Origin: a bacterium
Lineage (GTDB): Bacteria > UBA8248
Assembly: GCA_965202625.1 (NCBI GenBank)
Contig: CBDBBI010000010.1
Location: forward strand, 1,728,001-1,792,000
DNA length: 64,000 bases
Direction of reading: 5' to 3'
Below are positions 1-64,000 of this stretch, in pieces. Made by a program: the position numbers and the translations under genes. Below the pieces are notes generated by a model. It saw only the letters and a program-made list of their open reading frames with translations, was not told the DNA's origin and did not search any database. Positions within the stretch are counted from its first letter, which is position 1. Every line of letters starts with the position of its first letter.

Positions 1-378
1 CGAACGCGCGCGCGGTGTGCCGAGGACGCCGCCCCGAGCCATCCAGCGGTTCAGCGCCAGATAGGCGAGATGAAAATCGCCCTGGAAACCGCGCGCATGA
101 TGATACAAAAAGCCGCCTGGGTACTGGAAACCCGGGGCGCGGCGGCGGCCGTCCCGTTCATCAACGAGGCGAAATGCGTCGCCTCCGAGGCGGCGGCATC
201 CATGACGGAGAAGGCGATGAAAATCGCGGGCCGCCCCGGCCTGGAGAACGACAAGCCGCTTCAGCGCTTTCACCGCGACGCCAGGGCAGCGCTGGTGATG
301 CCGCCCGGCACGGAAAAATGCCTGCAAATGGCGTCGAACGCCGTTTTGCGCCAAAATGGGGAAACGTCCATCTTCTGA
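1..378 (+). CDS. Acyl-CoA dehydrogenase family protein, C-terminal part (5' truncated by window edge)
   Basis: Frame open from base 1; ...HPAVQRQIGEMKIALETAR...EAKCVASEAA...LQRFHRDAR matches the C-terminal helical domain of acyl-CoA dehydrogenases. Confidence 0.8.
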   Translation, partial: RTRARCAEDAAPSHPAVQRQIGEMKIALETARMMIQKAAWVLETRGAAAAVPFINEAKCVASEAAASMTEKAMKIAGRPGLENDKPLQRFHRDARAALVMPPGTEKCLQMASNAVLRQNGETSIF

Positions 379-417
379 TTCGAGGCGAACTGACATTTTT
401 TTCACGAGGGAGAGCGC

Positions 418-2091
418 ATGAACAACGGAAACGGCTCGGACCTGTTCCTGGAGACGCTCATCGACGAGGGCGTCCGCTGCATCTTTGGCAATCCGGGTAC
501 CACCGAACTGCCCCTGATGGACGCGCTGGTGAACGAGCATAGACTCGACTACGTCCTCTGCCTTCAAGAGTCCGTCACCATTGGAGCCGCCGAGGGCTAC
601 GCCTACGCCACGGGCGGGGTGGGGGTGGTGAACCTCCACGTCGCGCCGGGTCTGGGCAACGCCATGGGGATGCTCTACAACGTCAAGCGCGCCGGCACCC
701 CCCTTCTCGTCACGGCGGGCAACCAGGGTCAGCGCGGCCAGCTCTCCGAACCCGTCCTCTGGGACGACTTGCCCCGCATGGCGGCACCGCTCACCAAATG
801 GGCCTACGAAGTGCGACGGGTGGAGGATTTGGAGCAAAGCGTCCGCCGGGCCGTCAAATACGCGCTCACCCCCCCTACGGGCCCGGTTTTCCTGTCGCTT
901 CCCGGCGACGTCATGCGCGCCGAAACGGACGGGCCCACGGGCCGCCCCACGCGGTTATCGAGTGCGTATCCCGCCTCCGCCGAATCGGTTGAACGCGCGG
1001 CGCGGATGCTCGCAGAGGCGCGCGCACCCCACATCGTCACCGGCTCGCGCGTCACGCGCTCGGGCGCGGTGGGCGAGGTCGCCCGGCTGGCCGAGCGCGT
1101 CGGAGCGAAGGTTTTTTGCGACAACCGCCCGAATTCCCTCTCGTTCCCCCTCGACCATCCCCTTTACGCGGGCGACCTCCCCAACACCATCGCGCCGCTT
1201 CTGGATCAGCTCGAGGGGGCGGACGTCGTATTCTTCATCGGCACGGAAACCTATTCCTTCTCCTTTCCGCCGGAAATTCCGCTCGCCCCGCGCGGGGCGC
1301 GCGTCATCCATCTGGACCTGGACCCCTGGGAGATCGGCAAAAACTTCCCCGTGGAGGTCGCCATGCCGGGAGACCCGAAGGCCACCCTCCCCGCCATCAC
1401 CGATGCGGTGGAGAGGACGCTGGGCGAAGCGGGGCTTCAAAGGGCGGGCGAGCGCAGGGAGCGGCTTGCGAGAGAGCTGGCGGCCTTGAGGGAGGAGAAC
1501 GCCCCCAAAGCGGGAGAGGATGGGGGTGCTCTGACGAAAGAGACCTTTCAGGCCGCGTTCGGAGACGCGCTGCCCAGGGGCGCCGCGCTGGTGGATGAGT
1601 CCCTCACCATGGGACACGGCGGAGGACTCAAGAACGCCATCGCCGGCAAGACAGACGCCATCTACGGCATGAAGGGAGGCGGCATCGGTTTGGGCCTGCC
1701 CAGCGCGCTGGGGGTGAAAAAGGCGCTGCCGGACACCCCCGTGGTCTGCCTGTCGGGAGACGGCTCCGCCATGTATTCCATCCAGGCGCTTTGGAGCGCG
1801 GCGAAATACGACCTCGGCGCCCTCTTCGTGATTCTCAACAACAAAAGCTACCGGATTCTGAAGGAACGCGTTCTCCGACTCGACGGCAAAACGCAGGAGC
1901 ACAGAAAATTCGTCGCCATGGACTTCAAGGAGCCCGAGCTCGACTTCATCCAGATGGCCAGCGCCATGGGCGTGCGCGCCGAGCGGGCGAGAACGCCGGC
2001 GGAACTCAAAAGCGCCATGCGGGAAGCGCTGGCATCGGGCGCGCCGCGCCTCATCGACGCCCACGTCGAATACGAACGACTGGAGAACTGA
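418..2091 (+). CDS. ThDP-dependent decarboxylase, benzoylformate decarboxylase-like
   Basis: IFGNPGTTELP N-terminus, NLHVAPGLGN, and the GDGSAMYSIQALW...NN ThDP-binding motif. Confidence 0.9.
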   Translation: MNNGNGSDLFLETLIDEGVRCIFGNPGTTELPLMDALVNEHRLDYVLCLQESVTIGAAEGYAYATGGVGVVNLHVAPGLGNAMGMLYNVKRAGTPLLVTAGNQGQRGQLSEPVLWDDLPRMAAPLTKWAYEVRRVEDLEQSVRRAVKYALTPPTGPVFLSLPGDVMRAETDGPTGRPTRLSSAYPASAESVERAARMLAEARAPHIVTGSRVTRSGAVGEVARLAERVGAKVFCDNRPNSLSFPLDHPLYAGDLPNTIAPLLDQLEGADVVFFIGTETYSFSFPPEIPLAPRGARVIHLDLDPWEIGKNFPVEVAMPGDPKATLPAITDAVERTLGEAGLQRAGERRERLARELAALREENAPKAGEDGGALTKETFQAAFGDALPRGAALVDESLTMGHGGGLKNAIAGKTDAIYGMKGGGIGLGLPSALGVKKALPDTPVVCLSGDGSAMYSIQALWSAAKYDLGALFVILNNKSYRILKERVLRLDGKTQEHRKFVAMDFKEPELDFIQMASAMGVRAERARTPAELKSAMREALASGAPRLIDAHVEYERLEN

Positions 2092-2095
2092 CCCC

Positions 2096-3346
2096 TCAGA
2101 CGACGCCCATCTTCTCGCCGTAGGCTTCGAGAGCGCGTTCGAAGCAGGCGAGCGGTGCGCGCACCACGCCCGCGCCCACCTGGCCGACTCCGGGCTTCCG
2201 GTGCGCGATGCCCGTGTTGATGAGGGGCGTCACGCCGAGCCGCACCACCCGAATGACGTCGATTCCCGCAGGAGTCCCCTGAAAGTCGAGTGCGGGAATC
2301 GTCCACTCCGGGTTTTGCGCCTGGGTGATCGCATACATGGAGCGGGAATGATGCAGCGCGTCCGCCGCACTCCCCGCCCCCACGAACCCGACGACGGCGG
2401 GTGCGGCGGCCATGGCGAATCCCCCCAGCCCCATCGTCTCGATGATCGTGGAATCGCCCATGTCCGGATTCGCGTCCTCCTCGCCAAAACCTGGAAAATA
2501 CAACCCCTCCGGCATCTCGACAGGAGCCGTGAACCACTCGTCTCCCGTCGCGCTCACCCGAATTCCGAAATCCGTTCCATTACGCGACATCGCCGTGACG
2601 ACGCTCGAACCCGCAATACCGCGCACCGGGTCCATCACCGCCTTTCCGGCCGCCATCGCCACGTTCAGGAAAAACTGATCGTTGCCCCCGATGAAGGACA
2701 ACACCTCCTCCAGCGTCCCCCTCTCCCGCACAGCGCGCGCGAGGGCGGGTGCCGTCTCGCGCAGGAAGAGACTCGTACAGGCCACGTTGCGCTGGTGCAT
2801 TTCATCGCCCATCGAAAGCCCCCGCGCGATGATGCGCTTGAGCGGCAGCCCCCCCATGCTCCGGAGCGCCCCGGAGAGCGCCGGCGCCAGTCGAGCGGCC
2901 ATCCAGCGCAGCCGGGCGAGTACCTCCTCGTCGTTTCCGCCGAAGCGCATCACCTTCCCCAAGCCCTCGTTCAGGACGCAGTAGGCCCGGTTTCCAAATT
3001 TCGCGTTCTCCACGATCATGACCGGCATCGAGGGCGTGGTGACGCCCGTCATGGGGCCGACGGCGTCGAAATGATGGTTCGGATGGAACGCCACCTCGCC
3101 CGAGGCGGCGAGCACCTCCGCCGAGGCCAGGTCATCCGCCCATCCTTCCAGGACGACCGCTCCCGCAATCGCCCCGCGCAGGGGACCGCACATTCTCGCC
3201 CACTCGACAGGGGGTCCCGCATGCAGGAGAACGCCCGCGTCCAAGCCCTGGATCACCTCGCCCGCCGGACGCACGTCCACCAGAACGGGGTCGGCGCCGA
3301 TGATGCGGGAGGTCGCCTCCGCGTTCGCGTCCGTGATCACGCCCAT
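2096..3346 (-). CDS. DUF1116 / YlbE (AllG-like) family protein
   Basis: LLHAGPP, NEGLGKVMRFG, MGDEMHQRN, DMGDSTIIET and INTGIAH motifs of DUF1116. Confidence 0.85.
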   Translation of the reverse strand: MGVITDANAEATSRIIGADPVLVDVRPAGEVIQGLDAGVLLHAGPPVEWARMCGPLRGAIAGAVVLEGWADDLASAEVLAASGEVAFHPNHHFDAVGPMTGVTTPSMPVMIVENAKFGNRAYCVLNEGLGKVMRFGGNDEEVLARLRWMAARLAPALSGALRSMGGLPLKRIIARGLSMGDEMHQRNVACTSLFLRETAPALARAVRERGTLEEVLSFIGGNDQFFLNVAMAAGKAVMDPVRGIAGSSVVTAMSRNGTDFGIRVSATGDEWFTAPVEMPEGLYFPGFGEEDANPDMGDSTIIETMGLGGFAMAAAPAVVGFVGAGSAADALHHSRSMYAITQAQNPEWTIPALDFQGTPAGIDVIRVVRLGVTPLINTGIAHRKPGVGQVGAGVVRAPLACFERALEAYGEKMGVV

Positions 3347-4605
3347 TCAGCCATCTCCCGCCAGGTCGTCTCCACGACGTTCTCCACGAGGACGCGCCCG
3401 CCCTTCACCACGAATCTCTTCTCGGGCTGATCGATGAGGACGTCGTCGAAATTCACCGAATCAAGAACCACGAAGTCCGCCGCGCACCCGGGGCGCAAGC
3501 CGTAGGCATCCTCCACTCCGAGTGCCCGCGCGCCATTGGTCGTGAACAGGGCGGGCACCGCGCCCCTCTCCGAGGCGCCGCTCATGTGGAGGGCGTGAGC
3601 GAGAAGAAGGCCGGCCTCGAGCAAATCCCCGCGCCCCGAGGGCGTAAAGGCGTTGCGAATGTTGTTGGACGAGATGGCGACGTTGACGCCCGCCCGCAAG
3701 AGGTCCTTGACGGGAGCGAGGCTTCGAAAGCGGGGCGCACGGCATCCCCTGCCGCCCAGAAACAAATCCGTCGCCGGAAGCGGCAGGACGGAGATGCCCG
3801 CCTCGAGAATTTTCTCGATGATCGACGCGGCCGCAGCCGGTGGGGCCGCACCAAGCGACGTGAGGTGGGCTACGGCCACCCTCCCCTGCAGACCGGCGGC
3901 GATCGTTCGGGCGGCCACGGATTCGATGCGCCTCTCGTCCGGATCGTCCGAGAAGTCCAGATGAAGGTCCAGGCCGCAGCCGCAAGCCGCAGCCATTCTG
4001 AAAACGACGTCCAGATGCCGCTCGGGGTCGAGGTCGTTGTAAGGGATTGCGCCCACGAGGTCTCCGCCCATCCGCATCGCCTCGCGCATCAACTCCTCCG
4101 TGCCCGGCTGCTTCTCGATGCCCTCCTGCGGAAAAACGACCAGCTGAAAATCCGCCTGGCCCGCGTATTTCTCCTTGAGCTCCAGGGCGACCTCCACGCC
4201 CTTCAGCCCGACGATGGGGTCCACCTCCACCTGCGTCCGGAACCACGTGGTGCCATGTCGAATCGCCATGCGCAGCGCGCGCTCGGCGCGCTCCATGATG
4301 TCGCGTTTCGTCACGCCCCTCTTCAGGGCGAACGTGATGGATATGGCGTCCTCAAGCGTTCCGGAGCAATTGGGGGCGCGCTCCTCCAAAAACGCCTTGT
4401 CCAGATGGATATGACTCTCCACGAACGCGGGCAGAACGACGCGACCGCCCACATCGATCTCCTCGCATCCTCTCTCGTTTCTGGGGCGTGCCCCGATCAT
4501 CGAGAACCGCCCCCCGGCGACGCACATGTCCACCAGGGGTCCTTGGGATTCGACCCTGGCGTTTCTGAAAATTCTCTCATCCGGAATTGCGGCGCGCATG
4601 GGCAT
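3337..4605 (-). CDS. Cytosine deaminase-like metal-dependent amidohydrolase with a non-canonical active site
   Basis: ESHIHLDK HxH motif, FPQEG, AHLTSL; overall CodA-like layout. Confidence 0.8.
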   Translation of the reverse strand: MPMRAAIPDERIFRNARVESQGPLVDMCVAGGRFSMIGARPRNERGCEEIDVGGRVVLPAFVESHIHLDKAFLEERAPNCSGTLEDAISITFALKRGVTKRDIMERAERALRMAIRHGTTWFRTQVEVDPIVGLKGVEVALELKEKYAGQADFQLVVFPQEGIEKQPGTEELMREAMRMGGDLVGAIPYNDLDPERHLDVVFRMAAACGCGLDLHLDFSDDPDERRIESVAARTIAAGLQGRVAVAHLTSLGAAPPAAAASIIEKILEAGISVLPLPATDLFLGGRGCRAPRFRSLAPVKDLLRAGVNVAISSNNIRNAFTPSGRGDLLEAGLLLAHALHMSGASERGAVPALFTTNGARALGVEDAYGLRPGCAADFVVLDSVNFDDVLIDQPEKRFVVKGGRVLVENVVETTWREMAEWA

Positions 4606-4775
4606 CCCACCGGAGCGAAATCTCGCCTTCAGAGAGACGAAACGCGCGGGGAGAGATTCCCGCCCCCTCCGCCCCCCATGGCAAAAACGAAAGTCGAGCG
4701 CATGAACCTTACCCTACCTACTCGGATTCTCGCCAGCGAGAAAGGGGGAACGAGAAGGGCGACCCCTCCATCCGC

Positions 4776-4805
4776 TTGACCGCCGCCGAGAACCAGAAGC
4801 ATAAT
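4776..4805 (+). promoter_or_regulatory. Putative sigma70 promoter of the ABC transporter operon
   Basis: TTGACC-N18-CATAAT about 110 bp upstream of the first permease. Confidence 0.4.
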
Positions 4806-4917
4806 GAAGCGTTCGACGTGATATTTTCATACTGATTCTCATGCAATTCGACGCTCCGGGGATGCGCCGCGGGCTCCTCGCGCGCGGTGCGCGTCCTTCA
4901 GAACAAGCGAGACGTGA

Positions 4918-6015
4918 ATGACCACCCTGAGCTTCGCCAACATCCTCGTTCTGAGCTACAACTCTCTCTCCTACGCGGCGATTTTATTTCTCCTGGCGAG
5001 CGGACTCTCTCTCATCTTCGGCGTGATGCGCATCGTGAACCTCGCCCACGCCGCCTTCTTCCTGTTCGCCGGATACCTCGCCCTGGAATTCTACAACGTC
5101 ATATTCGGCTCCTTGAGCCTGTTGCCGAGAATCGTTCAAATCCTCTCATGGGCACTTCTTTATCTGGCGTGGCGAGGGCTCACGCAATGGGTCGCTCCCC
5201 AGCGCGCCGCGCTTGCGCTGCTCCTCGCCTACGTCGTTCTGGAAGCCGCCAGCAGCCTGATATGGGGCTTCAAATTCTTCGAGCTCTTCTTTCCGCACGT
5301 GCCCGTGAAGCCCGTCGACAAGATCAACTTCGCGGCCATGATCGCCGCCATCGTCGTCGCCCTCTCGGTCGCCGCGCTGTGCGGCATGCTCATCGAGCGC
5401 TTCTTCCTCCGCCGCCTCGGGCAGGACACCCTGGCGCAGGTGCTGGTGACCATCGGTTTCGCGTTCATCCTGCAAGACGGCTCCCTCTACACCTGGGGCG
5501 GGGACAACTTCATGCTCCAGCAGCCTTGGCCCCTCAACTACAGCGCGGTGATAGGGGGATTGTCGCTGCCCCAGTATCGCGCCTTCATGATCCTCATCGC
5601 CGTCCTGGTGGCCCTCGCCCTGTTCCTCGGAATAGAGCGCACCCGCCTCGGCGCCATCATGCGCGCGGCGGTGGACGACCCCGAGATGGCGCGCGGAATC
5701 GGCATCAACACCAACGTCGTGCAAATGGCGATATTCGCCCTCGGCGCGCTTCTGGCCGCCACGGGCGGCGTGGTGGGCGGCGCGTTTTTCGGCGTCTATC
5801 CAGGGCTTGACTTCGAGATACTGCCCTACGCTTTCGCCGTGGTGATCATCGGCGGACTGGGCAGCCTGGGGGGTGCCGTCATCGGCAGCGTCGTGGTCGG
5901 CTTCATCGAGAACTTCGGGACGGCCCTGTTTCCGGAGCTCTCCTATTTTGCGCTCTTCGCGCCCATGGCGATCATTCTGGCGATCAAGCCGACGGGCCTG
6001 TTCGGAAAGGGTTGA
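4918..6015 (+). CDS. livH: Branched-chain amino acid-type ABC transporter permease (LivH-like)
   Basis: GLSLIFGVMRIVNLAH, TRLGAIMRA...GIN, VIIGGLGSLGG; hydrophobic. Confidence 0.9.
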   Translation: MTTLSFANILVLSYNSLSYAAILFLLASGLSLIFGVMRIVNLAHAAFFLFAGYLALEFYNVIFGSLSLLPRIVQILSWALLYLAWRGLTQWVAPQRAALALLLAYVVLEAASSLIWGFKFFELFFPHVPVKPVDKINFAAMIAAIVVALSVAALCGMLIERFFLRRLGQDTLAQVLVTIGFAFILQDGSLYTWGGDNFMLQQPWPLNYSAVIGGLSLPQYRAFMILIAVLVALALFLGIERTRLGAIMRAAVDDPEMARGIGINTNVVQMAIFALGALLAATGGVVGGAFFGVYPGLDFEILPYAFAVVIIGGLGSLGGAVIGSVVVGFIENFGTALFPELSYFALFAPMAIILAIKPTGLFGKG

Positions 6016-6021
6016 CCCCTG

Positions 6022-7044
6022 ATGGAGAACCCGGCAGAGAAAAGGAGGGTGTTCGTCGTCCTGGGCGTGTTCGCCGCCCTCGGCGCCATCACGCCGTTTC
6101 TGGACCTCTTCATGCAAAGCCTGGTGACGGAGATTCTCGTTTTCGGCATTCTGGCCATGAGCCTGGACATCCTTCTCGGGTTCACCGGCCTGGCCTCCCT
6201 GGGACACGCCGCCTACTTCGGCGTCGCCTCCTACACCACGGCCATCATCATGACAAAAGAGGACTGGACGTGGACCTACGCCGCCTTCCAGTGGTCCAAC
6301 GACCTGGGGCTGGGCATCTTCTACGTCTTCATATTCGGCGTCGTCGTGGCCCTGGCCTTCGCCTCGTTCTTCGGCTTTCTGGCCATACGCGCCGTCGGCG
6401 TGTATTTTCTGATGATCACCCTCTCCCTCGCCATGGTCGTCTGGGGGCTGGCGTATCGCTGGAGTGCCGTGACGGAGGGCGACAACGGCATCAACGTGCT
6501 GGAGAGACCCTCGTTGCTCGGCATATCGCTGGAATCGGAAATTCCGTTTTTCTATTTCACGCTCGCGGTGTTCCTCGTCTGCCTCGCCCTGATGTATCTG
6601 TTCGTGAGAAGCCCCTTCGGAAAAACGCTGGTCGGCATCAGGGAGCGCGAGGAGCGCATGGAGATGCTCGGCTACAACGTCTGGCTTCACAAATATCTCG
6701 CGTTCATCATCGCGGGCGCATTCAGCGGCGTCGCGGGCGTGATGTGGACGCTGTTCAACCTGTTCGTGAGTCCGCCGGACATCGAGCTCATCACCTCGGC
6801 CGAGGCCCTCTTCATGGTGGCACTGGGCGGCCCCGCCACCCTGGTCGGCCCGGTGATCGGCTCGGCCATCATCCGTTCGCTGCAACAATTCATCAGCATT
6901 TACGTGGAACGATGGCCGCTCATTCTGGGTGCGATCTACATCATCACCATCATGCTGGGACGCCTCTACGGAGTAGAGGGAATTCTTGGGCTATTCGGCA
7001 AGTTTCGCAAACCCGCCGCGCGATCGGAAGCCCCCGAGGGATGA
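6022..7044 (+). CDS. livM: ABC transporter permease (LivM-like)
   Basis: GFTGLASLGHAAYFG, SPFGKTLVGIRE, VALGG...GPVIG. Confidence 0.9.
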   Translation: MENPAEKRRVFVVLGVFAALGAITPFLDLFMQSLVTEILVFGILAMSLDILLGFTGLASLGHAAYFGVASYTTAIIMTKEDWTWTYAAFQWSNDLGLGIFYVFIFGVVVALAFASFFGFLAIRAVGVYFLMITLSLAMVVWGLAYRWSAVTEGDNGINVLERPSLLGISLESEIPFFYFTLAVFLVCLALMYLFVRSPFGKTLVGIREREERMEMLGYNVWLHKYLAFIIAGAFSGVAGVMWTLFNLFVSPPDIELITSAEALFMVALGGPATLVGPVIGSAIIRSLQQFISIYVERWPLILGAIYIITIMLGRLYGVEGILGLFGKFRKPAARSEAPEG

Positions 7045-7092
7045 GGATGGCGCGTACCTGAACTTTCCAAACGAACGAAAGGAGGAGAAGAC

Positions 7093-8346
7093 ATGAAACG
7101 CAAAATTGTTACCATCGTCGCAGGATTCGGCCTCGCCCTTTGGGCCGGGCTCGGCGACGCCCGCGCCGCCGAGGTGCGCATCGGGTTCATCGCGCCGATG
7201 ACAGGCATCTTCGCCCAGATCGGCAAGGACATGCGCAACGGCTTCAATATGTATCTGGAGCACGTCAACAACAAGATGGGACCTCTGGACGTGAAGTTCA
7301 TTCTCGAGGATTCCACCGGAAAACCCGCCGTGAACGTGCGCAAGGCACTCAAACTCATCAAGCGCGACAAGGTGCACATGTTCATGGGAGGTCTGCTCGC
7401 CAGCACGGGATACGCCCTCGCCCCCGTCGCCAACCGCTTCAAGGTGCCCTACATCTCGCCCGTGCCGGCGGCGGACGACCTCACCCAGCGCAAACTTTTC
7501 AAATACTTTCTGCGCAGCGGCTTCACGAGCAGCCAGAACAGCCACCCCCTCGCCGAATGGGCCTATGACCAGGGCTATCGCCGCATCGTCACCATCGGCG
7601 CGGACTACGCCTTCGGCTACGAGACCGTGGGGGGCTTCCACAAGGCCTTCGAGGAGCGCGGCGGCAAGATCGTCAAGAGGATATGGGCGAAACTCGGCAC
7701 GAAAGACTTTGGCCCCTACCTGCCGCAGATTCCCAAGGACGCCGACGCCATCTTCACCCTGATGGTGGGCCCGATGTCCCTCGCCTTCCCGAAGCAGTTT
7801 CGCGCGGCCGGCTTCAAGATGCCGATGCTCGGCGGCGTTACGAGCGCGGATGAGTTCATCCTCCCCAGCATGGGCGACGAGGCGCTCGGCTACGTGACGT
7901 CCGCGCAATACAGCGCCGCTCTCGAGACGGACAAAAACAAGGCGTTCGTCAAGGAATACCAGCAGCGCTACGGGAAGATGGCCTCCTATTACTCGGAGAC
8001 CACCTACACGACGGGCCAGTGGGTGAACCTCACGCTCAAGAAAATCGGCTACAAACCAGAGGATGCAGATGCGTTCCTCAAGGCGTTCAAGACCATTCGC
8101 ATCGACGCCATTCGAGGGCCGGTGTATCTGGATACGTTCGGAAACCCGATACAGAACAGCTACGTCCGGCGCGTGACCCGCGTCCCGGGAGACCGCCTGG
8201 GTTTGGGCGTGAAGCCAAACGCGCTCTGGAACGTGGTGATCAAGACCTACCCAGCCGTGGGGCAGTTCTGGAAGTGGAAGGCAGAGGATTTCCTGAAAAA
8301 CCCCGTCTATAGCAAGAAATACCCGTCTTGCCCGAATTGTCAATAA
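7093..8346 (+). CDS. ABC transporter substrate-binding protein (LivJ/K family)
   Basis: Signal peptide, IGFIAPMTG, DYAFG; GGAGGAG RBS. Confidence 0.9.
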   Translation: MKRKIVTIVAGFGLALWAGLGDARAAEVRIGFIAPMTGIFAQIGKDMRNGFNMYLEHVNNKMGPLDVKFILEDSTGKPAVNVRKALKLIKRDKVHMFMGGLLASTGYALAPVANRFKVPYISPVPAADDLTQRKLFKYFLRSGFTSSQNSHPLAEWAYDQGYRRIVTIGADYAFGYETVGGFHKAFEERGGKIVKRIWAKLGTKDFGPYLPQIPKDADAIFTLMVGPMSLAFPKQFRAAGFKMPMLGGVTSADEFILPSMGDEALGYVTSAQYSAALETDKNKAFVKEYQQRYGKMASYYSETTYTTGQWVNLTLKKIGYKPEDADAFLKAFKTIRIDAIRGPVYLDTFGNPIQNSYVRRVTRVPGDRLGLGVKPNALWNVVIKTYPAVGQFWKWKAEDFLKNPVYSKKYPSCPNCQ

Positions 8347-8357
8347 GTCGGTCCACC

Positions 8358-8390
8358 CCCTCGCCCGAGCCTTCTCAGCCCGGGCGAGGG
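8358..8390 (+). other. Intergenic stem-loop after the binding-protein gene (mRNA stabiliser or attenuator)
   Basis: CCCTCGCCCG...CGGGCGAGGG perfect 10-bp inverted repeat with no U tract. Confidence 0.55.
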
Positions 8391-8428
8391 ATGCAGGCCG
8401 ACCCTTCAGGGAGGCGAGGAGTTTCGTT

Positions 8429-9184
8429 TTGGCGGACCCACAACCGGGACTTGAACTAGAGAGCGTCACCAAGCATTTTGGCGGCCTTCACGCGGTAGAG
8501 AACGTGTGCTTGTGCCTGAAAGCCGGAGAGCGGCGGGGCATTCTGGGGCCGAACGGAGCGGGGAAGACCACCCTGTTTCACCTGATAACGGGCGTTCTTC
8601 CGCTCACGTCGGGCCGCATCCGCCTTTTTGGACAGGACGTCTCCGGGTGGCCCACCTACAAGCGCGTGGCCCTGGGCATGGCGCGCACCTTTCAAATTAC
8701 CAGCCTGTTTCCAAAGCTCACCGTTCTCGAGAACGTTTTGCTCGCCGCCCAAGGCTTGCGAAAAATGAAAATGATGATGCTCAAACCCCTCTTCAAATAC
8801 AAAGACGTATGCGAAAAGGCGGAAAGCCTGCTCAGCGAGGTCCATTTCTGGCATTTGCGGAACCATGAAGTGCGCAACCTCTCCCATGGAGAGCAGCGGC
8901 AGCTCGAGATCGTCCTCGCCCTGGCGAGCGACCCGAAGGTTCTGCTTCTGGATGAGCCTTCCGCCGGGCTGGCGACGGGCGAATCCCGCGAGATGGCCGA
9001 TTTCCTGAAATCGCTGAAACCGGAGATAGCGATTCTCATCATCGAGCACGACCTGGACGTCATATTCGAGGTCGTCTCCCACATCAGCGTCCTGCACTAT
9101 GGCGAGGTTCTCGCCGAGGGGCCCAGTGCCGACATCCGCAACGACCCCCAGGTTCAGGAAATCTACCTCGGAAAGGCGGACTGA
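8429..9184 (+). CDS. livG: ABC transporter ATP-binding protein (LivG-like)
   Basis: Walker A GPNGAGKT, LSHGEQ signature, LLLDEP Walker B. Confidence 0.92.
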   Translation: MADPQPGLELESVTKHFGGLHAVENVCLCLKAGERRGILGPNGAGKTTLFHLITGVLPLTSGRIRLFGQDVSGWPTYKRVALGMARTFQITSLFPKLTVLENVLLAAQGLRKMKMMMLKPLFKYKDVCEKAESLLSEVHFWHLRNHEVRNLSHGEQRQLEIVLALASDPKVLLLDEPSAGLATGESREMADFLKSLKPEIAILIIEHDLDVIFEVVSHISVLHYGEVLAEGPSADIRNDPQVQEIYLGKAD

Positions 9185-9185
9185 A

Positions 9186-9896
9186 GTGTCGACTCTCCTG
9201 AGCGTGGACGACGTCCACACCTACTATGGCGATTCCTACGTCCTTCAGGGTCTGAGCATTCAGGTCGCCGAGGGGGAAACGCTGGGAATTCTGGGCAGAA
9301 ACGGCATGGGAAAGACGACGCTGATCAACTCGATCATGGGTTTCACGCCGCCGAGGCGGGGCCGCATTCTCTTTCGGGGCAAGAACATCACGGCGGCGAG
9401 CAGCTTTGAAATCTCAAAGATGGGAATCGGCCTGTGCCCGCAGGGAAGGCGCGTGTTTCCGACCCTCTCGGTGCGCGAGAATCTCCTGGTGGCACAACAG
9501 GAACATGATGGGGGATATCGCTGGAATTTCAGGGAAGTGTATGAACTCTTCCCCCGTCTCGGCGAGCGCGCCAGCCAGCGGGCGGGTTCGCTCTCCGGCG
9601 GAGAGCAGCAGATGCTAGCCGTGGCCCGCGCCCTGATGACCAACCCGAGCTGCCTCATTCTCGATGAGCCATCCGAGGGGCTGGCGCCGATGATCATTCA
9701 GGACATTGGAAGCGCCATTCAATCGCTCAAATCCGAGGGGCTCTCCGTCGTGCTCGTCGAGCAGAACGCCGCCTTCGCCGTCAAGACGGTGGACAGGGTT
9801 TGCGTCATCACGAACGGGAAGGTCGTCCACGCATCCTCGCCGCAGGAATTGTGGGGGAACGAGGAGATCAGGAAAACCCACCTCGGAATCGGCTGA
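9186..9896 (+). CDS. livF: ABC transporter ATP-binding protein (LivF-like)
   Basis: GRNGMGKT, LSGGEQQ, ILDEPSEGL; GTG start inferred just after the livG stop. Confidence 0.9.
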   Translation: MSTLLSVDDVHTYYGDSYVLQGLSIQVAEGETLGILGRNGMGKTTLINSIMGFTPPRRGRILFRGKNITAASSFEISKMGIGLCPQGRRVFPTLSVRENLLVAQQEHDGGYRWNFREVYELFPRLGERASQRAGSLSGGEQQMLAVARALMTNPSCLILDEPSEGLAPMIIQDIGSAIQSLKSEGLSVVLVEQNAAFAVKTVDRVCVITNGKVVHASSPQELWGNEEIRKTHLGIG

Positions 9897-9995
9897 AGCA
9901 CCGCCGCAACGCCCGGAACCCTGTTGGCTGCTGGAGACGACGAGCATAAACACCGCGTCGCCTTGACGCGCAATCTCCGTGAAAAAACCGCCGAA

Positions 9996-12299
9996 TCACG
10001 CCGGCTTTCGCAACAGCCCCATCGCGATTCTATCCGGCGTCAGGGGCAAATCACGAAACCGGACGCCTGTGGCGTCGTAAATCGCGTTGGCGATGGCCGC
10101 AGCCGTGGGCACGTTCACCTGCTCTCCAGCCCCCTTCGCCCCATAAGGACCGCTCGAGTAGGCGTCCTCCACAATGATGGACGCCACCTGGCTGGGCACG
10201 TCCTGCGAGGTCGGAACGAGGTAGCCGTGCATGTCCGGGTTTTGCATGCGGCCCTCGCACTGCACCACCTCCTCCATCATGCAAAAACCAATCCCCATAT
10301 ACACGCCGCCCTCGACCTGCTGCTCCACGCCCATGGGGCTTATCGCCCTGCCCACGTCATGGGCGGCCCATACGCCGCAAACCTCCACCTCTCCCGTCTC
10401 CGGGTCCACGAGCACCTCCGCAACCTGGCTGCCGAACCCGTATACCTCATACGGATCGCCCAGACCCGTTTCCTCGTCGATCCGCGCGGGCGGCGGAATG
10501 CTGTCCGCCGCGCCCAGCTGCTTGAGTTCATCCGCGACGAACGCCCTCGCAACGTCAGGAAGGGTGACGCTGGCTTCCGGATGCGCGCGCGCGCGAACCA
10601 CGCCGCCGCGCAACTCCAGATCCTCCGGTGCCGCCTCCAGCAAAACGCCGCCCAGACGCAGCAACTCCTCCCGTGCCTTGAGGGAAGCGTTATAGACCGC
10701 CTTCCCCCCCTGCATGGTGATGCGGGAGCTCGAACTGGTACCGCCGAACGGATCGATGGCGGTGTCCACGCTCTCCATCAGAAACTCGGAATAGGGGACG
10801 TCCAGCGTTTCAGAGGCGATTTGGCACAGCACCGTCTTGCTCCCCTGGCCGAAATCCACGACGCCGGCGGCGACCTGGATTTTCCCGTTCGCCGTGAGAA
10901 AGACGCGCGCCTCCGCAGGGGAGTAGGCATTGCCCGTGCCATACAGACAACTCGCCACGCCTTGCCCGCGCAAGCGGCCATCCCCCGATCCGCCGCGGCG
11001 ACTGCCCCCCTCTCTCCAGGACGAGGCTCTCTCCACCTCCCGCAGGGTATCGAGAAAACCGACGCTCTCGGGCAAATGCTGGTTCCATGCGGTTCGGGAG
11101 CCGACCCGCAGTCCGTTGATGCGCCTGATCTCCATGGGGTCGAGGCGCAAGGCTCTGGCGAGCGCGTCCATCTGCTGCTCGCCCGCGAAGTGCACCTGGG
11201 GACATCCAGGCCCGCGCATCTGTCCCCCATAGGGGTGGTTCGTGTGCACGCAGTGCACGTCCACTTTCACGTTGGGCACCCGATACGGACCTGCGGCGTG
11301 GTAGGTCGCGCGTTTGAACGCGGGCGGATTGTCCCCCCCGTTCGCCGCGTACGCCCCCTTGTCCAGCCATATTTCCACCTGAAGCGCCACAAGGCGCCCA
11401 TCGCGCGTCGCCCCCGTCTTCGAACGAATGAAGGCGGCGTGGCGCTTTGAGGAGGAGATCAGGCTCTCCTCGCGAGAGTATGCGAGTTTGACGGGCCTGC
11501 CCGCCGCGTGAGCGAGCGCCGCGGCGCGCAGACACACGTCGAGGCTCGCCTCGCTCTTTCCGCCAAAAGCGCCTCCGGTGACCGTCTGAACGAAGCGAAC
11601 CGCGCCCTCGCCCTTCAGCCCCAGCATTCGGGCGACGTTGCGCCTCACCAGAAACGGCTGCTGGGTGGAGCCCCAGACCTGCATTCCGCCGCCGGGGAGC
11701 GGACTCGCGCAAGCGGCCTCCACCTCAAGGTAGAGATGCTCGACGGAAGGCGTCGAGTATTCGTTCTCGACGATCACGTCGGCGCGCGCGAAACCATCCT
11801 CGACGTCTCCCTTTCTTATTCTGGCCTGGTTGAGAACGTTTCCGCCGGGGAATATCTTCTCCGCCCCGTTCTTCATCGCCTCGCGTGGGTCGGAGACGAC
11901 GGGCAAAGGCCGATATTCGACCTTTATCAGCCGCATCGCCTCCTCGGCCGCCTCCAGCGTCTCCGCCGCGATGAGGGCGACCACCTCGCCCATATAGCGC
12001 ACCCTGTCGTAGGCGATGACGGGCATAGCGCGTTCGTGGGGAATGATACGGGGATGGCCCGGCAGGTCGTCACCCGTGAGAACGGCGACGACGCCGGGGA
12101 CGCGCGAGGCCGCGCGGGCGTCGATGGAGCGTATCTCGGCGTGCGCGCATTCGCTGCGAAGCGCCTTGCCTATCAACATTCCCGAAAGGCGAAGGTCGTC
12201 AAGATAGTCGGCCGCACCGGCCGCCTTTTCAGGATCGTCGAGAAAGGGGAGGGACGCGCCGACTACGGCCGCACCGCCCATGTCTTTGGCCTCCGCCAT
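9996..12299 (-). CDS. Xanthine dehydrogenase family molybdopterin-binding (large) subunit
   Basis: GGAFGGK, MRGPGCPQ, QQVEGG, GAKGAGE motifs; GGGGAGG RBS before ATG 12299. Confidence 0.9.
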   Translation of the reverse strand: MAEAKDMGGAAVVGASLPFLDDPEKAAGAADYLDDLRLSGMLIGKALRSECAHAEIRSIDARAASRVPGVVAVLTGDDLPGHPRIIPHERAMPVIAYDRVRYMGEVVALIAAETLEAAEEAMRLIKVEYRPLPVVSDPREAMKNGAEKIFPGGNVLNQARIRKGDVEDGFARADVIVENEYSTPSVEHLYLEVEAACASPLPGGGMQVWGSTQQPFLVRRNVARMLGLKGEGAVRFVQTVTGGAFGGKSEASLDVCLRAAALAHAAGRPVKLAYSREESLISSSKRHAAFIRSKTGATRDGRLVALQVEIWLDKGAYAANGGDNPPAFKRATYHAAGPYRVPNVKVDVHCVHTNHPYGGQMRGPGCPQVHFAGEQQMDALARALRLDPMEIRRINGLRVGSRTAWNQHLPESVGFLDTLREVERASSWREGGSRRGGSGDGRLRGQGVASCLYGTGNAYSPAEARVFLTANGKIQVAAGVVDFGQGSKTVLCQIASETLDVPYSEFLMESVDTAIDPFGGTSSSSRITMQGGKAVYNASLKAREELLRLGGVLLEAAPEDLELRGGVVRARAHPEASVTLPDVARAFVADELKQLGAADSIPPPARIDEETGLGDPYEVYGFGSQVAEVLVDPETGEVEVCGVWAAHDVGRAISPMGVEQQVEGGVYMGIGFCMMEEVVQCEGRMQNPDMHGYLVPTSQDVPSQVASIIVEDAYSSGPYGAKGAGEQVNVPTAAAIANAIYDATGVRFRDLPLTPDRIAMGLLRKPA

Positions 12300-12371
12300 G
12301 GAACATCCTCCCCGCATGAACAATACTCGCTAATTTACACGCTCCTCCACCGTTTGTCTATGAAATCGGCG

Positions 12372-12458
12372 GTGCGGGCCAATCCTTGCGGAGAGTATGC
12401 GTTGCGGGCGAACGCTTGCGAGAGCGTGCGGTGCGCAATCCTTTTGCGAGGGTGTGAG
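12372..12458. repeat. Three degenerate tandem repeats of about 29 bp
   Basis: gtgcgggccaatccttgcggagagtatgcg / ttgcgggcgaacgcttgcgagagcgtgcg / gtgcgcaatccttttgcgagggtgtgag. Confidence 0.4.
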
Positions 12459-12470
12459 ACAAGTCGTGTG

Positions 12471-12555
12471 GAGAGGATGGAACGCAAGATCGTTCCCATC
12501 GTCGCCGGATTCGGCCTCGCCTCTTGGCCGGACTCGGAGACGCCCGGGCCGCCGA
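12471..12555 (+). pseudogene. Relic duplicate of the 5' end (signal peptide) of the binding-protein gene at 7093
   Basis: ATG 12477 gives MERKIVPIVAGFGLA vs MKRKIVTIVAGFGLA; DNA similarity continues past a frameshift to gccgccgag, then ends. Confidence 0.75.
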
Positions 12556-12929
12556 GAGGCGGGCGGCTCAATGAGGAGAGCGGCGAGTGGAATACGCTTT
12601 CAGAACGCGAAATTCTATTCGCGCAAACGAGAAGCATATGAAAATTCGTGTACATTTACGACGCTTATCGAAAGTTTCAAGAATGATTCAGGAGTTATGC
12701 ACTGAACTATGCAAATAAAGACGTCCGCAATTGCTTGTTTTTTTCGGTAAGTTCCAGTCTGAACCGCTCTGTTCCGATTTTCCGCCGCACCCCGATACCC
12801 TCTCCCTCAAGTAGCGCCTCCATTCATTCCATTCCCTGAATTTTGAAACTTTTTCTCCGGGTCGGTGTAAATCTCGGCTTCTTTTTGTAGACGGATAAGC
12901 TTGCATAAAATTGCTCAGAGTTCCAACGC

Positions 12930-13359
12930 TTTTCCCATCCTACAGTATGAAGCATGTCGTTGCTTATTCCGCCATAAAATATTCTTCAATGACAATATAT
13001 CTCGTGTTCTTATTATGCAGTCTACCAATGGAATATCTAACCGGCGGCTTGCCCTCAGCCAATAGGCAAACGGACTGAACAGAGCGGTGAATCGAAAGCG
13101 GAACGGGGCCAAAATGTCGACAAGTGGATTCCACTCCTTCATCAAGACTTCAACGGCATCGACAATTTCGGAAACTGTATTCTAAATCCGTCCTATTCTT
13201 TAGTTTATACAATAATTCGCCAATTTCCGATCGTCGTGTATTGAATCGTGGGTGTTCACATTCATCAGCTCCAATTTTGATGATGCTCAACGTATGAAGA
13301 ACAAGGGCGAATCCCTCTCTTCATTTTCCTACTATTTTTTGCCGGACGAACTTAGTCAT
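12930..13359 (-). pseudogene. Degraded ComF-family phosphoribosyltransferase-like gene
   Basis: AGGAG RBS, then MTKFVRQKIVGK*REGFALVLHTLS...HPRFNTRRSEIGELLYKLK; other frames give TVSEIVDAVEVLMKEWNPLVD, PVPLSIHRSVQSVCLLAE and SRRLDIPLVDCIIRTRDI; one stop, several frameshifts, C-terminal PRPP loop not seen. Confidence 0.55.
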
Positions 13360-13410
13360 TATGTCTCCTGCGTCGTGACTTTGGTCAAGATACTTCATCA
13401 CTATAATACT

Positions 13411-13440
13411 TTGTCAAATTTACATAGTTAAGTTTATAAT
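13411..13440 (+). promoter_or_regulatory. Putative sigma70 promoter for the DinB-like and OsmC-like genes
   Basis: TTGTCA-N18-TATAAT. Confidence 0.45.
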
Positions 13441-13513
13441 TCTCAAAATTTTCGCTTCTTGATTTATCCTGCATTCCCTGTTCGTCCCGCGCCCACCCGG
13501 AGGAGTCCCGAGG

Positions 13514-14185
13514 ATGGAGGAACGAAAGAATTCAGCACGTGCGCTCTTTCCCGCGTATCCGCAAGTCGTTGAATTATTTACGCAAGAGACGCTCGACCTG
13601 CGCGAGGCGACTCTTCTGAGAAGAAGAGAGGAGAAAGCCTGGGGCTTGTGGTCCATCCAGGATCAGGTGAGTCACGTAGCCTCCCTGCCCTATCGGTGGT
13701 TGCTGGTGCGCTGGGGGGCCGTTCTGTTTGGCGACGACTTGCCGCGCGAGACGAAACTGCTCGACAGATTCGACGATCGCATGATGAAAAGGGAATATTA
13801 TCCAAAAATTCAAGGACTTATCAACGTCATGCGAGATTCGTTCTCACTCGCTTGGGAGGTGCTGGGTGCTGAATCGACCAAATCCATTCGGGACGAGCGC
13901 AACGTTTCCGAGCGCGTATCCGTGGGTATGAGGCGGCCCGGAACCAACGAGGACGTTCGCAAGTGGCGGGAAAACGTAACTCTCAAGGCGCATTCCACCG
14001 GCGTATGGATCGATCCGCATGACGCAGAGCTGTTTCGTTATAATCTAGAATACACGTTTCGCCACATGCTTTGGGAGGCGTATGCCCATCTCAAAACCAT
14101 TCAGATGCACAAAAAAGAGGAAAACATGAAACCCATCGGCAGAATTCCCCAAGATGGGTACATCTCCGTGCTGAAATGGGAGTAA
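13514..14185 (+). CDS. DinB/YfiT-like protein (putative)
   Basis: WSIQDQVSHVA and FRHMLWEAYAHLKTI resemble DinB His-bearing helices; GGAGGAG RBS. Confidence 0.6.
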   Translation: MEERKNSARALFPAYPQVVELFTQETLDLREATLLRRREEKAWGLWSIQDQVSHVASLPYRWLLVRWGAVLFGDDLPRETKLLDRFDDRMMKREYYPKIQGLINVMRDSFSLAWEVLGAESTKSIRDERNVSERVSVGMRRPGTNEDVRKWRENVTLKAHSTGVWIDPHDAELFRYNLEYTFRHMLWEAYAHLKTIQMHKKEENMKPIGRIPQDGYISVLKWE

Positions 14186-14253
14186 CTCTAATGATGAACA
14201 ACAATTTGCGAGCACTAAAATCTGCATCCCCTAACCTTGAGGGACGGACAAAC

Positions 14254-14814
14254 ATGGTGGAAAACCCGAACTATCCTTGGCATGAGAGCACCACGCCCGG
14301 TGAGAGGCCGATTGACAAGCCTGAACTTCCAAAAGACGGCTACGAGATCACCATGCTCGCCGAAACAGAGAAGATGGACGACGGACAACTGAAAATCGGT
14401 CGATTCCGACATTTTAAGGTTTTCAGCGATGAACCGCCTCGCATCGGAGGAGAAGATAGATATCCCCAGCCCCTCACCTATATCGCCATGGGGGTTGGCT
14501 TCTGACTGTTGACCCAGATGGGGCGGTACGCCCACATGACGAAAACAACCTTTGAAAAAGCCGCCTGTCGTGTTGAGTTTGATTATTTTCTAAAGGGTTC
14601 TGTACTGAAAGGAGACGTCCATTCGGGGTGCCGAGGGGTTCGGACGCACTTTAAGGTGGAATCCAGCGAACCGGAAGAGAAAATCCTTGCTATCATTCGG
14701 CTGGCGAAACAAGGCTGCTACGCCGAGCAGATGGTGCAAACAGCGGTTCCGCTCACAAGCACCGTCGAATTGAACGGTAAAAGCATTACGTTGACAGGAA
14801 TCACGACAAATTGA
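14254..14814 (+). CDS. OsmC-like selenoprotein (Sec at TGA 14503-14505, residue 84)
   Basis: Two in-frame ORFs separated by one TGA: SDEPPRIGGEDRYPQPLTYIAMGVGF-U-LLTQ...QGCYAEQ; the TGA occupies the first conserved OsmC Cys position; hairpin downstream. Confidence 0.85.
14518..14537 (+). promoter_or_regulatory. Bacterial SECIS-like hairpin of the OsmC-like gene
   Basis: ATG-GGGCG-[GTA]-CGCCC-A-CAT after a 12-nt spacer from the TGA; G-initiated apical loop. Confidence 0.65.
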
Positions 14815-14942
14815 AACCAGCACGCGATTCTACAGGCTAAAACCGAGTGCGACCGATGCGCGTCATCCAACAAACCATGGCACCAGACGCACACAGATAT
14901 GTGCACTGAATATCCTACAAACGCTTTACTCTTTCGATTCTC

Positions 14943-15018
<76 letters not shown>

Positions 15019-15212
15019 ACCATGTAGAGAAACGCCTGATGAGCAAAGCGTATTTCTTATCGGCCAATTTTTCCCTGCAAGGCAATCTTTTCTATATACC
15101 TAAGCAAGAACGGGGAAATTCTAAAACCTCCCATCATGAAGGTCAACGTAGAAACGCCCATCGCTCCCATATCCGACTTGATGCGAGGGAAGCTCTCTCC
15201 TATGGTAAAAGC

Positions 15213-16231
15213 ATGTTGACCCGCTCTTCATTCCCCGTGGGCAAGCTCCCCCCAGACATACTGGAGGTTTTATTCCAAAAGGCAGACCCTCATTCGCGCC
15301 TCATCGTGGGTCCGCAGATTGGGGAAGACACAACCTCATCGACATCGGAGATCGTTATCTAGTCGCCAAATCAGACCCCACTATATTCGTAGGGAGTCAT
15401 ATCGGACGTTACGCCGCTCACGTGAACGATGTCGCTTGTATGGGCGGACACCCCCCCCTGTGGTTCCTGATGACGCTGTTGCTGCCCGATGGACGCACCA
15501 GCGAGGCGATGGTAAACCGGATTTGGAAAGAGGCGCAAGACGCTTGCCCTGAATCTGGGGATCGCCATATGCGGCAGACACACGGAGAGCACGTCGGGGC
15601 TGAAATTCCCGATTCTTTCCAGCCACATGACATGTTGGGGGAAATCGCCAAGGAAAAATTCATTCGGAGCGCGAACGCCCGCGTGGACGACATCATTCTA
15701 CTCACCCGCCCCATACCGTGGAAGGAACGGCGATCTTGACAAACTCTACATACGATTGTTTGAAAAACGTTCTCGACATGGAGATATTAGAGAGCGCGAA
15801 AAGATATCTTGATTCTCCGAGCATCAGCGTAGTGGCGCAAGCGGCTTGCAGCGTCTGAAACACGACGCGCTCACGCCATACATGGACCCGACCGAAGGGG
15901 CCCTCGCCACAGGCACCTATGAGCTGGCCGTAACCCCTAGTCTCGGAGCAACCGTGGAGGAAAGCAAGATTCCCATCTCTTTTGAGAGCGGAAAAATTTG
16001 CGAAGTGTTGGGGCTCGACCCGTTGAGGGTCATCACCTCGGGGGCGCTTCTGTTGACACTTACAGCCAAGGAGAAGGAAATTTTCCGAAAAACGCTAATA
16101 GAAAAGCGAGTGCGATGGGAGTTCACATAGGCAGGTTATGTGCGCCTGAATGCGGGGTGACGATTCAATGCAGAGGAATATCCTCTCCCCTGTAGCACTT
16201 CCACACCGATGAAATCTCAAAAATCATTTAG
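15213..16231 (+). pseudogene. AIR synthase/HypE (PurM-like) family pseudogene
   Basis: Fragments across frames: GKLPPDIL..VGPQIGED / LIDIGDRYLVAKSDP..VNDVACMGG / LGIAICGRHTE / DPTEGALAT..LGLDPLRVITSGALL; several frameshifts and a stop. Confidence 0.8.
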
Positions 16232-16241
16232 AAAGATAAAG

Positions 16242-16831
16242 ATGAATCGAGCCATGAGGGGCGTGTTGCTCGATTTCGACGGCACGCTCACAAAACCCGC
16301 ATTTGATTGGCCCACTATGAAAAAGGAGATGAAATTACCGGATGAAAACGTATCGATTTTAGACCATCTCGTCAGCCTATCTCCTGAACGCGTACGTGAA
16401 ACATCGAGCATACTAGAAAAATATGAGCGCGAAGCCGCCAACAACGCGGAAGCCAACGAAGGCGCCCATGAACTGATCGCGCGCACCTGCGAATCGAAAA
16501 AATTCCCTTTGCGGTCGTGACAAACAACGCGGAGCGGCAGGTCCTAGAAATGGCGAAAAAAATAGATATAGAGTTCGAGGTTCTGATCACGCGAGATATG
16601 GGATATTAGAAGCCAGACCCGAAACCCCTCCTTGCAGGCGCTGCGGCCATCGGCGTAGCACACCCAGTGAATGTATCGTCATCGGAGACGGGAAATACGA
16701 CGTTGATGGCCGCCAAAGCGGCGGGAATGTTGTCCGTTCATCTGTGCGCATCCCCTTCGACACCCAGTGATTTCACCCTTTCCCATCTACTTGAGGCTCC
16801 CGCGCTTATCAAGCAACTCATTGAAAAGTAA
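16242..16831 (+). pseudogene. HAD-family hydrolase pseudogene
   Basis: DFDGTL motif I; after a frameshift VVTNN, TRDMGY*KPDPKPL; then IGDGKYD...AAKAAGM. Confidence 0.8.
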
Positions 16832-17377
16832 AGATTTGGGGCACGCCTCCTCAGAGACATGCCCCATGATGGAAGGAATTTGCCTAAGTTCAGGCAAACC
16901 TTTTGGCGAGATGTCAGTGCATCAGCATCAGGGGATCCCTCTGCTGATCACCGGAAAGGAAAGGCCCCTATCTCAAGGGACCATTGAAGGCCGATGACGC
17001 TTCACACCCTTATTATATGCACGAAACGTGCCAAAATAGACTCTTTTGCCGCATACAATCCACTAATCTCCTAATCATAAACGTATCAGTAATATACCGC
17101 CCATAACCGGGCGCGAAAACTCCGCTAAGGTGCCTTAGATTTCTGACGTTCACTCGCTTAATTTGACTATTTTTCGGGAATACAACGCCAGAATTTGACA
17201 AAATGTCAATTTTCAGTGGGGAGGGATGAGATGAAAAACGCGCTCCGATAACGACGCCACAAGAAAAAGCCTTTTGACTTTATCGAAAAATCGCGTCTGT
17301 CTTTTGATAGAAATTTACGCATATCTGCGAATAATCCGGTGGCAATCACCTACGCAGACGTTACGGATACTTCCGCA

Positions 17378-18880
17378 TTACCTGAAGCTGGCCACCGTTC
17401 CTTGCGCCGCGTCCAGAAAACTGCCCGGAAACAGGCCGAGCAACAGCGTCGCCACCACCAGTGCCACTAAGGCGAAGAGAAGTGAAGGGGCGTTCGAGAA
17501 GCGCACCGTCTCTTGGTGCTCGCTCCGATTTTCCATGAACATCACCATGATGATGCGCCCATAGTAATACATCGAGACCGCGCTCATAAGAAGGCCGATC
17601 ACAGCGAGCCAGTAATACTCATTCTCCACGGCCGCGGCGAACAAGTAGAGTTTGCCGACGAAACCGGCCGTCGGCGGCATTCCGCCCAGCGAGAGCAGAA
17701 ACACCACGAAGGCCATGCCCGCCCAAGGGTGGGCCTGCCCAACCCCCTTCCAGTCCTCGATGTTGTCTCCCCGATAGCCCTCCCTGCATGCCAAAATTAG
17801 CATACCAAAGGCACCCAAGTTGGTGAACAGGTAGGCGAGCAAATAAAAGGCCACCGCGCTTATCCCTATGGAACTGAACGTCACCTTGCCGTCCAAAACG
17901 CTCGTGGAGACCACAACACCCATCAGAACGTAACCCGCATGACCGATACTCGAATACGCCAGCATTCTTTTGAGGCTCGTCTGGGCGATGGCCGCCACGT
18001 TCCCCCAAACCATTGTGAACGCCGTCAGCGCCCACAGGAGGGCGTTCCACTCCTCGGCCATGGCAGGAAATGCCAGAAAGAAGATGCGCATCAGGGCAGC
18101 CACGGTCGCGAGTTTCACAGCCACGGACATGAAGCCTGTAATCGGAGTCGGTGCACCGGTGTAGGCGTCCGGCAGCCACATATGAAACGGCGCCAGCGCC
18201 AGTTTGAATCCGAAACCCACCACTAAAAAAATGAGGCCAAGAATCATCACCGGACTCTGCGCGATCGCCGCACTCTCGGCGGCGGAAAAAACCTCTGCGA
18301 TTCCATGAATTGAGGTCGTTCCCGTGAGGCCATACGCCAGTGCCATGCCATACAACAAAACGCCAGAAGCGAAAGCGCCCATCAGGAAATACTTGAGTCC
18401 GGCCTCTCGGCTCAACGGATCATGCCGCATGAACGCCACGAGCACGTAAATGCTAATGCTCATCGTCTCAAGTCCCAAATAGATCGTGAGCAAATCGTTT
18501 CCCGACGCCATCACGAGCATACCGAACACGGAAAAGAGCAGCATCGCGTATAATTCACCGTAGTTGATCTTCTCCACCCTGGCGTAGCGAAGCAGCAAGA
18601 GAATAGAGATGGCCGCGCAGACGAGCACGCAAACCTTCACGAAAACGCTCAAATTATCGACCACATAAAAGCCGTTGAACGTCGTCCGCGCGCCCTCCCC
18701 CCATTGTCCGAAAGCGACCAGCATCAGGAGGAGCACCCCCACGAACGCCATGACGCCTACGCGGACCTTGTTCTCAATCGCCACGAACAGATCGAGAATG
18801 AGCACCAGACAGATAAGTATGGCTAGCCCTATCTCGGGCGCCGCCAGGGACAAGGCGATGTCGGGAATCACCACTTCCAT
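17378..18880 (-). CDS. nuoN: NADH-quinone oxidoreductase subunit N (10-gene operon)
   Basis: EAGLKYFLMGA, FKLALAPFHMWLPDAY, KRMLAYSSIGHAGY. Confidence 0.95.
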   Translation of the reverse strand: MEVVIPDIALSLAAPEIGLAILICLVLILDLFVAIENKVRVGVMAFVGVLLLMLVAFGQWGEGARTTFNGFYVVDNLSVFVKVCVLVCAAISILLLLRYARVEKINYGELYAMLLFSVFGMLVMASGNDLLTIYLGLETMSISIYVLVAFMRHDPLSREAGLKYFLMGAFASGVLLYGMALAYGLTGTTSIHGIAEVFSAAESAAIAQSPVMILGLIFLVVGFGFKLALAPFHMWLPDAYTGAPTPITGFMSVAVKLATVAALMRIFFLAFPAMAEEWNALLWALTAFTMVWGNVAAIAQTSLKRMLAYSSIGHAGYVLMGVVVSTSVLDGKVTFSSIGISAVAFYLLAYLFTNLGAFGMLILACREGYRGDNIEDWKGVGQAHPWAGMAFVVFLLSLGGMPPTAGFVGKLYLFAAAVENEYYWLAVIGLLMSAVSMYYYGRIIMVMFMENRSEHQETVRFSNAPSLLFALVALVVATLLLGLFPGSFLDAAQGTVASFR

Positions 18881-18914
18881 GAGAAAGACTCCATCAAATC
18901 AGGCGCACCGCATT

Positions 18915-20468
18915 TTATCTTCTATCCAGCCTCGCCATTTTTTCGGGCGCGGGAGTTTTTTGCGGGGTCTCCGCCACGTTCACCATTTTCACCACCTTCT
19001 TCACGCTCGCCTCCATGCGCCCCAGGAATGGCTTGGGGTACAGGCCAATCCAGAACATCAAGAAGATCAACGGCAGAAGATAAAGAACTTCTCGCCCGTT
19101 GCAATCCGTGAGTTTCTCGTTCTCGGGATTGTCCAGCCTTCCAAAGAAAACCCGCTGAAAGAGCCAGAGCATATACGCCGCCCCCAGAACGATGCCCACC
19201 ACGGCGAAGGCGGCATAGACGTAGCTTTTCTTGAACGCACCGATAAGGATGAGAAACTCGCCCACAAATCCGTTCAGTCCCGGAAGTCCAATACTGCTCA
19301 ACATCGTGATGGCGAACAACACCGTATACACCGGCACGACTTTAGAGAGGCCGCCATACTCCGAGATGAGGCGGGTATGGCGTCGCTCGTACACGACGCC
19401 CACCAGAAGGAACAAGGCACCCGTGCTGATTCCGTGGTTGATCATCTGCAGCTGCCCGCCGAGCACGCCCTGCTCGTTCAGGGCAAAAACGCCGAGCATA
19501 ACGAAACCTAGGTGGCTCACGGAAGAATAGGCCACCAGCTTCTTAATGTCGGTTTGCGCCATCGCCACCAAGGCACCGTAAATGATGCCGATAATGGAGA
19601 GAAGCATCATGAAGGGCACGAAAACCTGGCTCGCCTGGGGCAACAGCGGCAGGGCGAAGCGGACGAAGCCGTAGGTTCCCATTTTCAGAAGGATGCCGGC
19701 CAGAATCACGCTTCCCGCCGTGGGTGCCTCCACGTGCGCGTCGGGCAGCCAAGTGTGGAAGGGAAACATGGGGACCTTAATGGCAAACCCGATGAAGAAC
19801 GCCAAGAATATCCATACCTGGAGCGAAAGCGGTATCTTCGGGCCCACAGCGTAGAGCTCCACCAGATCGAAAGTAAGGCTGCCAGTGCCCATTTTGAAAT
19901 TAGCGAAGTAAAGCGCGAGTATCCCCAGCAACATGAGCACGCTGCCGAACAACGTATAGAGGAAAAACTTGATCGCTGCGTAGAGTTTTCTCGGGCCGCC
20001 CCACACCCCGATAAGAAAATACATCGGCACCAAGGTGATCTCGAAAAAGACGTAGAACAGGAAAATGTCGAGGGCGATGAACGTCCCTAACATGCCGGTC
20101 GCCAGCAGCAGTAGGCAGACGTAATACTCTTTCTCGCGCTCGGCGATGGCGGTGAATGAGCACACGATACCGACTATCATGGTGAGCGTCGTGAGCAGGA
20201 CGAGTAGCACGCTGATTCCGTCGATGCCGACGAAATAGCTCACGCCGATAGTAGGTATCCAGCTCGCCTTTTCCACGAACTGAAAGCCGGCCTCGGTGGA
20301 ATCAAAGTGGGTCCATAGAGGAAGTGAAATCAGGAAATCTAGGACTGCCACCGCCGTGGCGAAACCCTTAATGGCTTTCGTCTGCTCTTTCTTCATGAAG
20401 AGCATGATGATCACCGCGCCCAACGCAGGCAAAAAGGTGATCAGCGTGAGAAGCGGCACATTGCTCAT
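18915..20468 (-). CDS. nuoM: NADH-quinone oxidoreductase subunit M (10-gene operon)
   Basis: AIKVPMFPFHTWLPDAHVEAPTAGS, KKLVAYSSVSH. Confidence 0.95.
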   Translation of the reverse strand: MSNVPLLTLITFLPALGAVIIMLFMKKEQTKAIKGFATAVAVLDFLISLPLWTHFDSTEAGFQFVEKASWIPTIGVSYFVGIDGISVLLVLLTTLTMIVGIVCSFTAIAEREKEYYVCLLLLATGMLGTFIALDIFLFYVFFEITLVPMYFLIGVWGGPRKLYAAIKFFLYTLFGSVLMLLGILALYFANFKMGTGSLTFDLVELYAVGPKIPLSLQVWIFLAFFIGFAIKVPMFPFHTWLPDAHVEAPTAGSVILAGILLKMGTYGFVRFALPLLPQASQVFVPFMMLLSIIGIIYGALVAMAQTDIKKLVAYSSVSHLGFVMLGVFALNEQGVLGGQLQMINHGISTGALFLLVGVVYERRHTRLISEYGGLSKVVPVYTVLFAITMLSSIGLPGLNGFVGEFLILIGAFKKSYVYAAFAVVGIVLGAAYMLWLFQRVFFGRLDNPENEKLTDCNGREVLYLLPLIFLMFWIGLYPKPFLGRMEASVKKVVKMVNVAETPQKTPAPEKMARLDRR

Positions 20469-20490
20469 AATTCCTCCAAAACCTCAACCC

Positions 20491-22521
20491 TTAACGGAGA
20501 AGGTAGGCGCTCAGCATCACGAAGACGCCTAAAAGCATCACGAAAAGATAATTCTGCACCATTCCGGATTGCAGATATTTGAACACTTGGGAGAAAAACC
20601 GAATGAAGCTCGCCGTCCCGTTCACCGCCCCATCTACCGTGCGCAAGTCGAAAATTCCGGAAAGCCGGCTCATGACAACTGTGATGATCGAACTGCCGTT
20701 CACCGCCCCATCCACCACCTTAGTGTCGAACGCCCAAAGGGCGCGCATAAGCCTGTAAGTGGGCTCCACGAGGCAGAACTGGTAGATTTCGTCAATGTAA
20801 TATTTGTTCAGGAGCAAATAATACAGTGTCGGAAAACGCGTATACAGGCGATTCGCCGATTCGGGGTCCCGCACATACATATTCCATGCCAGAGCGATGC
20901 CGCCCAGGGCGATGAAGATAGCCAGAACGATGAGCAGTATCGCCTCCGGTCCGCCATGCCCACCGCCATCGGCAGCGACTCGCATCAGTCGCGCGCCCTC
21001 GTCCATGGCGTGGCCGCCAGACGGCATCTTTGCCAAAGACGGCGCGAGAAAACGATGTATCCAGCCGCCCTCCGGTGGAAAGCCGGGAATCGCACCGCCC
21101 ACCACGCTCAGCCCCGCCAGAATGATGAGCGGAACCGTCATAGTGGTGGGCGATTCGTGAATGTGCGCGCGCGCATGATGGTCAACGCGCATCTCACCGT
21201 GAAACGTCATGAAGATGAGCCGGAACATATAGAAAGCCGTCATGAACGCAGCGATGCAACCCATCAACCAGACCGTGTAGTGCCCCGTGAAAAAGGCGTT
21301 CGCCAGAATCTCGTCCTTGCTCCAGAAGCCAGCGAGCGGCGGCACTCCGGCGATGGCGATCGCACCGATTAGAAACGTCCAGTAGGTCACAGGCATTTTC
21401 TCTTTGAGGCCACCCATGTAGCGCATGTCCTGTTGCTGGTCTTCCGGAGCGTGGTGAAGCGCGTGAATCACGCTGCCGCTGCCAAGAAAGAGGAGTCCTT
21501 TGAAGAAGGCATGGGTCATCAGATGAAAGATGGCGGCGGCGAAGGCACCCACGCCCAGGGCCATAAACATGAAACCCAGCTGGCTCACCGTGCTATAGGC
21601 GAGCACACGCTTGATGTCGTTTTGCGCTAACCCAATGGTCGCGGCGAAAAGCCCTGTGACCGCGCCGACGATGGCGATGACCTCAAGCGCGCCCGGGCCC
21701 ATGACGTAGATGGGACTCGTTCGGGCAACCATGTACACACCCGCCGTGACCATGGTGGCGGCGTGAATCAGCGCGCTCACGGGGGTGGGGCCCTCCATGG
21801 CGTCCGGCAGCCAGACGTAGAGCGGAACCTGCGCGCTTTTGCCCGTGGCACCGACGAACAGCAGAAGGCCGATGGCCGTGGCCGCCGCCGCGCTCAGACC
21901 AGGGGCCGCCTCGAACGCCTCCACATAGTTGAGGCTGCCGGTCAGCGTCCAAATCAGAAACATACCCAGGAGAAAACCGGCGTCGCCGATTCGGTTAACG
22001 ATGAACGCTTTTTTGCCGGCGTCGGAGGCGGAGCGCTTCTCGAACCAAAAGCCGATGAGCAGATAGCTGCAAAGGCCCACGCCCTCCCAGCCCACGAACA
22101 TGACGAGATAGTTGTCCCCGAGCACCAACAAAAACATGGAGAGCATGAAAAGGTTGAGATAGGCGAAGAAGCGCGGGTAGCCTGGATCTCCGCGCATATA
22201 ACCCACAGCATAGACGTGCACCAGAAATCCCACGCCCGCCACCACCAACAGCATGACGGTGCTCAACGGATCGATCAGGAAACTCATCGACACGCTAAGG
22301 CTGCCGGCCTCTACCCACTTCCACAGCACCACGGTATGGCTGCTACCGCCCTCCGCCACGAAAATCATCTCGAAGGCGACGCTCAGCACGACGAGAAGCG
22401 ACAGGCCCGCCATGAAGGACGCGAAAGAGCCCGCCCTCTCGCCCACGCGCTCTCCGAACAATCCATTGACCAGTGCCCCGATCACCGGAAAAACAGGAAT
22501 AAGCCATGCCATTTCGATCAT
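20491..22521 (-). CDS. nuoL: NADH-quinone oxidoreductase subunit L (10-gene operon)
   Basis: GKSAQVPLYVWLPDAMEGPTPVSALIHAATMV, FHLMTHAFFK. Confidence 0.95.
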   Translation of the reverse strand: MIEMAWLIPVFPVIGALVNGLFGERVGERAGSFASFMAGLSLLVVLSVAFEMIFVAEGGSSHTVVLWKWVEAGSLSVSMSFLIDPLSTVMLLVVAGVGFLVHVYAVGYMRGDPGYPRFFAYLNLFMLSMFLLVLGDNYLVMFVGWEGVGLCSYLLIGFWFEKRSASDAGKKAFIVNRIGDAGFLLGMFLIWTLTGSLNYVEAFEAAPGLSAAAATAIGLLLFVGATGKSAQVPLYVWLPDAMEGPTPVSALIHAATMVTAGVYMVARTSPIYVMGPGALEVIAIVGAVTGLFAATIGLAQNDIKRVLAYSTVSQLGFMFMALGVGAFAAAIFHLMTHAFFKGLLFLGSGSVIHALHHAPEDQQQDMRYMGGLKEKMPVTYWTFLIGAIAIAGVPPLAGFWSKDEILANAFFTGHYTVWLMGCIAAFMTAFYMFRLIFMTFHGEMRVDHHARAHIHESPTTMTVPLIILAGLSVVGGAIPGFPPEGGWIHRFLAPSLAKMPSGGHAMDEGARLMRVAADGGGHGGPEAILLIVLAIFIALGGIALAWNMYVRDPESANRLYTRFPTLYYLLLNKYYIDEIYQFCLVEPTYRLMRALWAFDTKVVDGAVNGSSIITVVMSRLSGIFDLRTVDGAVNGTASFIRFFSQVFKYLQSGMVQNYLFVMLLGVFVMLSAYLLR

Positions 22522-22528
22522 AATTTTC

Positions 22529-22831
22529 CTACCACTTCAAAAGGTTGATCTCATCCACGTTGACCATTGTCCGGTCGCGGTTCAGCGCGATGAGTATCGC
22601 TAAACCAACGGCCGCCTCGCACGCCGCCACAGTGATGACGAAAATGGCGAACACCTGACCCGTCAAGTCCGCCCAGTGGCGCGAGAAGCTCACGAAGGTC
22701 ACGTTCACGGCGTTGAGCATCAATTCTATCGACAGTAGGATGATGATGGCGTTGCGGCGCATCAGCACGCCCGCCGCACCGATCAAGAACAAGATGGCGC
22801 CCAGGGCGAGAAAGTGGGTCATGGGTATCAT
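22529..22831 (-). CDS. nuoK: NADH-quinone oxidoreductase subunit K (10-gene operon)
   Basis: RRN...IELMLNAVN...[11 protein letters not shown]. Confidence 0.95.
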
Positions 22832-22847
22832 CGTTTCTCTCCTCGCG

Positions 22848-23357
22848 CTACCGCTCTATCGTGCGCTTCGCTAGGACGATGGCGCCTATCATCGAAGTCA
22901 ACAGGAGGATGGAGGCCACCTCGAAAGGAAAAAGGAATTTCGTGTATAGCACCGCACCGATGGCCTCCACGTTTCCAGGAGTGGCACCTACAGACCAGGC
23001 CCACGACCTGGGATCCCCGAACTCCGCCTCTCCCAGCACGGCCCATACCTCGAGGCCCAGCAAAACGGCTGCCACGAGTGCCAGAGCACCCTGGCGGTGC
23101 CACTGCCGCATCCGCACGGCCACCTCCACGTTCATCAACATGATCGAGAATAGATACAGCACCATGATGCCGCCCGCATAGACGAGAACTTGCACCGCCG
23201 CCAGAAACTCCGCCCCCGCCAGCACGAAAACGCCCGCGAGGAAGAAAAACGTCATCACCAGCAACAGAGCCGCGTGAATCACGTTCGCGCGCGTGATCAT
23301 CAGCAAGGATGTGAGAATCATTCCGCCAGCGAACAAGTAAAAGAAATATATCTCCAC
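22848..23357 (-). CDS. nuoJ: NADH-quinone oxidoreductase subunit J (10-gene operon)
   Basis: [30 protein letters not shown]. Confidence 0.93.
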
Positions 23358-23376
23358 TCTGCGCCTCTCCCGCGAG

Positions 23377-24357
23377 TTACAAGAACAGATACTTCAAAAA
23401 TCCGGTCAGGAAAATGTTGATCATGACGAGCGGAAACATGAACTTCCAGCCCACGCGCATGAGCTGATCGTATCGATAGCGCGGAAGCGTCGCCCGCAGC
23501 CATATAAACACGAAGATCATCGCGGCCAGTTTGAGGAGGTACCAGATAAAGCCGGGAAGCGGAATGAAATCCAGCCCCTCCCATCCGCCGAAGAAGAGCG
23601 TGACACCTATCGTGGAAACCGCGACGATGTTAGCGTATTCCGCCAGAAAGAAAAACGCGAACCTCATTCCGCTGTATTCGGTATGAAAGCCCGCCACGAG
23701 TTCCGTCTCCGCCTCGGGCAGATCGAAGGGCACGCGGTTCGTCTCGGCGAGACCAGCGACGAAGAAGACGATGAACGCGATCGGCTGATAGAATACGAAC
23801 CACACGTCACTCTGTGCCTTTACGATCTCCTGCATATTCAGGGATCCTGCGAGCATCAGCGGCCCGATGACGGAGAAACCCAGAAAAATCTCGTAGCTCA
23901 GCATCTGCGCCGCGCTCCTCAGAGCCCCCAGAAGCGAGTATTTGCTGTTTGAGGCCCAACCCGCCATCACGATGCCATATACGCCGAGCGAGCTGATCGC
24001 CAGAATGAAGAACAACCCGATGTTCACCTGCGTGATATAGAACGTCGCGCTAAAGGGCAGCACCGAATAAATGATGAAGGCTGGCAACAGTGTAACCACC
24101 GGCGCGAGAATGAATACGACGCGATCCGCCTTGTCGGGAATGATGTCTTCCTTCAGAAACAGTTTAAGTCCGTCCGCTATCGGCTGCAGGAGGCCGTGCC
24201 AGCCCACGCGCATGGGGCCGATCCTCGACTGGATGTGGGCGATGACCTTTCTTTCCACGTAGGTGAGGTAGGCGGCCACCAGTTGAATCACGTTCAGCAC
24301 GATGAATATCTTTATCGCGGCAACCACGACTTCACGAACCATGTCCAACGAAACCAC
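23377..24357 (-). CDS. nuoH: NADH-quinone oxidoreductase subunit H (10-gene operon)
   Basis: [34 protein letters not shown]; true start may be TTG 24348. Confidence 0.95.
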
Positions 24358-24360
24358 TCC

Positions 24361-25503
24361 TTACCGATCACACTCGCCTAGCACGATGTCAATGCTTCCG
24401 ATGATAGCCACTACATCCGCCAACAGCTGCCCGATGCACAGCTTTTTGAGCCCGCCCAAATTGATGAAAGACGGCGGGCGGATACGAACGCGATAGGGCG
24501 TCTCCGTGCCATCGCTCACGATGTAGAAACCGAACTCGCCCTTGGGGTTTTCGATGCTGTGGTATATTTCACCTTCGGGCGGTTTGATAGTTCTGGGCGT
24601 CTTACAGTTCACCGGCCCGCCCGGAAGCTGCTCCAGGCACTGCTGAATGATGCGGACGCTCTGGCGCAATTCTTCAACGCGCACCAGATACCTATCATAA
24701 ACGTCGCCGTTCTCGCCCACGGGCACGACGAAGTCAAGATAGGGATACGCCGCGTAGGGCTTGGCGCGCCTTAAGTCCCATCGCACGCCGCTACCCCGAA
24801 TGATAGGGCCGGTCAGCCCTAAGTCCATCGCATCCGACGCGGAGATGACGCCCACCTCGCGGGTTCTTTGCAACCAGATGCGGTTGTTCGTGAGGAGGGT
24901 CTCGTAGTCGTCGATGCGGCTCGGAAAAACGTCGATGAACTCCTGGGTGAGGCGCAAGAATTTGTCCGGCACGTCCTCGTGCAGCCCCCCGAGGCGAAAG
25001 GCGTTGACCGTCAGGCGGCCGCCGAACGCGGTCTCGAACAGATCCAGTACCATCTCGCGCTCTCGGAAACACCACAGAAACACCGTCATCGCCCCGATGT
25101 CTAGGGCGTGCGTGGCGAGCCAAAGCAGATGGCTGGCGATGCGAGAAAGCTCGCCCACCATTGAGCGAATATACTGCGCCCGCATGGGGATTTCCCAGTC
25201 GAAGAACTTCTCGACCGCCGTCACCCACGCCAGGTTGTTCGACGGGGCGGCGATGTAGTCAAGGCGATCCGTATAGGGGATGAACATCGTATAGGTGATG
25301 TTCTCGCCAATCTTCTCAGTGCCTCGGTGCAAATAGCCAATGTCGCAGTCCACATCGTTCACCGTCTCGCCGTCCAGTTTCAGAATCACCCGAAGCACGC
25401 CATGGGTGCTCGGGTGCTGAGGGCCCATGTTGATTACAAATTCCTCGGCCCCGTACACTGTGCTTCGTCGTTCGATGCGAGAGGTATCCGCTACGCCAAC
25501 CAT
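24361..25503 (-). CDS. nuoD: NADH-quinone oxidoreductase subunit D (10-gene operon, short form)
   Basis: NMGPQHPSTHGVLR, GYLHRG, DIVLGECDR. Confidence 0.95.
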   Translation of the reverse strand: MVGVADTSRIERRSTVYGAEEFVINMGPQHPSTHGVLRVILKLDGETVNDVDCDIGYLHRGTEKIGENITYTMFIPYTDRLDYIAAPSNNLAWVTAVEKFFDWEIPMRAQYIRSMVGELSRIASHLLWLATHALDIGAMTVFLWCFREREMVLDLFETAFGGRLTVNAFRLGGLHEDVPDKFLRLTQEFIDVFPSRIDDYETLLTNNRIWLQRTREVGVISASDAMDLGLTGPIIRGSGVRWDLRRAKPYAAYPYLDFVVPVGENGDVYDRYLVRVEELRQSVRIIQQCLEQLPGGPVNCKTPRTIKPPEGEIYHSIENPKGEFGFYIVSDGTETPYRVRIRPPSFINLGGLKKLCIGQLLADVVAIIGSIDIVLGECDR

Positions 25504-25530
25504 TCCCTCATTCCCTTGAAAGGCCGCGCG

Positions 25531-26118
25531 CTAATCGCCTATTTCCTTGCGCGACGGCTTCGTATAAATCCGCTCTCCCCTGCCCTCCAGCGGGTAGTCC
25601 TTGCGCATCGGGTGACTACCCCAGTCATCCGGCAGGAGTATGCGCCTCAAATCCGGATGCTCCTCAAACGCGACCCCGAACAAATCATAGACCTCCCGCT
25701 CCATCCAGTTCGCGCTGCTCCATATTCTGGAGACCGACGGCAGGGACTGGCCATCCTTGGCCCTTACCTTCAAGCGCAGCCTACGGTTATGCTCGAAACT
25801 ATAGAGGTGATACAGTACTTCAAAGGGATTCGCCGCCTCGGGGTAGTGGGTCGCGGTCAGGTCCGTGAGCAACGCGAAACGCGCATCGGCGTGATCCCGC
25901 AGATAGGCGGCCGCGCGAGTGAGGTAATCTATTCCTATCACGAACGTCGCCTCGTCCTCGTCATCCCTATAGGCGCTTCTCTCCAAGACGACGCCCGGAA
26001 ACGCCGATTCCAGCAATTCCCTCAAGTCCTCGCCGACCAAGGCCTGTGCGAACTCGGCGGAATCTGAATCTGGCGCACGGTTCGCCCCCTCGCTGTTCTC
26101 CACCACTTCGTCCGACAT
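25531..26118 (-). CDS. nuoC: NADH-quinone oxidoreductase subunit C (10-gene operon)
   Basis: ANWMEREVYDLFGV..HPDLRRILLPDDW..HPMRKDYP. Confidence 0.93.
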   Translation of the reverse strand: MSDEVVENSEGANRAPDSDSAEFAQALVGEDLRELLESAFPGVVLERSAYRDDEDEATFVIGIDYLTRAAAYLRDHADARFALLTDLTATHYPEAANPFEVLYHLYSFEHNRRLRLKVRAKDGQSLPSVSRIWSSANWMEREVYDLFGVAFEEHPDLRRILLPDDWGSHPMRKDYPLEGRGERIYTKPSRKEIGD

Positions 26119-26150
26119 TTTCTTCCCTTGCACGCGCATGGCCATGGATG

Positions 26151-26627
26151 CTACGCGCGAATATATTTTTCCTGCTCAATCTTCTTCTGGAGTTGCATGA
26201 CACCCCACATCAGGGACTCGGGCCGGGGCGGGCAACCCGGAACGTAGATATCCACCGGAATGATTTCATCCACTCCCTGCATCACGGCATAGTTCGCATA
26301 GGGGCCGCCGCAGGTGGCGCAGTTGCCCATCGCGATCGCCCAGCGCGGCTCCGGCATCTGATCATAGACCTTGCGAATCGCGTCTCCCATTTTGTGGGTG
26401 ACCGTGCCCGCCACGATTATCACATCGGACTGCCTCGGGGTGGCACGAAAAATGACGCCAAAACGATCGAAATCATATCGCGCGGCACCGGACGCCATCA
26501 TCTCGATCGCGCAACACGCCAAGCCGAAGGTCATCGGCCAAAGCGCGCTTTTTCTCGCCCAAGCGACAAGGCTGTCGACTTTCGAGGTGATGAAATTGTC
26601 GCTGAACCTGCCCTCGACTAGGCCCAT
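26151..26627 (-). CDS. nuoB: NADH-quinone oxidoreductase subunit B (10-gene operon)
   Basis: [22 protein letters not shown] (cluster N2 ligands). Confidence 0.95.
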
Positions 26628-27010
26628 TCCAGCGCTCCTTTTCTCCAAGCGTAGAAATAGCCGACCAAAAGGATGGCGATGAACAGCATCATCTCGATGA
26701 ACCCGAAGAGCCCCAGAGCGTCGTAGCGCACCGCCCAGGGAAACAGGAACAGTGCCTCGACATCAAAAAGCAGGAACAATATGCCCAGCAAATAAAAGCG
26801 TATGGAGAAGCGCTCATGCGCCTCCATCAGAGGGGGCATCCCGCATTCATAGGCGGAGTTCTTCTCCGGGTCCGGCGCGTTCGGGCGAACGAGGAGCGCA
26901 ATAACGAGGATGCTCGCGGCGAACGCGAACGCCATGAGGGCGAACAGGAATATGGGAACGTAGGGATTGATGACCTCATAATCCCTAAAAAAAGCGCCCA
27001 GAATTTCCAT
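26618..27010 (-). CDS. nuoA: NADH-quinone oxidoreductase subunit A (10-gene operon)
   Basis: [25 protein letters not shown]. Confidence 0.95.
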
Positions 27011-27136
27011 TTGGGCTCCTCTTCAAAACAATGGCGGCGTGAGCGTCATAAAAACGCCCTCTGCCCGCCCATCACAAAAGTAGATGGTGGCCTTCCCTGA
27101 GAGTTCTCCACGCAAAAAATCCGTAAATCGGTTGAG

Positions 27137-27160
27137 ACACCATGGTTTATATCATGGCGT
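27137..27160 (-). promoter_or_regulatory. Putative extended -10 promoter with an overlapping dyad, upstream of the 10-gene nuo operon
   Basis: Minus-strand TG-A-TATAAA at 27154-27146 inside the ACACCATG...CATGGCGT inverted repeat. Confidence 0.35.
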
Positions 27161-27185
27161 TGGCTGAAAAACCAACCCCTGGGGG

Positions 27186-28664
27186 TCAATGAAAAAAGAG
27201 AGTGGAACGATAGGCGAAATCCATTGCCGGAGAGGGATAAATTCCCAGTTTTAGCGCGCCGGCGGCGGCGAGCGTCAGGGCGGCAACAGCGTAGGACCAG
27301 CCTGGATGCGGGCCGCGTCTCATTTCCTCTCCGGTGGGTTCTCGCATATACATCGCCACGACGACCCGCAGATAATAATATACGGCCACTACGCTGTTGA
27401 GCGCCGCGATTACCGCCAACCAGAAGTATCCGCCCTTCAGAGCCGCGCTGAACACGTAGAATTTCGCTACGAAGCCCCCCGTGGGCGGCAGTCCCGAGAG
27501 CGACACCATAAACACGGCCATCACCGCCGCAAGCCCGGGCCGTAGGGATGCCAGGCCTGCGAGATCATCCAGTCGCGCGCCGCCTTCCTCCCTCATACCC
27601 GAGGCGACGACCAGAACGCAGAAAGCACCCATGTTTATGAAGGTATAGACGAGCATGTAATACAGAAATCCGCCTGTAGCGAGCTCCGGGTTTGCGCGCG
27701 AGACCACAAGCGCAACCATGAGATAGCCGGCGTGCGCGATGCTGGAATAGGCGAGCATACGCTTCACGCACGACTGCCAGATAGCGACAAGGTTCGCCAG
27801 ACTCATAGTGAAGGCGGCCATCACCCACAGAATCGTGTCCAGATGCGCGCCCGCGTCGCCTGCCGACAGAACAATCCTGAAAAACGCCGCGAAAGCCGCC
27901 GCCTTGGGCCCCACGGACATGAAAGCCGTCACCGCCGTGGGCGCGCCTTCGTACACGTCCGGCGTCCACATGTAAAACGGAACGGCGGCCACCTTGAACC
28001 CCAGACCCACCACCATCAAACCCAGACCTGTCAAAAAGACGGCTCCCCTTGAAGCAGGATTCTCATGAAGACGCGTCGCAATCTCCACTAGGTCGATAGA
28101 GCCGGCCGCGCCATAGACGAGCGCCATGCCGTAGAGCAAAAAGCCCGAGGCAAACGAACCGAGGAGAAAGTATTTGAGGGACGCCTCGTTTCCCTCCGGG
28201 CGCGCGCGCAAATAGCCCACCAGGACATAGAGGGAAAGAGAGAACACCTCAAGGCCTACGAATATCATCAACAGGTTTCGGGTCGCGGCCATGAGCATCA
28301 TGCCGGAGGTGGCGAAAAGGATGAGACCGAAATACTCGCCCGCCGGCGCGCTCTCCAGCTCGCGCTGGGCTGCGGCGATAAGCGTCGCGAGAACGCTCGC
28401 GAACAGAATAACGATGAACACGAACTGCGTGAAGCCGTCGAAGAGATACATGCCACCCAGCGAAGCGGCTGTCCCTGGAAGGGTGCGGACGCCGAGCGTC
28501 GTCCCTAGGGCGGCGGCCAGCGTCCCCAACGTGATGGTGACGATGACGGCGCGCTCGCCTCGGGCGAGGAACGCGTCCCACATCAGCACCAGCACCGCGC
28601 CGCCCACCGGCAGAATCACCGGCAGTAGATATCCCCAATGGATCGTAGGATAAACGATATCCAA
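27186..28664 (-). CDS. nuoN: NADH-quinone oxidoreductase subunit N (complete operon)
   Basis: EASLKYFLLGSF, FKVAAVPFYMWTPDVYEG; TTG start just after the nuoM stop. Confidence 0.95.
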   Translation of the reverse strand: MDIVYPTIHWGYLLPVILPVGGAVLVLMWDAFLARGERAVIVTITLGTLAAALGTTLGVRTLPGTAASLGGMYLFDGFTQFVFIVILFASVLATLIAAAQRELESAPAGEYFGLILFATSGMMLMAATRNLLMIFVGLEVFSLSLYVLVGYLRARPEGNEASLKYFLLGSFASGFLLYGMALVYGAAGSIDLVEIATRLHENPASRGAVFLTGLGLMVVGLGFKVAAVPFYMWTPDVYEGAPTAVTAFMSVGPKAAAFAAFFRIVLSAGDAGAHLDTILWVMAAFTMSLANLVAIWQSCVKRMLAYSSIAHAGYLMVALVVSRANPELATGGFLYYMLVYTFINMGAFCVLVVASGMREEGGARLDDLAGLASLRPGLAAVMAVFMVSLSGLPPTGGFVAKFYVFSAALKGGYFWLAVIAALNSVVAVYYYLRVVVAMYMREPTGEEMRRGPHPGWSYAVAALTLAAAGALKLGIYPSPAMDFAYRSTLFFH

Positions 28665-28666
28665 AC

Positions 28667-30223
28667 CTATTTTACCTCGATTTTCCGGGCGTAGGCGATC
28701 GCACCGCCTGGCGCTTTCCATTCGGGCGCGCCCTCCACGCGCAGCACTCGCCGGTTCACCTGCAATAGCCAGACTTTCGCCGAAGGTTCCACTCTCCGCA
28801 GCAACGGACCGGGATATAGACCGATCCAGAACATGAGCACCACCAAAGGCAGCATGATGATCCATTCACGCCGGCTCATGTCGGAAAGCCCCAAGTTCAC
28901 CCGCGCCCGCACCTCACCAAATAAAACGCGCTGGAGCATCCAAAGCATATAGACCGCAGAGAGTACCACCCCGGTGGCCGCGGCGGCAGCGAACCAGGCG
29001 CTGCGCTCAAACACGCCCAGCAGAATCGTGAACTCCCCCACGAAGCCGTTCAGCCCCGGAAGGCCGATGCTGCTCAACGCCGTGATGATAAAAAACGCCG
29101 AGAACGCGGGCATCACCCGAATGAGGCCGCCGAAGTCCTCGATCCTCCTCGTGCGCCTGCGCATGTAGATAAAACCCACGATGAGGAAAAGCGCCCCGCT
29201 GCTGACGCCGTGGTTCACCATCTGCAAAACGCTTCCCGAGGCACCAAGAAGGTTGAAGGAGAAAAGCCCTAAAATCACGAAACCCAGATGGCTGACCGAG
29301 GAGTAGGCTACGAGTTTCTTCACGTCGGTCTGCACCATCGCCATCAGCGCGCCATAGATGATCCCCACCACTCCCAGGCACATGAGCAAGGGCGCGAACT
29401 CATGGGCCGCAGTCGGAAACAACGGCATCGCCAGCCGCATGAAACCGTAGGTGCCCATCTTGAGGAGGACACCAGCCAGAATGACGCTTCCCGCGGTGGG
29501 CGCCTCCACGTGGGCGTCGGGCAGCCATGTGTGAAACGGGAAAACCGGTACCTTGATAGCGAAGGACACCGCGAACGCCGCAAACAGCCACGACTGCAAA
29601 GCGGGGTCCAGCGGCTCCCGAAAATGCGCCAGCATGTCGAACGTGCCGACGTCGCTCGCGAAATACAGCCAGATGATCGCCACGAGCATCAACACGCTTC
29701 CGGCCATGGTGTAAAGGAAGAACTTCACGGCCGCGTAAACCCTGCGGCCCCCGCCCCAGACCCCGATGATGAGATACATCGGAATCAGCATTCCCTCCCA
29801 GAAGACGTAGAACAAAAAGAAATCGAGCGCGAAGAACACGCCGAGCATCCCCGTCTCCAAGAACAGCAGGGACATGTAGTAGAGCCGCGTCCTGTGTCGC
29901 ACGTCGTCGAAAGAGAAGAGAATCGCTATAGGCGTCAGGAAGGTGGTCAGCATCACAAGAAGCAGACTGATGCCGTCCACGCCCACCTTGTAGGAGATTC
30001 CGAAACGGGGAATCCACGCAGCCTCCTCGACGAACTGCATTCCCGAGAATTCGGGACGAAAGGCAACGTACATTCCTGCAGACAGGGCGAACGTGACCAG
30101 GGAGACCGCCAGGGCGAACGCGCGAATGCCTCCGTTTCGGCCGCGCTCATCTTCACACGCGAACCCGAGCGCCAGCCCCCCGACCAGGGGCAAAAACAAC
30201 ACCAAAGTGATTATTCCAGGCAC
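28667..30223 (-). CDS. nuoM: NADH-quinone oxidoreductase subunit M (complete operon)
   Basis: AIKVPVFPFHTWLPDAHVEAPTAGS. Confidence 0.95.
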   Translation of the reverse strand: MPGIITLVLFLPLVGGLALGFACEDERGRNGGIRAFALAVSLVTFALSAGMYVAFRPEFSGMQFVEEAAWIPRFGISYKVGVDGISLLLVMLTTFLTPIAILFSFDDVRHRTRLYYMSLLFLETGMLGVFFALDFFLFYVFWEGMLIPMYLIIGVWGGGRRVYAAVKFFLYTMAGSVLMLVAIIWLYFASDVGTFDMLAHFREPLDPALQSWLFAAFAVSFAIKVPVFPFHTWLPDAHVEAPTAGSVILAGVLLKMGTYGFMRLAMPLFPTAAHEFAPLLMCLGVVGIIYGALMAMVQTDVKKLVAYSSVSHLGFVILGLFSFNLLGASGSVLQMVNHGVSSGALFLIVGFIYMRRRTRRIEDFGGLIRVMPAFSAFFIITALSSIGLPGLNGFVGEFTILLGVFERSAWFAAAAATGVVLSAVYMLWMLQRVLFGEVRARVNLGLSDMSRREWIIMLPLVVLMFWIGLYPGPLLRRVEPSAKVWLLQVNRRVLRVEGAPEWKAPGGAIAYARKIEVK

Positions 30224-30259
30224 CCGCCTCTCCCGCTCCTCAAGCCAACCAGAAAAATG

Positions 30260-32164
30260 TCAACGCGCCGTGAGATACAACAATATGACCAGCGCGCCGA
30301 TCAGCATCGAAACGGCGTAGCTTTTCACGTAACCCGTCTGGAGGCACCGCAAGGCGCCACCCAGGGCGCGCGCGAAAAAACCCGCGCCGTTCACCGCCGC
30401 GTCCACCAAGCCATCCTCAAAAACTCTCCAGCACCAGATCGAAGCCCGCTTCACCGGCTGAACGATACAGGCGTCATACGCCTCGTCCACATAGTATTTG
30501 TTCTCCAGAAGTCGGAAGAGGCCCGGCCAGAGCGCGACGTAAGCGCTGCCGCCGTCATCGCGCGCGACGTAAAAGTTATACGCCATGTAAATGCCGAGGA
30601 GCGCGATGGCAAGCGAGAACAACATCATCAAAATCTCGAGCATCACCTCATGGTGCGCCTCCACGGGTCCGCCAATAGAAGGAGCGAGGAAATCCCCCAG
30701 AACGTTCGCCCCCGGAATGAGGGGAATCCCCACCCAGCCGCCAATGAGGGAGAGCGCGGCAAGCACCTGAAGCGGCAAGATCATGGAACGGGGGGATTCA
30801 TGGACCTTCTCCTGCTCCTCCAGTCCCAGCCTGCAAGAACCAAAGAACACCCGAAACAAGAGCCTGAACATATAAAACGCGGTCATCAGCGCACCGGCCG
30901 CCCCCGCGAGCCACAGGAGAACGCCGCCGCCATCAGCCGTCATGGCAGAGTACAGAATCGCGTCCTTGCTAAAAAAACCGGCGAAGGGGAATATCCCCGC
31001 GATGGCCAGCGCGCCAAGCACGAAGGCGTTGCCCGTTTTCGGAAGCGCGGCGTGCAACCCGCCCATCCGACGGATGTCCTGCTCGCCGCCCAGAGCGTGA
31101 ATCACGCTCCCCGCACCCAGGAAGAGAAGCGCCTTGAAGAACGCATGCGTCATCAAATGAAAAATCGCCGCAGAAAACGCCCCGACTCCGCACGCCAGAA
31201 ACATGTAGCCCAGCTGGCTCACCGTGCTGTAGGCGAGCACTTTCTTGATGTCGTTCTGTACCAAGGCGATCGAGGCCGCCATCAGGAGCGTGAGCGCTCC
31301 CACGGTCGCCACCACCAGCATCGCCGAGGGAGAGAGCACGAACAGCGCGTGCGTTCTCGCCACCATATAGACGCCCGCCGTCACCATTGTGGCCGCGTGT
31401 ATCAAGGCACTGACGGGAGTGGGACCCTCCATCGCGTCGGGGAGCCACACGTAAAGGGGAATCTGCGCACTTTTGCCAGTGGCGCCGGCAAACAACAACA
31501 GGCAGATGACCGTCGCCGCTGTGTTATCGGGACCAAGAAGCACGGGCGCCTTGGAGAACACAGTGGAGAAATCTAGAGAGCCGAATACATTATACAGATA
31601 AAAAAGAGCGATCAGAAAACAGAAATCACCCACCCGGTTCACGATGAAGGCTTTCTTACCGGCCTCGGCTGCCGCCTTGCGCTCGTACCAAAACCCAATC
31701 AGCAGATAGCTGCAAAGACCCACCGCCTCCCAACCCACGAACATCACCAGGAAGTTGTCCCCCAGAACGAGCATAAGCATGGAAAACGAGAAAAGATTGA
31801 GATAGATGAAATAGCGGACCACACCCCGGTCGCCACGCATGTAGCCCATTGAGTAAAGGTGAATCAGTGTCCCGACGCCCGTGACGACGAGGGTCATCAC
31901 TGATGCGACCGGGTCTAGGGCGAAGCCCGCCTTCACCTCGAAGCCGCCGATGGGAATCCAGTCGAACAAAAAGGCGCGAATGAGCCGATCTTGGGTGGGA
32001 GTCGCCAAAAGGCGGAGCCAGCCCATAAGCGCGGCCAGAAACGCGAGCCCCATCGCCGTCGTCGCCACCCAGCCGGCAAATTTCTCCCCGCGTTTCCATC
32101 CAAAGAGGAGGTTCACCACGACGCCGAGGAGGGGGAAAGCCAATATGAGAATTAAACTATCCAT
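30260..32164 (-). CDS. nuoL: NADH-quinone oxidoreductase subunit L (complete operon)
   Basis: GKSAQIPLYVWLPDAMEGPTPVSALIHAATMV. Confidence 0.95.
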   Translation of the reverse strand: MDSLILILAFPLLGVVVNLLFGWKRGEKFAGWVATTAMGLAFLAALMGWLRLLATPTQDRLIRAFLFDWIPIGGFEVKAGFALDPVASVMTLVVTGVGTLIHLYSMGYMRGDRGVVRYFIYLNLFSFSMLMLVLGDNFLVMFVGWEAVGLCSYLLIGFWYERKAAAEAGKKAFIVNRVGDFCFLIALFYLYNVFGSLDFSTVFSKAPVLLGPDNTAATVICLLLFAGATGKSAQIPLYVWLPDAMEGPTPVSALIHAATMVTAGVYMVARTHALFVLSPSAMLVVATVGALTLLMAASIALVQNDIKKVLAYSTVSQLGYMFLACGVGAFSAAIFHLMTHAFFKALLFLGAGSVIHALGGEQDIRRMGGLHAALPKTGNAFVLGALAIAGIFPFAGFFSKDAILYSAMTADGGGVLLWLAGAAGALMTAFYMFRLLFRVFFGSCRLGLEEQEKVHESPRSMILPLQVLAALSLIGGWVGIPLIPGANVLGDFLAPSIGGPVEAHHEVMLEILMMLFSLAIALLGIYMAYNFYVARDDGGSAYVALWPGLFRLLENKYYVDEAYDACIVQPVKRASIWCWRVFEDGLVDAAVNGAGFFARALGGALRCLQTGYVKSYAVSMLIGALVILLYLTAR

Positions 32165-32176
32165 CGTCCCTTGTTT

Positions 32177-32479
32177 CTATAGCTTCAGCAGATTGAGCTC
32201 ATCAAGATCGGTGGACTCCCGGTTGCGGTAGATCAACACTACGATGGCGAGGCCAATCGCCGCCTCCGCAGCGGCCACCGCCATCACGAAGAAAACGACC
32301 ATCTGGCCCGCCATAGAATCCAGAAAACGGCCATAGGCCACGAACGCCAGATTCGCCCCGTTCATCATCAGCTCAATACATAGGATGACGACAATGGCGT
32401 TTCTGCGCGCCACGACACCGACGACACCGAGGGAGAAGAGAATCGCGCTCAAAATTAGATAATGCTCAAGTGGTGCCAC
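32177..32479 (-). CDS. nuoK: NADH-quinone oxidoreductase subunit K (complete operon)
   Basis: RRNAIVVILCIELMMN...AAAEAAIGLA. Confidence 0.95.
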   Translation of the reverse strand: MAPLEHYLILSAILFSLGVVGVVARRNAIVVILCIELMMNGANLAFVAYGRFLDSMAGQMVVFFVMAVAAAEAAIGLAIVVLIYRNRESTDLDELNLLKL

Positions 32480-32493
32480 GCCCCCGCACTCCT

Positions 32494-33012
32494 CTACCGG
32501 TTGCGCCGACGCGCCAACACCACGGCGCCGACAATACCAACGAACAACAAAACGCCCATGGACTGAAACGGCAGGACGTAGTCCGTCAAAAGAAGATTTC
32601 CAATGATCTGCGTGTTCCCGAGCTCGCTCACGCGCTCGGGCGGAAAAACCCCGCGCTTGCCCGTCATGAGGGAGGTGGTAAGAAACATCTTCAGCAGCAC
32701 GCTGAAGACGGCGAAGCCGGCCATAGCGCCCAACAACTTTTGGGCGGGCAACCGCAATTCCCTCTTCTCCTCACGCCCTAGGTTGATGAGCATCACCACG
32801 AACAGGAAGAGCATCATGATCGCGCTAGCGTAGATGATCACCTGAACGATGGCGACGAACTGCGCGTGAAGCGAGAGATACAAACCGGCAAGGCCCAGAA
32901 AGGTGAGTATCAGGGCGAGCACGCTGTAAAGGGGGTTGGGAAGCGCAACGACGGCCACCGCACCTACCGTCGTCACCGTCGCCAAAAAGTAAAAAAACAA
33001 GGAACTGGACAC
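32494..33012 (-). CDS. nuoJ: NADH-quinone oxidoreductase subunit J (complete operon)
   Basis: AQFVAIVQVIIYASAIMMLFLFVVML; position between nuoI and nuoK. Confidence 0.93.
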   Translation of the reverse strand: MSSSLFFYFLATVTTVGAVAVVALPNPLYSVLALILTFLGLAGLYLSLHAQFVAIVQVIIYASAIMMLFLFVVMLINLGREEKRELRLPAQKLLGAMAGFAVFSVLLKMFLTTSLMTGKRGVFPPERVSELGNTQIIGNLLLTDYVLPFQSMGVLLFVGIVGAVVLARRRNR

Positions 33013-33057
33013 TACCGCCCATCCTCCAGCGAGCGGGTGCCCGCCTGAAATTGAACC

Positions 33058-33537
33058 CTAGACATATGTAAGTAGGTTTTTCTCGTCATAGCGGGCGTGC
33101 AGCTCCGGATAATCCTCAGTCCGACGCACCAGTAAATCCTCCTTCGCATAGAGGAACTTGCTCCGATCGTCCTGGCAAAATTCATATTCGTCGCCTAGGA
33201 CGATCGCGCCCACAGGACACGCCTCCTCGCAATATCCGCAAAAGATGCAGCGCAGCTCGTTGATCTCATAAACGCTAGCGTAGCGCTCGCCCTTCGATGT
33301 GGGCGCCGAAGGATCATTCTCCTCTGATTCCACGTAGATGCAGTCCACCGGACATGCCGCAGAGCAGAGTTTACACCCCACGCAGCGCTCCAGGCCGTCC
33401 TGCCAGCGCAACAGCTTGTGGAGACCGCGATAGCCCACGGGCATCTCCTCCTTCACGTCGGGGTATTGCACCGTCACCCGACTCTTGAAGGAATGCCTGA
33501 GCGTCAGCCACAATCCCCTAAAAATCTCGCCGAGCAT
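33058..33537 (-). CDS. nuoI: NADH-quinone oxidoreductase subunit I
   Basis: Two CxxCxxCxxxCP motifs (CVGCKLCSAACP; CIFCGYCEEACP). Confidence 0.97.
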   Translation of the reverse strand: MLGEIFRGLWLTLRHSFKSRVTVQYPDVKEEMPVGYRGLHKLLRWQDGLERCVGCKLCSAACPVDCIYVESEENDPSAPTSKGERYASVYEINELRCIFCGYCEEACPVGAIVLGDEYEFCQDDRSKFLYAKEDLLVRRTEDYPELHARYDEKNLLTYV

Positions 33538-33563
33538 GAACCCTCTCCCCCTTCAGCGACACC

Positions 33564-34544
33564 CTAGCCAATGAAAACGATCGCGCCGGCCGTGACAATC
33601 ACGTTCAGGATGGACAGAGGCAGGAGCACCTTCCATCCAAAACCCATAAGTTGATCGTAGCGCAGGCGCGGCGTGGAAGCGCGCAGCCACATGAAGAAGA
33701 ACATGAACGCCAGCACCTTGAGCAAAAACCATACGACGGGCGGCAGCAGCGGCCCCCGCCATCCTCCAAGGAAAAAAGTCGCGCCGACTGCCGAGAGCGT
33801 AATCATCGCGCAATACTCGGCGAGAAAATAGACCGCGAAGTGCATGCTGCTGTATTCGGTATGAAAGCCGCCGGTGAGTTCGCTCTCCGCCTCGGGCAAA
33901 TCGAAGGGAGCCCGGTTCGTCTCCGCCAACATGCAAATGACGAAAAGCAGAAAACCCATGGGCTGCAATACGATATAGGGCAACTCCGCCTGATTCTCCA
34001 CGATTTCCTTAAGGCTCAGGGTACCAGAAAGCATGACCACACCAAGCAGCGACATGCCAAGCGAGAGTTCGTAGCTGATCAGCTGCGCCGCCGCCCGAAG
34101 CCCGCCGATAAGCGGATATTTGCTGTTCGACGCCCATGAGCCGAGCACGACCCCATAGACTCCCATACCCGCCAGGGCGAAAATGTACAGAATGCCAACG
34201 TTTACGTCGGCCACCACCAAATCCACCTTCTCTCCGAAGACCGTCACCGAGTCTCCAAAGGGCACGACAGCGAAAGCCGCCAGAGCGGGAATGAGCGTGA
34301 TGGCCGGCGAGAGGACGTAAATCACCTTGTTCGCCTGGGCGGGGATAATGGTTTCCTTAAACATGAGTTTGAGACCATCCGCAATGGGCTGAAGAAGCCC
34401 CGCCGGGCCCACACGGTTGGGGCCCACGCGCACCTGCACGAGCGCGAACACGCGCCGCTCCATCCACGTCATGTAAGCGGCGAGCAGCAAGAGCCCGCCA
34501 AAACCCACAAGAACCTTTGCGATGATGACGAGAAGCGAGGCCAT
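33564..34544 (-). CDS. nuoH: NADH-quinone oxidoreductase subunit H (complete operon)
   Basis: [26 protein letters not shown]. Confidence 0.95.
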   Translation of the reverse strand: MASLLVIIAKVLVGFGGLLLLAAYMTWMERRVFALVQVRVGPNRVGPAGLLQPIADGLKLMFKETIIPAQANKVIYVLSPAITLIPALAAFAVVPFGDSVTVFGEKVDLVVADVNVGILYIFALAGMGVYGVVLGSWASNSKYPLIGGLRAAAQLISYELSLGMSLLGVVMLSGTLSLKEIVENQAELPYIVLQPMGFLLFVICMLAETNRAPFDLPEAESELTGGFHTEYSSMHFAVYFLAEYCAMITLSAVGATFFLGGWRGPLLPPVVWFLLKVLAFMFFFMWLRASTPRLRYDQLMGFGWKVLLPLSILNVIVTAGAIVFIG

Positions 34545-37142
34545 CTACACGCCCGTCCCTTGTGTGATCACCACTTTTCTCACCTGAATCTCCACCCCCT
34601 GGCGCCCCGGCGCGTCTCCGAGGTTGAGGGCGGAACCCCCATGCGCGCGCAAATAGCCCTCCGGGGCGAAGACGACGCCGACGGGTGCGTTCTTCTCAAT
34701 CCGTATGGGAAGTTGAACGCGCGCGCCACCCATTTCGAATTCCACGAGCTCCCCATCCCCCGCGTCCAGGACTTCGGCGTCGGCGGGCGATACGACGAGC
34801 GCGGCACCGAGCATGTCGGCGAGATGCTGGGCCGACGCCGCATACGCTCCCGAGAGCCACAGAACAGGCGTCAGGAGCATCCGCAGGCCCGTACCGCGCG
34901 CCTCCTTCTCCGGAATAAGCGCGATCTGATACGCCCCGGTGCGCACCCTTTCCAGATGCAGTCCCTCGTCGGGAAGGCGGCCAAAGGCGTTCGCGTAATC
35001 GCCGACCAGCGCGCGCACCTGCGCCTGAATTCTATCGATCGATACCGCCCGTAGAGGTCGCTCCATCGCTTTGGCGACGTCCACGAACGCCTGCCAGGCG
35101 TCAGGCGTCATTTTCTCGATGGGCGGCTTGAGGGCGCGCGGAAGATACTGCACCCTGCGCTCCAGGTTTGTGACGCTGCCCGCCTCCTCATACAGCGTGG
35201 GCGCTGGAATTACCACGTCGGCGTATTCCGCGCTCGCGTTGAGGTGAGCAGTTTGCAGCACGACGAAATCGGCTTTCTCGAGCGCCGAGCGCGTGTGCGC
35301 GCCATCGGGACGCTCCGCCACCGGGTCGCAGCCCAAAAGATAAAGCGCTTTGAATTCGCCGCTCTCCAGTCCATTGATTATGCCGTTCGCGTTTTTGCCG
35401 GCCTTCGCGCTGGGTGGTCTCCCCCACGTCTCCTCGCAGGCGGCGCACTTCTTTTCATCCAACACGCCGCCCCCGGGCAAGGCGTCTGGGCGCAGGCCCA
35501 TGTCCATCGCTCCCTGAAGGTTCGGGACGCCGGCGGCGAAGAGCACGTTGGCGCGCAACAGTAACCCCAAGTTGATCGCCTCCGAGACAGCAACCTTACC
35601 CGTCTCTCCGGGTCCCGAGAGCACGCTCGCCGCGCCGTCCGCCTCCATGAGTGCATGGGCTGCAGCTTTGAAGTCCGAGGGTGCTATTTGTGCCTCCTCG
35701 CAAAGACGACTCACGTCCGAAGCAGCAAGGAGCCTGGCGTATTCTTCCGCGTTCGCCCCCTCTGGCCTCACCCCACCGTCCAAAAGACATTTCGCCAACG
35801 CCCGTAGTGTGCGCGAGACGCCACCTAGGGCGGGCGTCAGATGATGCGTCCGGCCTAGGACGCGCAGATCAACGCGTCTTTGGTTCACATTGACGATGAC
35901 GGCGCCCGCTCTATGCGCTTTTCTAATTTGAAGCGCGAGTATCGGATGCTGGGAGAACGGATCACTCCCCACGATAACGATGGCCTTCGAGCGGCCCAGC
36001 TCCGCAATCGTCCCCACCCCGCCTACTCCGCCAAAGGCCGCGTGCTGGGCGTCGGTTTGCGCAATGTCGCGCGGATGAATCCGGCTGTCGATGTGGTTGG
36101 TCCCCAGAACCGAACGCATGAACACGCCGAACGTATACGCAGTTTCGTTCGTGGATGCGGCCCCACCCAAGCCGGCGATCGCCTCGCCGCCCTCCCGCGT
36201 GATGATGGCGGCAAAACGCCGCGCCACCTCGCCAACGGCTTCCGCCCAGCCAACCGGCGTCAGATTACCGTCTTTTCGGATCATCGGCTGATAGACGCGC
36301 CCTTCCCCATGCGCTCCACTCCAACCATAGCGCGCGACGTCGCAAATCCACGTGTCGTTGATCTTCTCGTTCTCGCCCGCCGTCACGCGCTTGATCTCGC
36401 CGTCCTTCGTCCACACGCTCTGGCGGCAACCCACGCTGCACAGCACACAAGGAGCCTGAGTTTCCCGCATCTCCCACACGCGCGCGGTGAAACGGTATTT
36501 ATTGTCTGTGAGCGCACCGACGGGGCAGATGTCAATGACGTTGCCCGAGACGACGCTCGTCAGGGGCAAATCGCCAAAAACGCCTACCTCCGTTCGATCG
36601 CCCCTTTGCGACCAGCCAAATTCCGCCCCGCCGTCGATCTCCTCACTAAAACGGATGCAACGGGTGCAATGCACACAGCGGTTCATCTCCGGCTTGATAA
36701 AAGAGCTGATGTCCTTGGCCGCATACACGCGCCTGGCCTCATGCGTTCTGCTGATCGCCTTGCCATAGGCCATGGTCTGATCCTGCAAAGGACATTCGCC
36801 ACCTTGATCGCACACTGGACAATCGAGCGGGTGGTTTTTCAGCAAAAACTCAAACACCCCCTCCTGGGCCTCCACAACGCGAGGGGTTTGCGAGCTGACC
36901 ACCATACCCTCGGCCGCCGGCGTGGCGCAGGAGGGTTGAAGTTTCGGTATCGGTTTGCCGTTACCGGCGTCCAGGACCTCCACGAGACAGGCACGGCACT
37001 GGCCCACGATGGAGAGGTTCTTGTGATAACAAAAATGCGGAACGTGGGCGCCCATCCGCAAGGCAGCCTCTAGAACGGGCAAGTCCTTCTCTATCGTGAC
37101 GCTCCGCTCGTTGAACACGAACGTTACCCGCTCATTCGCCAT
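34545..37142 (-). CDS. nuoG: NADH-quinone oxidoreductase subunit G
   Basis: PHFCYH..CRACLVE, HPLDCPVCDQGGECPLQ, CVHCTRC, CVLCSVGC. Confidence 0.96.
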   Translation of the reverse strand: MANERVTFVFNERSVTIEKDLPVLEAALRMGAHVPHFCYHKNLSIVGQCRACLVEVLDAGNGKPIPKLQPSCATPAAEGMVVSSQTPRVVEAQEGVFEFLLKNHPLDCPVCDQGGECPLQDQTMAYGKAISRTHEARRVYAAKDISSFIKPEMNRCVHCTRCIRFSEEIDGGAEFGWSQRGDRTEVGVFGDLPLTSVVSGNVIDICPVGALTDNKYRFTARVWEMRETQAPCVLCSVGCRQSVWTKDGEIKRVTAGENEKINDTWICDVARYGWSGAHGEGRVYQPMIRKDGNLTPVGWAEAVGEVARRFAAIITREGGEAIAGLGGAASTNETAYTFGVFMRSVLGTNHIDSRIHPRDIAQTDAQHAAFGGVGGVGTIAELGRSKAIVIVGSDPFSQHPILALQIRKAHRAGAVIVNVNQRRVDLRVLGRTHHLTPALGGVSRTLRALAKCLLDGGVRPEGANAEEYARLLAASDVSRLCEEAQIAPSDFKAAAHALMEADGAASVLSGPGETGKVAVSEAINLGLLLRANVLFAAGVPNLQGAMDMGLRPDALPGGGVLDEKKCAACEETWGRPPSAKAGKNANGIINGLESGEFKALYLLGCDPVAERPDGAHTRSALEKADFVVLQTAHLNASAEYADVVIPAPTLYEEAGSVTNLERRVQYLPRALKPPIEKMTPDAWQAFVDVAKAMERPLRAVSIDRIQAQVRALVGDYANAFGRLPDEGLHLERVRTGAYQIALIPEKEARGTGLRMLLTPVLWLSGAYAASAQHLADMLGAALVVSPADAEVLDAGDGELVEFEMGGARVQLPIRIEKNAPVGVVFAPEGYLRAHGGSALNLGDAPGRQGVEIQVRKVVITQGTGV

Positions 37143-37159
37143 CTATCGTCTCTCCCCCA

Positions 37160-38464
37160 TCACACAGCAGCGGGATACGGGCTGCCCAGAGGACAACGGC
37201 CCAGAGAGATGTGTCGCTCAAATTCATCGTGAAACTTCGTCAAGAACGCACCAAACATCATAGCGCACGCATCCGAGAGCACGCAGATGGTGTTACCGCG
37301 CATATTGGGGTCAATCGACGCGAGCGTCTCTAAGTCGTCGGTCTTTCCCGCGCCTTTTTCCACCCGGCCCAGAATCTCCGAAACCCAGCCGGTTCCCTCC
37401 CGGCACACCGAGCACTGCCCGCAGGACTCGTGCTCGAAAAAGGCGGCGAGCCTGCCTGCAGCCTGCACCATGCACGTGGTCTCGTCCATGACGATAACGC
37501 CGCCGCTGCCGCCCATGCTGCCCGCCCGGGCAAGGGAGTCAAAATCCATTCTCACCTTGTCCTCATATACCTCCCGGGCGTTGAGCACCGGCGCGCTCGC
37601 CCCGCCCGGAATCACCGCCTTCAGGGCGGCGCCGTTCCTCATCCCGCCGCAATGCGCATGAATCATATCTTCGCAAGTCAGGCCGAGCGGCAGTTCATAA
37701 AGCCCCGGCTTCGCCACGTGGCCAGAGACGCAATACATGCGCGTGCCGGCGTTCTTCTCGTCAACCCCGATTCCAGCGAACCACTCTGCTCCCCTGTTCA
37801 CGATGTGCGGAAGATTCGATAGGGTCTCCACGTTGTTGATGACCGTCGGACGCCCATATAGACCAACGACCGCCGGAAACGGCGGCTTCAGGCGCGGGTG
37901 CCCGCGCTTGCCCTCAAGTGATTCGAGAAGTCCGGTCTCCTCGCCGCAAATGTAGGCCCCGGCGCCCCGGTGGGTATCGATATCGCACGAGAAGCCACTG
38001 CCGAAGACGTTGCGGCCAACGTATCCCCTATCGTAGGCTTCCGCCAGCGCCCTCTCCAGCACGCGCCAAGGGGCGACGAACTCGCCCCGAATATAGACGT
38101 AAGCCTTCTCGATGCCCACGGCGTAGCAAGCGATGAGAATACCCTCAATGAGCTGGTGCGGGTCGCGCAGCATCAATTCGCGATCCTTGAACGTGCCGGG
38201 CTCCCCCTCGTCCGCGTTGACGGCCAGGTATTTCGGCCCTTCCACCTGTGGCACGAAACTCCATTTGAGGCCGCACGGAAAACCAGCGCCGCCGCGCCCG
38301 CGCAGGCCCGACGCCTTGACGAGCTCGATAACGTCGGAGGGCGTCGTCGCGCCGAGTATCCGCCGAATCGCCTCGTAGCCGCCCGACGCCTCATAGCCCC
38401 CTATGCGCGGCGCACCCGGATTATTGAAGCGGCCCGTCACAATTTTTTCCAAAACCAGCGCCAT
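37160..38464 (-). CDS. nuoF: NADH-quinone oxidoreductase subunit F
   Basis: GRGGAGFP, NADEGEPGTFKDR, GAGAYICGEET, ESCGQCSVCREG. Confidence 0.97.
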   Translation of the reverse strand: MALVLEKIVTGRFNNPGAPRIGGYEASGGYEAIRRILGATTPSDVIELVKASGLRGRGGAGFPCGLKWSFVPQVEGPKYLAVNADEGEPGTFKDRELMLRDPHQLIEGILIACYAVGIEKAYVYIRGEFVAPWRVLERALAEAYDRGYVGRNVFGSGFSCDIDTHRGAGAYICGEETGLLESLEGKRGHPRLKPPFPAVVGLYGRPTVINNVETLSNLPHIVNRGAEWFAGIGVDEKNAGTRMYCVSGHVAKPGLYELPLGLTCEDMIHAHCGGMRNGAALKAVIPGGASAPVLNAREVYEDKVRMDFDSLARAGSMGGSGGVIVMDETTCMVQAAGRLAAFFEHESCGQCSVCREGTGWVSEILGRVEKGAGKTDDLETLASIDPNMRGNTICVLSDACAMMFGAFLTKFHDEFERHISLGRCPLGSPYPAAV

Positions 38465-38476
38465 TTTCTGAATCCT

Positions 38477-39061
38477 TCAGCCTTGCGTCTCGCCAGAGGG
38501 TGCCGCCGCGCCGGCGACCGCGTCAGCTCCGATGGGCACGACCTCCTCACCCTTCTCCAGGGCGCTGAAAATATCGTCCATCACCTCGATTGTGATGCGC
38601 TCAAAGTAATCCTCGTTAATCTGCACGCACGGCGCGCCGCCGCAGGCGCCCAGACATTCGACCGCCTCGATCGAGAATTTTCCATCCGTCCGCGTCTCGC
38701 CCACCCGACAACCCAGGCGATTCTCCACCTCCTGCAGCAGCTTGCCCGCCCCCATGAGCGCGCATGAGAGGTTGTTGCACACCTGTACGTGGTATTCCCC
38801 GATGGGCTGGGTCTTGAGCATGGTGTAGAAACTCACCACCCCCCACACCTCCATGGGGGAGACCTCAAAAATCTCGGCTACGCGGCGCATCGCCGCGCTG
38901 GTGATGAAGCCTGCCTGCTCCTGCGCCAGCCACAACGCGGGGATGAGGGCGGAGCGCTTCACCGGATACTTCTCAATAACGCGATCGAGCACCGCGCGGG
39001 CCTCGGGCGAGAACTCGAAACGCTCATTCTCCTCCGCATGGGGAAACTGTATCAACGCCAA
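38477..39061 (-). CDS. nuoE: NADH-quinone oxidoreductase subunit E
   Basis: VCNNLSC and ECLGACGGAP 2Fe-2S ligands. Confidence 0.95.
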   Translation of the reverse strand: MALIQFPHAEENERFEFSPEARAVLDRVIEKYPVKRSALIPALWLAQEQAGFITSAAMRRVAEIFEVSPMEVWGVVSFYTMLKTQPIGEYHVQVCNNLSCALMGAGKLLQEVENRLGCRVGETRTDGKFSIEAVECLGACGGAPCVQINEDYFERITIEVMDDIFSALEKGEEVVPIGADAVAGAAAPSGETQG

Positions 39062-39084
39062 AACAACGCCACCCTCCGCCTCTC

Positions 39085-40305
39085 CTAGCGATCTATCTCG
39101 CCCAGAACGATGTCGATGCTCCCGATGGCAGCCACGACGTCTCCCATCAGCCCTCCTCCAGTGATCTCGGAAAGCGCGTGGAGATTCGCGAAACTCGGCG
39201 CGCGCACCTTCACCTTGTAAGGACTTGGGCCGCCATCGCTGATGATGTAATAGCCGAGCTCGCCCCGGGGGGATTCGATGGCATGGTACACCTCGCCCTC
39301 CGGCACGCTGTAGCCTTCGGTGAATATTTTGAAATGGTGAATCAACGCCTCCATGTCATGGGCCAGCTGCTCCTTGGGCGGCGGCACCACCTTGGGGTTG
39401 TCCGCCATAAGGGGACCCTCGGGCACTCCCTCAAGCGCCTGCATGGCGATGCGACGGGATTGGCGCATCTCGGCAATCCGCACGAGATACCTGTCCATGA
39501 TGTCGCCCCGCGCACCCACGGGGACCTCGAAGTCGAACTCCTCATAGCCCGAATAGGGTTCGTTCTTGCGAATGTCGTAGGGGACGCCGCACGCCCTGAG
39601 CAACGGCCCGGTGACGCCCAGCGCAAAGGCCCGATCCGCCGTCATCGGGCAAACGCCCCGCGCGCGCCTTCTGTAGATAGGGTTGTCCGTGAGCAACTCC
39701 TCATACTCGTCCACACGCTCGGAGAAGGGGGCGAGAAAATTCCGGCAATCCTCATAGAAGGCCGCGTAGGGCTCCCGGGAGACGCCGCCCACCCGAAAAT
39801 AGCTCGTCATCATGCGCACTCCGGAGACTTTCTCGAAAATTCGGAGAAGCTGCTCCCGCTCTCTGAAGCAATACAGAAAGACGGTCATCGCGCCCAGGTC
39901 GAGGGCGTGGGTGCCGAGCCAGACCAGATGGCTGTTCAGGCGCGTCATCTCGGCGAGCAGCACGCGCAGATACTTACAACGGCGGGGAACCTCCAGTCCC
40001 AGAAGCTTCTCCACCGCCAGAACGAAGCCGAAATTGTTCGACATCGGCGCGAGGTAATCCATGCGATCGGTCATGGGGAGTGCCTTGTTGTAGGTTTTCT
40101 CCTCCATGTTCTTCTCAATGCCGGTATGCAGATACCCGATTATCGGCTTGCAGGAGAGTACCGTCTCGCCATCAAGCTCGAGCACCACGCGCAACACGCC
40201 GTGGGTGCTCGGGTGTTGCGGCCCCATGTTGAGCGTCATCGTCTCGGTCTCTATGGGGCCGAGCATGTCACTGTCGAGCGGGTGCTGCGCTTGTTGCGTG
40301 GCCAT
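39085..40305 (-). CDS. nuoD: NADH-quinone oxidoreductase subunit D (complete operon)
   Basis: NMGPQHPSTHGVLR, MEALIHHFK, DIVLGEIDR; GGAGG RBS before ATG 40305. Confidence 0.96.
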   Translation of the reverse strand: MATQQAQHPLDSDMLGPIETETMTLNMGPQHPSTHGVLRVVLELDGETVLSCKPIIGYLHTGIEKNMEEKTYNKALPMTDRMDYLAPMSNNFGFVLAVEKLLGLEVPRRCKYLRVLLAEMTRLNSHLVWLGTHALDLGAMTVFLYCFREREQLLRIFEKVSGVRMMTSYFRVGGVSREPYAAFYEDCRNFLAPFSERVDEYEELLTDNPIYRRRARGVCPMTADRAFALGVTGPLLRACGVPYDIRKNEPYSGYEEFDFEVPVGARGDIMDRYLVRIAEMRQSRRIAMQALEGVPEGPLMADNPKVVPPPKEQLAHDMEALIHHFKIFTEGYSVPEGEVYHAIESPRGELGYYIISDGGPSPYKVKVRAPSFANLHALSEITGGGLMGDVVAAIGSIDIVLGEIDR

Positions 40306-40321
40306 AGCGGCCTCCTGCTCC

Positions 40322-40882
40322 CTATTCCACCGCTTGGGGCTTGCCCGGGGGCGTGTCCCTGAAAGTGAACGCCACCGGCTCGGAAGAGATGTCAAAATCC
40401 TTGCGGTGGGGATAGCCCTCGAACCCCTCGGGCGTGAGAATACGCTCCAGCTCGGGATGTCCCTCAAAAGCGATCCCCAGCAGGTCGTACGCCTCGCTCT
40501 CATGGAGTCTCGCGCCCGGCCACACCCCGCAGACGCTGGGCACAGCCGGCGCCAGATCGTCCGCGCAAGGCGCCTCAAGGCGCAGACGCCTCGACTTTTC
40601 CATATTGAGGAGCGAATACGTCACCTTGAAACGATAGGGAACCGGCAGCTCCAGACAATCCACCCCGCAGACGAAACTCAACAGGTTGTATCCCCTTTCA
40701 TCACGCAGAAAACGCGCCGCCTCCAGCATCGCCGTCGGCGCGATTCGCGCGAAGATTTGGCCGCAATTCTCGCCCGCCCCGAGAAAATCTTCCCCGATCT
40801 TCACCCTCAACAAAACGATATCGGGGTCTTTTTTCCAGGTCGGCACATCCGCCTCCGCCCGCTCTCGCTCCTTTTCAGCCAA
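40322..40882 (-). CDS. nuoC: NADH-quinone oxidoreductase subunit C (complete operon)
   Basis: HESEAYDLLGIAFEGHPELERIL..YPHRKDF; TTG start with AAGGAG RBS. Confidence 0.9.
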   Translation of the reverse strand: MAEKERERAEADVPTWKKDPDIVLLRVKIGEDFLGAGENCGQIFARIAPTAMLEAARFLRDERGYNLLSFVCGVDCLELPVPYRFKVTYSLLNMEKSRRLRLEAPCADDLAPAVPSVCGVWPGARLHESEAYDLLGIAFEGHPELERILTPEGFEGYPHRKDFDISSEPVAFTFRDTPPGKPQAVE

Positions 40883-40995
40883 CGGCTTCGCTCCTTCATT
40901 CCTCAAAAGCCCGTTTGCGCTTCACGAACAGGCTCCTCGCACCGTATTCGCGCCGCTTCTCAACTCAAAATGGCGTGGGAATGTTCGCGCGTCGT

Positions 40996-41493
40996 CTAAA
41001 GCGTGGCGGCCCTGGAATCCTCTCGGTAGAGCCGCTCGCTCGCAATCTTCGCCTGGAGCTTCATGATGCCGTCAATGAGCGTCTCCGGGCGAGGCGGACA
41101 GCCCGGAACGTAAATGTCAACGGGCACGACCTCATCCACACCTTGTACAAGCGCGTAGTTGTTGAATATCCCGCCCGTGGAGGCGCACGCGCCCATGGAG
41201 ATCACCCATTTCGGCTCGGGCATCTGATCGTATATCTGGCGGAGCACGGGCGCCATCTTGCGCGAGACCCTGCCCGCCACGATCATGAGATCTGCCTGGC
41301 GGGGCGACGCGCGAAACACCTCAGCACCGAAGCGCGAGATGTCATATTTCGCCGCCGAGGTTGACATCATCTCGATGGCGCAACACGCCAGGCCAAAAAG
41401 CGCGGGCCACAGGCTGTTCTTCCGCGCCCATTTGATGACGTCGGCCGCGCGGCCTAGAACCAGCTGGCCCTCCAGTTGCTGTTCTAGTCCCAT
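40996..41493 (-). CDS. nuoB: NADH-quinone oxidoreductase subunit B (complete operon)
   Basis: [26 protein letters not shown]. Confidence 0.95.
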
Positions 41494-41840
41494 TCGAGCG
41501 CTCCCCGACGCCATTCATATACCAGGCTGGCCAGCAGCAGGCCCATGAAGGGCAGAATTGCGAGAAACCCATAGACGCCCAGACGCTTGAGGTTCACCGC
41601 CCACGGGTACAAAAAAATGGTCTCCACGTCAAAAACGATGAACAAAATAGCCACTAGAAAGAATTTCACGCTGAAACGCCCTCGTGCGTTCGAGCGGGGG
41701 ACGATGCCGCACTCATAGGGGAGGTCCTTCTCCACCGTGGACTTGCGCCTTCCCATCAGAAAGGTCACGAGCAGGTTCAGGACGGCGAACGCAGTCGCCA
41801 AAGCGATCAGTATCAATATGGGCAAGTATTCTTCCGGCAT
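41484..41840 (-). CDS. nuoA: NADH-quinone oxidoreductase subunit A (complete operon)
   Basis: [27 protein letters not shown]. Confidence 0.95.
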
Positions 41841-41901
41841 CCCTCGCCTCCTGAAGCACAACGTCTTCGTCTCGCTTTGCGCCCATCCTCACGCGAGCCG
41901 C

Positions 41902-41931
41902 ATCTTACGGCTGGCGTCCCGCCAGTGTCAA
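41902..41931 (-). promoter_or_regulatory. Putative sigma70 promoter of the complete nuo operon, with a dyad in the spacer
   Basis: Minus-strand TTGACA-N18-TAAGAT; spacer contains the CTGGCG-N3-CGCCAG inverted repeat (41911-41925). Confidence 0.55.
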
Positions 41932-42186
41932 CAATACGGCGCGCCACGAGAGGAAGCCGCATTCCAAACGAATGCGGCCCAAACCGCGCCTTCGGCAAAC
42001 GCGCCCGCCGATCAAGGTTTCCATCGCGCGCGTCATCAAGGCTAAATTTGTGGAAATCGCCCCTCGCCGCCGTCGGCTCCTTGCGAGAGCGAGAGCGTTC
42101 TCTTAAGTTTTAAGTTGCGCGCGCCAGAGAGCGGGCGATACAATTTCCTTGGCGTTTCCCACGCCGCCAGGGGAGGATTCCACGAC

Positions 42187-43356
42187 ATGAACACCGCGCC
42201 GCATCTGAAGACAAACGCGCGTCTCGACGCCCTTCTCCGTGATTTTGAAGCGCTCGCGGGACGGCAGTTAGGCTATCCGTGCAACCAGAATTTCGACTAC
42301 TCCGCCCTGCTGCCCTTTTTTCAGTATTGTCCCAACAACGTCGGCGACCCCTTTCACGACAGCAATTTCCGTAGCAACACCCACGAGATGGAGCGCGAGG
42401 TCATCACCCATTTCGCCGGCCTGATGCGGCTGGAGGAGGAGCGCGCCTGGGGCTACGTCACCTCCGGCGGAACCGAGGGCAACATGTACGGCCTCTATAT
42501 GGGGCGCGAGCTGTTCCCCAACGGCATGGTGTATTTCTCCCAGGATACGCACTACAGCGTCATCAAGATATTGAGCGTGCTGAACATACGCAACATCATG
42601 ATCAAGAGCCAGGAGAACGGGGAGATAGATTACGAGGACCTGCGCGAGACGATACGCATCCACCGGGACGTCCCCGCCATCATCATGGCGAACGTCGGCA
42701 CGACGATGAAAGGAGCGGTGGACGACGTGGACAAGGTGCGCGGCATCCTTGACGACCTGGCGGTGACGAACTCCTACGTTCACGCGGACGCCGCCCTGAG
42801 CGGCATGATCCTGCCCTTCGTCGAGAATCCGCAGCCCTACGGGTTCGACGCCGGCTTCGACAGCGTGTCGATCAGCGGGCACAAGCTCATCGGCTGCCCG
42901 CTGCCCTGCGGCGTCGTCCTCACAAAGCGCGACTATGTGGCGCGCATCGCGCGCGCCGTAGAATACGTGGGCGTGCTGGACACCACGCTGTCAGGCTCGC
43001 GCAACGCGCTGACGCCCCTCATGCTGTGGTATGCGCTGAATTGCCATGGGCCGGAGGGGTTCCGAAAGCTCGTGGCGGAGATGCTGGGAGTCGCCGAATA
43101 CGCGGTGGAACGCTTCAACCACCGGGGGGTTTCCGCCTGGCGGCACCGCAATTCGGTCACGGTCGTTTTTCCGAGGCCGGCGCCCGACGTCTTGCGCAAG
43201 TGGCAAATCGCCCCGCTGGGAGACATCGCCCACCTCATCACCATGCCGCACGTCACGCGGGAGATGATAGACGAGTTCATAGACGACTGCACAAATGCGC
43301 AACAGGGGCGGAAGCCCAGGGAGGATTCTGCATGCATCGAATCATCATCACGGTGA
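42187..43356 (+). CDS. hdc: PLP-dependent histidine decarboxylase (group II decarboxylase)
   Basis: GYPCNQNFDYS, WGYVTSGGTEGN, HADAALSG, SISGHKLIGCPLPCG (PLP lysine), GSRN. Confidence 0.88.
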   Translation: MNTAPHLKTNARLDALLRDFEALAGRQLGYPCNQNFDYSALLPFFQYCPNNVGDPFHDSNFRSNTHEMEREVITHFAGLMRLEEERAWGYVTSGGTEGNMYGLYMGRELFPNGMVYFSQDTHYSVIKILSVLNIRNIMIKSQENGEIDYEDLRETIRIHRDVPAIIMANVGTTMKGAVDDVDKVRGILDDLAVTNSYVHADAALSGMILPFVENPQPYGFDAGFDSVSISGHKLIGCPLPCGVVLTKRDYVARIARAVEYVGVLDTTLSGSRNALTPLMLWYALNCHGPEGFRKLVAEMLGVAEYAVERFNHRGVSAWRHRNSVTVVFPRPAPDVLRKWQIAPLGDIAHLITMPHVTREMIDEFIDDCTNAQQGRKPREDSACIESSSR

Positions 43357-43724
43357 AAAACGACGTCGGAGTCATCGCGGACATCAGCAAGACGCTGGCC
43401 GATGCGAACGTGAACATCCAGGCGCTCAACACCGAGGCGGCCGGCGAGAAGGGCGTCGTCATCCTGACGACGGACGAATCCGACCACGCCCTGCGCGCGC
43501 TCAAGAACGCGGGCTTTCGGGCGGTCACGGACGAGGCGATGGTCATCAGGCTGCGCGACGAGCCGGGCGCGCTCGCCAGGGTGGCGGAGAGGTTCAAGAA
43601 CGCAGGGGTGAACATCCGCAGCATGCACATACTGGATCACCACGCCGGCCACGCGACGGTCGCCCTGACCGCCGACGATCAGGCGAAAGCGAAAACGCTG
43701 GTCGGGGACGAGAACATTCTCTGA
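43332..43724 (+). CDS. Tandem ACT-domain protein
   Basis: KNDVGVIADISKTLADANVNI and DEPGALARVAERFKNAGVNI ACT repeats; overlaps the hdc 3' end. Confidence 0.85.
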   Translation: MHRIIITVKNDVGVIADISKTLADANVNIQALNTEAAGEKGVVILTTDESDHALRALKNAGFRAVTDEAMVIRLRDEPGALARVAERFKNAGVNIRSMHILDHHAGHATVALTADDQAKAKTLVGDENIL

Positions 43725-43795
43725 AGATGAAGCGCCGCGCGCGCAGAAAACGCCTCGGCAGAAAGCGCCGGCCTGAACACCCATGGAGACTGGAG

Positions 43796-44320
43796 ATGAC
43801 GAACGCCCGAAAACGAAAACCGATCTTGCGCCTGTCCGTCGCCCTGGCCATGCTCGCGCCGCTTCTCTTCGCCTCCGGAGCGTCGGGAGAAATTTCAGAT
43901 ATCAAACGTTTCGAACTCTTCGCCGCGTGCAAGCCGATGCACCTTGTCGTGGAACGCTTGCCCTCTGACGCGAGCAAGATCGGCCTCACTAGAGAGGCGA
44001 TTCAGGCTGCCGTCGAGAGCCGCCTGCGTTCGGCGCGTATTTATGAACCAACGCGATCAGCGCTTTTCCTCTACGTCAACGTGAACGTCGTTGGCAGGGC
44101 GCATAGCCATAGCATCGCTCTGGAGTTCAATAAAAGGGTTCACGACCCTTTGTCGGGTATAACCTCTGTAGCGACTACATGGCAGACTGGCAGTATCGGC
44201 ACGAACGGCGGGTATGCGGGAAACGTTCTGTCCTCGGTGTCCGAGCACATAGACGAGTTTCTCGTCGAATATCTGCGCGTGAACGAGAAGGCGTGCGCGA
44301 AGCGTTTCGCCGCGCCGTGA
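43796..44320 (+). CDS. Hypothetical exported protein
   Basis: GGAG RBS; basic then hydrophobic signal peptide (MTNARKRKPILRLSVALAMLAPLLFASGASG); two Cys in the mature part. Confidence 0.65.
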   Translation: MTNARKRKPILRLSVALAMLAPLLFASGASGEISDIKRFELFAACKPMHLVVERLPSDASKIGLTREAIQAAVESRLRSARIYEPTRSALFLYVNVNVVGRAHSHSIALEFNKRVHDPLSGITSVATTWQTGSIGTNGGYAGNVLSSVSEHIDEFLVEYLRVNEKACAKRFAAP

Positions 44321-44393
44321 GCCGAGAAGGAAGAGGGAACATGAAACCGATGCGCATCGGCGCGCGTTTTCGCAATGGAGACGCTGCGGAACC

Positions 44394-44419
44394 GTAGGGA
44401 CAGGTGCGCGACCTGCCCC
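44394..44419 (+). repeat. GTAG-type REP-like palindrome
   Basis: GTAGGGACAGGTGCGCGACCTGCCCC: GTAG tetramer running into a hairpin (GGGACAGGT/ACCTGCCCC, 8 of 9 pairs) between convergent genes. Confidence 0.45.
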
Positions 44420-44562
44420 GCAAAGCGCATCCGCACAGCCCTTTCAGCCGAAAACCGGCGGAGAGTGGGGTTCACCGCCTCTCACAAAGGCGCTTTCACT
44501 GGTTGCGCGCGCGACCTTCACGGAATAAGCACGGGCGCGCAAGCGTCCTATCCCCTCGTGAA

Positions 44563-45432
44563 TCACCCCGCCAGAATGAGCAGAACGATGCCCGCCAGAA
44601 TCACCCCCCCGCCAAGGAGGGTTTCGCCGACGCGCTCGCCCTCCCCGAAGAAGAGATAGCCGATGGCGATGGCGAGCAGAATCTCGACCTGCTTCACCGA
44701 CTCCACGTAGGAGGTGAGCGTGAGGCGGTAGGCTTCCGCCTGGGCGAGGCTCGTGATGAAGGCGAAAAATCCCAGCGCCACGAAGCCCTTCCAGAGCCTG
44801 GGAGCCTGCCTGAAGCGCGCGGCGGATTTCCAAAGGGTCACGGGCAGGACGACCAGAGAGGCCACCGCATACGCCACGAGCGTGCCGAAGGGCCCATCAG
44901 AGAGCACCGCCGCCTGTTTGAAGGTGATGACCGAGGGGGCGTACATCAAAGAAGAGAGCAGCGTGTAGCGCATCCCCTTATCGGCGTAGATGGCGCGAAC
45001 CGGCTCGAACCAGCCGATTCGCGCGCGCGAGACGTTCAGCCCGTATACGCCCGCCAACGTCAGAAGCACCCCCGACAGCCCCCAGACGGAGGGCGCCTCG
45101 CCCAGCGTGATGAAGGAGAGTGCGACCAGCCAGATGAGCGAGAGTTTCCACAACGACGTCACCACCCCTATCGCGCCATGTAGAAGCGCCTTGGAGAGCA
45201 TGAGAGTGGCCAGGGTTTGAGAGAGGCCGAACAGGACGCACACCCACCAGAAGCCGGGCCGTATCTCGGGCACTCCCTTCATCCACACCGCCAGGGCGGC
45301 GAAAGGGAGCAGAAACGCGAATCGCCCCAGGACGTTGATGTATGCGTCGAGCTGGTGGCCGATAGATTTCATCGCCGCGTTTCGAGACGCCTGCGCGAGG
45401 GCTGCGACGACGGAGAACGCTACCCAGTCCAT
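44563..45432 (-). CDS. DMT/EamA family transporter
   Basis: About 10 hydrophobic segments in two repeats; LGEAPS and FFGEGE loop motifs. Confidence 0.85.
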   Translation of the reverse strand: MDWVAFSVVAALAQASRNAAMKSIGHQLDAYINVLGRFAFLLPFAALAVWMKGVPEIRPGFWWVCVLFGLSQTLATLMLSKALLHGAIGVVTSLWKLSLIWLVALSFITLGEAPSVWGLSGVLLTLAGVYGLNVSRARIGWFEPVRAIYADKGMRYTLLSSLMYAPSVITFKQAAVLSDGPFGTLVAYAVASLVVLPVTLWKSAARFRQAPRLWKGFVALGFFAFITSLAQAEAYRLTLTSYVESVKQVEILLAIAIGYLFFGEGERVGETLLGGGVILAGIVLLILAG

Positions 45433-45607
45433 TTCACGCTCCTCGCCATGACGAGAGAAATCAAGGCGTTTTCTACGCGCACTTGGGCGCTAAGTCCAGC
45501 AGGGAGACGGCGGCAATTCTCATCCGGCTATCTTCGGCGTCTGACAAAAAAGAGCGCGTGTGCTAGGCTTGTGCGGACGATTCATCCTTCAGAAGGGGCC
45601 TTCGCGC

Positions 45608-46636
45608 ATGATACGAGACGACGTTTTCGTGTTCGACAACGTGGTCCACATGTATGACTACTCGGACGAGAATCTCCTCTCGGCGCAGAGCGCATACGAT
45701 CGCCACTATCACGTGAGCAAAGTGATCGGCAGAAGGCGGACGTCGCCTTCCGACGTCTATGCGGAGTGGGACCCGGTGGAGGGCTTCAAGCGCCGTTGGA
45801 GCGTGGAAGACATGGGTCGCCTCGTCTTCGAGGATTCTGGCACGGACATGGCGATGGCCCAGGCGGTGCCCTTATTCGACTTATACAAGGACGGCTTCGC
45901 GCCGGTGCGGGCGCAGTACGCGTTCACCCAGGCGTATCCGGAACGCGCCCTGTTCTGCGGGGCGGTGGACCCGATGTATCCGAGCGTAGCCGCCGCCTGC
46001 GAGGAGATGGAGCGCCAGGTGAAGGAGTGGGGGGCGAAGTCCATCAAAATCTATAACGCCCACGTGGACGGGAAATCATGGGCGTGCGACGACCCCGAAA
46101 TCGCTTATCCCCTTTACGAGAAAGGGCGCGAGCTGGGGGTGCGGGTCTTTCAGTTTCACAAGGGAAACCCCATCACCAGGGCCAAATTGCGCGACCTCTC
46201 GCCCCTGGACATCGAGGGCGCCGCCATGGATTTCCCCGATCTGCTCTTCGGCGTCCACCATCTGGCGGTGCCCTATTTTGAGGAGGTCGTATGGATGGCG
46301 AACCGCTACGAGAACGTCTTTCTCGTTCTCTCGGGCGTCGGCCACACCCCTATGATCGCGCCAAGAACCTTCACCGAGTGGATGGGCAGGCTGCTGCGCG
46401 ACGTGGGCGCGGAGAGAATTCTCTGGGGCTCGGAAATGGCGCTTCTCGGAAACGCGCGGCCCGTGCTCGAGTGGATATGGGAGATGGAGATTCCCGAATC
46501 CATGCAGGAGGACTACGGCTATCCGCAAATCACCGAGGAGGACAAGCGCAACATCCTGGGGTTGAACCAGGCGCGCATCTTCGGCGTGGACGTGGTGGCG
46601 AAGATGCGAGAGCTCTGGAGCGCAGAGACGAGATGA
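45608..46636 (+). CDS. Amidohydrolase_2 family protein
   Basis: FDNVVH, QFHKG, VHHL, ERILWGSE, DKRNILGLNQARIF. Confidence 0.85.
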   Translation: MIRDDVFVFDNVVHMYDYSDENLLSAQSAYDRHYHVSKVIGRRRTSPSDVYAEWDPVEGFKRRWSVEDMGRLVFEDSGTDMAMAQAVPLFDLYKDGFAPVRAQYAFTQAYPERALFCGAVDPMYPSVAAACEEMERQVKEWGAKSIKIYNAHVDGKSWACDDPEIAYPLYEKGRELGVRVFQFHKGNPITRAKLRDLSPLDIEGAAMDFPDLLFGVHHLAVPYFEEVVWMANRYENVFLVLSGVGHTPMIAPRTFTEWMGRLLRDVGAERILWGSEMALLGNARPVLEWIWEMEIPESMQEDYGYPQITEEDKRNILGLNQARIFGVDVVAKMRELWSAETR

Positions 46637-46971
46637 GAGACTACGACGCCCTCACCTCGGACGTGGAGGACATCATCGAAACACAGATTCGCCCGCTTCT
46701 CAAGATTCACGGCGGCGGAATCTCGCTCAAAAGCGTGAGCGAGAGGGGAGAGGTGTCGCTTCGCTTTGAGGGGGCGTGCCGGGGTTGCGCCCTCAAAAGC
46801 GTCACTTACGCCCTGGGCGTCCGACAAAAGCTCATGCAGCATCCGGAGGTATCGGACGTGACGGTCGAGGGCGTTCGCCTCTCCAGGCACGCCATCAAGC
46901 GGGTCGAGAAATTCTACTCCGGCTACTCGTTCTGGGTGGGGCATCCGGTCAAAAGCCCCTCATCCCCTTGA
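46633..46971 (+). CDS. NifU C-terminal-domain (Nfu-like) Fe-S carrier protein
   Basis: IRPLLKIHGGGI...LRFEGACRGC CxxC motif; ATGA overlap with the upstream gene. Confidence 0.85.
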   Translation: MRDYDALTSDVEDIIETQIRPLLKIHGGGISLKSVSERGEVSLRFEGACRGCALKSVTYALGVRQKLMQHPEVSDVTVEGVRLSRHAIKRVEKFYSGYSFWVGHPVKSPSSP

Positions 46972-47585
46972 TCGCCGCGCGCTACCGAAACGCGAAGAGC
47001 CTGCGTCTTTTGTCCGGTTGGTTCATCCTGTTCGCCATCTTCGTCATTCTGGCGATCATCATCGGCGTCAGAAACTCCATCGGCGTCTTCTTCAAAGAAA
47101 TCTCCGGCGCGTTCGGCTGGAATCGCGCGCAGACGGCCGCCGCCTTCACCATGCGCATGCTCGGACAGGCGGTGGCGGCCCCTTTCACCGGCTGGGCACT
47201 TGAGCGCTTCAACATACGGTGGGTGATAGCCGCGGGCATTATCGTGAACGGATGTGCCCTCCTCATCGGGGCCCACATAGGCGCGCTCTGGCATTTTTAC
47301 GCCATGTATTTTCTGCTCTCCGTGGGCTTCGCCCTCGGTTTCGTCCGGCCTACCGCGTCCTCCCTTCTGGCCGATCATTTCGCTGGGCCAGGCTTCGGTC
47401 TGCTGAACGGGTGCGCGATGATAGTCTTCTCTATCGTGGGTGCCCTCGGCCCCCTTGTGACGGGAATGCTCTTCGACGCGAGCGGAACCTACTACGGGGG
47501 CTTTCTCATCGCCGGCGGCATGTTCATCGCGGGCACGCTCTTCCTCGCGCGCCTCTCAAGGCTTCCGCGTCCTGAGCGCGGCTAG
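46968..47585 (+). CDS. Half-size (6-TM) MFS transporter with an in-frame internal deletion
   Basis: TTG start overlapping the Nfu stop; N-part aligns with TM1-4 and C-part with TM10-12 of the adjacent full MFS. Confidence 0.7.
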   Translation: MIAARYRNAKSLRLLSGWFILFAIFVILAIIIGVRNSIGVFFKEISGAFGWNRAQTAAAFTMRMLGQAVAAPFTGWALERFNIRWVIAAGIIVNGCALLIGAHIGALWHFYAMYFLLSVGFALGFVRPTASSLLADHFAGPGFGLLNGCAMIVFSIVGALGPLVTGMLFDASGTYYGGFLIAGGMFIAGTLFLARLSRLPRPERG

Positions 47586-47589
47586 GTTC

Positions 47590-48849
47590 ATGGGGCAAAT
47601 GCGTCCGGGCGAATCGCGCCTCTGGTACGGCTGGGTGGTTCTGGTGGTCGTTTATCTCGTCATGCTCACGCTCATCGCCTTTCGCGCCACCATCGGTCCC
47701 TTCTTCAAGGAAATCTCCGGCGAGCTGGGCTGGAGCCGCGGGGCGACGGCGGCGGCTTTCTCGATCGGAATGCTCGCCCAAGCGGTCGTCTCGCCGCTGG
47801 CGGGCGTTTTTTCTGACCGCTGGAGCATTCGGGCCTCCATGTCGGCGGGCGTTCTGATATTCGGTCTCTCCCTGCTCATCGGAAGCCAAATCACCGCGCT
47901 TTGGCAGTTCTATCTGATGTACGTCGGCCTTTCCGCGGGCTTCGCCGCGGGCACGTGGGTCGCCCAGGTGCCCACGCTCTCCAACTGGTTCGTGAAAAAA
48001 AGAGGACTCACTCTCGGAATCGTCAACACCGCCCAGGGCGGAGCTTTCGGCCTAAACATCGCAACCCCCTACCTCATCGCTGGCCTGGGCTGGCGGATGA
48101 GCTATCTCGTTCTGGCGGGGACAATCTTGCTCATCGTCCTTCCCGTCTGCGCCATCTTCCACAGGGATCGCCCCTCCGACAAAGGCACCATCGCCGACGC
48201 CCCCTTCGTTCAGGCCGCGCCGGATGCGGAGGCCGCAAAACCGGCGCCCCCGCCGCCCAGCAACGCGCGCGTCTCTTTGCGCAACTTGCCGTTTTTCTTC
48301 TTTCTAGGCTCGTTTCTCCCCATGGCTTACACCTTCACGGGAATGCTCGTTCATCTCGTGCCCCACGCCACAGACCAGGGCTTCTCGCTAGAAGCCGCAA
48401 GCGTCCTGTTCGCCCTATGGGGATTCTGCCAGGTGGGGGCGAACCTCGTCAGTCCGGTTTCCGATAGGCTGGGGCGAGTTCCGACGTTCCTCATCGGGGC
48501 GGGTCTCGGCGTATTCTCCACCCTCGTTTTGGCTGTCTATGAACGGGGAGACCCAGAGGTGCGCTTCTATCTCGGAACGATGGCCAACGGCGCCGCCCTC
48601 GGTCTCATGCGTCCCACCGGTTCGGCGCTCCTGGCGGATTATTTTGAGGGCCCCGGCTTCGGGCGCGTGAACGGAGTGGCGATGATGGGATTCGCCCTCG
48701 TGGGCTCGGCGGGGCCGTGGGCGACGGGCGCCCTGTTCGACCTGCAAAGCTCCTATCTGCTGGGCCTCTCGCTCTTCGCGCTCATGTTTTTTCTCTGCGG
48801 CGTCTTCGCTCTGTTGCTCGGGTGGATAAAAAAGGATAAGAGAGAATAA
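47590..48849 (+). CDS. MFS transporter (12 TM)
   Basis: GVFSDRWSIR and VSDRLGR motif-A copies; NWFVKKRGL. Confidence 0.9.
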   Translation: MGQMRPGESRLWYGWVVLVVVYLVMLTLIAFRATIGPFFKEISGELGWSRGATAAAFSIGMLAQAVVSPLAGVFSDRWSIRASMSAGVLIFGLSLLIGSQITALWQFYLMYVGLSAGFAAGTWVAQVPTLSNWFVKKRGLTLGIVNTAQGGAFGLNIATPYLIAGLGWRMSYLVLAGTILLIVLPVCAIFHRDRPSDKGTIADAPFVQAAPDAEAAKPAPPPPSNARVSLRNLPFFFFLGSFLPMAYTFTGMLVHLVPHATDQGFSLEAASVLFALWGFCQVGANLVSPVSDRLGRVPTFLIGAGLGVFSTLVLAVYERGDPEVRFYLGTMANGAALGLMRPTGSALLADYFEGPGFGRVNGVAMMGFALVGSAGPWATGALFDLQSSYLLGLSLFALMFFLCGVFALLLGWIKKDKRE

Positions 48850-48885
48850 GTCACTGCCTGAGCGCCTGCGCCTTTGAGGATGCAC

Positions 48886-49791
48886 ATGCCCATTAAAAAG
48901 GTTGATGGGTTCCATTTTCACCCAGAATCGCGCGAGCGCGTTCTCGCCCAGCGCCAGGCGGACTCCTCCAAAACGCCCTGGACGCCGATGCGCAAACCGC
49001 TTGCCGCGCGCCGGGTCACTCTGATCTCCACGGCCGGCATCTTCAGGAAGAATGACGTCTCCTTCGACTACGAGAGAGAGCGCCGGGAGGGTACTTGGGG
49101 AGACCCGACCCACCGGGAGATACCCAAAACGGCGGGGCAGGACGACGTGGTCTACTCTCATCTCCACGTCGACACCTCGTTCATGGCCGAGGACAGAAAC
49201 GTGGCTTGGCCGGTCGACGTCTTCCTGGATTTCGAAAAGGAGGGAAAAATCCGCGCTCTTGCGGACACGCTGTATTCCATCATGGGCTACATTCCGAATT
49301 TCAATCCGCTCGTGAAGCGCACCGCACCCCTTATGATTCAGAAGATGAAAGACGAGGACGTGGAGGCGGCGTTTCTCTTTCCGGTCTGACCCCTGTGCAA
49401 TCGGTCCGGCGGACTGCTCCAGCGCGAAATCGAAAAGGCGGGAATTTCCACCGTCATCATCTCCAACGTGCCTGAGACCATTGAGCGCGTTTGCGCGCCT
49501 AGGGCCGTCTTCGTCCAGTATCCCTTCGGACGGCAGTTGGGCCTCGTAGGAGATTACGACGGCCAGCGCAGGATTTGCGAAGACATGACGGCGCTGCTGG
49601 AGGAGGCGCAAGCCCCCAACGCCTATCGGCATCTGCCCTACGAGTGGTCCGAGCCGCCGGAGACCACGAAATGGCGTCCCGACGTCCCCCCACCCATATT
49701 CGCAATTCGGGCGGCGAAAGAGGGCGGCCAAAATCTGATGGACGACTACAAGGACGAGGAGCGAGTCGCGTATTCAGACACGAAGCGCTAG
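48886..49791 (+). CDS. Glycine/sarcosine/betaine/D-proline reductase selenoprotein-B-like protein (Sec at TGA 49387-49389, UxxC)
   Basis: PWTPMRKPLAARRVTLISTAG, GDPTHREIP, DRNVAWPVD; in-frame read-through FLFPV-U-PLCNRSGGLLQREIEKAGISTV...APRAVFVQYPFGRQLG. Confidence 0.88.
49402..49416 (+). promoter_or_regulatory. Bacterial SECIS-like hairpin of the selenoprotein-B-like gene
   Basis: CGGTCC-[GGC]-GGACTG after a 12-nt spacer from the TGA; G-initiated loop. Confidence 0.65.
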
Positions 49792-49902
49792 CCGAATGCC
49801 CTACACTCCAGCCCCCAGAAGAATTACGCTTTCTCTATGTAGCCAGCCAAACAAAAATAATTACGAACGGCTTGGAAAAAAGGCCGTGAAAGGGAAAGGG
49901 GG

Positions 49903-50673
49903 TTATGAAGTCGCCGCATCCCGCACGGCACGCGAAAGACACCCGGGGCAGTGACATTGGTCATCACGGGGAGAATGAACGAGCCCGTGCAAAACACCTC
50001 CTTCAGAGTCGAACCTGGATGCGATTTTGCCAAAGTATCTGGTGTCGCGGATACTCGTATCTACGCCAAACGGCCCAAGCGACGAGATCGGCAATCTGGA
50101 TAATCCGCGAAGCTTGTGAATCAACGAACAGAGGAAACTCCGCCAAATTGTGCAACCTACCCCATCTCGTCCCCCGAACCCGAAACGTCCGGGCGAGACT
50201 TTGCAGCGCACCCTCGTAGTTCGATTTGTCCATGACGACGAGACCGCGATGTCTTCCCTCTTCCTTTTTTCCTGCTCGATCATAGATGCGTTTTAGTTGG
50301 AGGTTGAAGCGATTGCATATCTCTTCAAAAGCGTATTCAACCGGATCATTCGGGGCGCGTTGCACCTTATGAACTACAACCGCAAACAAACGCTCCGATG
50401 GCTTTCTCGGACGATGTCCAGAGCATCTGCGATGATTTGAGAGGATTTTTCCTTTGAAATTCCCTTCCAAGGATCTTCTCTTCTATTGTAGATGACGCTG
50501 GCATGAAGTTCTATATCTTCAGGAGGACCGAGGCCCAAGGATTCAACGAATTTATCAATGCGTTGAATCAAATGAAAAATTTGACGCTCGAATACGGAAA
50601 TGCCACCAAGAATGAAATACTCCTCGTTCGCGTTTCTCATCGAGCCGGAACCGTCAACATAGATGAGATACAT
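49903..50673 (-). pseudogene. DUF3800 domain protein with two frameshifts
   Basis: MYLIYVDGSG..FILGG..ELHAS; shift near 50400 to RLFAVVVHK..FVDSQASRIIQIADLVAWAVWRRYE; shift near 50050 to RDTRYFGKIASRFDSEGGVLHGLVH. Confidence 0.8.
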
Positions 50674-50711
50674 ATTGTCCTTGGGGAAGGGGGCGCGTTA
50701 CCCATTGATAT

Positions 50712-50776
50712 AAAAAAGCAGCCGAGTGTGGAACCTGTCCACAGCGGACGGTAAATATCACAGCCCTCTCGACCGC
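50712..50776 (-). ncRNA. Putative structured RNA (three-way junction plus U-tract) upstream of the DUF3800 gene
   Basis: Minus strand: GCGGUCGAG/CUCGGCUGC 9-bp closing stem, GGGC-U-GUGA-UAU-UUAC-C-GUCC hairpin, UGUGGA-CAGGU-UCCACA hairpin, then U6. Confidence 0.6.
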
Positions 50777-50860
50777 ATAGTCCAAATAGGATATAGAACC
50801 TTTTGATCTGCCTTTTGGGGCACTGCTCAATGAAACCCTATCCCTATTCAAGCACCGCGT

Positions 50861-51625
50861 TTAGGTGGCCTGCTCCGCCGCCTGCATCGCTTCTTCGAGC
50901 TCCTTCGGGGTGAGGGGATCGCCCACGCCGATCATCGAGTCGCGCGTCACGAGTTGGAAGAGTTGCGCCTCGCTCCAGCCCCCGGTTCCTTCCGGCCGCT
51001 GGGGGATGATGAGGTAGCGGCAATCCGCGTTCGAGTCGATGACGATGAGTTCCACGTCATCGGGCGGCTCTAAGCCCATATCCTTGAGGACGCCCCTCGG
51101 GTCGGTCACGGCCTTCGAGCGATAGGGGAAGCTCTTGTACCAGGTGGGCGGCTGGCCGAGGAGCTGTCTCGGGTAGCACGAGCATAGGGTACACACCACC
51201 ATGTAGCGAAGCGAATCGGTATTCTCGAGAGCCACCACGCGGTTGATGCCGGAAGTGTCGATTCCCATCTCCTCGCAGGCAACATCCGCATCCGCCAAGA
51301 GCCTTTCCTTGAAACCTTCATCCACCCAGGCGCGCGCGACGACGCGCGAGCCGATGGCCGGGCTCTGCCCATAAATCTCCTCCACCGACCGCCGCATCTC
51401 GTCGGTGGTGAGAATGCCCTTCTCTCGCAGGACGTTCATCAGCGCCATCACGCGCACCTGATAGTAATCCAAGTCATGCTCGACCTGGGCCACTGCGCCC
51501 GCCCGGTAGGCGTCGTCGGACTGCATCCGCGCGTTGTGAGCCGCCGGGTCCTGGCTGTAGGTGCGCTCGTGATCGCCGTGGTGGTGATGCCGGTTTCCGT
51601 TGTCATGATCGTGGGAGTGCGTCAT
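50861..51625 (-). CDS. Co-type nitrile hydratase alpha / thiocyanate hydrolase gamma-like subunit with a His-rich N-terminus
   Basis: VVCTLCSCYP metal motif, VVARAW, PPTWYKSFPYRS; MTHSHDHDNGNRHHHHGDH N-terminus; GAGGAG RBS. Confidence 0.88.
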   Translation of the reverse strand: MTHSHDHDNGNRHHHHGDHERTYSQDPAAHNARMQSDDAYRAGAVAQVEHDLDYYQVRVMALMNVLREKGILTTDEMRRSVEEIYGQSPAIGSRVVARAWVDEGFKERLLADADVACEEMGIDTSGINRVVALENTDSLRYMVVCTLCSCYPRQLLGQPPTWYKSFPYRSKAVTDPRGVLKDMGLEPPDDVELIVIDSNADCRYLIIPQRPEGTGGWSEAQLFQLVTRDSMIGVGDPLTPKELEEAMQAAEQAT

Positions 51626-51665
51626 GTCGTGCTCCTCGTTCACGGGTGACGCCGGCGGCCTCGCC

Positions 51666-51953
51666 TCAGACCGGCTCCAGCCAGTGCTCATAGATTTCGA
51701 TATAGAGTTTGTCCTGTTTTCGTCCCGCCTCGTGATCCCACAGATCGTTGATGTCAAACGCCACCCAATAGAGCTCCTTGAGCGGAGAACCGTCTCCGCC
51801 GTAGGCTAGATCTTCAGGATTTTTGTATTTGCCGAAGTAGCGGTTGACGACACCGGTCTTTCCCTTCACGTAATACACTGTTCGATGATGGCTGTGCGGG
51901 TACATCTCCTTGACGCGCACCCTGTCGCCCACGCGAAACCGGATTTTCTCCAT
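51666..51953 (-). CDS. Nitrile hydratase beta C-terminal SH3-like domain protein (ScnA-like)
   Basis: FRVGDRVRV..HHRTVYYVKGKTG..NPEDLAYG..LYWVAF..IEIYEHWLEP. Confidence 0.88.
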   Translation of the reverse strand: MEKIRFRVGDRVRVKEMYPHSHHRTVYYVKGKTGVVNRYFGKYKNPEDLAYGGDGSPLKELYWVAFDINDLWDHEAGRKQDKLYIEIYEHWLEPV

Positions 51954-52210
51954 CGCGACCTCCCCCCTTCCAATCGGGTCGAACCCGGCTACGAAAAACC
52001 ATTCTACACCGCGAAAGCCCTTTGTCCAGTCGCTTCTGGCGGGCTCCCTCGCGCCTTAAGCGGGCGATGGACACCTCCCGCGTGCGTGCACTAGCCCTTA
52101 GCTAGAGTCGCGCGCAGAAGTTGCGGGTTGTCGGAATGGTCGCTCCCGCCCCTGGACTTCTGCGCGGCGTGATTGATCTTCACTTCAGCTGTCGTCCACC
52201 TGTCAATTCC

Positions 52211-53224
52211 TCACGCCGCAAGTCGGTACACGCGCCGGGCGTTACGGGAGAGAATCATCTCCCGCTCCGCTTTGGGGAGGCGACTCAAACCCGGAATCTC
52301 CCGCGCAAGCTGATGATAGCCCATGTCCGCCGGGTAATCCGTGCCGTAGAGAATTCGCTCCGCCCCGAGCGTTCTGACGGCAAAATCGAAGGCGTCCGCG
52401 TTGTGGATGACGGCGTCATAGAAAAAGCGGCTCAGGTAATCTTCTGGCTCCCCCGCTCCATGCGCCTTTGGCTCTTGACGCGCGCCGTAGCCGTGCTGCC
52501 AGCGGCCCCGTATCCAGGGCGTGAAGCCGCCTAGGTGGGAGAGACAAAACTTGAGGTTCGGAAACCGGTCCATCACGCCGCCAAATATCAGGCACGCCGC
52601 GGCGATGGTAGTGTCGAGCGGGTTTCCGATGAAGTTTCTCAGATAATAGTCCCTCAGGCGATCTTCGGCACCCAGAACGTTCGTGGGATGCACGAGCAAG
52701 GGCACCTCAAGCGCCTCCGCCTCGGCCCAGAATACATCCAGGGCCGGATCGTCGAGATTGCGCCCGGCCACGTTCGAGGCGATCATCACGCCGACATGGC
52801 CACTCCGCACCGCGCGCGCGAGCTCGACCGCCGCAGCCTCGGGCGCCTGGAGGGGCACGGTCGCCATACAGGAGAAGGTATCGGGATGCGCCCTGGCCAG
52901 GGACGCTAAGGCGTCGTTCAGAGAGGCGGCCAACTCCTGATTCGCCTCCGCCTCCAGAGCATAAAGCGTCATGGCGGGACCGATAGAGAGCACCTGGCGC
53001 ACAACGCCCATGCGCTCCATGTCGGCGAAGCGAGGCTCCAGTTCATAATAAAGAGGGGTGAGCTTGTTCCTGAGCTCTGTCTCGCGTCCTAGAACCTTGC
53101 CCCGGGTGACAATCCATTCCCCTTGCGCGTCGGCCTCTATCGCCACCGTCCGGCCAAAGCGACCCGCGCGTACATCCTCAATGAACCCCTTGGGGTAGAT
53201 GTGGGTATGGGGATCGATCGCCAT
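52211..53224 (-). CDS. Amidohydrolase_2 family protein (ACMSD-like)
   Basis: IDPHTH, LLVHP, SHLGG, LYGTDYP. Confidence 0.88.
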   Translation of the reverse strand: MAIDPHTHIYPKGFIEDVRAGRFGRTVAIEADAQGEWIVTRGKVLGRETELRNKLTPLYYELEPRFADMERMGVVRQVLSIGPAMTLYALEAEANQELAASLNDALASLARAHPDTFSCMATVPLQAPEAAAVELARAVRSGHVGVMIASNVAGRNLDDPALDVFWAEAEALEVPLLVHPTNVLGAEDRLRDYYLRNFIGNPLDTTIAAACLIFGGVMDRFPNLKFCLSHLGGFTPWIRGRWQHGYGARQEPKAHGAGEPEDYLSRFFYDAVIHNADAFDFAVRTLGAERILYGTDYPADMGYHQLAREIPGLSRLPKAEREMILSRNARRVYRLAA

Positions 53225-53299
53225 ATTCTCATCTCTATCTGGCGGAGGCCTCCGCGCGGGTCGCGCGCTGCGTCTGGAGTCCTCTCCGCCGCCGGGCCC

Positions 53300-54316
53300 T
53301 CACGCTTCCAGCTTGTAGAGCTTCTTCACGTTTTCGTAGAGCATTTTTTCTTGATCCACCTCCGAAAAACGCGAAAGCCCTGGGATTTCCCTGGCCGCGC
53401 CCAGGTAGCCCATGTCGAAGGGATAGTCCGTGCCGTAAAGAATCCTGTCCACCCCCAGCGTGTTCACGGCGAACTCGAAGGAATCCGCATTGTGAATGAT
53501 GGTATCGTAATACAACTTGCCGAAATACTGTTCGGGGTCCTTCGCGCCGCGCGCCTTGGGCTCCTTGCGCTCACCGTAGCCGTGCTGCCAGCGCCCTCGT
53601 ATCCAGGGCGTGAAGCCGCCCACGTGCGAGACCAGAAACTTGATGTTCGGAAAGCGATCGAAAACGCCGCCGAATATCAGGCAGGCGATGGATATCGTGG
53701 TGTCGAGCGGATTTCCGATGAAGTTTCTCAGGTAATAGTCCTTGAGCCTGTCGTTGACACCCATCACGTCCACCGGGTGGATAAAAATCGGGACATCATG
53801 CGCGCACGCTTTCTCCCAGACGACGTCGAGTGCTGGATCGTCCAGGTTCCGGCCGGCGACGTTGGAGCCAATCTGGCAACCAAGGTGGCCGTTTTTCACC
53901 GCGCGGTCGAGTTCCGCCGCCGCCGCTGCCGGGTCCTGGAGCGGAATCTGCGCCATGCACAAAAAACGCTCGGGGCGTTCCTTAGTGAGCGCCGTGAGCG
54001 CATCGTTCAAAGACGCGGAGAGCTCCCTGTTTAAACCGGCGTCAAGTGCGTAGTGCGTCATCGGTGGAACGACGGAGAGTATCTGCATGTCCACGTTTTG
54101 GTTGTTCGCCATGTCGTTCAGGCGCATCTCGATGTCGTAGGTTTCTTTCGGCAAGGGATTCTTGTGAACGCGCTCCTCGCCCAGAACCGTGCTTTTCGTG
54201 ACGAGATGCTCCCACGGATCGCCCGCCTCAATGGTGACGGCGTCGCCGAAACGGCCTTGGCGCACGTCTTCGATGAAACTCTGCGGAGCGATGTGGGCAT
54301 GGGGGTCGATGATCAC
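53300..54316 (-). CDS. Amidohydrolase_2 family protein (ACMSD-like), tandem paralog
   Basis: IDPHAH, IFIHP, SHVGG, LYGTDYPFDMG. Confidence 0.9.
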   Translation of the reverse strand: MIIDPHAHIAPQSFIEDVRQGRFGDAVTIEAGDPWEHLVTKSTVLGEERVHKNPLPKETYDIEMRLNDMANNQNVDMQILSVVPPMTHYALDAGLNRELSASLNDALTALTKERPERFLCMAQIPLQDPAAAAAELDRAVKNGHLGCQIGSNVAGRNLDDPALDVVWEKACAHDVPIFIHPVDVMGVNDRLKDYYLRNFIGNPLDTTISIACLIFGGVFDRFPNIKFLVSHVGGFTPWIRGRWQHGYGERKEPKARGAKDPEQYFGKLYYDTIIHNADSFEFAVNTLGVDRILYGTDYPFDMGYLGAAREIPGLSRFSEVDQEKMLYENVKKLYKLEA

Positions 54317-54532
54317 CAGAACTTCTCCTTCATCAATACGTGAACTAAAGAAAAATATCTTCTCGTGAAACGATTCTTCGGAAATTTCGAGGGACGATTA
54401 TGCACGCTCTCAATGCTCCACGCCAGGGGGCGAGACGTCAAGCCCCGAAACTACGGCGCGAGGCGAACCGCCCCAATCCTCTCAAGGAGTTCGCCCCGGA
54501 ACGCTGCCGCGCGAGATTCGACCCGCAAGGGC

Positions 54533-55789
54533 TCAAAACGCCTTGTCGATCACGACGCGCACACCCCTGGCGCCTACCCGCACGGGACGCACCGAGTGGC
54601 CCTCAAGATCACCAGAGCGGGCGGGACCGGCTGAGCCGTCCGCGTCCAGGCGCGCTGTGAGCGAAACCATCCCCTCAAAGGGAACTCCCGGAATCATGAC
54701 GTTTTGCTTCGAAATCACAAACGCCAGTGGGAAGTGAGGCCGCGCCACGCGCAGAACCGCCAGCGGAGGCCCCCCACCCACCTTACGCGCGATCAAAAAG
54801 AGCACAGGCTTGCCCCCAGCTCGCGCGCGCAAGGCGGGGGCGAGTTCGATCGTTCCCGCAATGACGGCGCCGGTTTCGGGCGCCTCAGAGAACACTCGAG
54901 GTTCCCCTTGCGCCTCCTGGGCCAGAAGAATTTGCGCGTCATCGGCGCCCACCTCAACCCGTCCGCGCGCCTCGCCCAGAATGTCTCCCGCCTGCGTCCC
55001 GACCTTGCCATCGCCATCGAGTCTGGCAATGAGACGGACCGCGCCTGAGAACGCCACGTCGCGCAACATCACGTCGCGCTCGCTCATGGTGAACGCCAGC
55101 GGGAACCGAGGCTTCAAGATCCGCACCACCGCTAGGGGGGGGCCGGTGCTTGCCGTCCGCGCGATGATGAAAAGCGCCGCCTTTCCCTCCGCTTTTTCGG
55201 CCAGTTCCGGCGCCAGGCGCACCACGCCCCGAATCCTAGCGGCGCCTTTGATCGGCGGCGCATTCTCGCGCGGTGGCGCGCGTTTCGGCGAGAATTTCCT
55301 CGCCACTCGGGACGGAGGCGCCGTACCCGCTTCATCGATGAGCACATCCACGTTCCGCGCACCTACGGAAACCAGGTGGGGGGCTCTTCCCCCGAAATCG
55401 CCCCTCGACAGCGGCCCCGGAACGCCGTCCGCATCAAGGCGCGCGCGAACGCGGACGCGGCCGGAGAATTTCTGTCCGCGAATCATCACGTCATCCTTCG
55501 TGATGACGTATCGGTAGGGAAACATCGTCTCCACCAGACGCTGCACGGCTATGGGCGGTCCGCCCTCCTCCCGCTCCAGAATGATAAAGAGCGTGCGCGT
55601 GCGCCACGCCTCGACAGGCAGATCCCCGCTCATCCGAATGGTTCCCGAGACCGACTCCTTAGGGGAGCCAAACTCAGGCAGCAGGTCGCAACCGCCCAAG
55701 GGCACGGAGAGGCAAAGCAACAAGAGAGCGGAGCGAAGAATTTTAGACGCGCGCTTCATGCGCTTCATGCGCTTCATGCGCTTTTCCAT
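54533..55789 (-). CDS. Lipoprotein with three tandem CcmI/CycH C-terminal-like domains
   Basis: Lipobox-like PLGGC; three copies of LF(I/L)IxR..GPP(L/I)AVxR...FP...VM...ARLDxDG..GD. Confidence 0.75.
   Translation of the reverse strand: MEKRMKRMKRMKRASKILRSALLLLCLSVPLGGCDLLPEFGSPKESVSGTIRMSGDLPVEAWRTRTLFIILEREEGGPPIAVQRLVETMFPYRYVITKDDVMIRGQKFSGRVRVRARLDADGVPGPLSRGDFGGRAPHLVSVGARNVDVLIDEAGTAPPSRVARKFSPKRAPPRENAPPIKGAARIRGVVRLAPELAEKAEGKAALFIIARTASTGPPLAVVRILKPRFPLAFTMSERDVMLRDVAFSGAVRLIARLDGDGKVGTQAGDILGEARGRVEVGADDAQILLAQEAQGEPRVFSEAPETGAVIAGTIELAPALRARAGGKPVLFLIARKVGGGPPLAVLRVARPHFPLAFVISKQNVMIPGVPFEGMVSLTARLDADGSAGPARSGDLEGHSVRPVRVGARGVRVVIDKAF
55751..55783. repeat. 9-bp tandem repeat (GCGCTTCAT)x3 plus a partial copy, encoding MKR repeats in the signal peptide
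   Basis: gcgcttcat gcgcttcat gcgcttcat gcgctt read directly. Confidence 0.85.
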
Positions 55790-55846
55790 GATGAATTCAC
55801 GCGCCAAAAGGCTCTCATCTCGTTCAGGCATAGAAAAAGCGACCGT

Positions 55847-56599
55847 TCAAGTGAACTCGCGCAGGCGAACGCACTCAGGGTCCACCACCTCAAGCGCCGC
55901 GCGCTCAGCGGCTGTGGGTTCCGACGTGAAGGGCGCGCGCTCCAGATCCCCCAAATCAAAGCCCGTGGCGGCGCGCAAGGCTTCACGCGTCACGCCCTGA
56001 TGAATCGACTCCACCTGCAGACGACCATTTTCTTTTTGAAAAACGCACATGGGCGTCACCACTCCCGCCACGCCGCCAGATGCGGTCACGTAGCTACAAC
56101 GCTCTGGAAAGCTCCTCGCGTCGTGAACCGTTCTCCAGAGGACGGTGCGCCTGGCAGTGGGTAATATGTGCGCGCTTCCCGCGCCCCCCGGGAGACGCAC
56201 CTTCGGGGCCGACGGATCCCCGATGAAAGAGAGGTTCACGTCCCCGCGCGCATCAATTTGCGCACCGCCCAAAAACGCCAGATCGAGTTTGCCCCGCGCG
56301 GAGAGATCGAAAATTTCCATGAGACTGAAATAAGAAAGTGCCCCCTCCATGAGTTGGCGCGCCACCGTAGAGGTGGGAAGAGAGGAAGGCCGGGGGTTCA
56401 CTCCGCCCGGAATATTCAGATAGGTCAGGTTCGGCGCATGGATTTCTCTCGCCAAGGCGATAGCCGTCATAGGCAGCGGCGAGGCCACACCGTGAAACAC
56501 GACCTCCCCGTCCCGAATGAACCTGGACAAGAAAACCGCCACTCTATCGGCACTCGCTCGCACTTCCTCAGATACCCTCTCCCGCACGAGAGGACTCAC
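55847..56599 (-). CDS. Family I CoA-transferase subunit B (glutaconate CoA-transferase-like)
   Basis: LAFLGGAQIDARGDVN, RLPGGAGS, VVTPMCVF; GTGA overlap with subunit A. Confidence 0.85.
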   Translation of the reverse strand: MSPLVRERVSEEVRASADRVAVFLSRFIRDGEVVFHGVASPLPMTAIALAREIHAPNLTYLNIPGGVNPRPSSLPTSTVARQLMEGALSYFSLMEIFDLSARGKLDLAFLGGAQIDARGDVNLSFIGDPSAPKVRLPGGAGSAHILPTARRTVLWRTVHDARSFPERCSYVTASGGVAGVVTPMCVFQKENGRLQVESIHQGVTREALRAATGFDLGDLERAPFTSEPTAAERAALEVVDPECVRLREFT

Positions 56600-57435
56600 G
56601 CGACGCCCCCGCACACCGCGTTTTCCGCGTGATCGCGCGCCTTCCAAGAATTGAGATGGGCTCGAGGAAATTCCCCCCTAGAAACCGCATCCACATACGC
56701 GCCCAGCGCATCCTCGTCGATGTCGTAGAAGGGATGACAACCTCCGGGCCGCGCCCCCCCCGGCGCGCGGACGACCGCTCGCGTCATAAAGGCAGGGATG
56801 ACGGTCCTATCCGGTTTTTCGACGAAAAACGCGGTTTCCTCAATGCGCTCGGCCGTCAGAATTAACTCCTCCGCCGCCCTGGACATCAGGATGTCCTCGA
56901 ACACCCCACCCTCTATCCGCGCGTTCCCCTGGACGTCGGCGTAAGGGACGTGAAGCACGGCGAATCTCGGCCTGATTCTGGGAACCATGTGCACCGGAAC
57001 GCCGGTGTAAGGGTCTTTCAACCGCAGAAAGCCCGTGTGTGCCGCCACGTCACTCCCCTGCAGACCCGCAGTCGGCTGGCTCGGCAAACCATAGGCCGAA
57101 GCCCTGAGACCTGCAATGACCGTAGAGCAGGCGTGCTCGACCACCTGCACGCGGCCCTCCTCCACCCCCCGACGATAGGCGGGCGCGAGGCCAAAGAGGT
57201 TCTCGAATCCCACATAGCCCGTCTGCGTTTGCGCCACGGCCCCCGCCGCGCAAAGTAAGTCAACGTCATACGCTCCGGCCGTCTTCACAAGACGCAACCC
57301 TTTGCGCCCTCGTCGGGCGAGCTCCCGGACGAAGGCGGCCGGAGTTCTCGTGAGCGCGTTTCCACCCAAAGCAAGCAAATCTCCGTCTTGGACGAGGGCC
57401 ACCGCTTCTGTAAGAGACATCATTTTGCTTGCCAT
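56596..57435 (-). CDS. Family I CoA-transferase subunit A
   Basis: MSLTEAVALVQDGDLLALGG, AVLHVPYADVQGNARI, PGGARPGGCHPFY. Confidence 0.87.
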   Translation of the reverse strand: MASKMMSLTEAVALVQDGDLLALGGNALTRTPAAFVRELARRGRKGLRLVKTAGAYDVDLLCAAGAVAQTQTGYVGFENLFGLAPAYRRGVEEGRVQVVEHACSTVIAGLRASAYGLPSQPTAGLQGSDVAAHTGFLRLKDPYTGVPVHMVPRIRPRFAVLHVPYADVQGNARIEGGVFEDILMSRAAEELILTAERIEETAFFVEKPDRTVIPAFMTRAVVRAPGGARPGGCHPFYDIDEDALGAYVDAVSRGEFPRAHLNSWKARDHAENAVCGGVA

Positions 57436-57650
57436 CTCTTCCTCCCCGCCCATATGACGAAGTGATGATTATCCCCCAGAGGTGTTCGCCTCTCAAGGTG
57501 GACGAGCGACATATTCTGAAATGTCCGCACAATGGATAGAATTCTCTGAAAAAACATTTTGCCCCATTTGACAAAGATACCCAAATTCCTGATGGTGAAG
57601 ATGTATGTAATGGATGTGTTTTTCCGCTCACCAGGTGCCAGAAATCGCCC

Positions 57651-58616
57651 ATGGTCGACGTAACTTCACCCATCCTTCGCCCGTTTGGAATGCGCATGAA
57701 CCCCCAAGAACATCCGCCAGGAACCACAGACCGGCCCGACCCGGCGGTGGAGATGGTCGATCCTCCCTTGGGCCGAGATATGTCCGCAGGCGATCCAGCG
57801 GGTTGGGAAATCATGGAGTCCGTGTCTGCCCCCCAAACGGATTCCCCAGAAAGCCACGACGTCCCTCCCCACAACCTTCATGATTCGGAGCGATTCAACG
57901 TCAAAATCGACGTATTTGAGGGACCGCTCGAACTACTGCTCACTCTCGTGCGCGAGCACAAGATGGACGTTCACGACATTCCGGTCGCGTTCATCACCAA
58001 TCAGTATCTGAAATACGTGGAGATGCTCAAACGGCTAAACATCAACCTAGCGTCAGAATACCTCGTCATGGCTTCCTATCTCGTCTACGCCAAAAGCAGA
58101 ACCCTTCTGCCCCAGACCGAGGATGCGGAGGAGGAGGAAGATCCGGAAACCCTACGACAGGAACTCCAGCACCAACTCATCGAATATCAAAAATTCAAAA
58201 GAATCAGCGAGGCTCTTCGCCACGCCGAGGAGGAGCAATCCTGGCTCTATACGCGGGAGAGCGGAGACGTCTTTCCGGAGGATAAGGAAGAGGAGACGCC
58301 AAAGCTGCAAGCGACGGTTTTCGACCTCATCGGCGCGATGCAGCGCCTGCTCGAATCCATCGGGGAGGAAGGCGTACACCTCGTGGACATCGACGAACTT
58401 GAAGTCGCCGACATGAGGACCCGGCTGCTCGACGCCTTGGAGAGCACAGGCGCCCAGGGCGTCCTCTTCCACACATTGTTCGAGACGAAGCGAGCGCTTG
58501 AGGTGGTGGCCACGTTCCTGGCGCTCTTAGAACTCGTCAAAGGAAACCTGATCGTGGCGCGACAGGCGTCGAATTTCGGTGAAATCCGTATTATGAAGGC
58601 GGTGCGCGATGAATGA
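57651..58616 (+). CDS. scpA: Segregation and condensation protein A (start uncertain)
   Basis: FEGPLELLL, ITNQYL, ASEYLVMA, KSRTLLP, TFLALLELVK. Confidence 0.93.
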   Translation: MVDVTSPILRPFGMRMNPQEHPPGTTDRPDPAVEMVDPPLGRDMSAGDPAGWEIMESVSAPQTDSPESHDVPPHNLHDSERFNVKIDVFEGPLELLLTLVREHKMDVHDIPVAFITNQYLKYVEMLKRLNINLASEYLVMASYLVYAKSRTLLPQTEDAEEEEDPETLRQELQHQLIEYQKFKRISEALRHAEEEQSWLYTRESGDVFPEDKEEETPKLQATVFDLIGAMQRLLESIGEEGVHLVDIDELEVADMRTRLLDALESTGAQGVLFHTLFETKRALEVVATFLALLELVKGNLIVARQASNFGEIRIMKAVRDE

Positions 58617-59493
58617 TCCAAAACAGGGGAACCAAGAAGCGGAGCGAGCAGAATCCGAGACGCCTTTTGAATTCGCGGAGGATGGGGCGTCATCTCCATA
58701 CGCCTCGGCTAGAGCTCTGGCGGAGCATCAGCTGGGGGCCATGGAGGAGCTTCGCGAAGAGATGACCTTCGAGATCGATGAGTCGAAAGAACGCGTCGAC
58801 GGAACGGGAGAAATCGATAAGGACGCGCCTCTTGTTATGAAGCTAGGCGAGGCGAAAAAAATCATTGAATCCATACTCTTCGTCGCACGCGACCCGCTTA
58901 GACCGAGGGACATCTCCCCTCTCTTCAGGGACGTGTCGAACATCAGCGCCAATGTCATCCGAAAGCTCCTGAGTGAACTGGTCGAGGAGTATCGGGGCAA
59001 AGCCTTGCAGATCATCGAGGTGGCCGAGGGCTTTCGCCTGTGCACGCGGGCGGAGTTCTCGCCCTGGGTGAAACGATTCCTGAAGACGGAGAAAAAAGCG
59101 AAACTCTCCCGGGCAGCGCTCGAAACTCTGGCCATCCTGGCCTACAAGCAACCTGTAACCAAAACGGAGATCGAACAAATCAGGAGAGTGGATTGCGGCG
59201 GGGTGATACACACCTTGCTTGAGCGCGGCCTCATCCGCATCCTCGGGCGTCGGGACGTCGTGGGCCGGCCCATCGTCTATGGCACTACTCCCTTTTTTCT
59301 GGAGCATTTTGGCTTCAAGAGCCTCTCCGACATGCCGAGGCCCCAGGAATTCGAGGCGACAGGAGGCGCCGATTGGGGGCCGGCGGGAGATGAAGGCAAG
59401 ATCGTCGCGCTGAACGATGAGAACGGCGACGCGCTCGCACAAACGATCCTCACGCCCGATGACAAGGGGCAGAAGTTGGAAGCCGTTTCCTGA
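58609..59493 (+). CDS. scpB: Segregation and condensation protein B
   Basis: IESILFV, LSRAALETLAILAYKQPVTK, GRPIVYGTT..FLEHFG. Confidence 0.95.
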   Translation: MNDPKQGNQEAERAESETPFEFAEDGASSPYASARALAEHQLGAMEELREEMTFEIDESKERVDGTGEIDKDAPLVMKLGEAKKIIESILFVARDPLRPRDISPLFRDVSNISANVIRKLLSELVEEYRGKALQIIEVAEGFRLCTRAEFSPWVKRFLKTEKKAKLSRAALETLAILAYKQPVTKTEIEQIRRVDCGGVIHTLLERGLIRILGRRDVVGRPIVYGTTPFFLEHFGFKSLSDMPRPQEFEATGGADWGPAGDEGKIVALNDENGDALAQTILTPDDKGQKLEAVS

Positions 59494-59601
59494 CAAAACA
59501 CGTCAGACTTTGCTACACCCCAAAGGAGGAACGCGCGGGCTTTCCTCCTTTTTCTCATGCTCGCGCGGTGGAATCCCGCCTTTTCCGCAAGGGTGCCTCA
59601 C

Positions 59602-60546
59602 ATGCGCTTTGGAATCATGGCGGCGGGGGGTGTAGGTGGCTACTTCGGCGCCATGTTAACGAGAGGCGGCAAAGAGGTCGTTTTCATTGCGCGGGGAGCG
59701 CATCTGGAAACCATGAGAAAAGACGGGCTTCGCGTGGAAAGCGTGGCACCGGGAAAATTCACCGTGCGAGAGGCGACGTTCACCGACTCTCCCGAGGAGG
59801 CGGGCACGTGCGACGTCGTCCTCTACTGCGTGAAAACGATCGCCAACAACCTCGCCATTCCTGCCATCGCGCCCATGGTGGGTCCCGACACGGTTATCAT
59901 CAACCTGCAAAATGGGGTGGAAAACGAAAAAAAACTGGCGGCCGTCCACGGGGCGGAACACGTAATGGGCGCCGCCGCCTACATATTCACATCGATATCG
60001 GGGCCGGGACACATTCGACAAATCGGCGGTCCTCGGCGAGTGGTTTTCGGCGAATTGGCGGGTGGCGCGAGTGCGCGCGGCGAGCGAATTCTGACTGCAT
60101 TCAAGGAGGCGCAAATCAACGCCGAACTCTCCGAGGACATTCAGGCGGAGATTTGGACGAAGTTCATCTTCATCTGCGCGGTGGGCGGCATGACGGCGCT
60201 CACGCGCTCTCCCATCGGCGAAGTCATGGCCTATGAGGGGACGAGAAACATGATGCGCGAGACGATGCGCGAGGTTTATCTCGTTGGTCGGGCCAGGGGG
60301 ATCAACCTTCCCGACCGCGCGAACGAGGAGTGCTACCGATTTCTGGACGAGCAAAACCCGGCGAGCAAGGGTAGCCTGTTCCACGACCTAGAGACAGGAA
60401 AGCGTCTTGAGATCGACGCGTTATGCGGGACGGTATCGCGCCTCGGGACGGAAGCGGGCATAAAAACGCCGTGCAACGATTTTATTTTCCATACCCTGAA
60501 GCTCGCCGACCTGCAAATCGCGAGCAAGTTAGGCGCGGCGCGATAA
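59602..60546 (+). CDS. panE: 2-dehydropantoate 2-reductase (ketopantoate reductase) family
   Basis: AAGGVGGYFG Rossmann motif, LQNG, WTKF, SLFHDLETGKRLEID. Confidence 0.88.
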   Translation: MRFGIMAAGGVGGYFGAMLTRGGKEVVFIARGAHLETMRKDGLRVESVAPGKFTVREATFTDSPEEAGTCDVVLYCVKTIANNLAIPAIAPMVGPDTVIINLQNGVENEKKLAAVHGAEHVMGAAAYIFTSISGPGHIRQIGGPRRVVFGELAGGASARGERILTAFKEAQINAELSEDIQAEIWTKFIFICAVGGMTALTRSPIGEVMAYEGTRNMMRETMREVYLVGRARGINLPDRANEECYRFLDEQNPASKGSLFHDLETGKRLEIDALCGTVSRLGTEAGIKTPCNDFIFHTLKLADLQIASKLGAAR

Positions 60547-60667
60547 GTTCGACGGCTAACGAACGAGACCCCGCTCACTCCCCCGCATTCCCCCACCGCC
60601 TGTGGCGTGGTAGATTTATCCTTCCGCATCGCATTCGTCAACATCCATCCGTGGAGAGGCGCTTTCA

Positions 60668-61135
60668 ATGGACCGAAGATATTGGCTCATGAAGAGCGAG
60701 CAGGACGCGTATTCGTTCGACGACCTCATGGCGGAACCCGATAGGAGGGCCTGCTGGGACGGTATCAGAAACTATCAGGCAAGAAATTTCATGATGGAGA
60801 TGAAGATAGGCGACTTCGTTCTCTTTTATCACTCCAACGCGAAGCCGCCCCATGTGGCGGGCACCGCCCGGGTGGTGAGGGAATCGTATCCCGATCACAC
60901 CCAATACGATGAGAAGTCGAAATACTACGACCCCAAAGCCTCCTCCGGTTCCCCCCGTTGGCACATGGTGGACTTACAGGCGATGGAGAAACTCCCCCAC
61001 CTCGTTTCTCTGAGCGAGATGAGAGAGAACCCCCGTCTGGCGCAGATGCGCGTCACCCAGAAAGGGCAGCGCCTGAGCGTTCAGCCCGTGAGCAAAGAAG
61101 AGTTCGACGAGGTGCTGCGCATGGCGCGAGGCTGA
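60668..61135 (+). CDS. EVE domain protein
   Basis: YWLMKSE, WDGIRNYQARNFM, LFYHSN, RLSVQPV. Confidence 0.93.
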   Translation: MDRRYWLMKSEQDAYSFDDLMAEPDRRACWDGIRNYQARNFMMEMKIGDFVLFYHSNAKPPHVAGTARVVRESYPDHTQYDEKSKYYDPKASSGSPRWHMVDLQAMEKLPHLVSLSEMRENPRLAQMRVTQKGQRLSVQPVSKEEFDEVLRMARG

Positions 61136-61171
61136 AGCTTGCGGCCGCGGCGCGGGAGAATTCGCCGCCGC

Positions 61172-62653
61172 CTAACTCGCCAAACGCTGTTGCTTCATCG
61201 CCTCGAAATCCGCCTCGAAGAAGAACGAATCCTCCCCGAACGCCGGCGTGAGTCCAGAGAGCCAAGTGGCGGTCTCGTTATGCTCGGCGAAGAAAACGCG
61301 GCCCATCCACTCGGGGTCCCTCGCTTGCAGGAAACGCAGGGCAAACACGCGTTCTCCGCGTATCTCCTCAACGCCCAAGACTTCTATCTTGCCGGGCGCC
61401 GAGCTCATCACAGGCCCCCGCGCGGTTCGGGACAGCCCCGACACCTGGGAGATGGCTTTTCGGTAAATGGCGTGGGCGCGCGTCAGCGGCAACTCGAAAT
61501 AGCGCTTCGCGCCCGTGTCCCTTTCCACGAACATGTAATACGGCACGAGACCCAAGCGCGTCTGTTCCTTCCACATGTTCGCCCACACGTCCGAATCGTC
61601 GTTAATGTGCTGAAGGAGGGGCGCCTGCGTTCTAATGATGGCGCCCGTCTCCCGCACCCTCCTGATCGCCTCACGCGCCATCGGGGTACTGAGTTCACGT
61701 CCATGATTGAAATGCGCCATGATGGCGACGTGCTTGCCCCCCTTCACCAATTTCTCGAAGAGGTGTAGGACATCGTCCGCGTCGACGTCCGACGTATAGC
61801 GATACGGCCAGAAGGTGAGCGTCTTGGTTCCGATGCGAATATCCCTGATGTGATCGAAACGCGAATCCTCGATCAGGGGCAACAAATAGCCCTCAAGCGC
61901 CTTCGTCTTCATGATCATAGGATCGCCGCCGGTGAGGAGGAGGTCCGTCACCTCGGTATGCTCGGCGAGATATCTGTGCAGGACTTCCGCATCCGTGGAG
62001 ATGAAGCGAAGCTCTTTGTCGCCAATGAACTGCGCCCACCTGAAGCAGAACGTGCAATAGGCGTGGCAAGTCTGTCCCTGTCCCGGAAAGAAAAGCACTG
62101 TTTCGTGGTATTTGTGCTGCATTCCCTCCAGGGATTCACCGTCGAGAACGGGCACGTTCAGTGCCTGCTGCCCACCGGGGTGCGGATTCAAACCCGCTCT
62201 GATCTCATGGATGACGGCTTGCAGCTCATTCTTGGACGCGTCTCGCCTCAACAAATTCGCCACGCGATCGAAGTCTTCCGTCGCCAGCATTCCCTTCTGG
62301 GGAAAGGAAAGCTGGAACAGGGGGTCCTCGGGCACGTTGCTCCAATCAATGAGATTCTCCACCATGTAGTGATTCGTGCGGAAGGGCAGTACGCTCCCCA
62401 CCACTTTTACGTTAAAACGAATCTCCTCAGGAAGGCTCTTCAGTTCAGGAACCTCATTGATATGATGAAGCACGATTGGTCGGTAGCGAGGTGGCTCTAG
62501 GGAAATAAGATTCTTGCCTCCCGTATGCCCCGTCCCGCCGTTTTGCGCACTGGACGCCTTTGGCTCACCTTGTTCGGGATTTTCCGGATAACTAGAAAGG
62601 TTCATGGCTTTCGCCTCCGATTTGAAAAGCGCTTTTGCACCTTGCGTCTCCAT
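61172..62653 (-). CDS. KamA-family radical SAM protein (lysine 2,3-aminomutase-like)
   Basis: HKYHETVLFF, CHAYCTFCFRW CxxxCxxC, LLTGGDP, HFNH. Confidence 0.9.
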   Translation of the reverse strand: METQGAKALFKSEAKAMNLSSYPENPEQGEPKASSAQNGGTGHTGGKNLISLEPPRYRPIVLHHINEVPELKSLPEEIRFNVKVVGSVLPFRTNHYMVENLIDWSNVPEDPLFQLSFPQKGMLATEDFDRVANLLRRDASKNELQAVIHEIRAGLNPHPGGQQALNVPVLDGESLEGMQHKYHETVLFFPGQGQTCHAYCTFCFRWAQFIGDKELRFISTDAEVLHRYLAEHTEVTDLLLTGGDPMIMKTKALEGYLLPLIEDSRFDHIRDIRIGTKTLTFWPYRYTSDVDADDVLHLFEKLVKGGKHVAIMAHFNHGRELSTPMAREAIRRVRETGAIIRTQAPLLQHINDDSDVWANMWKEQTRLGLVPYYMFVERDTGAKRYFELPLTRAHAIYRKAISQVSGLSRTARGPVMSSAPGKIEVLGVEEIRGERVFALRFLQARDPEWMGRVFFAEHNETATWLSGLTPAFGEDSFFFEADFEAMKQQRLAS

Positions 62654-62863
62654 TCATCACTTCGTTTGCGCGGTCATGCGCGCGACGCCATGCGAAGCAC
62701 TCACCTCATGACATCAACCGCATATTACCTCAAGTGGCGAGATATTTGCTATACGTATCCGCCAAAAACAGACTGTCTCCGCCCCAAAAGCGAGATTCAG
62801 CAAAAAACCAAGGAAAAATTCGCGCGCATGCGGCGTCTGCTGGCCAAAAGGGGGGTACACCCC

Positions 62864-63610
62864 CTAGTGGGGCATGTGGGCGGGATTCCAGAACTCGCCC
62901 GTTCGAATCGTGTGGGCCTGCCGATCTCCGTGCGGATGCCATCCATCCTCGTTTCTACGGGCCTGCTCTTCAAAGTCATACTCGACCCGGTGAATTTCCC
63001 CCTCCCATTTCCCGTCTCCTTGATATTCGAGCAGGACGTATGCGGGACGATTATCGCCGTCCCAGTTCACCGCGGCGGACGCGGCGCACACGAGCGTCTG
63101 ATTTCCCACTTGCCGAATATACGGACCATGCACCTGCCCGAAAGCCACAACTTCGGATTTCTCTCCCGCTAGGCGTTCAATGATATCATCGTCGCTCAGC
63201 CGAAGCGGGAGCGCGCCTTCGTCATCGCCCGGCGCGCCATGGAAGACGCGAAGATCGTGGCCGGGCTCAGGCGTAATCGTCATCTCGCGAGGCAAGCCCC
63301 TGAGCCAACCGAGCTGCGCCTCGGTGAGATGCTCACGCGTCAGGCGTGTGCCCTCGTTCCTGCCGGGAAAGGGATTCTCCCCCTCATCGACACGATCGAT
63401 CACCCAGCGATCGAAATTTCCCAGGACGGGCAGGCAGCGCTCTCGGAAACGGAGGCGATCCACTACCTCGCCCGGCTCCGGCCCACCCATGACGTGATCC
63501 CCCGGAACAATCTCCCAGTCCACCCCATGCTTATCAATTTCCGCCAGAACCACGTCCAGCGGCGCGAGTTGGGCATGAATGTCAGAATAGAGTGCGAGTT
63601 TCATTTTCAA
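62864..63610 (-). CDS. Calcineurin-like metallophosphoesterase
   Basis: SDIHA, PGD, LGNFD, FHGAP, DGDNRPAY. Confidence 0.85.
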   Translation of the reverse strand: MKMKLALYSDIHAQLAPLDVVLAEIDKHGVDWEIVPGDHVMGGPEPGEVVDRLRFRERCLPVLGNFDRWVIDRVDEGENPFPGRNEGTRLTREHLTEAQLGWLRGLPREMTITPEPGHDLRVFHGAPGDDEGALPLRLSDDDIIERLAGEKSEVVAFGQVHGPYIRQVGNQTLVCAASAAVNWDGDNRPAYVLLEYQGDGKWEGEIHRVEYDFEEQARRNEDGWHPHGDRQAHTIRTGEFWNPAHMPH

Positions 63611-63638
63611 GTCCCCCTGATCAGTGGCAATGGAGCGT

Positions 63639-64000
63639 TCATGATTCGACGCGACGCGCGCGTCCGCTTAGCAAACCTCGCCCGGATTCTGCCAACGCTT
63701 CCATTTTTTCCTTCAGACGGGGATAGCGCAGCTTCCCGCTCTTCTTCACGATTTCTCCCGCCACGAAAACCGTGTCCACGTTGGCGAAAGACGCCTGAAA
63801 AACGATCGTCCCGAGCGGGTCGTTCACGGGAAAGAGGTTCAGGTCGTCCTTTCTAAGCAAAACAACATCCGCCTGCTTGCCCGGTTCCAACGTCCCCGCC
63901 TTACGCCCAAGTCCCAGGGCGTTGGCCCCGTCTATGGTCGCCCACTCCAGGGCGCACCTCGCCGGTATGGCGATTCGCGTCGGCGAGACCTTTTCGTCGA
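63639..64000 (-). CDS. Amidohydrolase family protein, C-terminal part (runs off the window)
   Basis: ALEWATIDGANALGLG..GTLEPGKQADVVLL..NVDTVFVAG. Confidence 0.85.
   Translation of the reverse strand, partial: DEKVSPTRIAIPARCALEWATIDGANALGLGRKAGTLEPGKQADVVLLRKDDLNLFPVNDPLGTIVFQASFANVDTVFVAGEIVKKSGKLRYPRLKEKMEALAESGRGLLSGRARRVES

Follow-up and report, generated by a model that had tools for sequence, protein, structure and literature searches.

Does the five-gene cluster at positions 45608 to 49791 of the window (i.e. the whole stretch of 64,000 nucleotides that was analysed) constitute one selenium-dependent unit, or has it been put together from separate parts? The preliminary description of this DNA placed five same-strand genes here with overlapping or closely-spaced junctions, and this arrangement is borne out by the sequence (Table 1). 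The products match PF04909 (the amidohydrolase, 4e-29), PF01106 (the NifU-like protein, 3e-16), MFS_1 (both transporters) and PF07355 (the selenoprotein, 7e-8).

Table 1. Features of the cluster and its flanks, with positions in the window.
Feature	Position	Strand	Remarks
EamA-family transporter	44563..45432	-	PF00892; divergent; conserved flank of the block
Amidohydrolase gene	45608..46636	+	stop and NifU start overlap (ATGA, 46633-46636)
NifU-like gene	46633..46971	+	stop overlaps the TTG start of MFS1 at 46968 (TTGA)
MFS1 remnant gene	46968..47585	+	205 aa; 4-bp gap to MFS2
MFS2 gene	47590..48849	+	419 aa; 36-bp gap to the selenoprotein ATG
PrdB-like UxxC selenoprotein gene	48886..49791	+	301 aa; open past the TGA to 49791
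Selenocysteine codon TGA	49387..49389	+	in-frame, FPV-U-PLC
SECIS-like hairpin, 6 bp	49402..49416	+	begins 13 nt past the UGA
Nitrile hydratase (NHase) alpha/beta-like genes	50861..51953	-	PF02979 + PF02211; convergent; the other conserved flank

It had been proposed that the cluster is an undescribed selenium-dependent module, and that its gene order should be sought in other genomes. The five genes are found together only in this genus, where the order is conserved in 21 of 22 genomes, and no canonical grd/prd set is encoded elsewhere in the genome. The cluster is thus tight, kept in order within the genus and free of grd/prd partners as proposed, but the notion of a single selenium-dependent unit does not hold. 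The locus is best explained, and we consider somewhat probable, as a composite of three layers: a core enzyme pair, a lineage-specific importer and a selenoprotein confined to the genus.

The amidohydrolase and its NifU-like partner

The amidohydrolase (342 aa) matches PF04909 with 102.6 bits (cut-off 26.4). Its AF2 model has a pLDDT of 91.8, and the Foldseek matches of the model include 3irs, gamma-resorcylate decarboxylase, LigW and LigJ, with TM 0.5-0.6 and E values of 1e-11 to 1e-9. The (beta/alpha)8 fold is therefore held in common with the Amidohydro_2 (ACMSD-type) proteins 2dvt, LigW (4l6d/4qs5), LigJ (6dxq) and the uncharacterised BB4693 (3irs), although sequence identity to these solved structures is just 14-20%. 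Using hhalign, H184 and H218 align with the canonical strand-5 and strand-6 histidines, which are shared with the decarboxylases and hydratases of this family, and E276 aligns with the canonical aspartate.

The atypical motifs DNVVH and WGSE pointed out in the preliminary description are present, and form part of a conserved signature of the clade, i.e. D10-x-V12-x-H14, C117, K147, C160-D161-D162, H184-K185, D201, H217-H218 and G-S-E276. These residues are invariant in all 57 NifU-paired homologues except at position 12 (52 V and 5 A) and position 276 (55 E and 2 D). The enzyme thus belongs to a clade of the Amidohydro_2 fold with a non-canonical site, comprising D-x-V-x-H, two invariant cysteines, HH and GSE. 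Relative to the family decarboxylases and hydratases the first histidine of HxH is replaced by valine or alanine and the strand-8 aspartate by glutamate, while two invariant cysteines and the HH doublet are gained; the metal site of the core enzyme would appear to have been rebuilt by these changes. A further difference is that the enzyme has a dedicated NifU-like partner gene.

The partner is a protein of 112 aa comprising a NifU C-terminal domain (PF01106, 59.6 bits) with a single CxxC (GACRGC). It shares the domain and the G-x-C-x-x-C motif with Nfu/NfuA-type Fe-S carriers (PF01106; TIGR03341). It differs from them in being a single domain of about 95-130 aa, in scoring 44.9 bits against the cut-off of 269 of the NfuA equivalog, and in its genetic setting, as the second member of an enzyme pair and not within an isc/suf/nif context. 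Of 80 metagenome loci, 72 have a NifU-like gene directly downstream of the amidohydrolase and in the same orientation, or 72 of the 74 that are informative (i.e. having at least 350 bp of downstream DNA). The loci span amidohydrolase identities of 45-92%; many may be related, so that kin are not independent, and just 57 distinct pairs were counted. The CxxC is kept in all 72 partners. The stop and start codons overlap by 4 nt in 36 of the 72 pairs, though the start was picked nearest to the stop, which biases toward small gaps. Over the 57 distinct pairs, amidohydrolase and NifU identities, compared pairwise, are correlated (r = 0.83).

The generic domain match and the CxxC typical of Nfu carriers would also be expected of an additional housekeeping Fe-S carrier, whose adjacency to the amidohydrolase had no functional meaning. 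This is very improbable, and already disfavoured: the adjacency persists in the informative loci even where amidohydrolase identity falls to 45%, half of the pairs overlap, the two proteins diverge together, and the genome has another NifU-domain gene (C10:2437061). Adjacency is nevertheless not obligatory, since an amidohydrolase paralogue in the genus (64-67% identity) has no NifU gene in the four loci inspected (L090-L092 and L095), and nor do the amidohydrolases of two metagenome loci (L100 and L146).

The conserved unit of the cluster is the non-canonical Amidohydro_2 enzyme with its dedicated NifU-like CxxC protein, because the two are paired in nearly all informative loci, a PrdB-like selenoprotein gene is present in only 2 of the 80 metagenome loci, and in a sister genus all four genomes carry the EamA gene, amidohydrolase-NifU-MFS and the NHase genes as a block lacking the selenoprotein gene. 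The EamA flank occupies the same place in both genera. Two further genera of the phylum (L093 and L094) have the pair by itself. Literature searches on amidohydrolases together with NifU yielded no paper that connects the two, and we regard the pair as the new lead of this locus, while the selenoprotein is ordinary. The pair would represent an old core, made of a cytoplasmic enzyme and a translationally coupled CxxC protein, and its two genes were probably inherited together in many bacteria. The NifU-like protein may mature or load an unusual metal or Fe-S site of the enzyme, or act as a CxxC subunit.

The transporters and the class of substrate

Two MFS transporters had been described. Both genes match MFS_1 and the second encodes a protein of the length given in Table 1, but the first is a remnant left by an in-frame deletion. 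Alignment with a full-length orthologue (L021) shows that the stretch between two VGFA repeats, about 222 residues, has been lost, with retention of the N-terminal quarter and the last helices. MFS1 is full-length (about 420 aa) in 11 of 13 syntenic relatives and absent in the other two; its TTG start is supported by orthologues beginning MIA(S/A)RY. The spacing from amidohydrolase to selenoprotein of 2.24 kb (by coordinate subtraction) is found in this genome only. MFS2 matches PF07690 with 141 bits and is of the oxalate/formate-antiporter or monocarboxylate-transporter type; its best NCBIfam match is to SfMCT, at 102 bits under a cut-off of 320. In the sister genus a single orthologous MFS gene follows NifU. 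The second layer would thus be a lineage-specific carboxylate importer that was duplicated in the genus, with the first copy reduced to a remnant in this genome.

Among 27 pair loci that were scanned, the neighbours include GntR/FCD regulators (6), FAA-hydrolase genes (5) and SDR genes (6). Together with the MFS family matches these neighbours point to a carboxylate as the class of substrate, and such a carboxylate-catabolic context is shared with the Amidohydro_2 decarboxylases and hydratases. The reaction of the enzyme may be of the decarboxylase, hydratase or lactonase type, with a carboxylic acid as substrate.

The selenoprotein and its family

The UxxC selenoprotein reported at the end of the cluster is confirmed, with an in-frame TGA in U-P-L-C. 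Its ATG is preceded by GAGGA 6 nt upstream and agrees with 167-aa database fragments; numbered from this ATG the selenocysteine is residue 168. Upstream and downstream of the TGA alike, the frame is conserved at 82-87% identity across 18 genomes of the genus, and Cys homologues have C at the Sec position. The genome encodes the means of decoding, i.e. selA, selB, a Sec-containing selD and a tRNA-Sec (C10:1674549-1674645). In 24 homologues 97.2% of the cells of the SECIS-like hairpin are paired and two pairs covary; none of 500 shuffles reached this value and slid controls gave 24-56%. The hairpin has no Rfam match, and a single-sequence fold was no better than shuffles. The gene is frameshifted in three genomes, which could reflect long-read assembly errors, and these copies were left out of the evidence on dispensability.

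Homology to PrdB of clostridial D-proline reductase (TIGR04483) spans positions 17-235 of the 238 of the model, with the UxxC at the equivalent place. The score is 120.7 bits, far under the equivalog cut-off of 300 (PF07355 gives 32.6 against 22), and about 45 additional residues form a C-terminal tail. The PrdB/PrdA enzyme of Clostridia is described by Kabisch et al. 1999, as cited in the relevant passages of PMC13188914 and PMC1088965. The preliminary description found no canonical partners within the window, and this extends to the whole genome (99.7% complete), in which neither PF09338 (GrdE/PrdA) nor PF04723 (GrdA) has a match; the same searches detect both in a positive-control genome. 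As the genome encodes no pyruvoyl proprotein, the selenoprotein should differ from the clostridial proline and glycine reductases in its mode of action. Separately, we note that the window encodes two complex I operons, in which the organism differs from Stickland fermenters.

The protein is a member of the marine "PrdB" family that has been catalogued since 2005 (PMC1088965, PMC2398784), with 42 genes in the Sargasso Sea and 235 Sec and 110 Cys forms in GOS. As far as the survey passages on this family go, there is no essential difference: they describe pfam07355 proteins having UxxC with Sec first, mostly Sec with a minority of Cys forms, from aerobic marine microbes lacking the reductase partners, and all of this applies to the protein of the window and its relatives. 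New with respect to those passages are the expansion into multiple paralogues in this phylum and the context-specific subclades.

The selenoprotein was thought to be alone, but PF07355 has four matches in the genome, each with TGA at the UxxC; these are three distinct paralogues, in three different gene contexts, and a near-duplicate contig. PrdB-like genes occur in 46 of 51 genomes of the phylum, usually with 3-6 matches each. Each context-specific subclade is monophyletic in the tree, and the clade of the window (support 100/99) is sister (95/91) to one neighbouring creatininase and cyclase genes. Every subclade keeps its own hydrolase or oxidoreductase neighbourhood, which suggests that the paralogues are bound to their gene contexts and not scattered at random. 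The family would be one of stand-alone selenoenzymes, each paralogue being linked to a different hydrolase or oxidoreductase gene set.

Relation of the selenoprotein to the operon

The selenoprotein joined the cluster in one genus only. It would be an add-on, because the sister-genus block lacks it in all four genomes, and because none of 20 PrdB-like loci from other genera has the amidohydrolase, NifU or MFS genes alongside. In the sister genus about 20 bp separate the NHase pair from the MFS gene, and in two of its four genomes no short PrdB-like gene was found anywhere.

Within the genus the selenoprotein gene is invariably a neighbour of the operon; its gap to MFS2 is 36-45 bp in most genomes and contains no terminator-like site. 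Given this closeness and the short terminator-free gap, the selenoprotein may be functionally coupled to the operon in this genus. Parts of four of the genes (amidohydrolase, NifU, MFS2 and selenoprotein) are represented in contigs from RNA libraries (at least 99% identity), but such contigs cannot demonstrate a single transcript. It is possible, though we think it rather doubtful, that the coupling is so close that the UxxC selenoprotein joins the amidohydrolase-fold enzyme and its NifU-like CxxC partner in processing an imported carboxylate, as a system restricted to the genus, for example by a CxxC-to-UxxC relay driving a reductive step on the product of the enzyme. The conserved order, the short gap and the RNA contigs are consistent with this, as are the stable neighbourhoods of the PrdB-like subclades, which often include amide or lactam hydrolases (creatininase, cyclase, Amidohydro_1, MBL). 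Synteny in a single genus is weak evidence, however, and the sister genus and nearly all of the metagenome pair loci have the core without the selenoprotein. Moreover, MFS2 and the selenoprotein gene are separated by three opposite-strand genes (2.9 kb) in two of the genus's genomes.

In those two genomes the separation implies that the selenoprotein gene must have its own promoter. This would suit an independently expressed redox enzyme of stress or detoxification, unrelated to its neighbours, whose gene was inserted between those for MFS and NHase in the ancestor of the genus and was kept by neutral synteny. The point of insertion, at the end of an operon opposite a convergent gene, agrees with such an origin, and other paralogues adjoin stress or redox genes (DinB/MDMPI, MsrB, glyoxalase, CMD/AhpD-like and cysteine dioxygenase). 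We nonetheless regard it as unlikely, since context-specific subclades fit a generic role poorly, and a scan for the sigma-70 consensus only found no promoter-like site in the 36-bp gap. In the three-layer composite that we favour, the PrdB-like UxxC protein would be a 3′-terminal addition peculiar to this genus; it is probably co-transcribed with the operon, and would act as an accessory selenol/thiol redox enzyme rather than as a subunit required by the core.

The five-gene operon and its conservation within the genus

The window comes from a 3.09 Mb genome (G000:C10:1728001-1792000) estimated to be 99.69% complete with 4.69% contamination, and the database relatives of its proteins are labelled as Nitrospinota or Nitrospinaceae MAGs. 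The preliminary description proposed a tightly coupled operon of five genes on the same strand, and all the junctions and sequence motifs that it quoted are present in the sequence.

Genes of the operon and the in-frame TGA codon
Feature	Position	Strand	Remarks
Amidohydrolase	45608-46636	+	PF04909, 4e-29; stop overlaps NifU-like start (ATGA)
NifU-like gene	46633-46971	+	PF01106, 3e-16; stop overlaps TTG start (TTGA)
MFS1 ORF, 205 aa	46968-47585	+	Begins at TTG
MFS2, 419 aa	47590-48849	+	Start four bases past MFS1 ORF
Selenoprotein gene	48886-49791	+	PF07355; ATG 36 bases past MFS2, preceded by GAGGA
TGA codon in selenoprotein frame	49387-49389	+	F-P-V-U-P-L-C; frame open on to 49791

Metatranscriptome contigs from one study match the operon at at least 99% identity over 46486-47004 (across the NifU/MFS1 junction), 48073-48234, 48701-48867 and 49017-49560 (across the UGA). 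The contigs from RNA libraries touch parts of four of the five genes and none joins MFS2 to the selenoprotein gene; DNA carry-over into such contigs is possible, they cannot demonstrate a single transcript, and gaps in their coverage carry no meaning. A scan of 45300-50100 for sigma-70 promoters and terminators, which says little for a host whose promoters may differ, gave a single promoter-like site, and this lies downstream of the cluster; all the terminator-like sites fall within genes.

It had been suggested that failure to find the gene order in any other genome would count against a functional module. The order amidohydrolase-NifU-MFS(-MFS)-PrdB-like is kept in 13 of 14 close loci from species-representative genomes, flanked by the EamA transporter and nitrile-hydratase-like (NHase) genes wherever the fetched flank extends. 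The fourteenth (61% identity) has a tandem pair of PrdB-like genes, and the other genes of the operon are absent. Within the genus, 21 of 22 genomes carry an amidohydrolase of 91-93% identity and a selenoprotein of 82-87% identity on the same contig, the exception being a genome that is 79% complete.

The distance between the amidohydrolase and selenoprotein genes is ~2.92 kb in 17 genomes, corresponding from the listed coordinates to two full MFS genes, and 1.64 kb in one genome, corresponding to one. In a further genome it is 4.2 kb, with one MFS gene and an insertion between the amidohydrolase and NifU-like genes, and in two it is 5.8 kb, with three opposite-strand genes lying between MFS2 and the selenoprotein gene. 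The insertion that splits the otherwise overlapping amidohydrolase/NifU pair (L029:2835-5249, from genome G023) comprises a DNA methyltransferase/HNH gene and a 347-aa ORF lacking a Pfam match. The opposite-strand genes (L033:4383-6809, and the same place in L034) encode glyoxalase-fold, polysaccharide deacetylase and CMD/AhpD-like proteins. The selenoprotein frame is split in these last two genomes and in genome G032, which may be true decay or long-read assembly error. Three split copies (G030, G032 and G035) were considered as evidence of decay and set aside, because long-read assemblies can contain frameshift errors.

A distance of 2.24 kb is found in the source genome only, where MFS1 has suffered an in-frame loss of ~222 codons between two short repeats encoding VGFA, a deletion that, judged from gene spacing, is unique to this genome among the 22 of the genus. 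Of the two MFS transporters originally described only MFS2 is thus intact, MFS1 being the remnant that the deletion has left. A DNA contig of a public run has the same deleted form, and this run may be the source of the assembly itself. MFS2 falls below the cut-offs for the L-lactate transporter SfMCT (102.1 bits against 320) and for the oxalate:formate antiporter (48.4 against 335), and reaches only that of the wider MFS_1 family (141 bits).

We note some features of the downstream flank. The NHase-like pair (50861-51953, minus strand) is a conserved flank of the block both in this genus and in its sister genus. Its alpha-like gene is extended at the N-terminus by a His-rich stretch, and the similarity of a 95-aa ORF in the pair is to the C-terminal part of the NHase beta subunit only. 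Between the selenoprotein and NHase-like genes there is a match to DUF3800 (50003-50673, minus strand), present in just two of 13 syntenic loci; its division between two overlapping ORFs (50374-50673 and 50003-50470) points to a frameshift.

A selenoprotein of the orphan PrdB-like family

The gene encodes a genuine selenoprotein, distinct from the Grd and Prd subunits. The motif U-P-L-C (49387-49398) conforms to UxxC, and in 18 genomes of the genus the frame is kept both before and after the TGA, with 82-87% identity. Cys homologues have cysteine at the selenocysteine position. The source genome contains selA, selB and selD (565.5, 361.4 and 332.6 bits, each above its cut-off) together with tRNA-SeC(tca); selA adjoins selB, and selD has a TGA of its own. 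Folding 60 nt after the UGA as a single sequence was no better than for shuffled sequences (z = 0.19); an alignment-based test was used in its place. This revealed a SECIS-like hairpin of 6 bp beginning 13 nt past the UGA, 97.2% paired over 24 homologues with two covarying pairs; none of 500 shuffles scored as high, and slid controls gave 24-56%. A scan of 45000-50500 against Rfam returned no matches with E up to 1.

The best NCBIfam model for the protein is TIGR04483 (PrdB), at 120.7 bits, well short of the equivalog cut-off of 300. Both GrdB models are also missed (TIGR01918, 49.4 bits against 65.45; TIGR01917, 45.1 against 602), and the match leaves out the first ~210 residues of the GRDB profile. 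PF07355 is reached (32.6 bits, cut-off 22), with coverage of positions 213-344 of 347 only. With this gathering score, a UxxC motif with selenocysteine and a stand-alone gene lacking reductase partners, the protein belongs with the marine 'PrdB' family. That no Grd or Prd partner is encoded in the window had been noted from the outset, and for two of the partner families this extends to the whole 99.69%-complete genome: profile searches with PF09338 (GrdE/PrdA) and PF04723 (GrdA) gave no hits. This absence is meaningful because the same searches in an Anaerophilus genome recovered both PF09338 (723.7 bits) and PF04723, adjoining its grdB. No matches were obtained for the selenoprotein in a sequence search of the PDB, nor with its structural model in Foldseek with E up to 1e-3. 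A wide fold search with the model gave generic Rossmann-like folds (SDRs and LacI, best Z 8.0), a likeness that says nothing on function.

The protein had been described as a lone selenoprotein B homologue. It is not alone, for PF07355 matches at four places in the genome, each with TGA at the UxxC motif. Two of these are near-identical copies, on the window's contig C10 and on a short contig, C2. The segment C2 11284-14676 is a near-exact repeat of C10:2150451-2153843 that includes a DinB-linked PrdB-like gene, and it probably reflects strain variation or duplication in the assembly. One paralogue follows a DinB/MDMPI-SCP2 gene, and another lies upstream of genes for a cysteine-dioxygenase-like cupin, an alpha/beta hydrolase and an amino-acid permease. 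Across the phylum the family is present in 46 of 51 genomes, usually three to six times in each, with a single in-frame TGA in nearly all copies. Many genomes of the phylum, that of the window not among them, also have long GrdB-type genes (e.g. G042:C9:106134-107171 in a compared genome), with ~400 bits to PF07355 and frames of ~440-480 aa containing one TGA.

We know of no reaction yet assigned to the orphan PrdB-like proteins. Their database entries are mostly 167-aa fragments ending at the TGA, titled 'selenoprotein B family protein' or 'PrdB'. In the passages of the Sargasso Sea and GOS surveys that concern it, 'proline reductase PrdB' (pfam07355, UxxC) is among the most abundant marine selenoprotein families (PMC1088965, PMC2398784), with 42 genes in the former (PMC1088965) and 235 Sec and 110 Cys forms in the latter (PMC2398784). 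The corresponding passage of a 2026 review gives the clostridial function alone (PMC13188914). The selenoprotein of the window is a member of this known orphan family.

The genomic context of the family differs between genera. None of 20 PrdB-like loci of other genera (57-77% identity; less than 2.1 kb of upstream sequence in three) has an adjoining amidohydrolase, NifU or MFS gene. The gene immediately upstream is DinB/SCP2 in six, and five others have SDR and Zn-ADH genes upstream (both in four, Zn-ADH alone in the fifth). Three of the remainder have a creatininase-alpha/beta hydrolase-cyclase arrangement upstream by Pfam, the creatininase being seen in two, and the others have MBL/LigB or Amidohydro_1 neighbours. 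In a maximum-likelihood tree of 26 PrdB-like sequences these contexts form separate supported clades, and the clade of the window's protein (100/99) is sister (95/91) to that with creatininase and cyclase neighbours. The context-specific clades make the paralogues look like accessories, each tied to its own gene set, and the link between selenoprotein and amidohydrolase operon looks like one such case, limited to one genus. This window is thus not the key to the orphan family. The finding that its paralogues stand at the ends of different hydrolase and oxidoreductase operons, in subclade-specific contexts, narrows the space in which their function is to be sought.

The amidohydrolase-NifU pair

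The conserved unit of the locus is the amidohydrolase-NifU pair. In all four genomes of the sister genus the amidohydrolase (75% identity) lies in the same block, EamA(-)/amidohydrolase-NifU-one MFS/NHase(-), in which the MFS and NHase genes are ~20 bp apart; none of these loci gave a PrdB-like match. In two of the four no short PrdB-like gene was found anywhere in the genome; all four have a long GrdB-type gene elsewhere. In loci from two further genera (L093 and L094) the amidohydrolase and NifU-like genes are kept alone. Of 80 metagenome loci two have a PrdB-like gene, and at 91-92% identity both belong to this genus. The proposal of a single new selenium-dependent system is therefore unsupported beyond one genus. 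Within the genus the near-universal linkage could mean that the selenoprotein takes part in the pathway of the operon; given the sister-genus block that lacks it we consider this rather unlikely.

The amidohydrolase has 1660 relatives at E <= 1e-3, and 78 at E <= 1e-30, among 1.84 billion cluster representatives. When metagenomes were scanned with an alignment of the close clade, 176 relatives were confirmed, and the best 80 of these (45-92% identity) were analysed. In 72 of these an ORF for a NifU-like protein lies immediately downstream on the same strand. This amounts to 72 of 74 informative loci, because six of the eight exceptions have less than 150 bp of downstream sequence; in L100 and L146 the ORF is truly absent. 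The CxxC motif is kept in all 72 partners. In 36 of them there is a 4-nt overlap between the start and the stop of the amidohydrolase, though the start codon nearest the stop was the one taken. Sequence identities of the two partners rise and fall together (Pearson r = 0.83 over 57 distinct pairs).

The NifU-like protein reaches PF01106 (59.6 bits, cut-off 27), with C49 and C52 unchanged across 46 sequences. It is far from the NfuA model TIGR03341 (44.9 bits against 269.35), matching positions 105-176 of 190 only, and so lacks the two-domain architecture of NfuA. There is a further NifU-domain gene elsewhere in the genome. A full-text literature search of limited coverage found no paper joining NifU with an amidohydrolase. 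Complex prediction from alignments of the two proteins, run without controls, scored 0.01 and 0.16 where the mark is 0.32; it speaks neither for nor against binding.

The pair occurs in soil and marine bacteria, and the nearest Atlas protein clusters are mostly from Actinomycetota. Near it in 27 scanned metagenome loci are genes for GntR/FCD regulators (six), FAA-hydrolase (five) and SDR (six), along with MFS sugar-type transporters, HpcH aldolase, YjgF and hydantoinase, neighbours typical of carboxylic- or sugar-acid catabolism. The pair is a widespread, translationally coupled two-gene module, a variant within known families that has apparently not been described before; it is small, soluble and amenable to experiment. 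We regard it as the part of the locus worth pursuing, and as a more useful result than the selenoprotein.

The amidohydrolase itself reaches PF04909 (Amidohydro_2; 102.6 bits, cut-off 26.4), has a (beta/alpha)8 fold according to its Foldseek matches, and has no family in NCBIfam. Its AF2 model has a pLDDT of 91.8. Among solved structures the folds closest to it are those of BB4693 (3irs), gamma-resorcylate decarboxylase, LigW and LigJ, with identities of just 14-20%, and 3irs is the sole match in a sequence search of the PDB (E 5e-4).

The canonical ligands of ACMSD-type enzymes are HxH on strand 1, histidines on strands 5 and 6, and aspartate on strand 8. The amidohydrolase departs from these, with D-N-V-V-H on strand 1. 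The unusual motifs DNVVH and WGSE that first drew attention are indeed there, and are a signature that the clade conserves: in 57 distinct NifU-paired homologues the first-His position (12) is V in 52 and A in five, and the strand-8 position is E in 55 and D in two. In hhalign H184 and H218 align with the canonical strand-5 and strand-6 histidines, and E276 with the canonical aspartate. Two paralogues inside the window are canonical (DPHTH, GTD). Residues D10, H14, C117, K147, C160, D161, D162, H184, K185, D201, H217 and H218 are invariant over the 57 pairs; in more remote relatives, at about 35% identity or below, Y, L/M, VH and G replace the Cys residues, the HH doublet and the Glu.

A bolder proposal is that the NifU-like protein is not an Fe-S carrier but the obligate CxxC subunit of a new Amidohydro_2 class. 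The invariant C117 and C160 would share with the partner CxxC a bridging Fe-S cluster or a dithiol relay, so that a hydrolase fold would carry out redox-coupled chemistry on carboxylic acids, and in this genus the relay would be extended by the UxxC selenoprotein, giving the marine 'PrdB' family its first defined partner system. We think this improbable. Against obligate pairing stands a second amidohydrolase of the genus, a paralogue with 64-67% identity, which lacks an adjoining NifU gene in four of four loci. In the source genome the copy in the position of this paralogue, outside the window at G000:C10:89019-89510, is of the same clade but degraded, its frame being interrupted by four TAG codons.

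A probable composite locus, and the remainder of the window

We take the locus as a layered composite. Its old layer would be a two-gene enzyme module, comprising a rebuilt Amidohydro_2 site and a dedicated NifU-like CxxC protein that may serve in metal or cluster loading, or as a CxxC subunit. A lineage-specific carboxylate importer would form the next layer, and the selenoprotein would be an addition made in this genus. The initial observation of the operon was largely right; the reading as one new selenium-dependent system lacks support beyond one genus. If it is true that an enzyme of this superfamily needs its own NifU-type partner, this would be a new theme for the amidohydrolase superfamily.

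Elsewhere in the window, four large ORFs (493-762 aa) at 5146-8472, 29288-31576 and 61172-62653 have no Pfam match with E up to 1e-3. The stretch 12000-17300 has a GC content of 0.52, compared with ~0.60 in its flanks, and contains short ORFs only; the sole one scanned (13514-14185) has no Pfam match. This stretch may be an island. Two separate nuo (complex I) gene sets occupy 17378-41861 on the minus strand, and in one of these the 49-kDa subunit is a large fusion (497 aa) and a NuoG-like gene encodes 865 aa.
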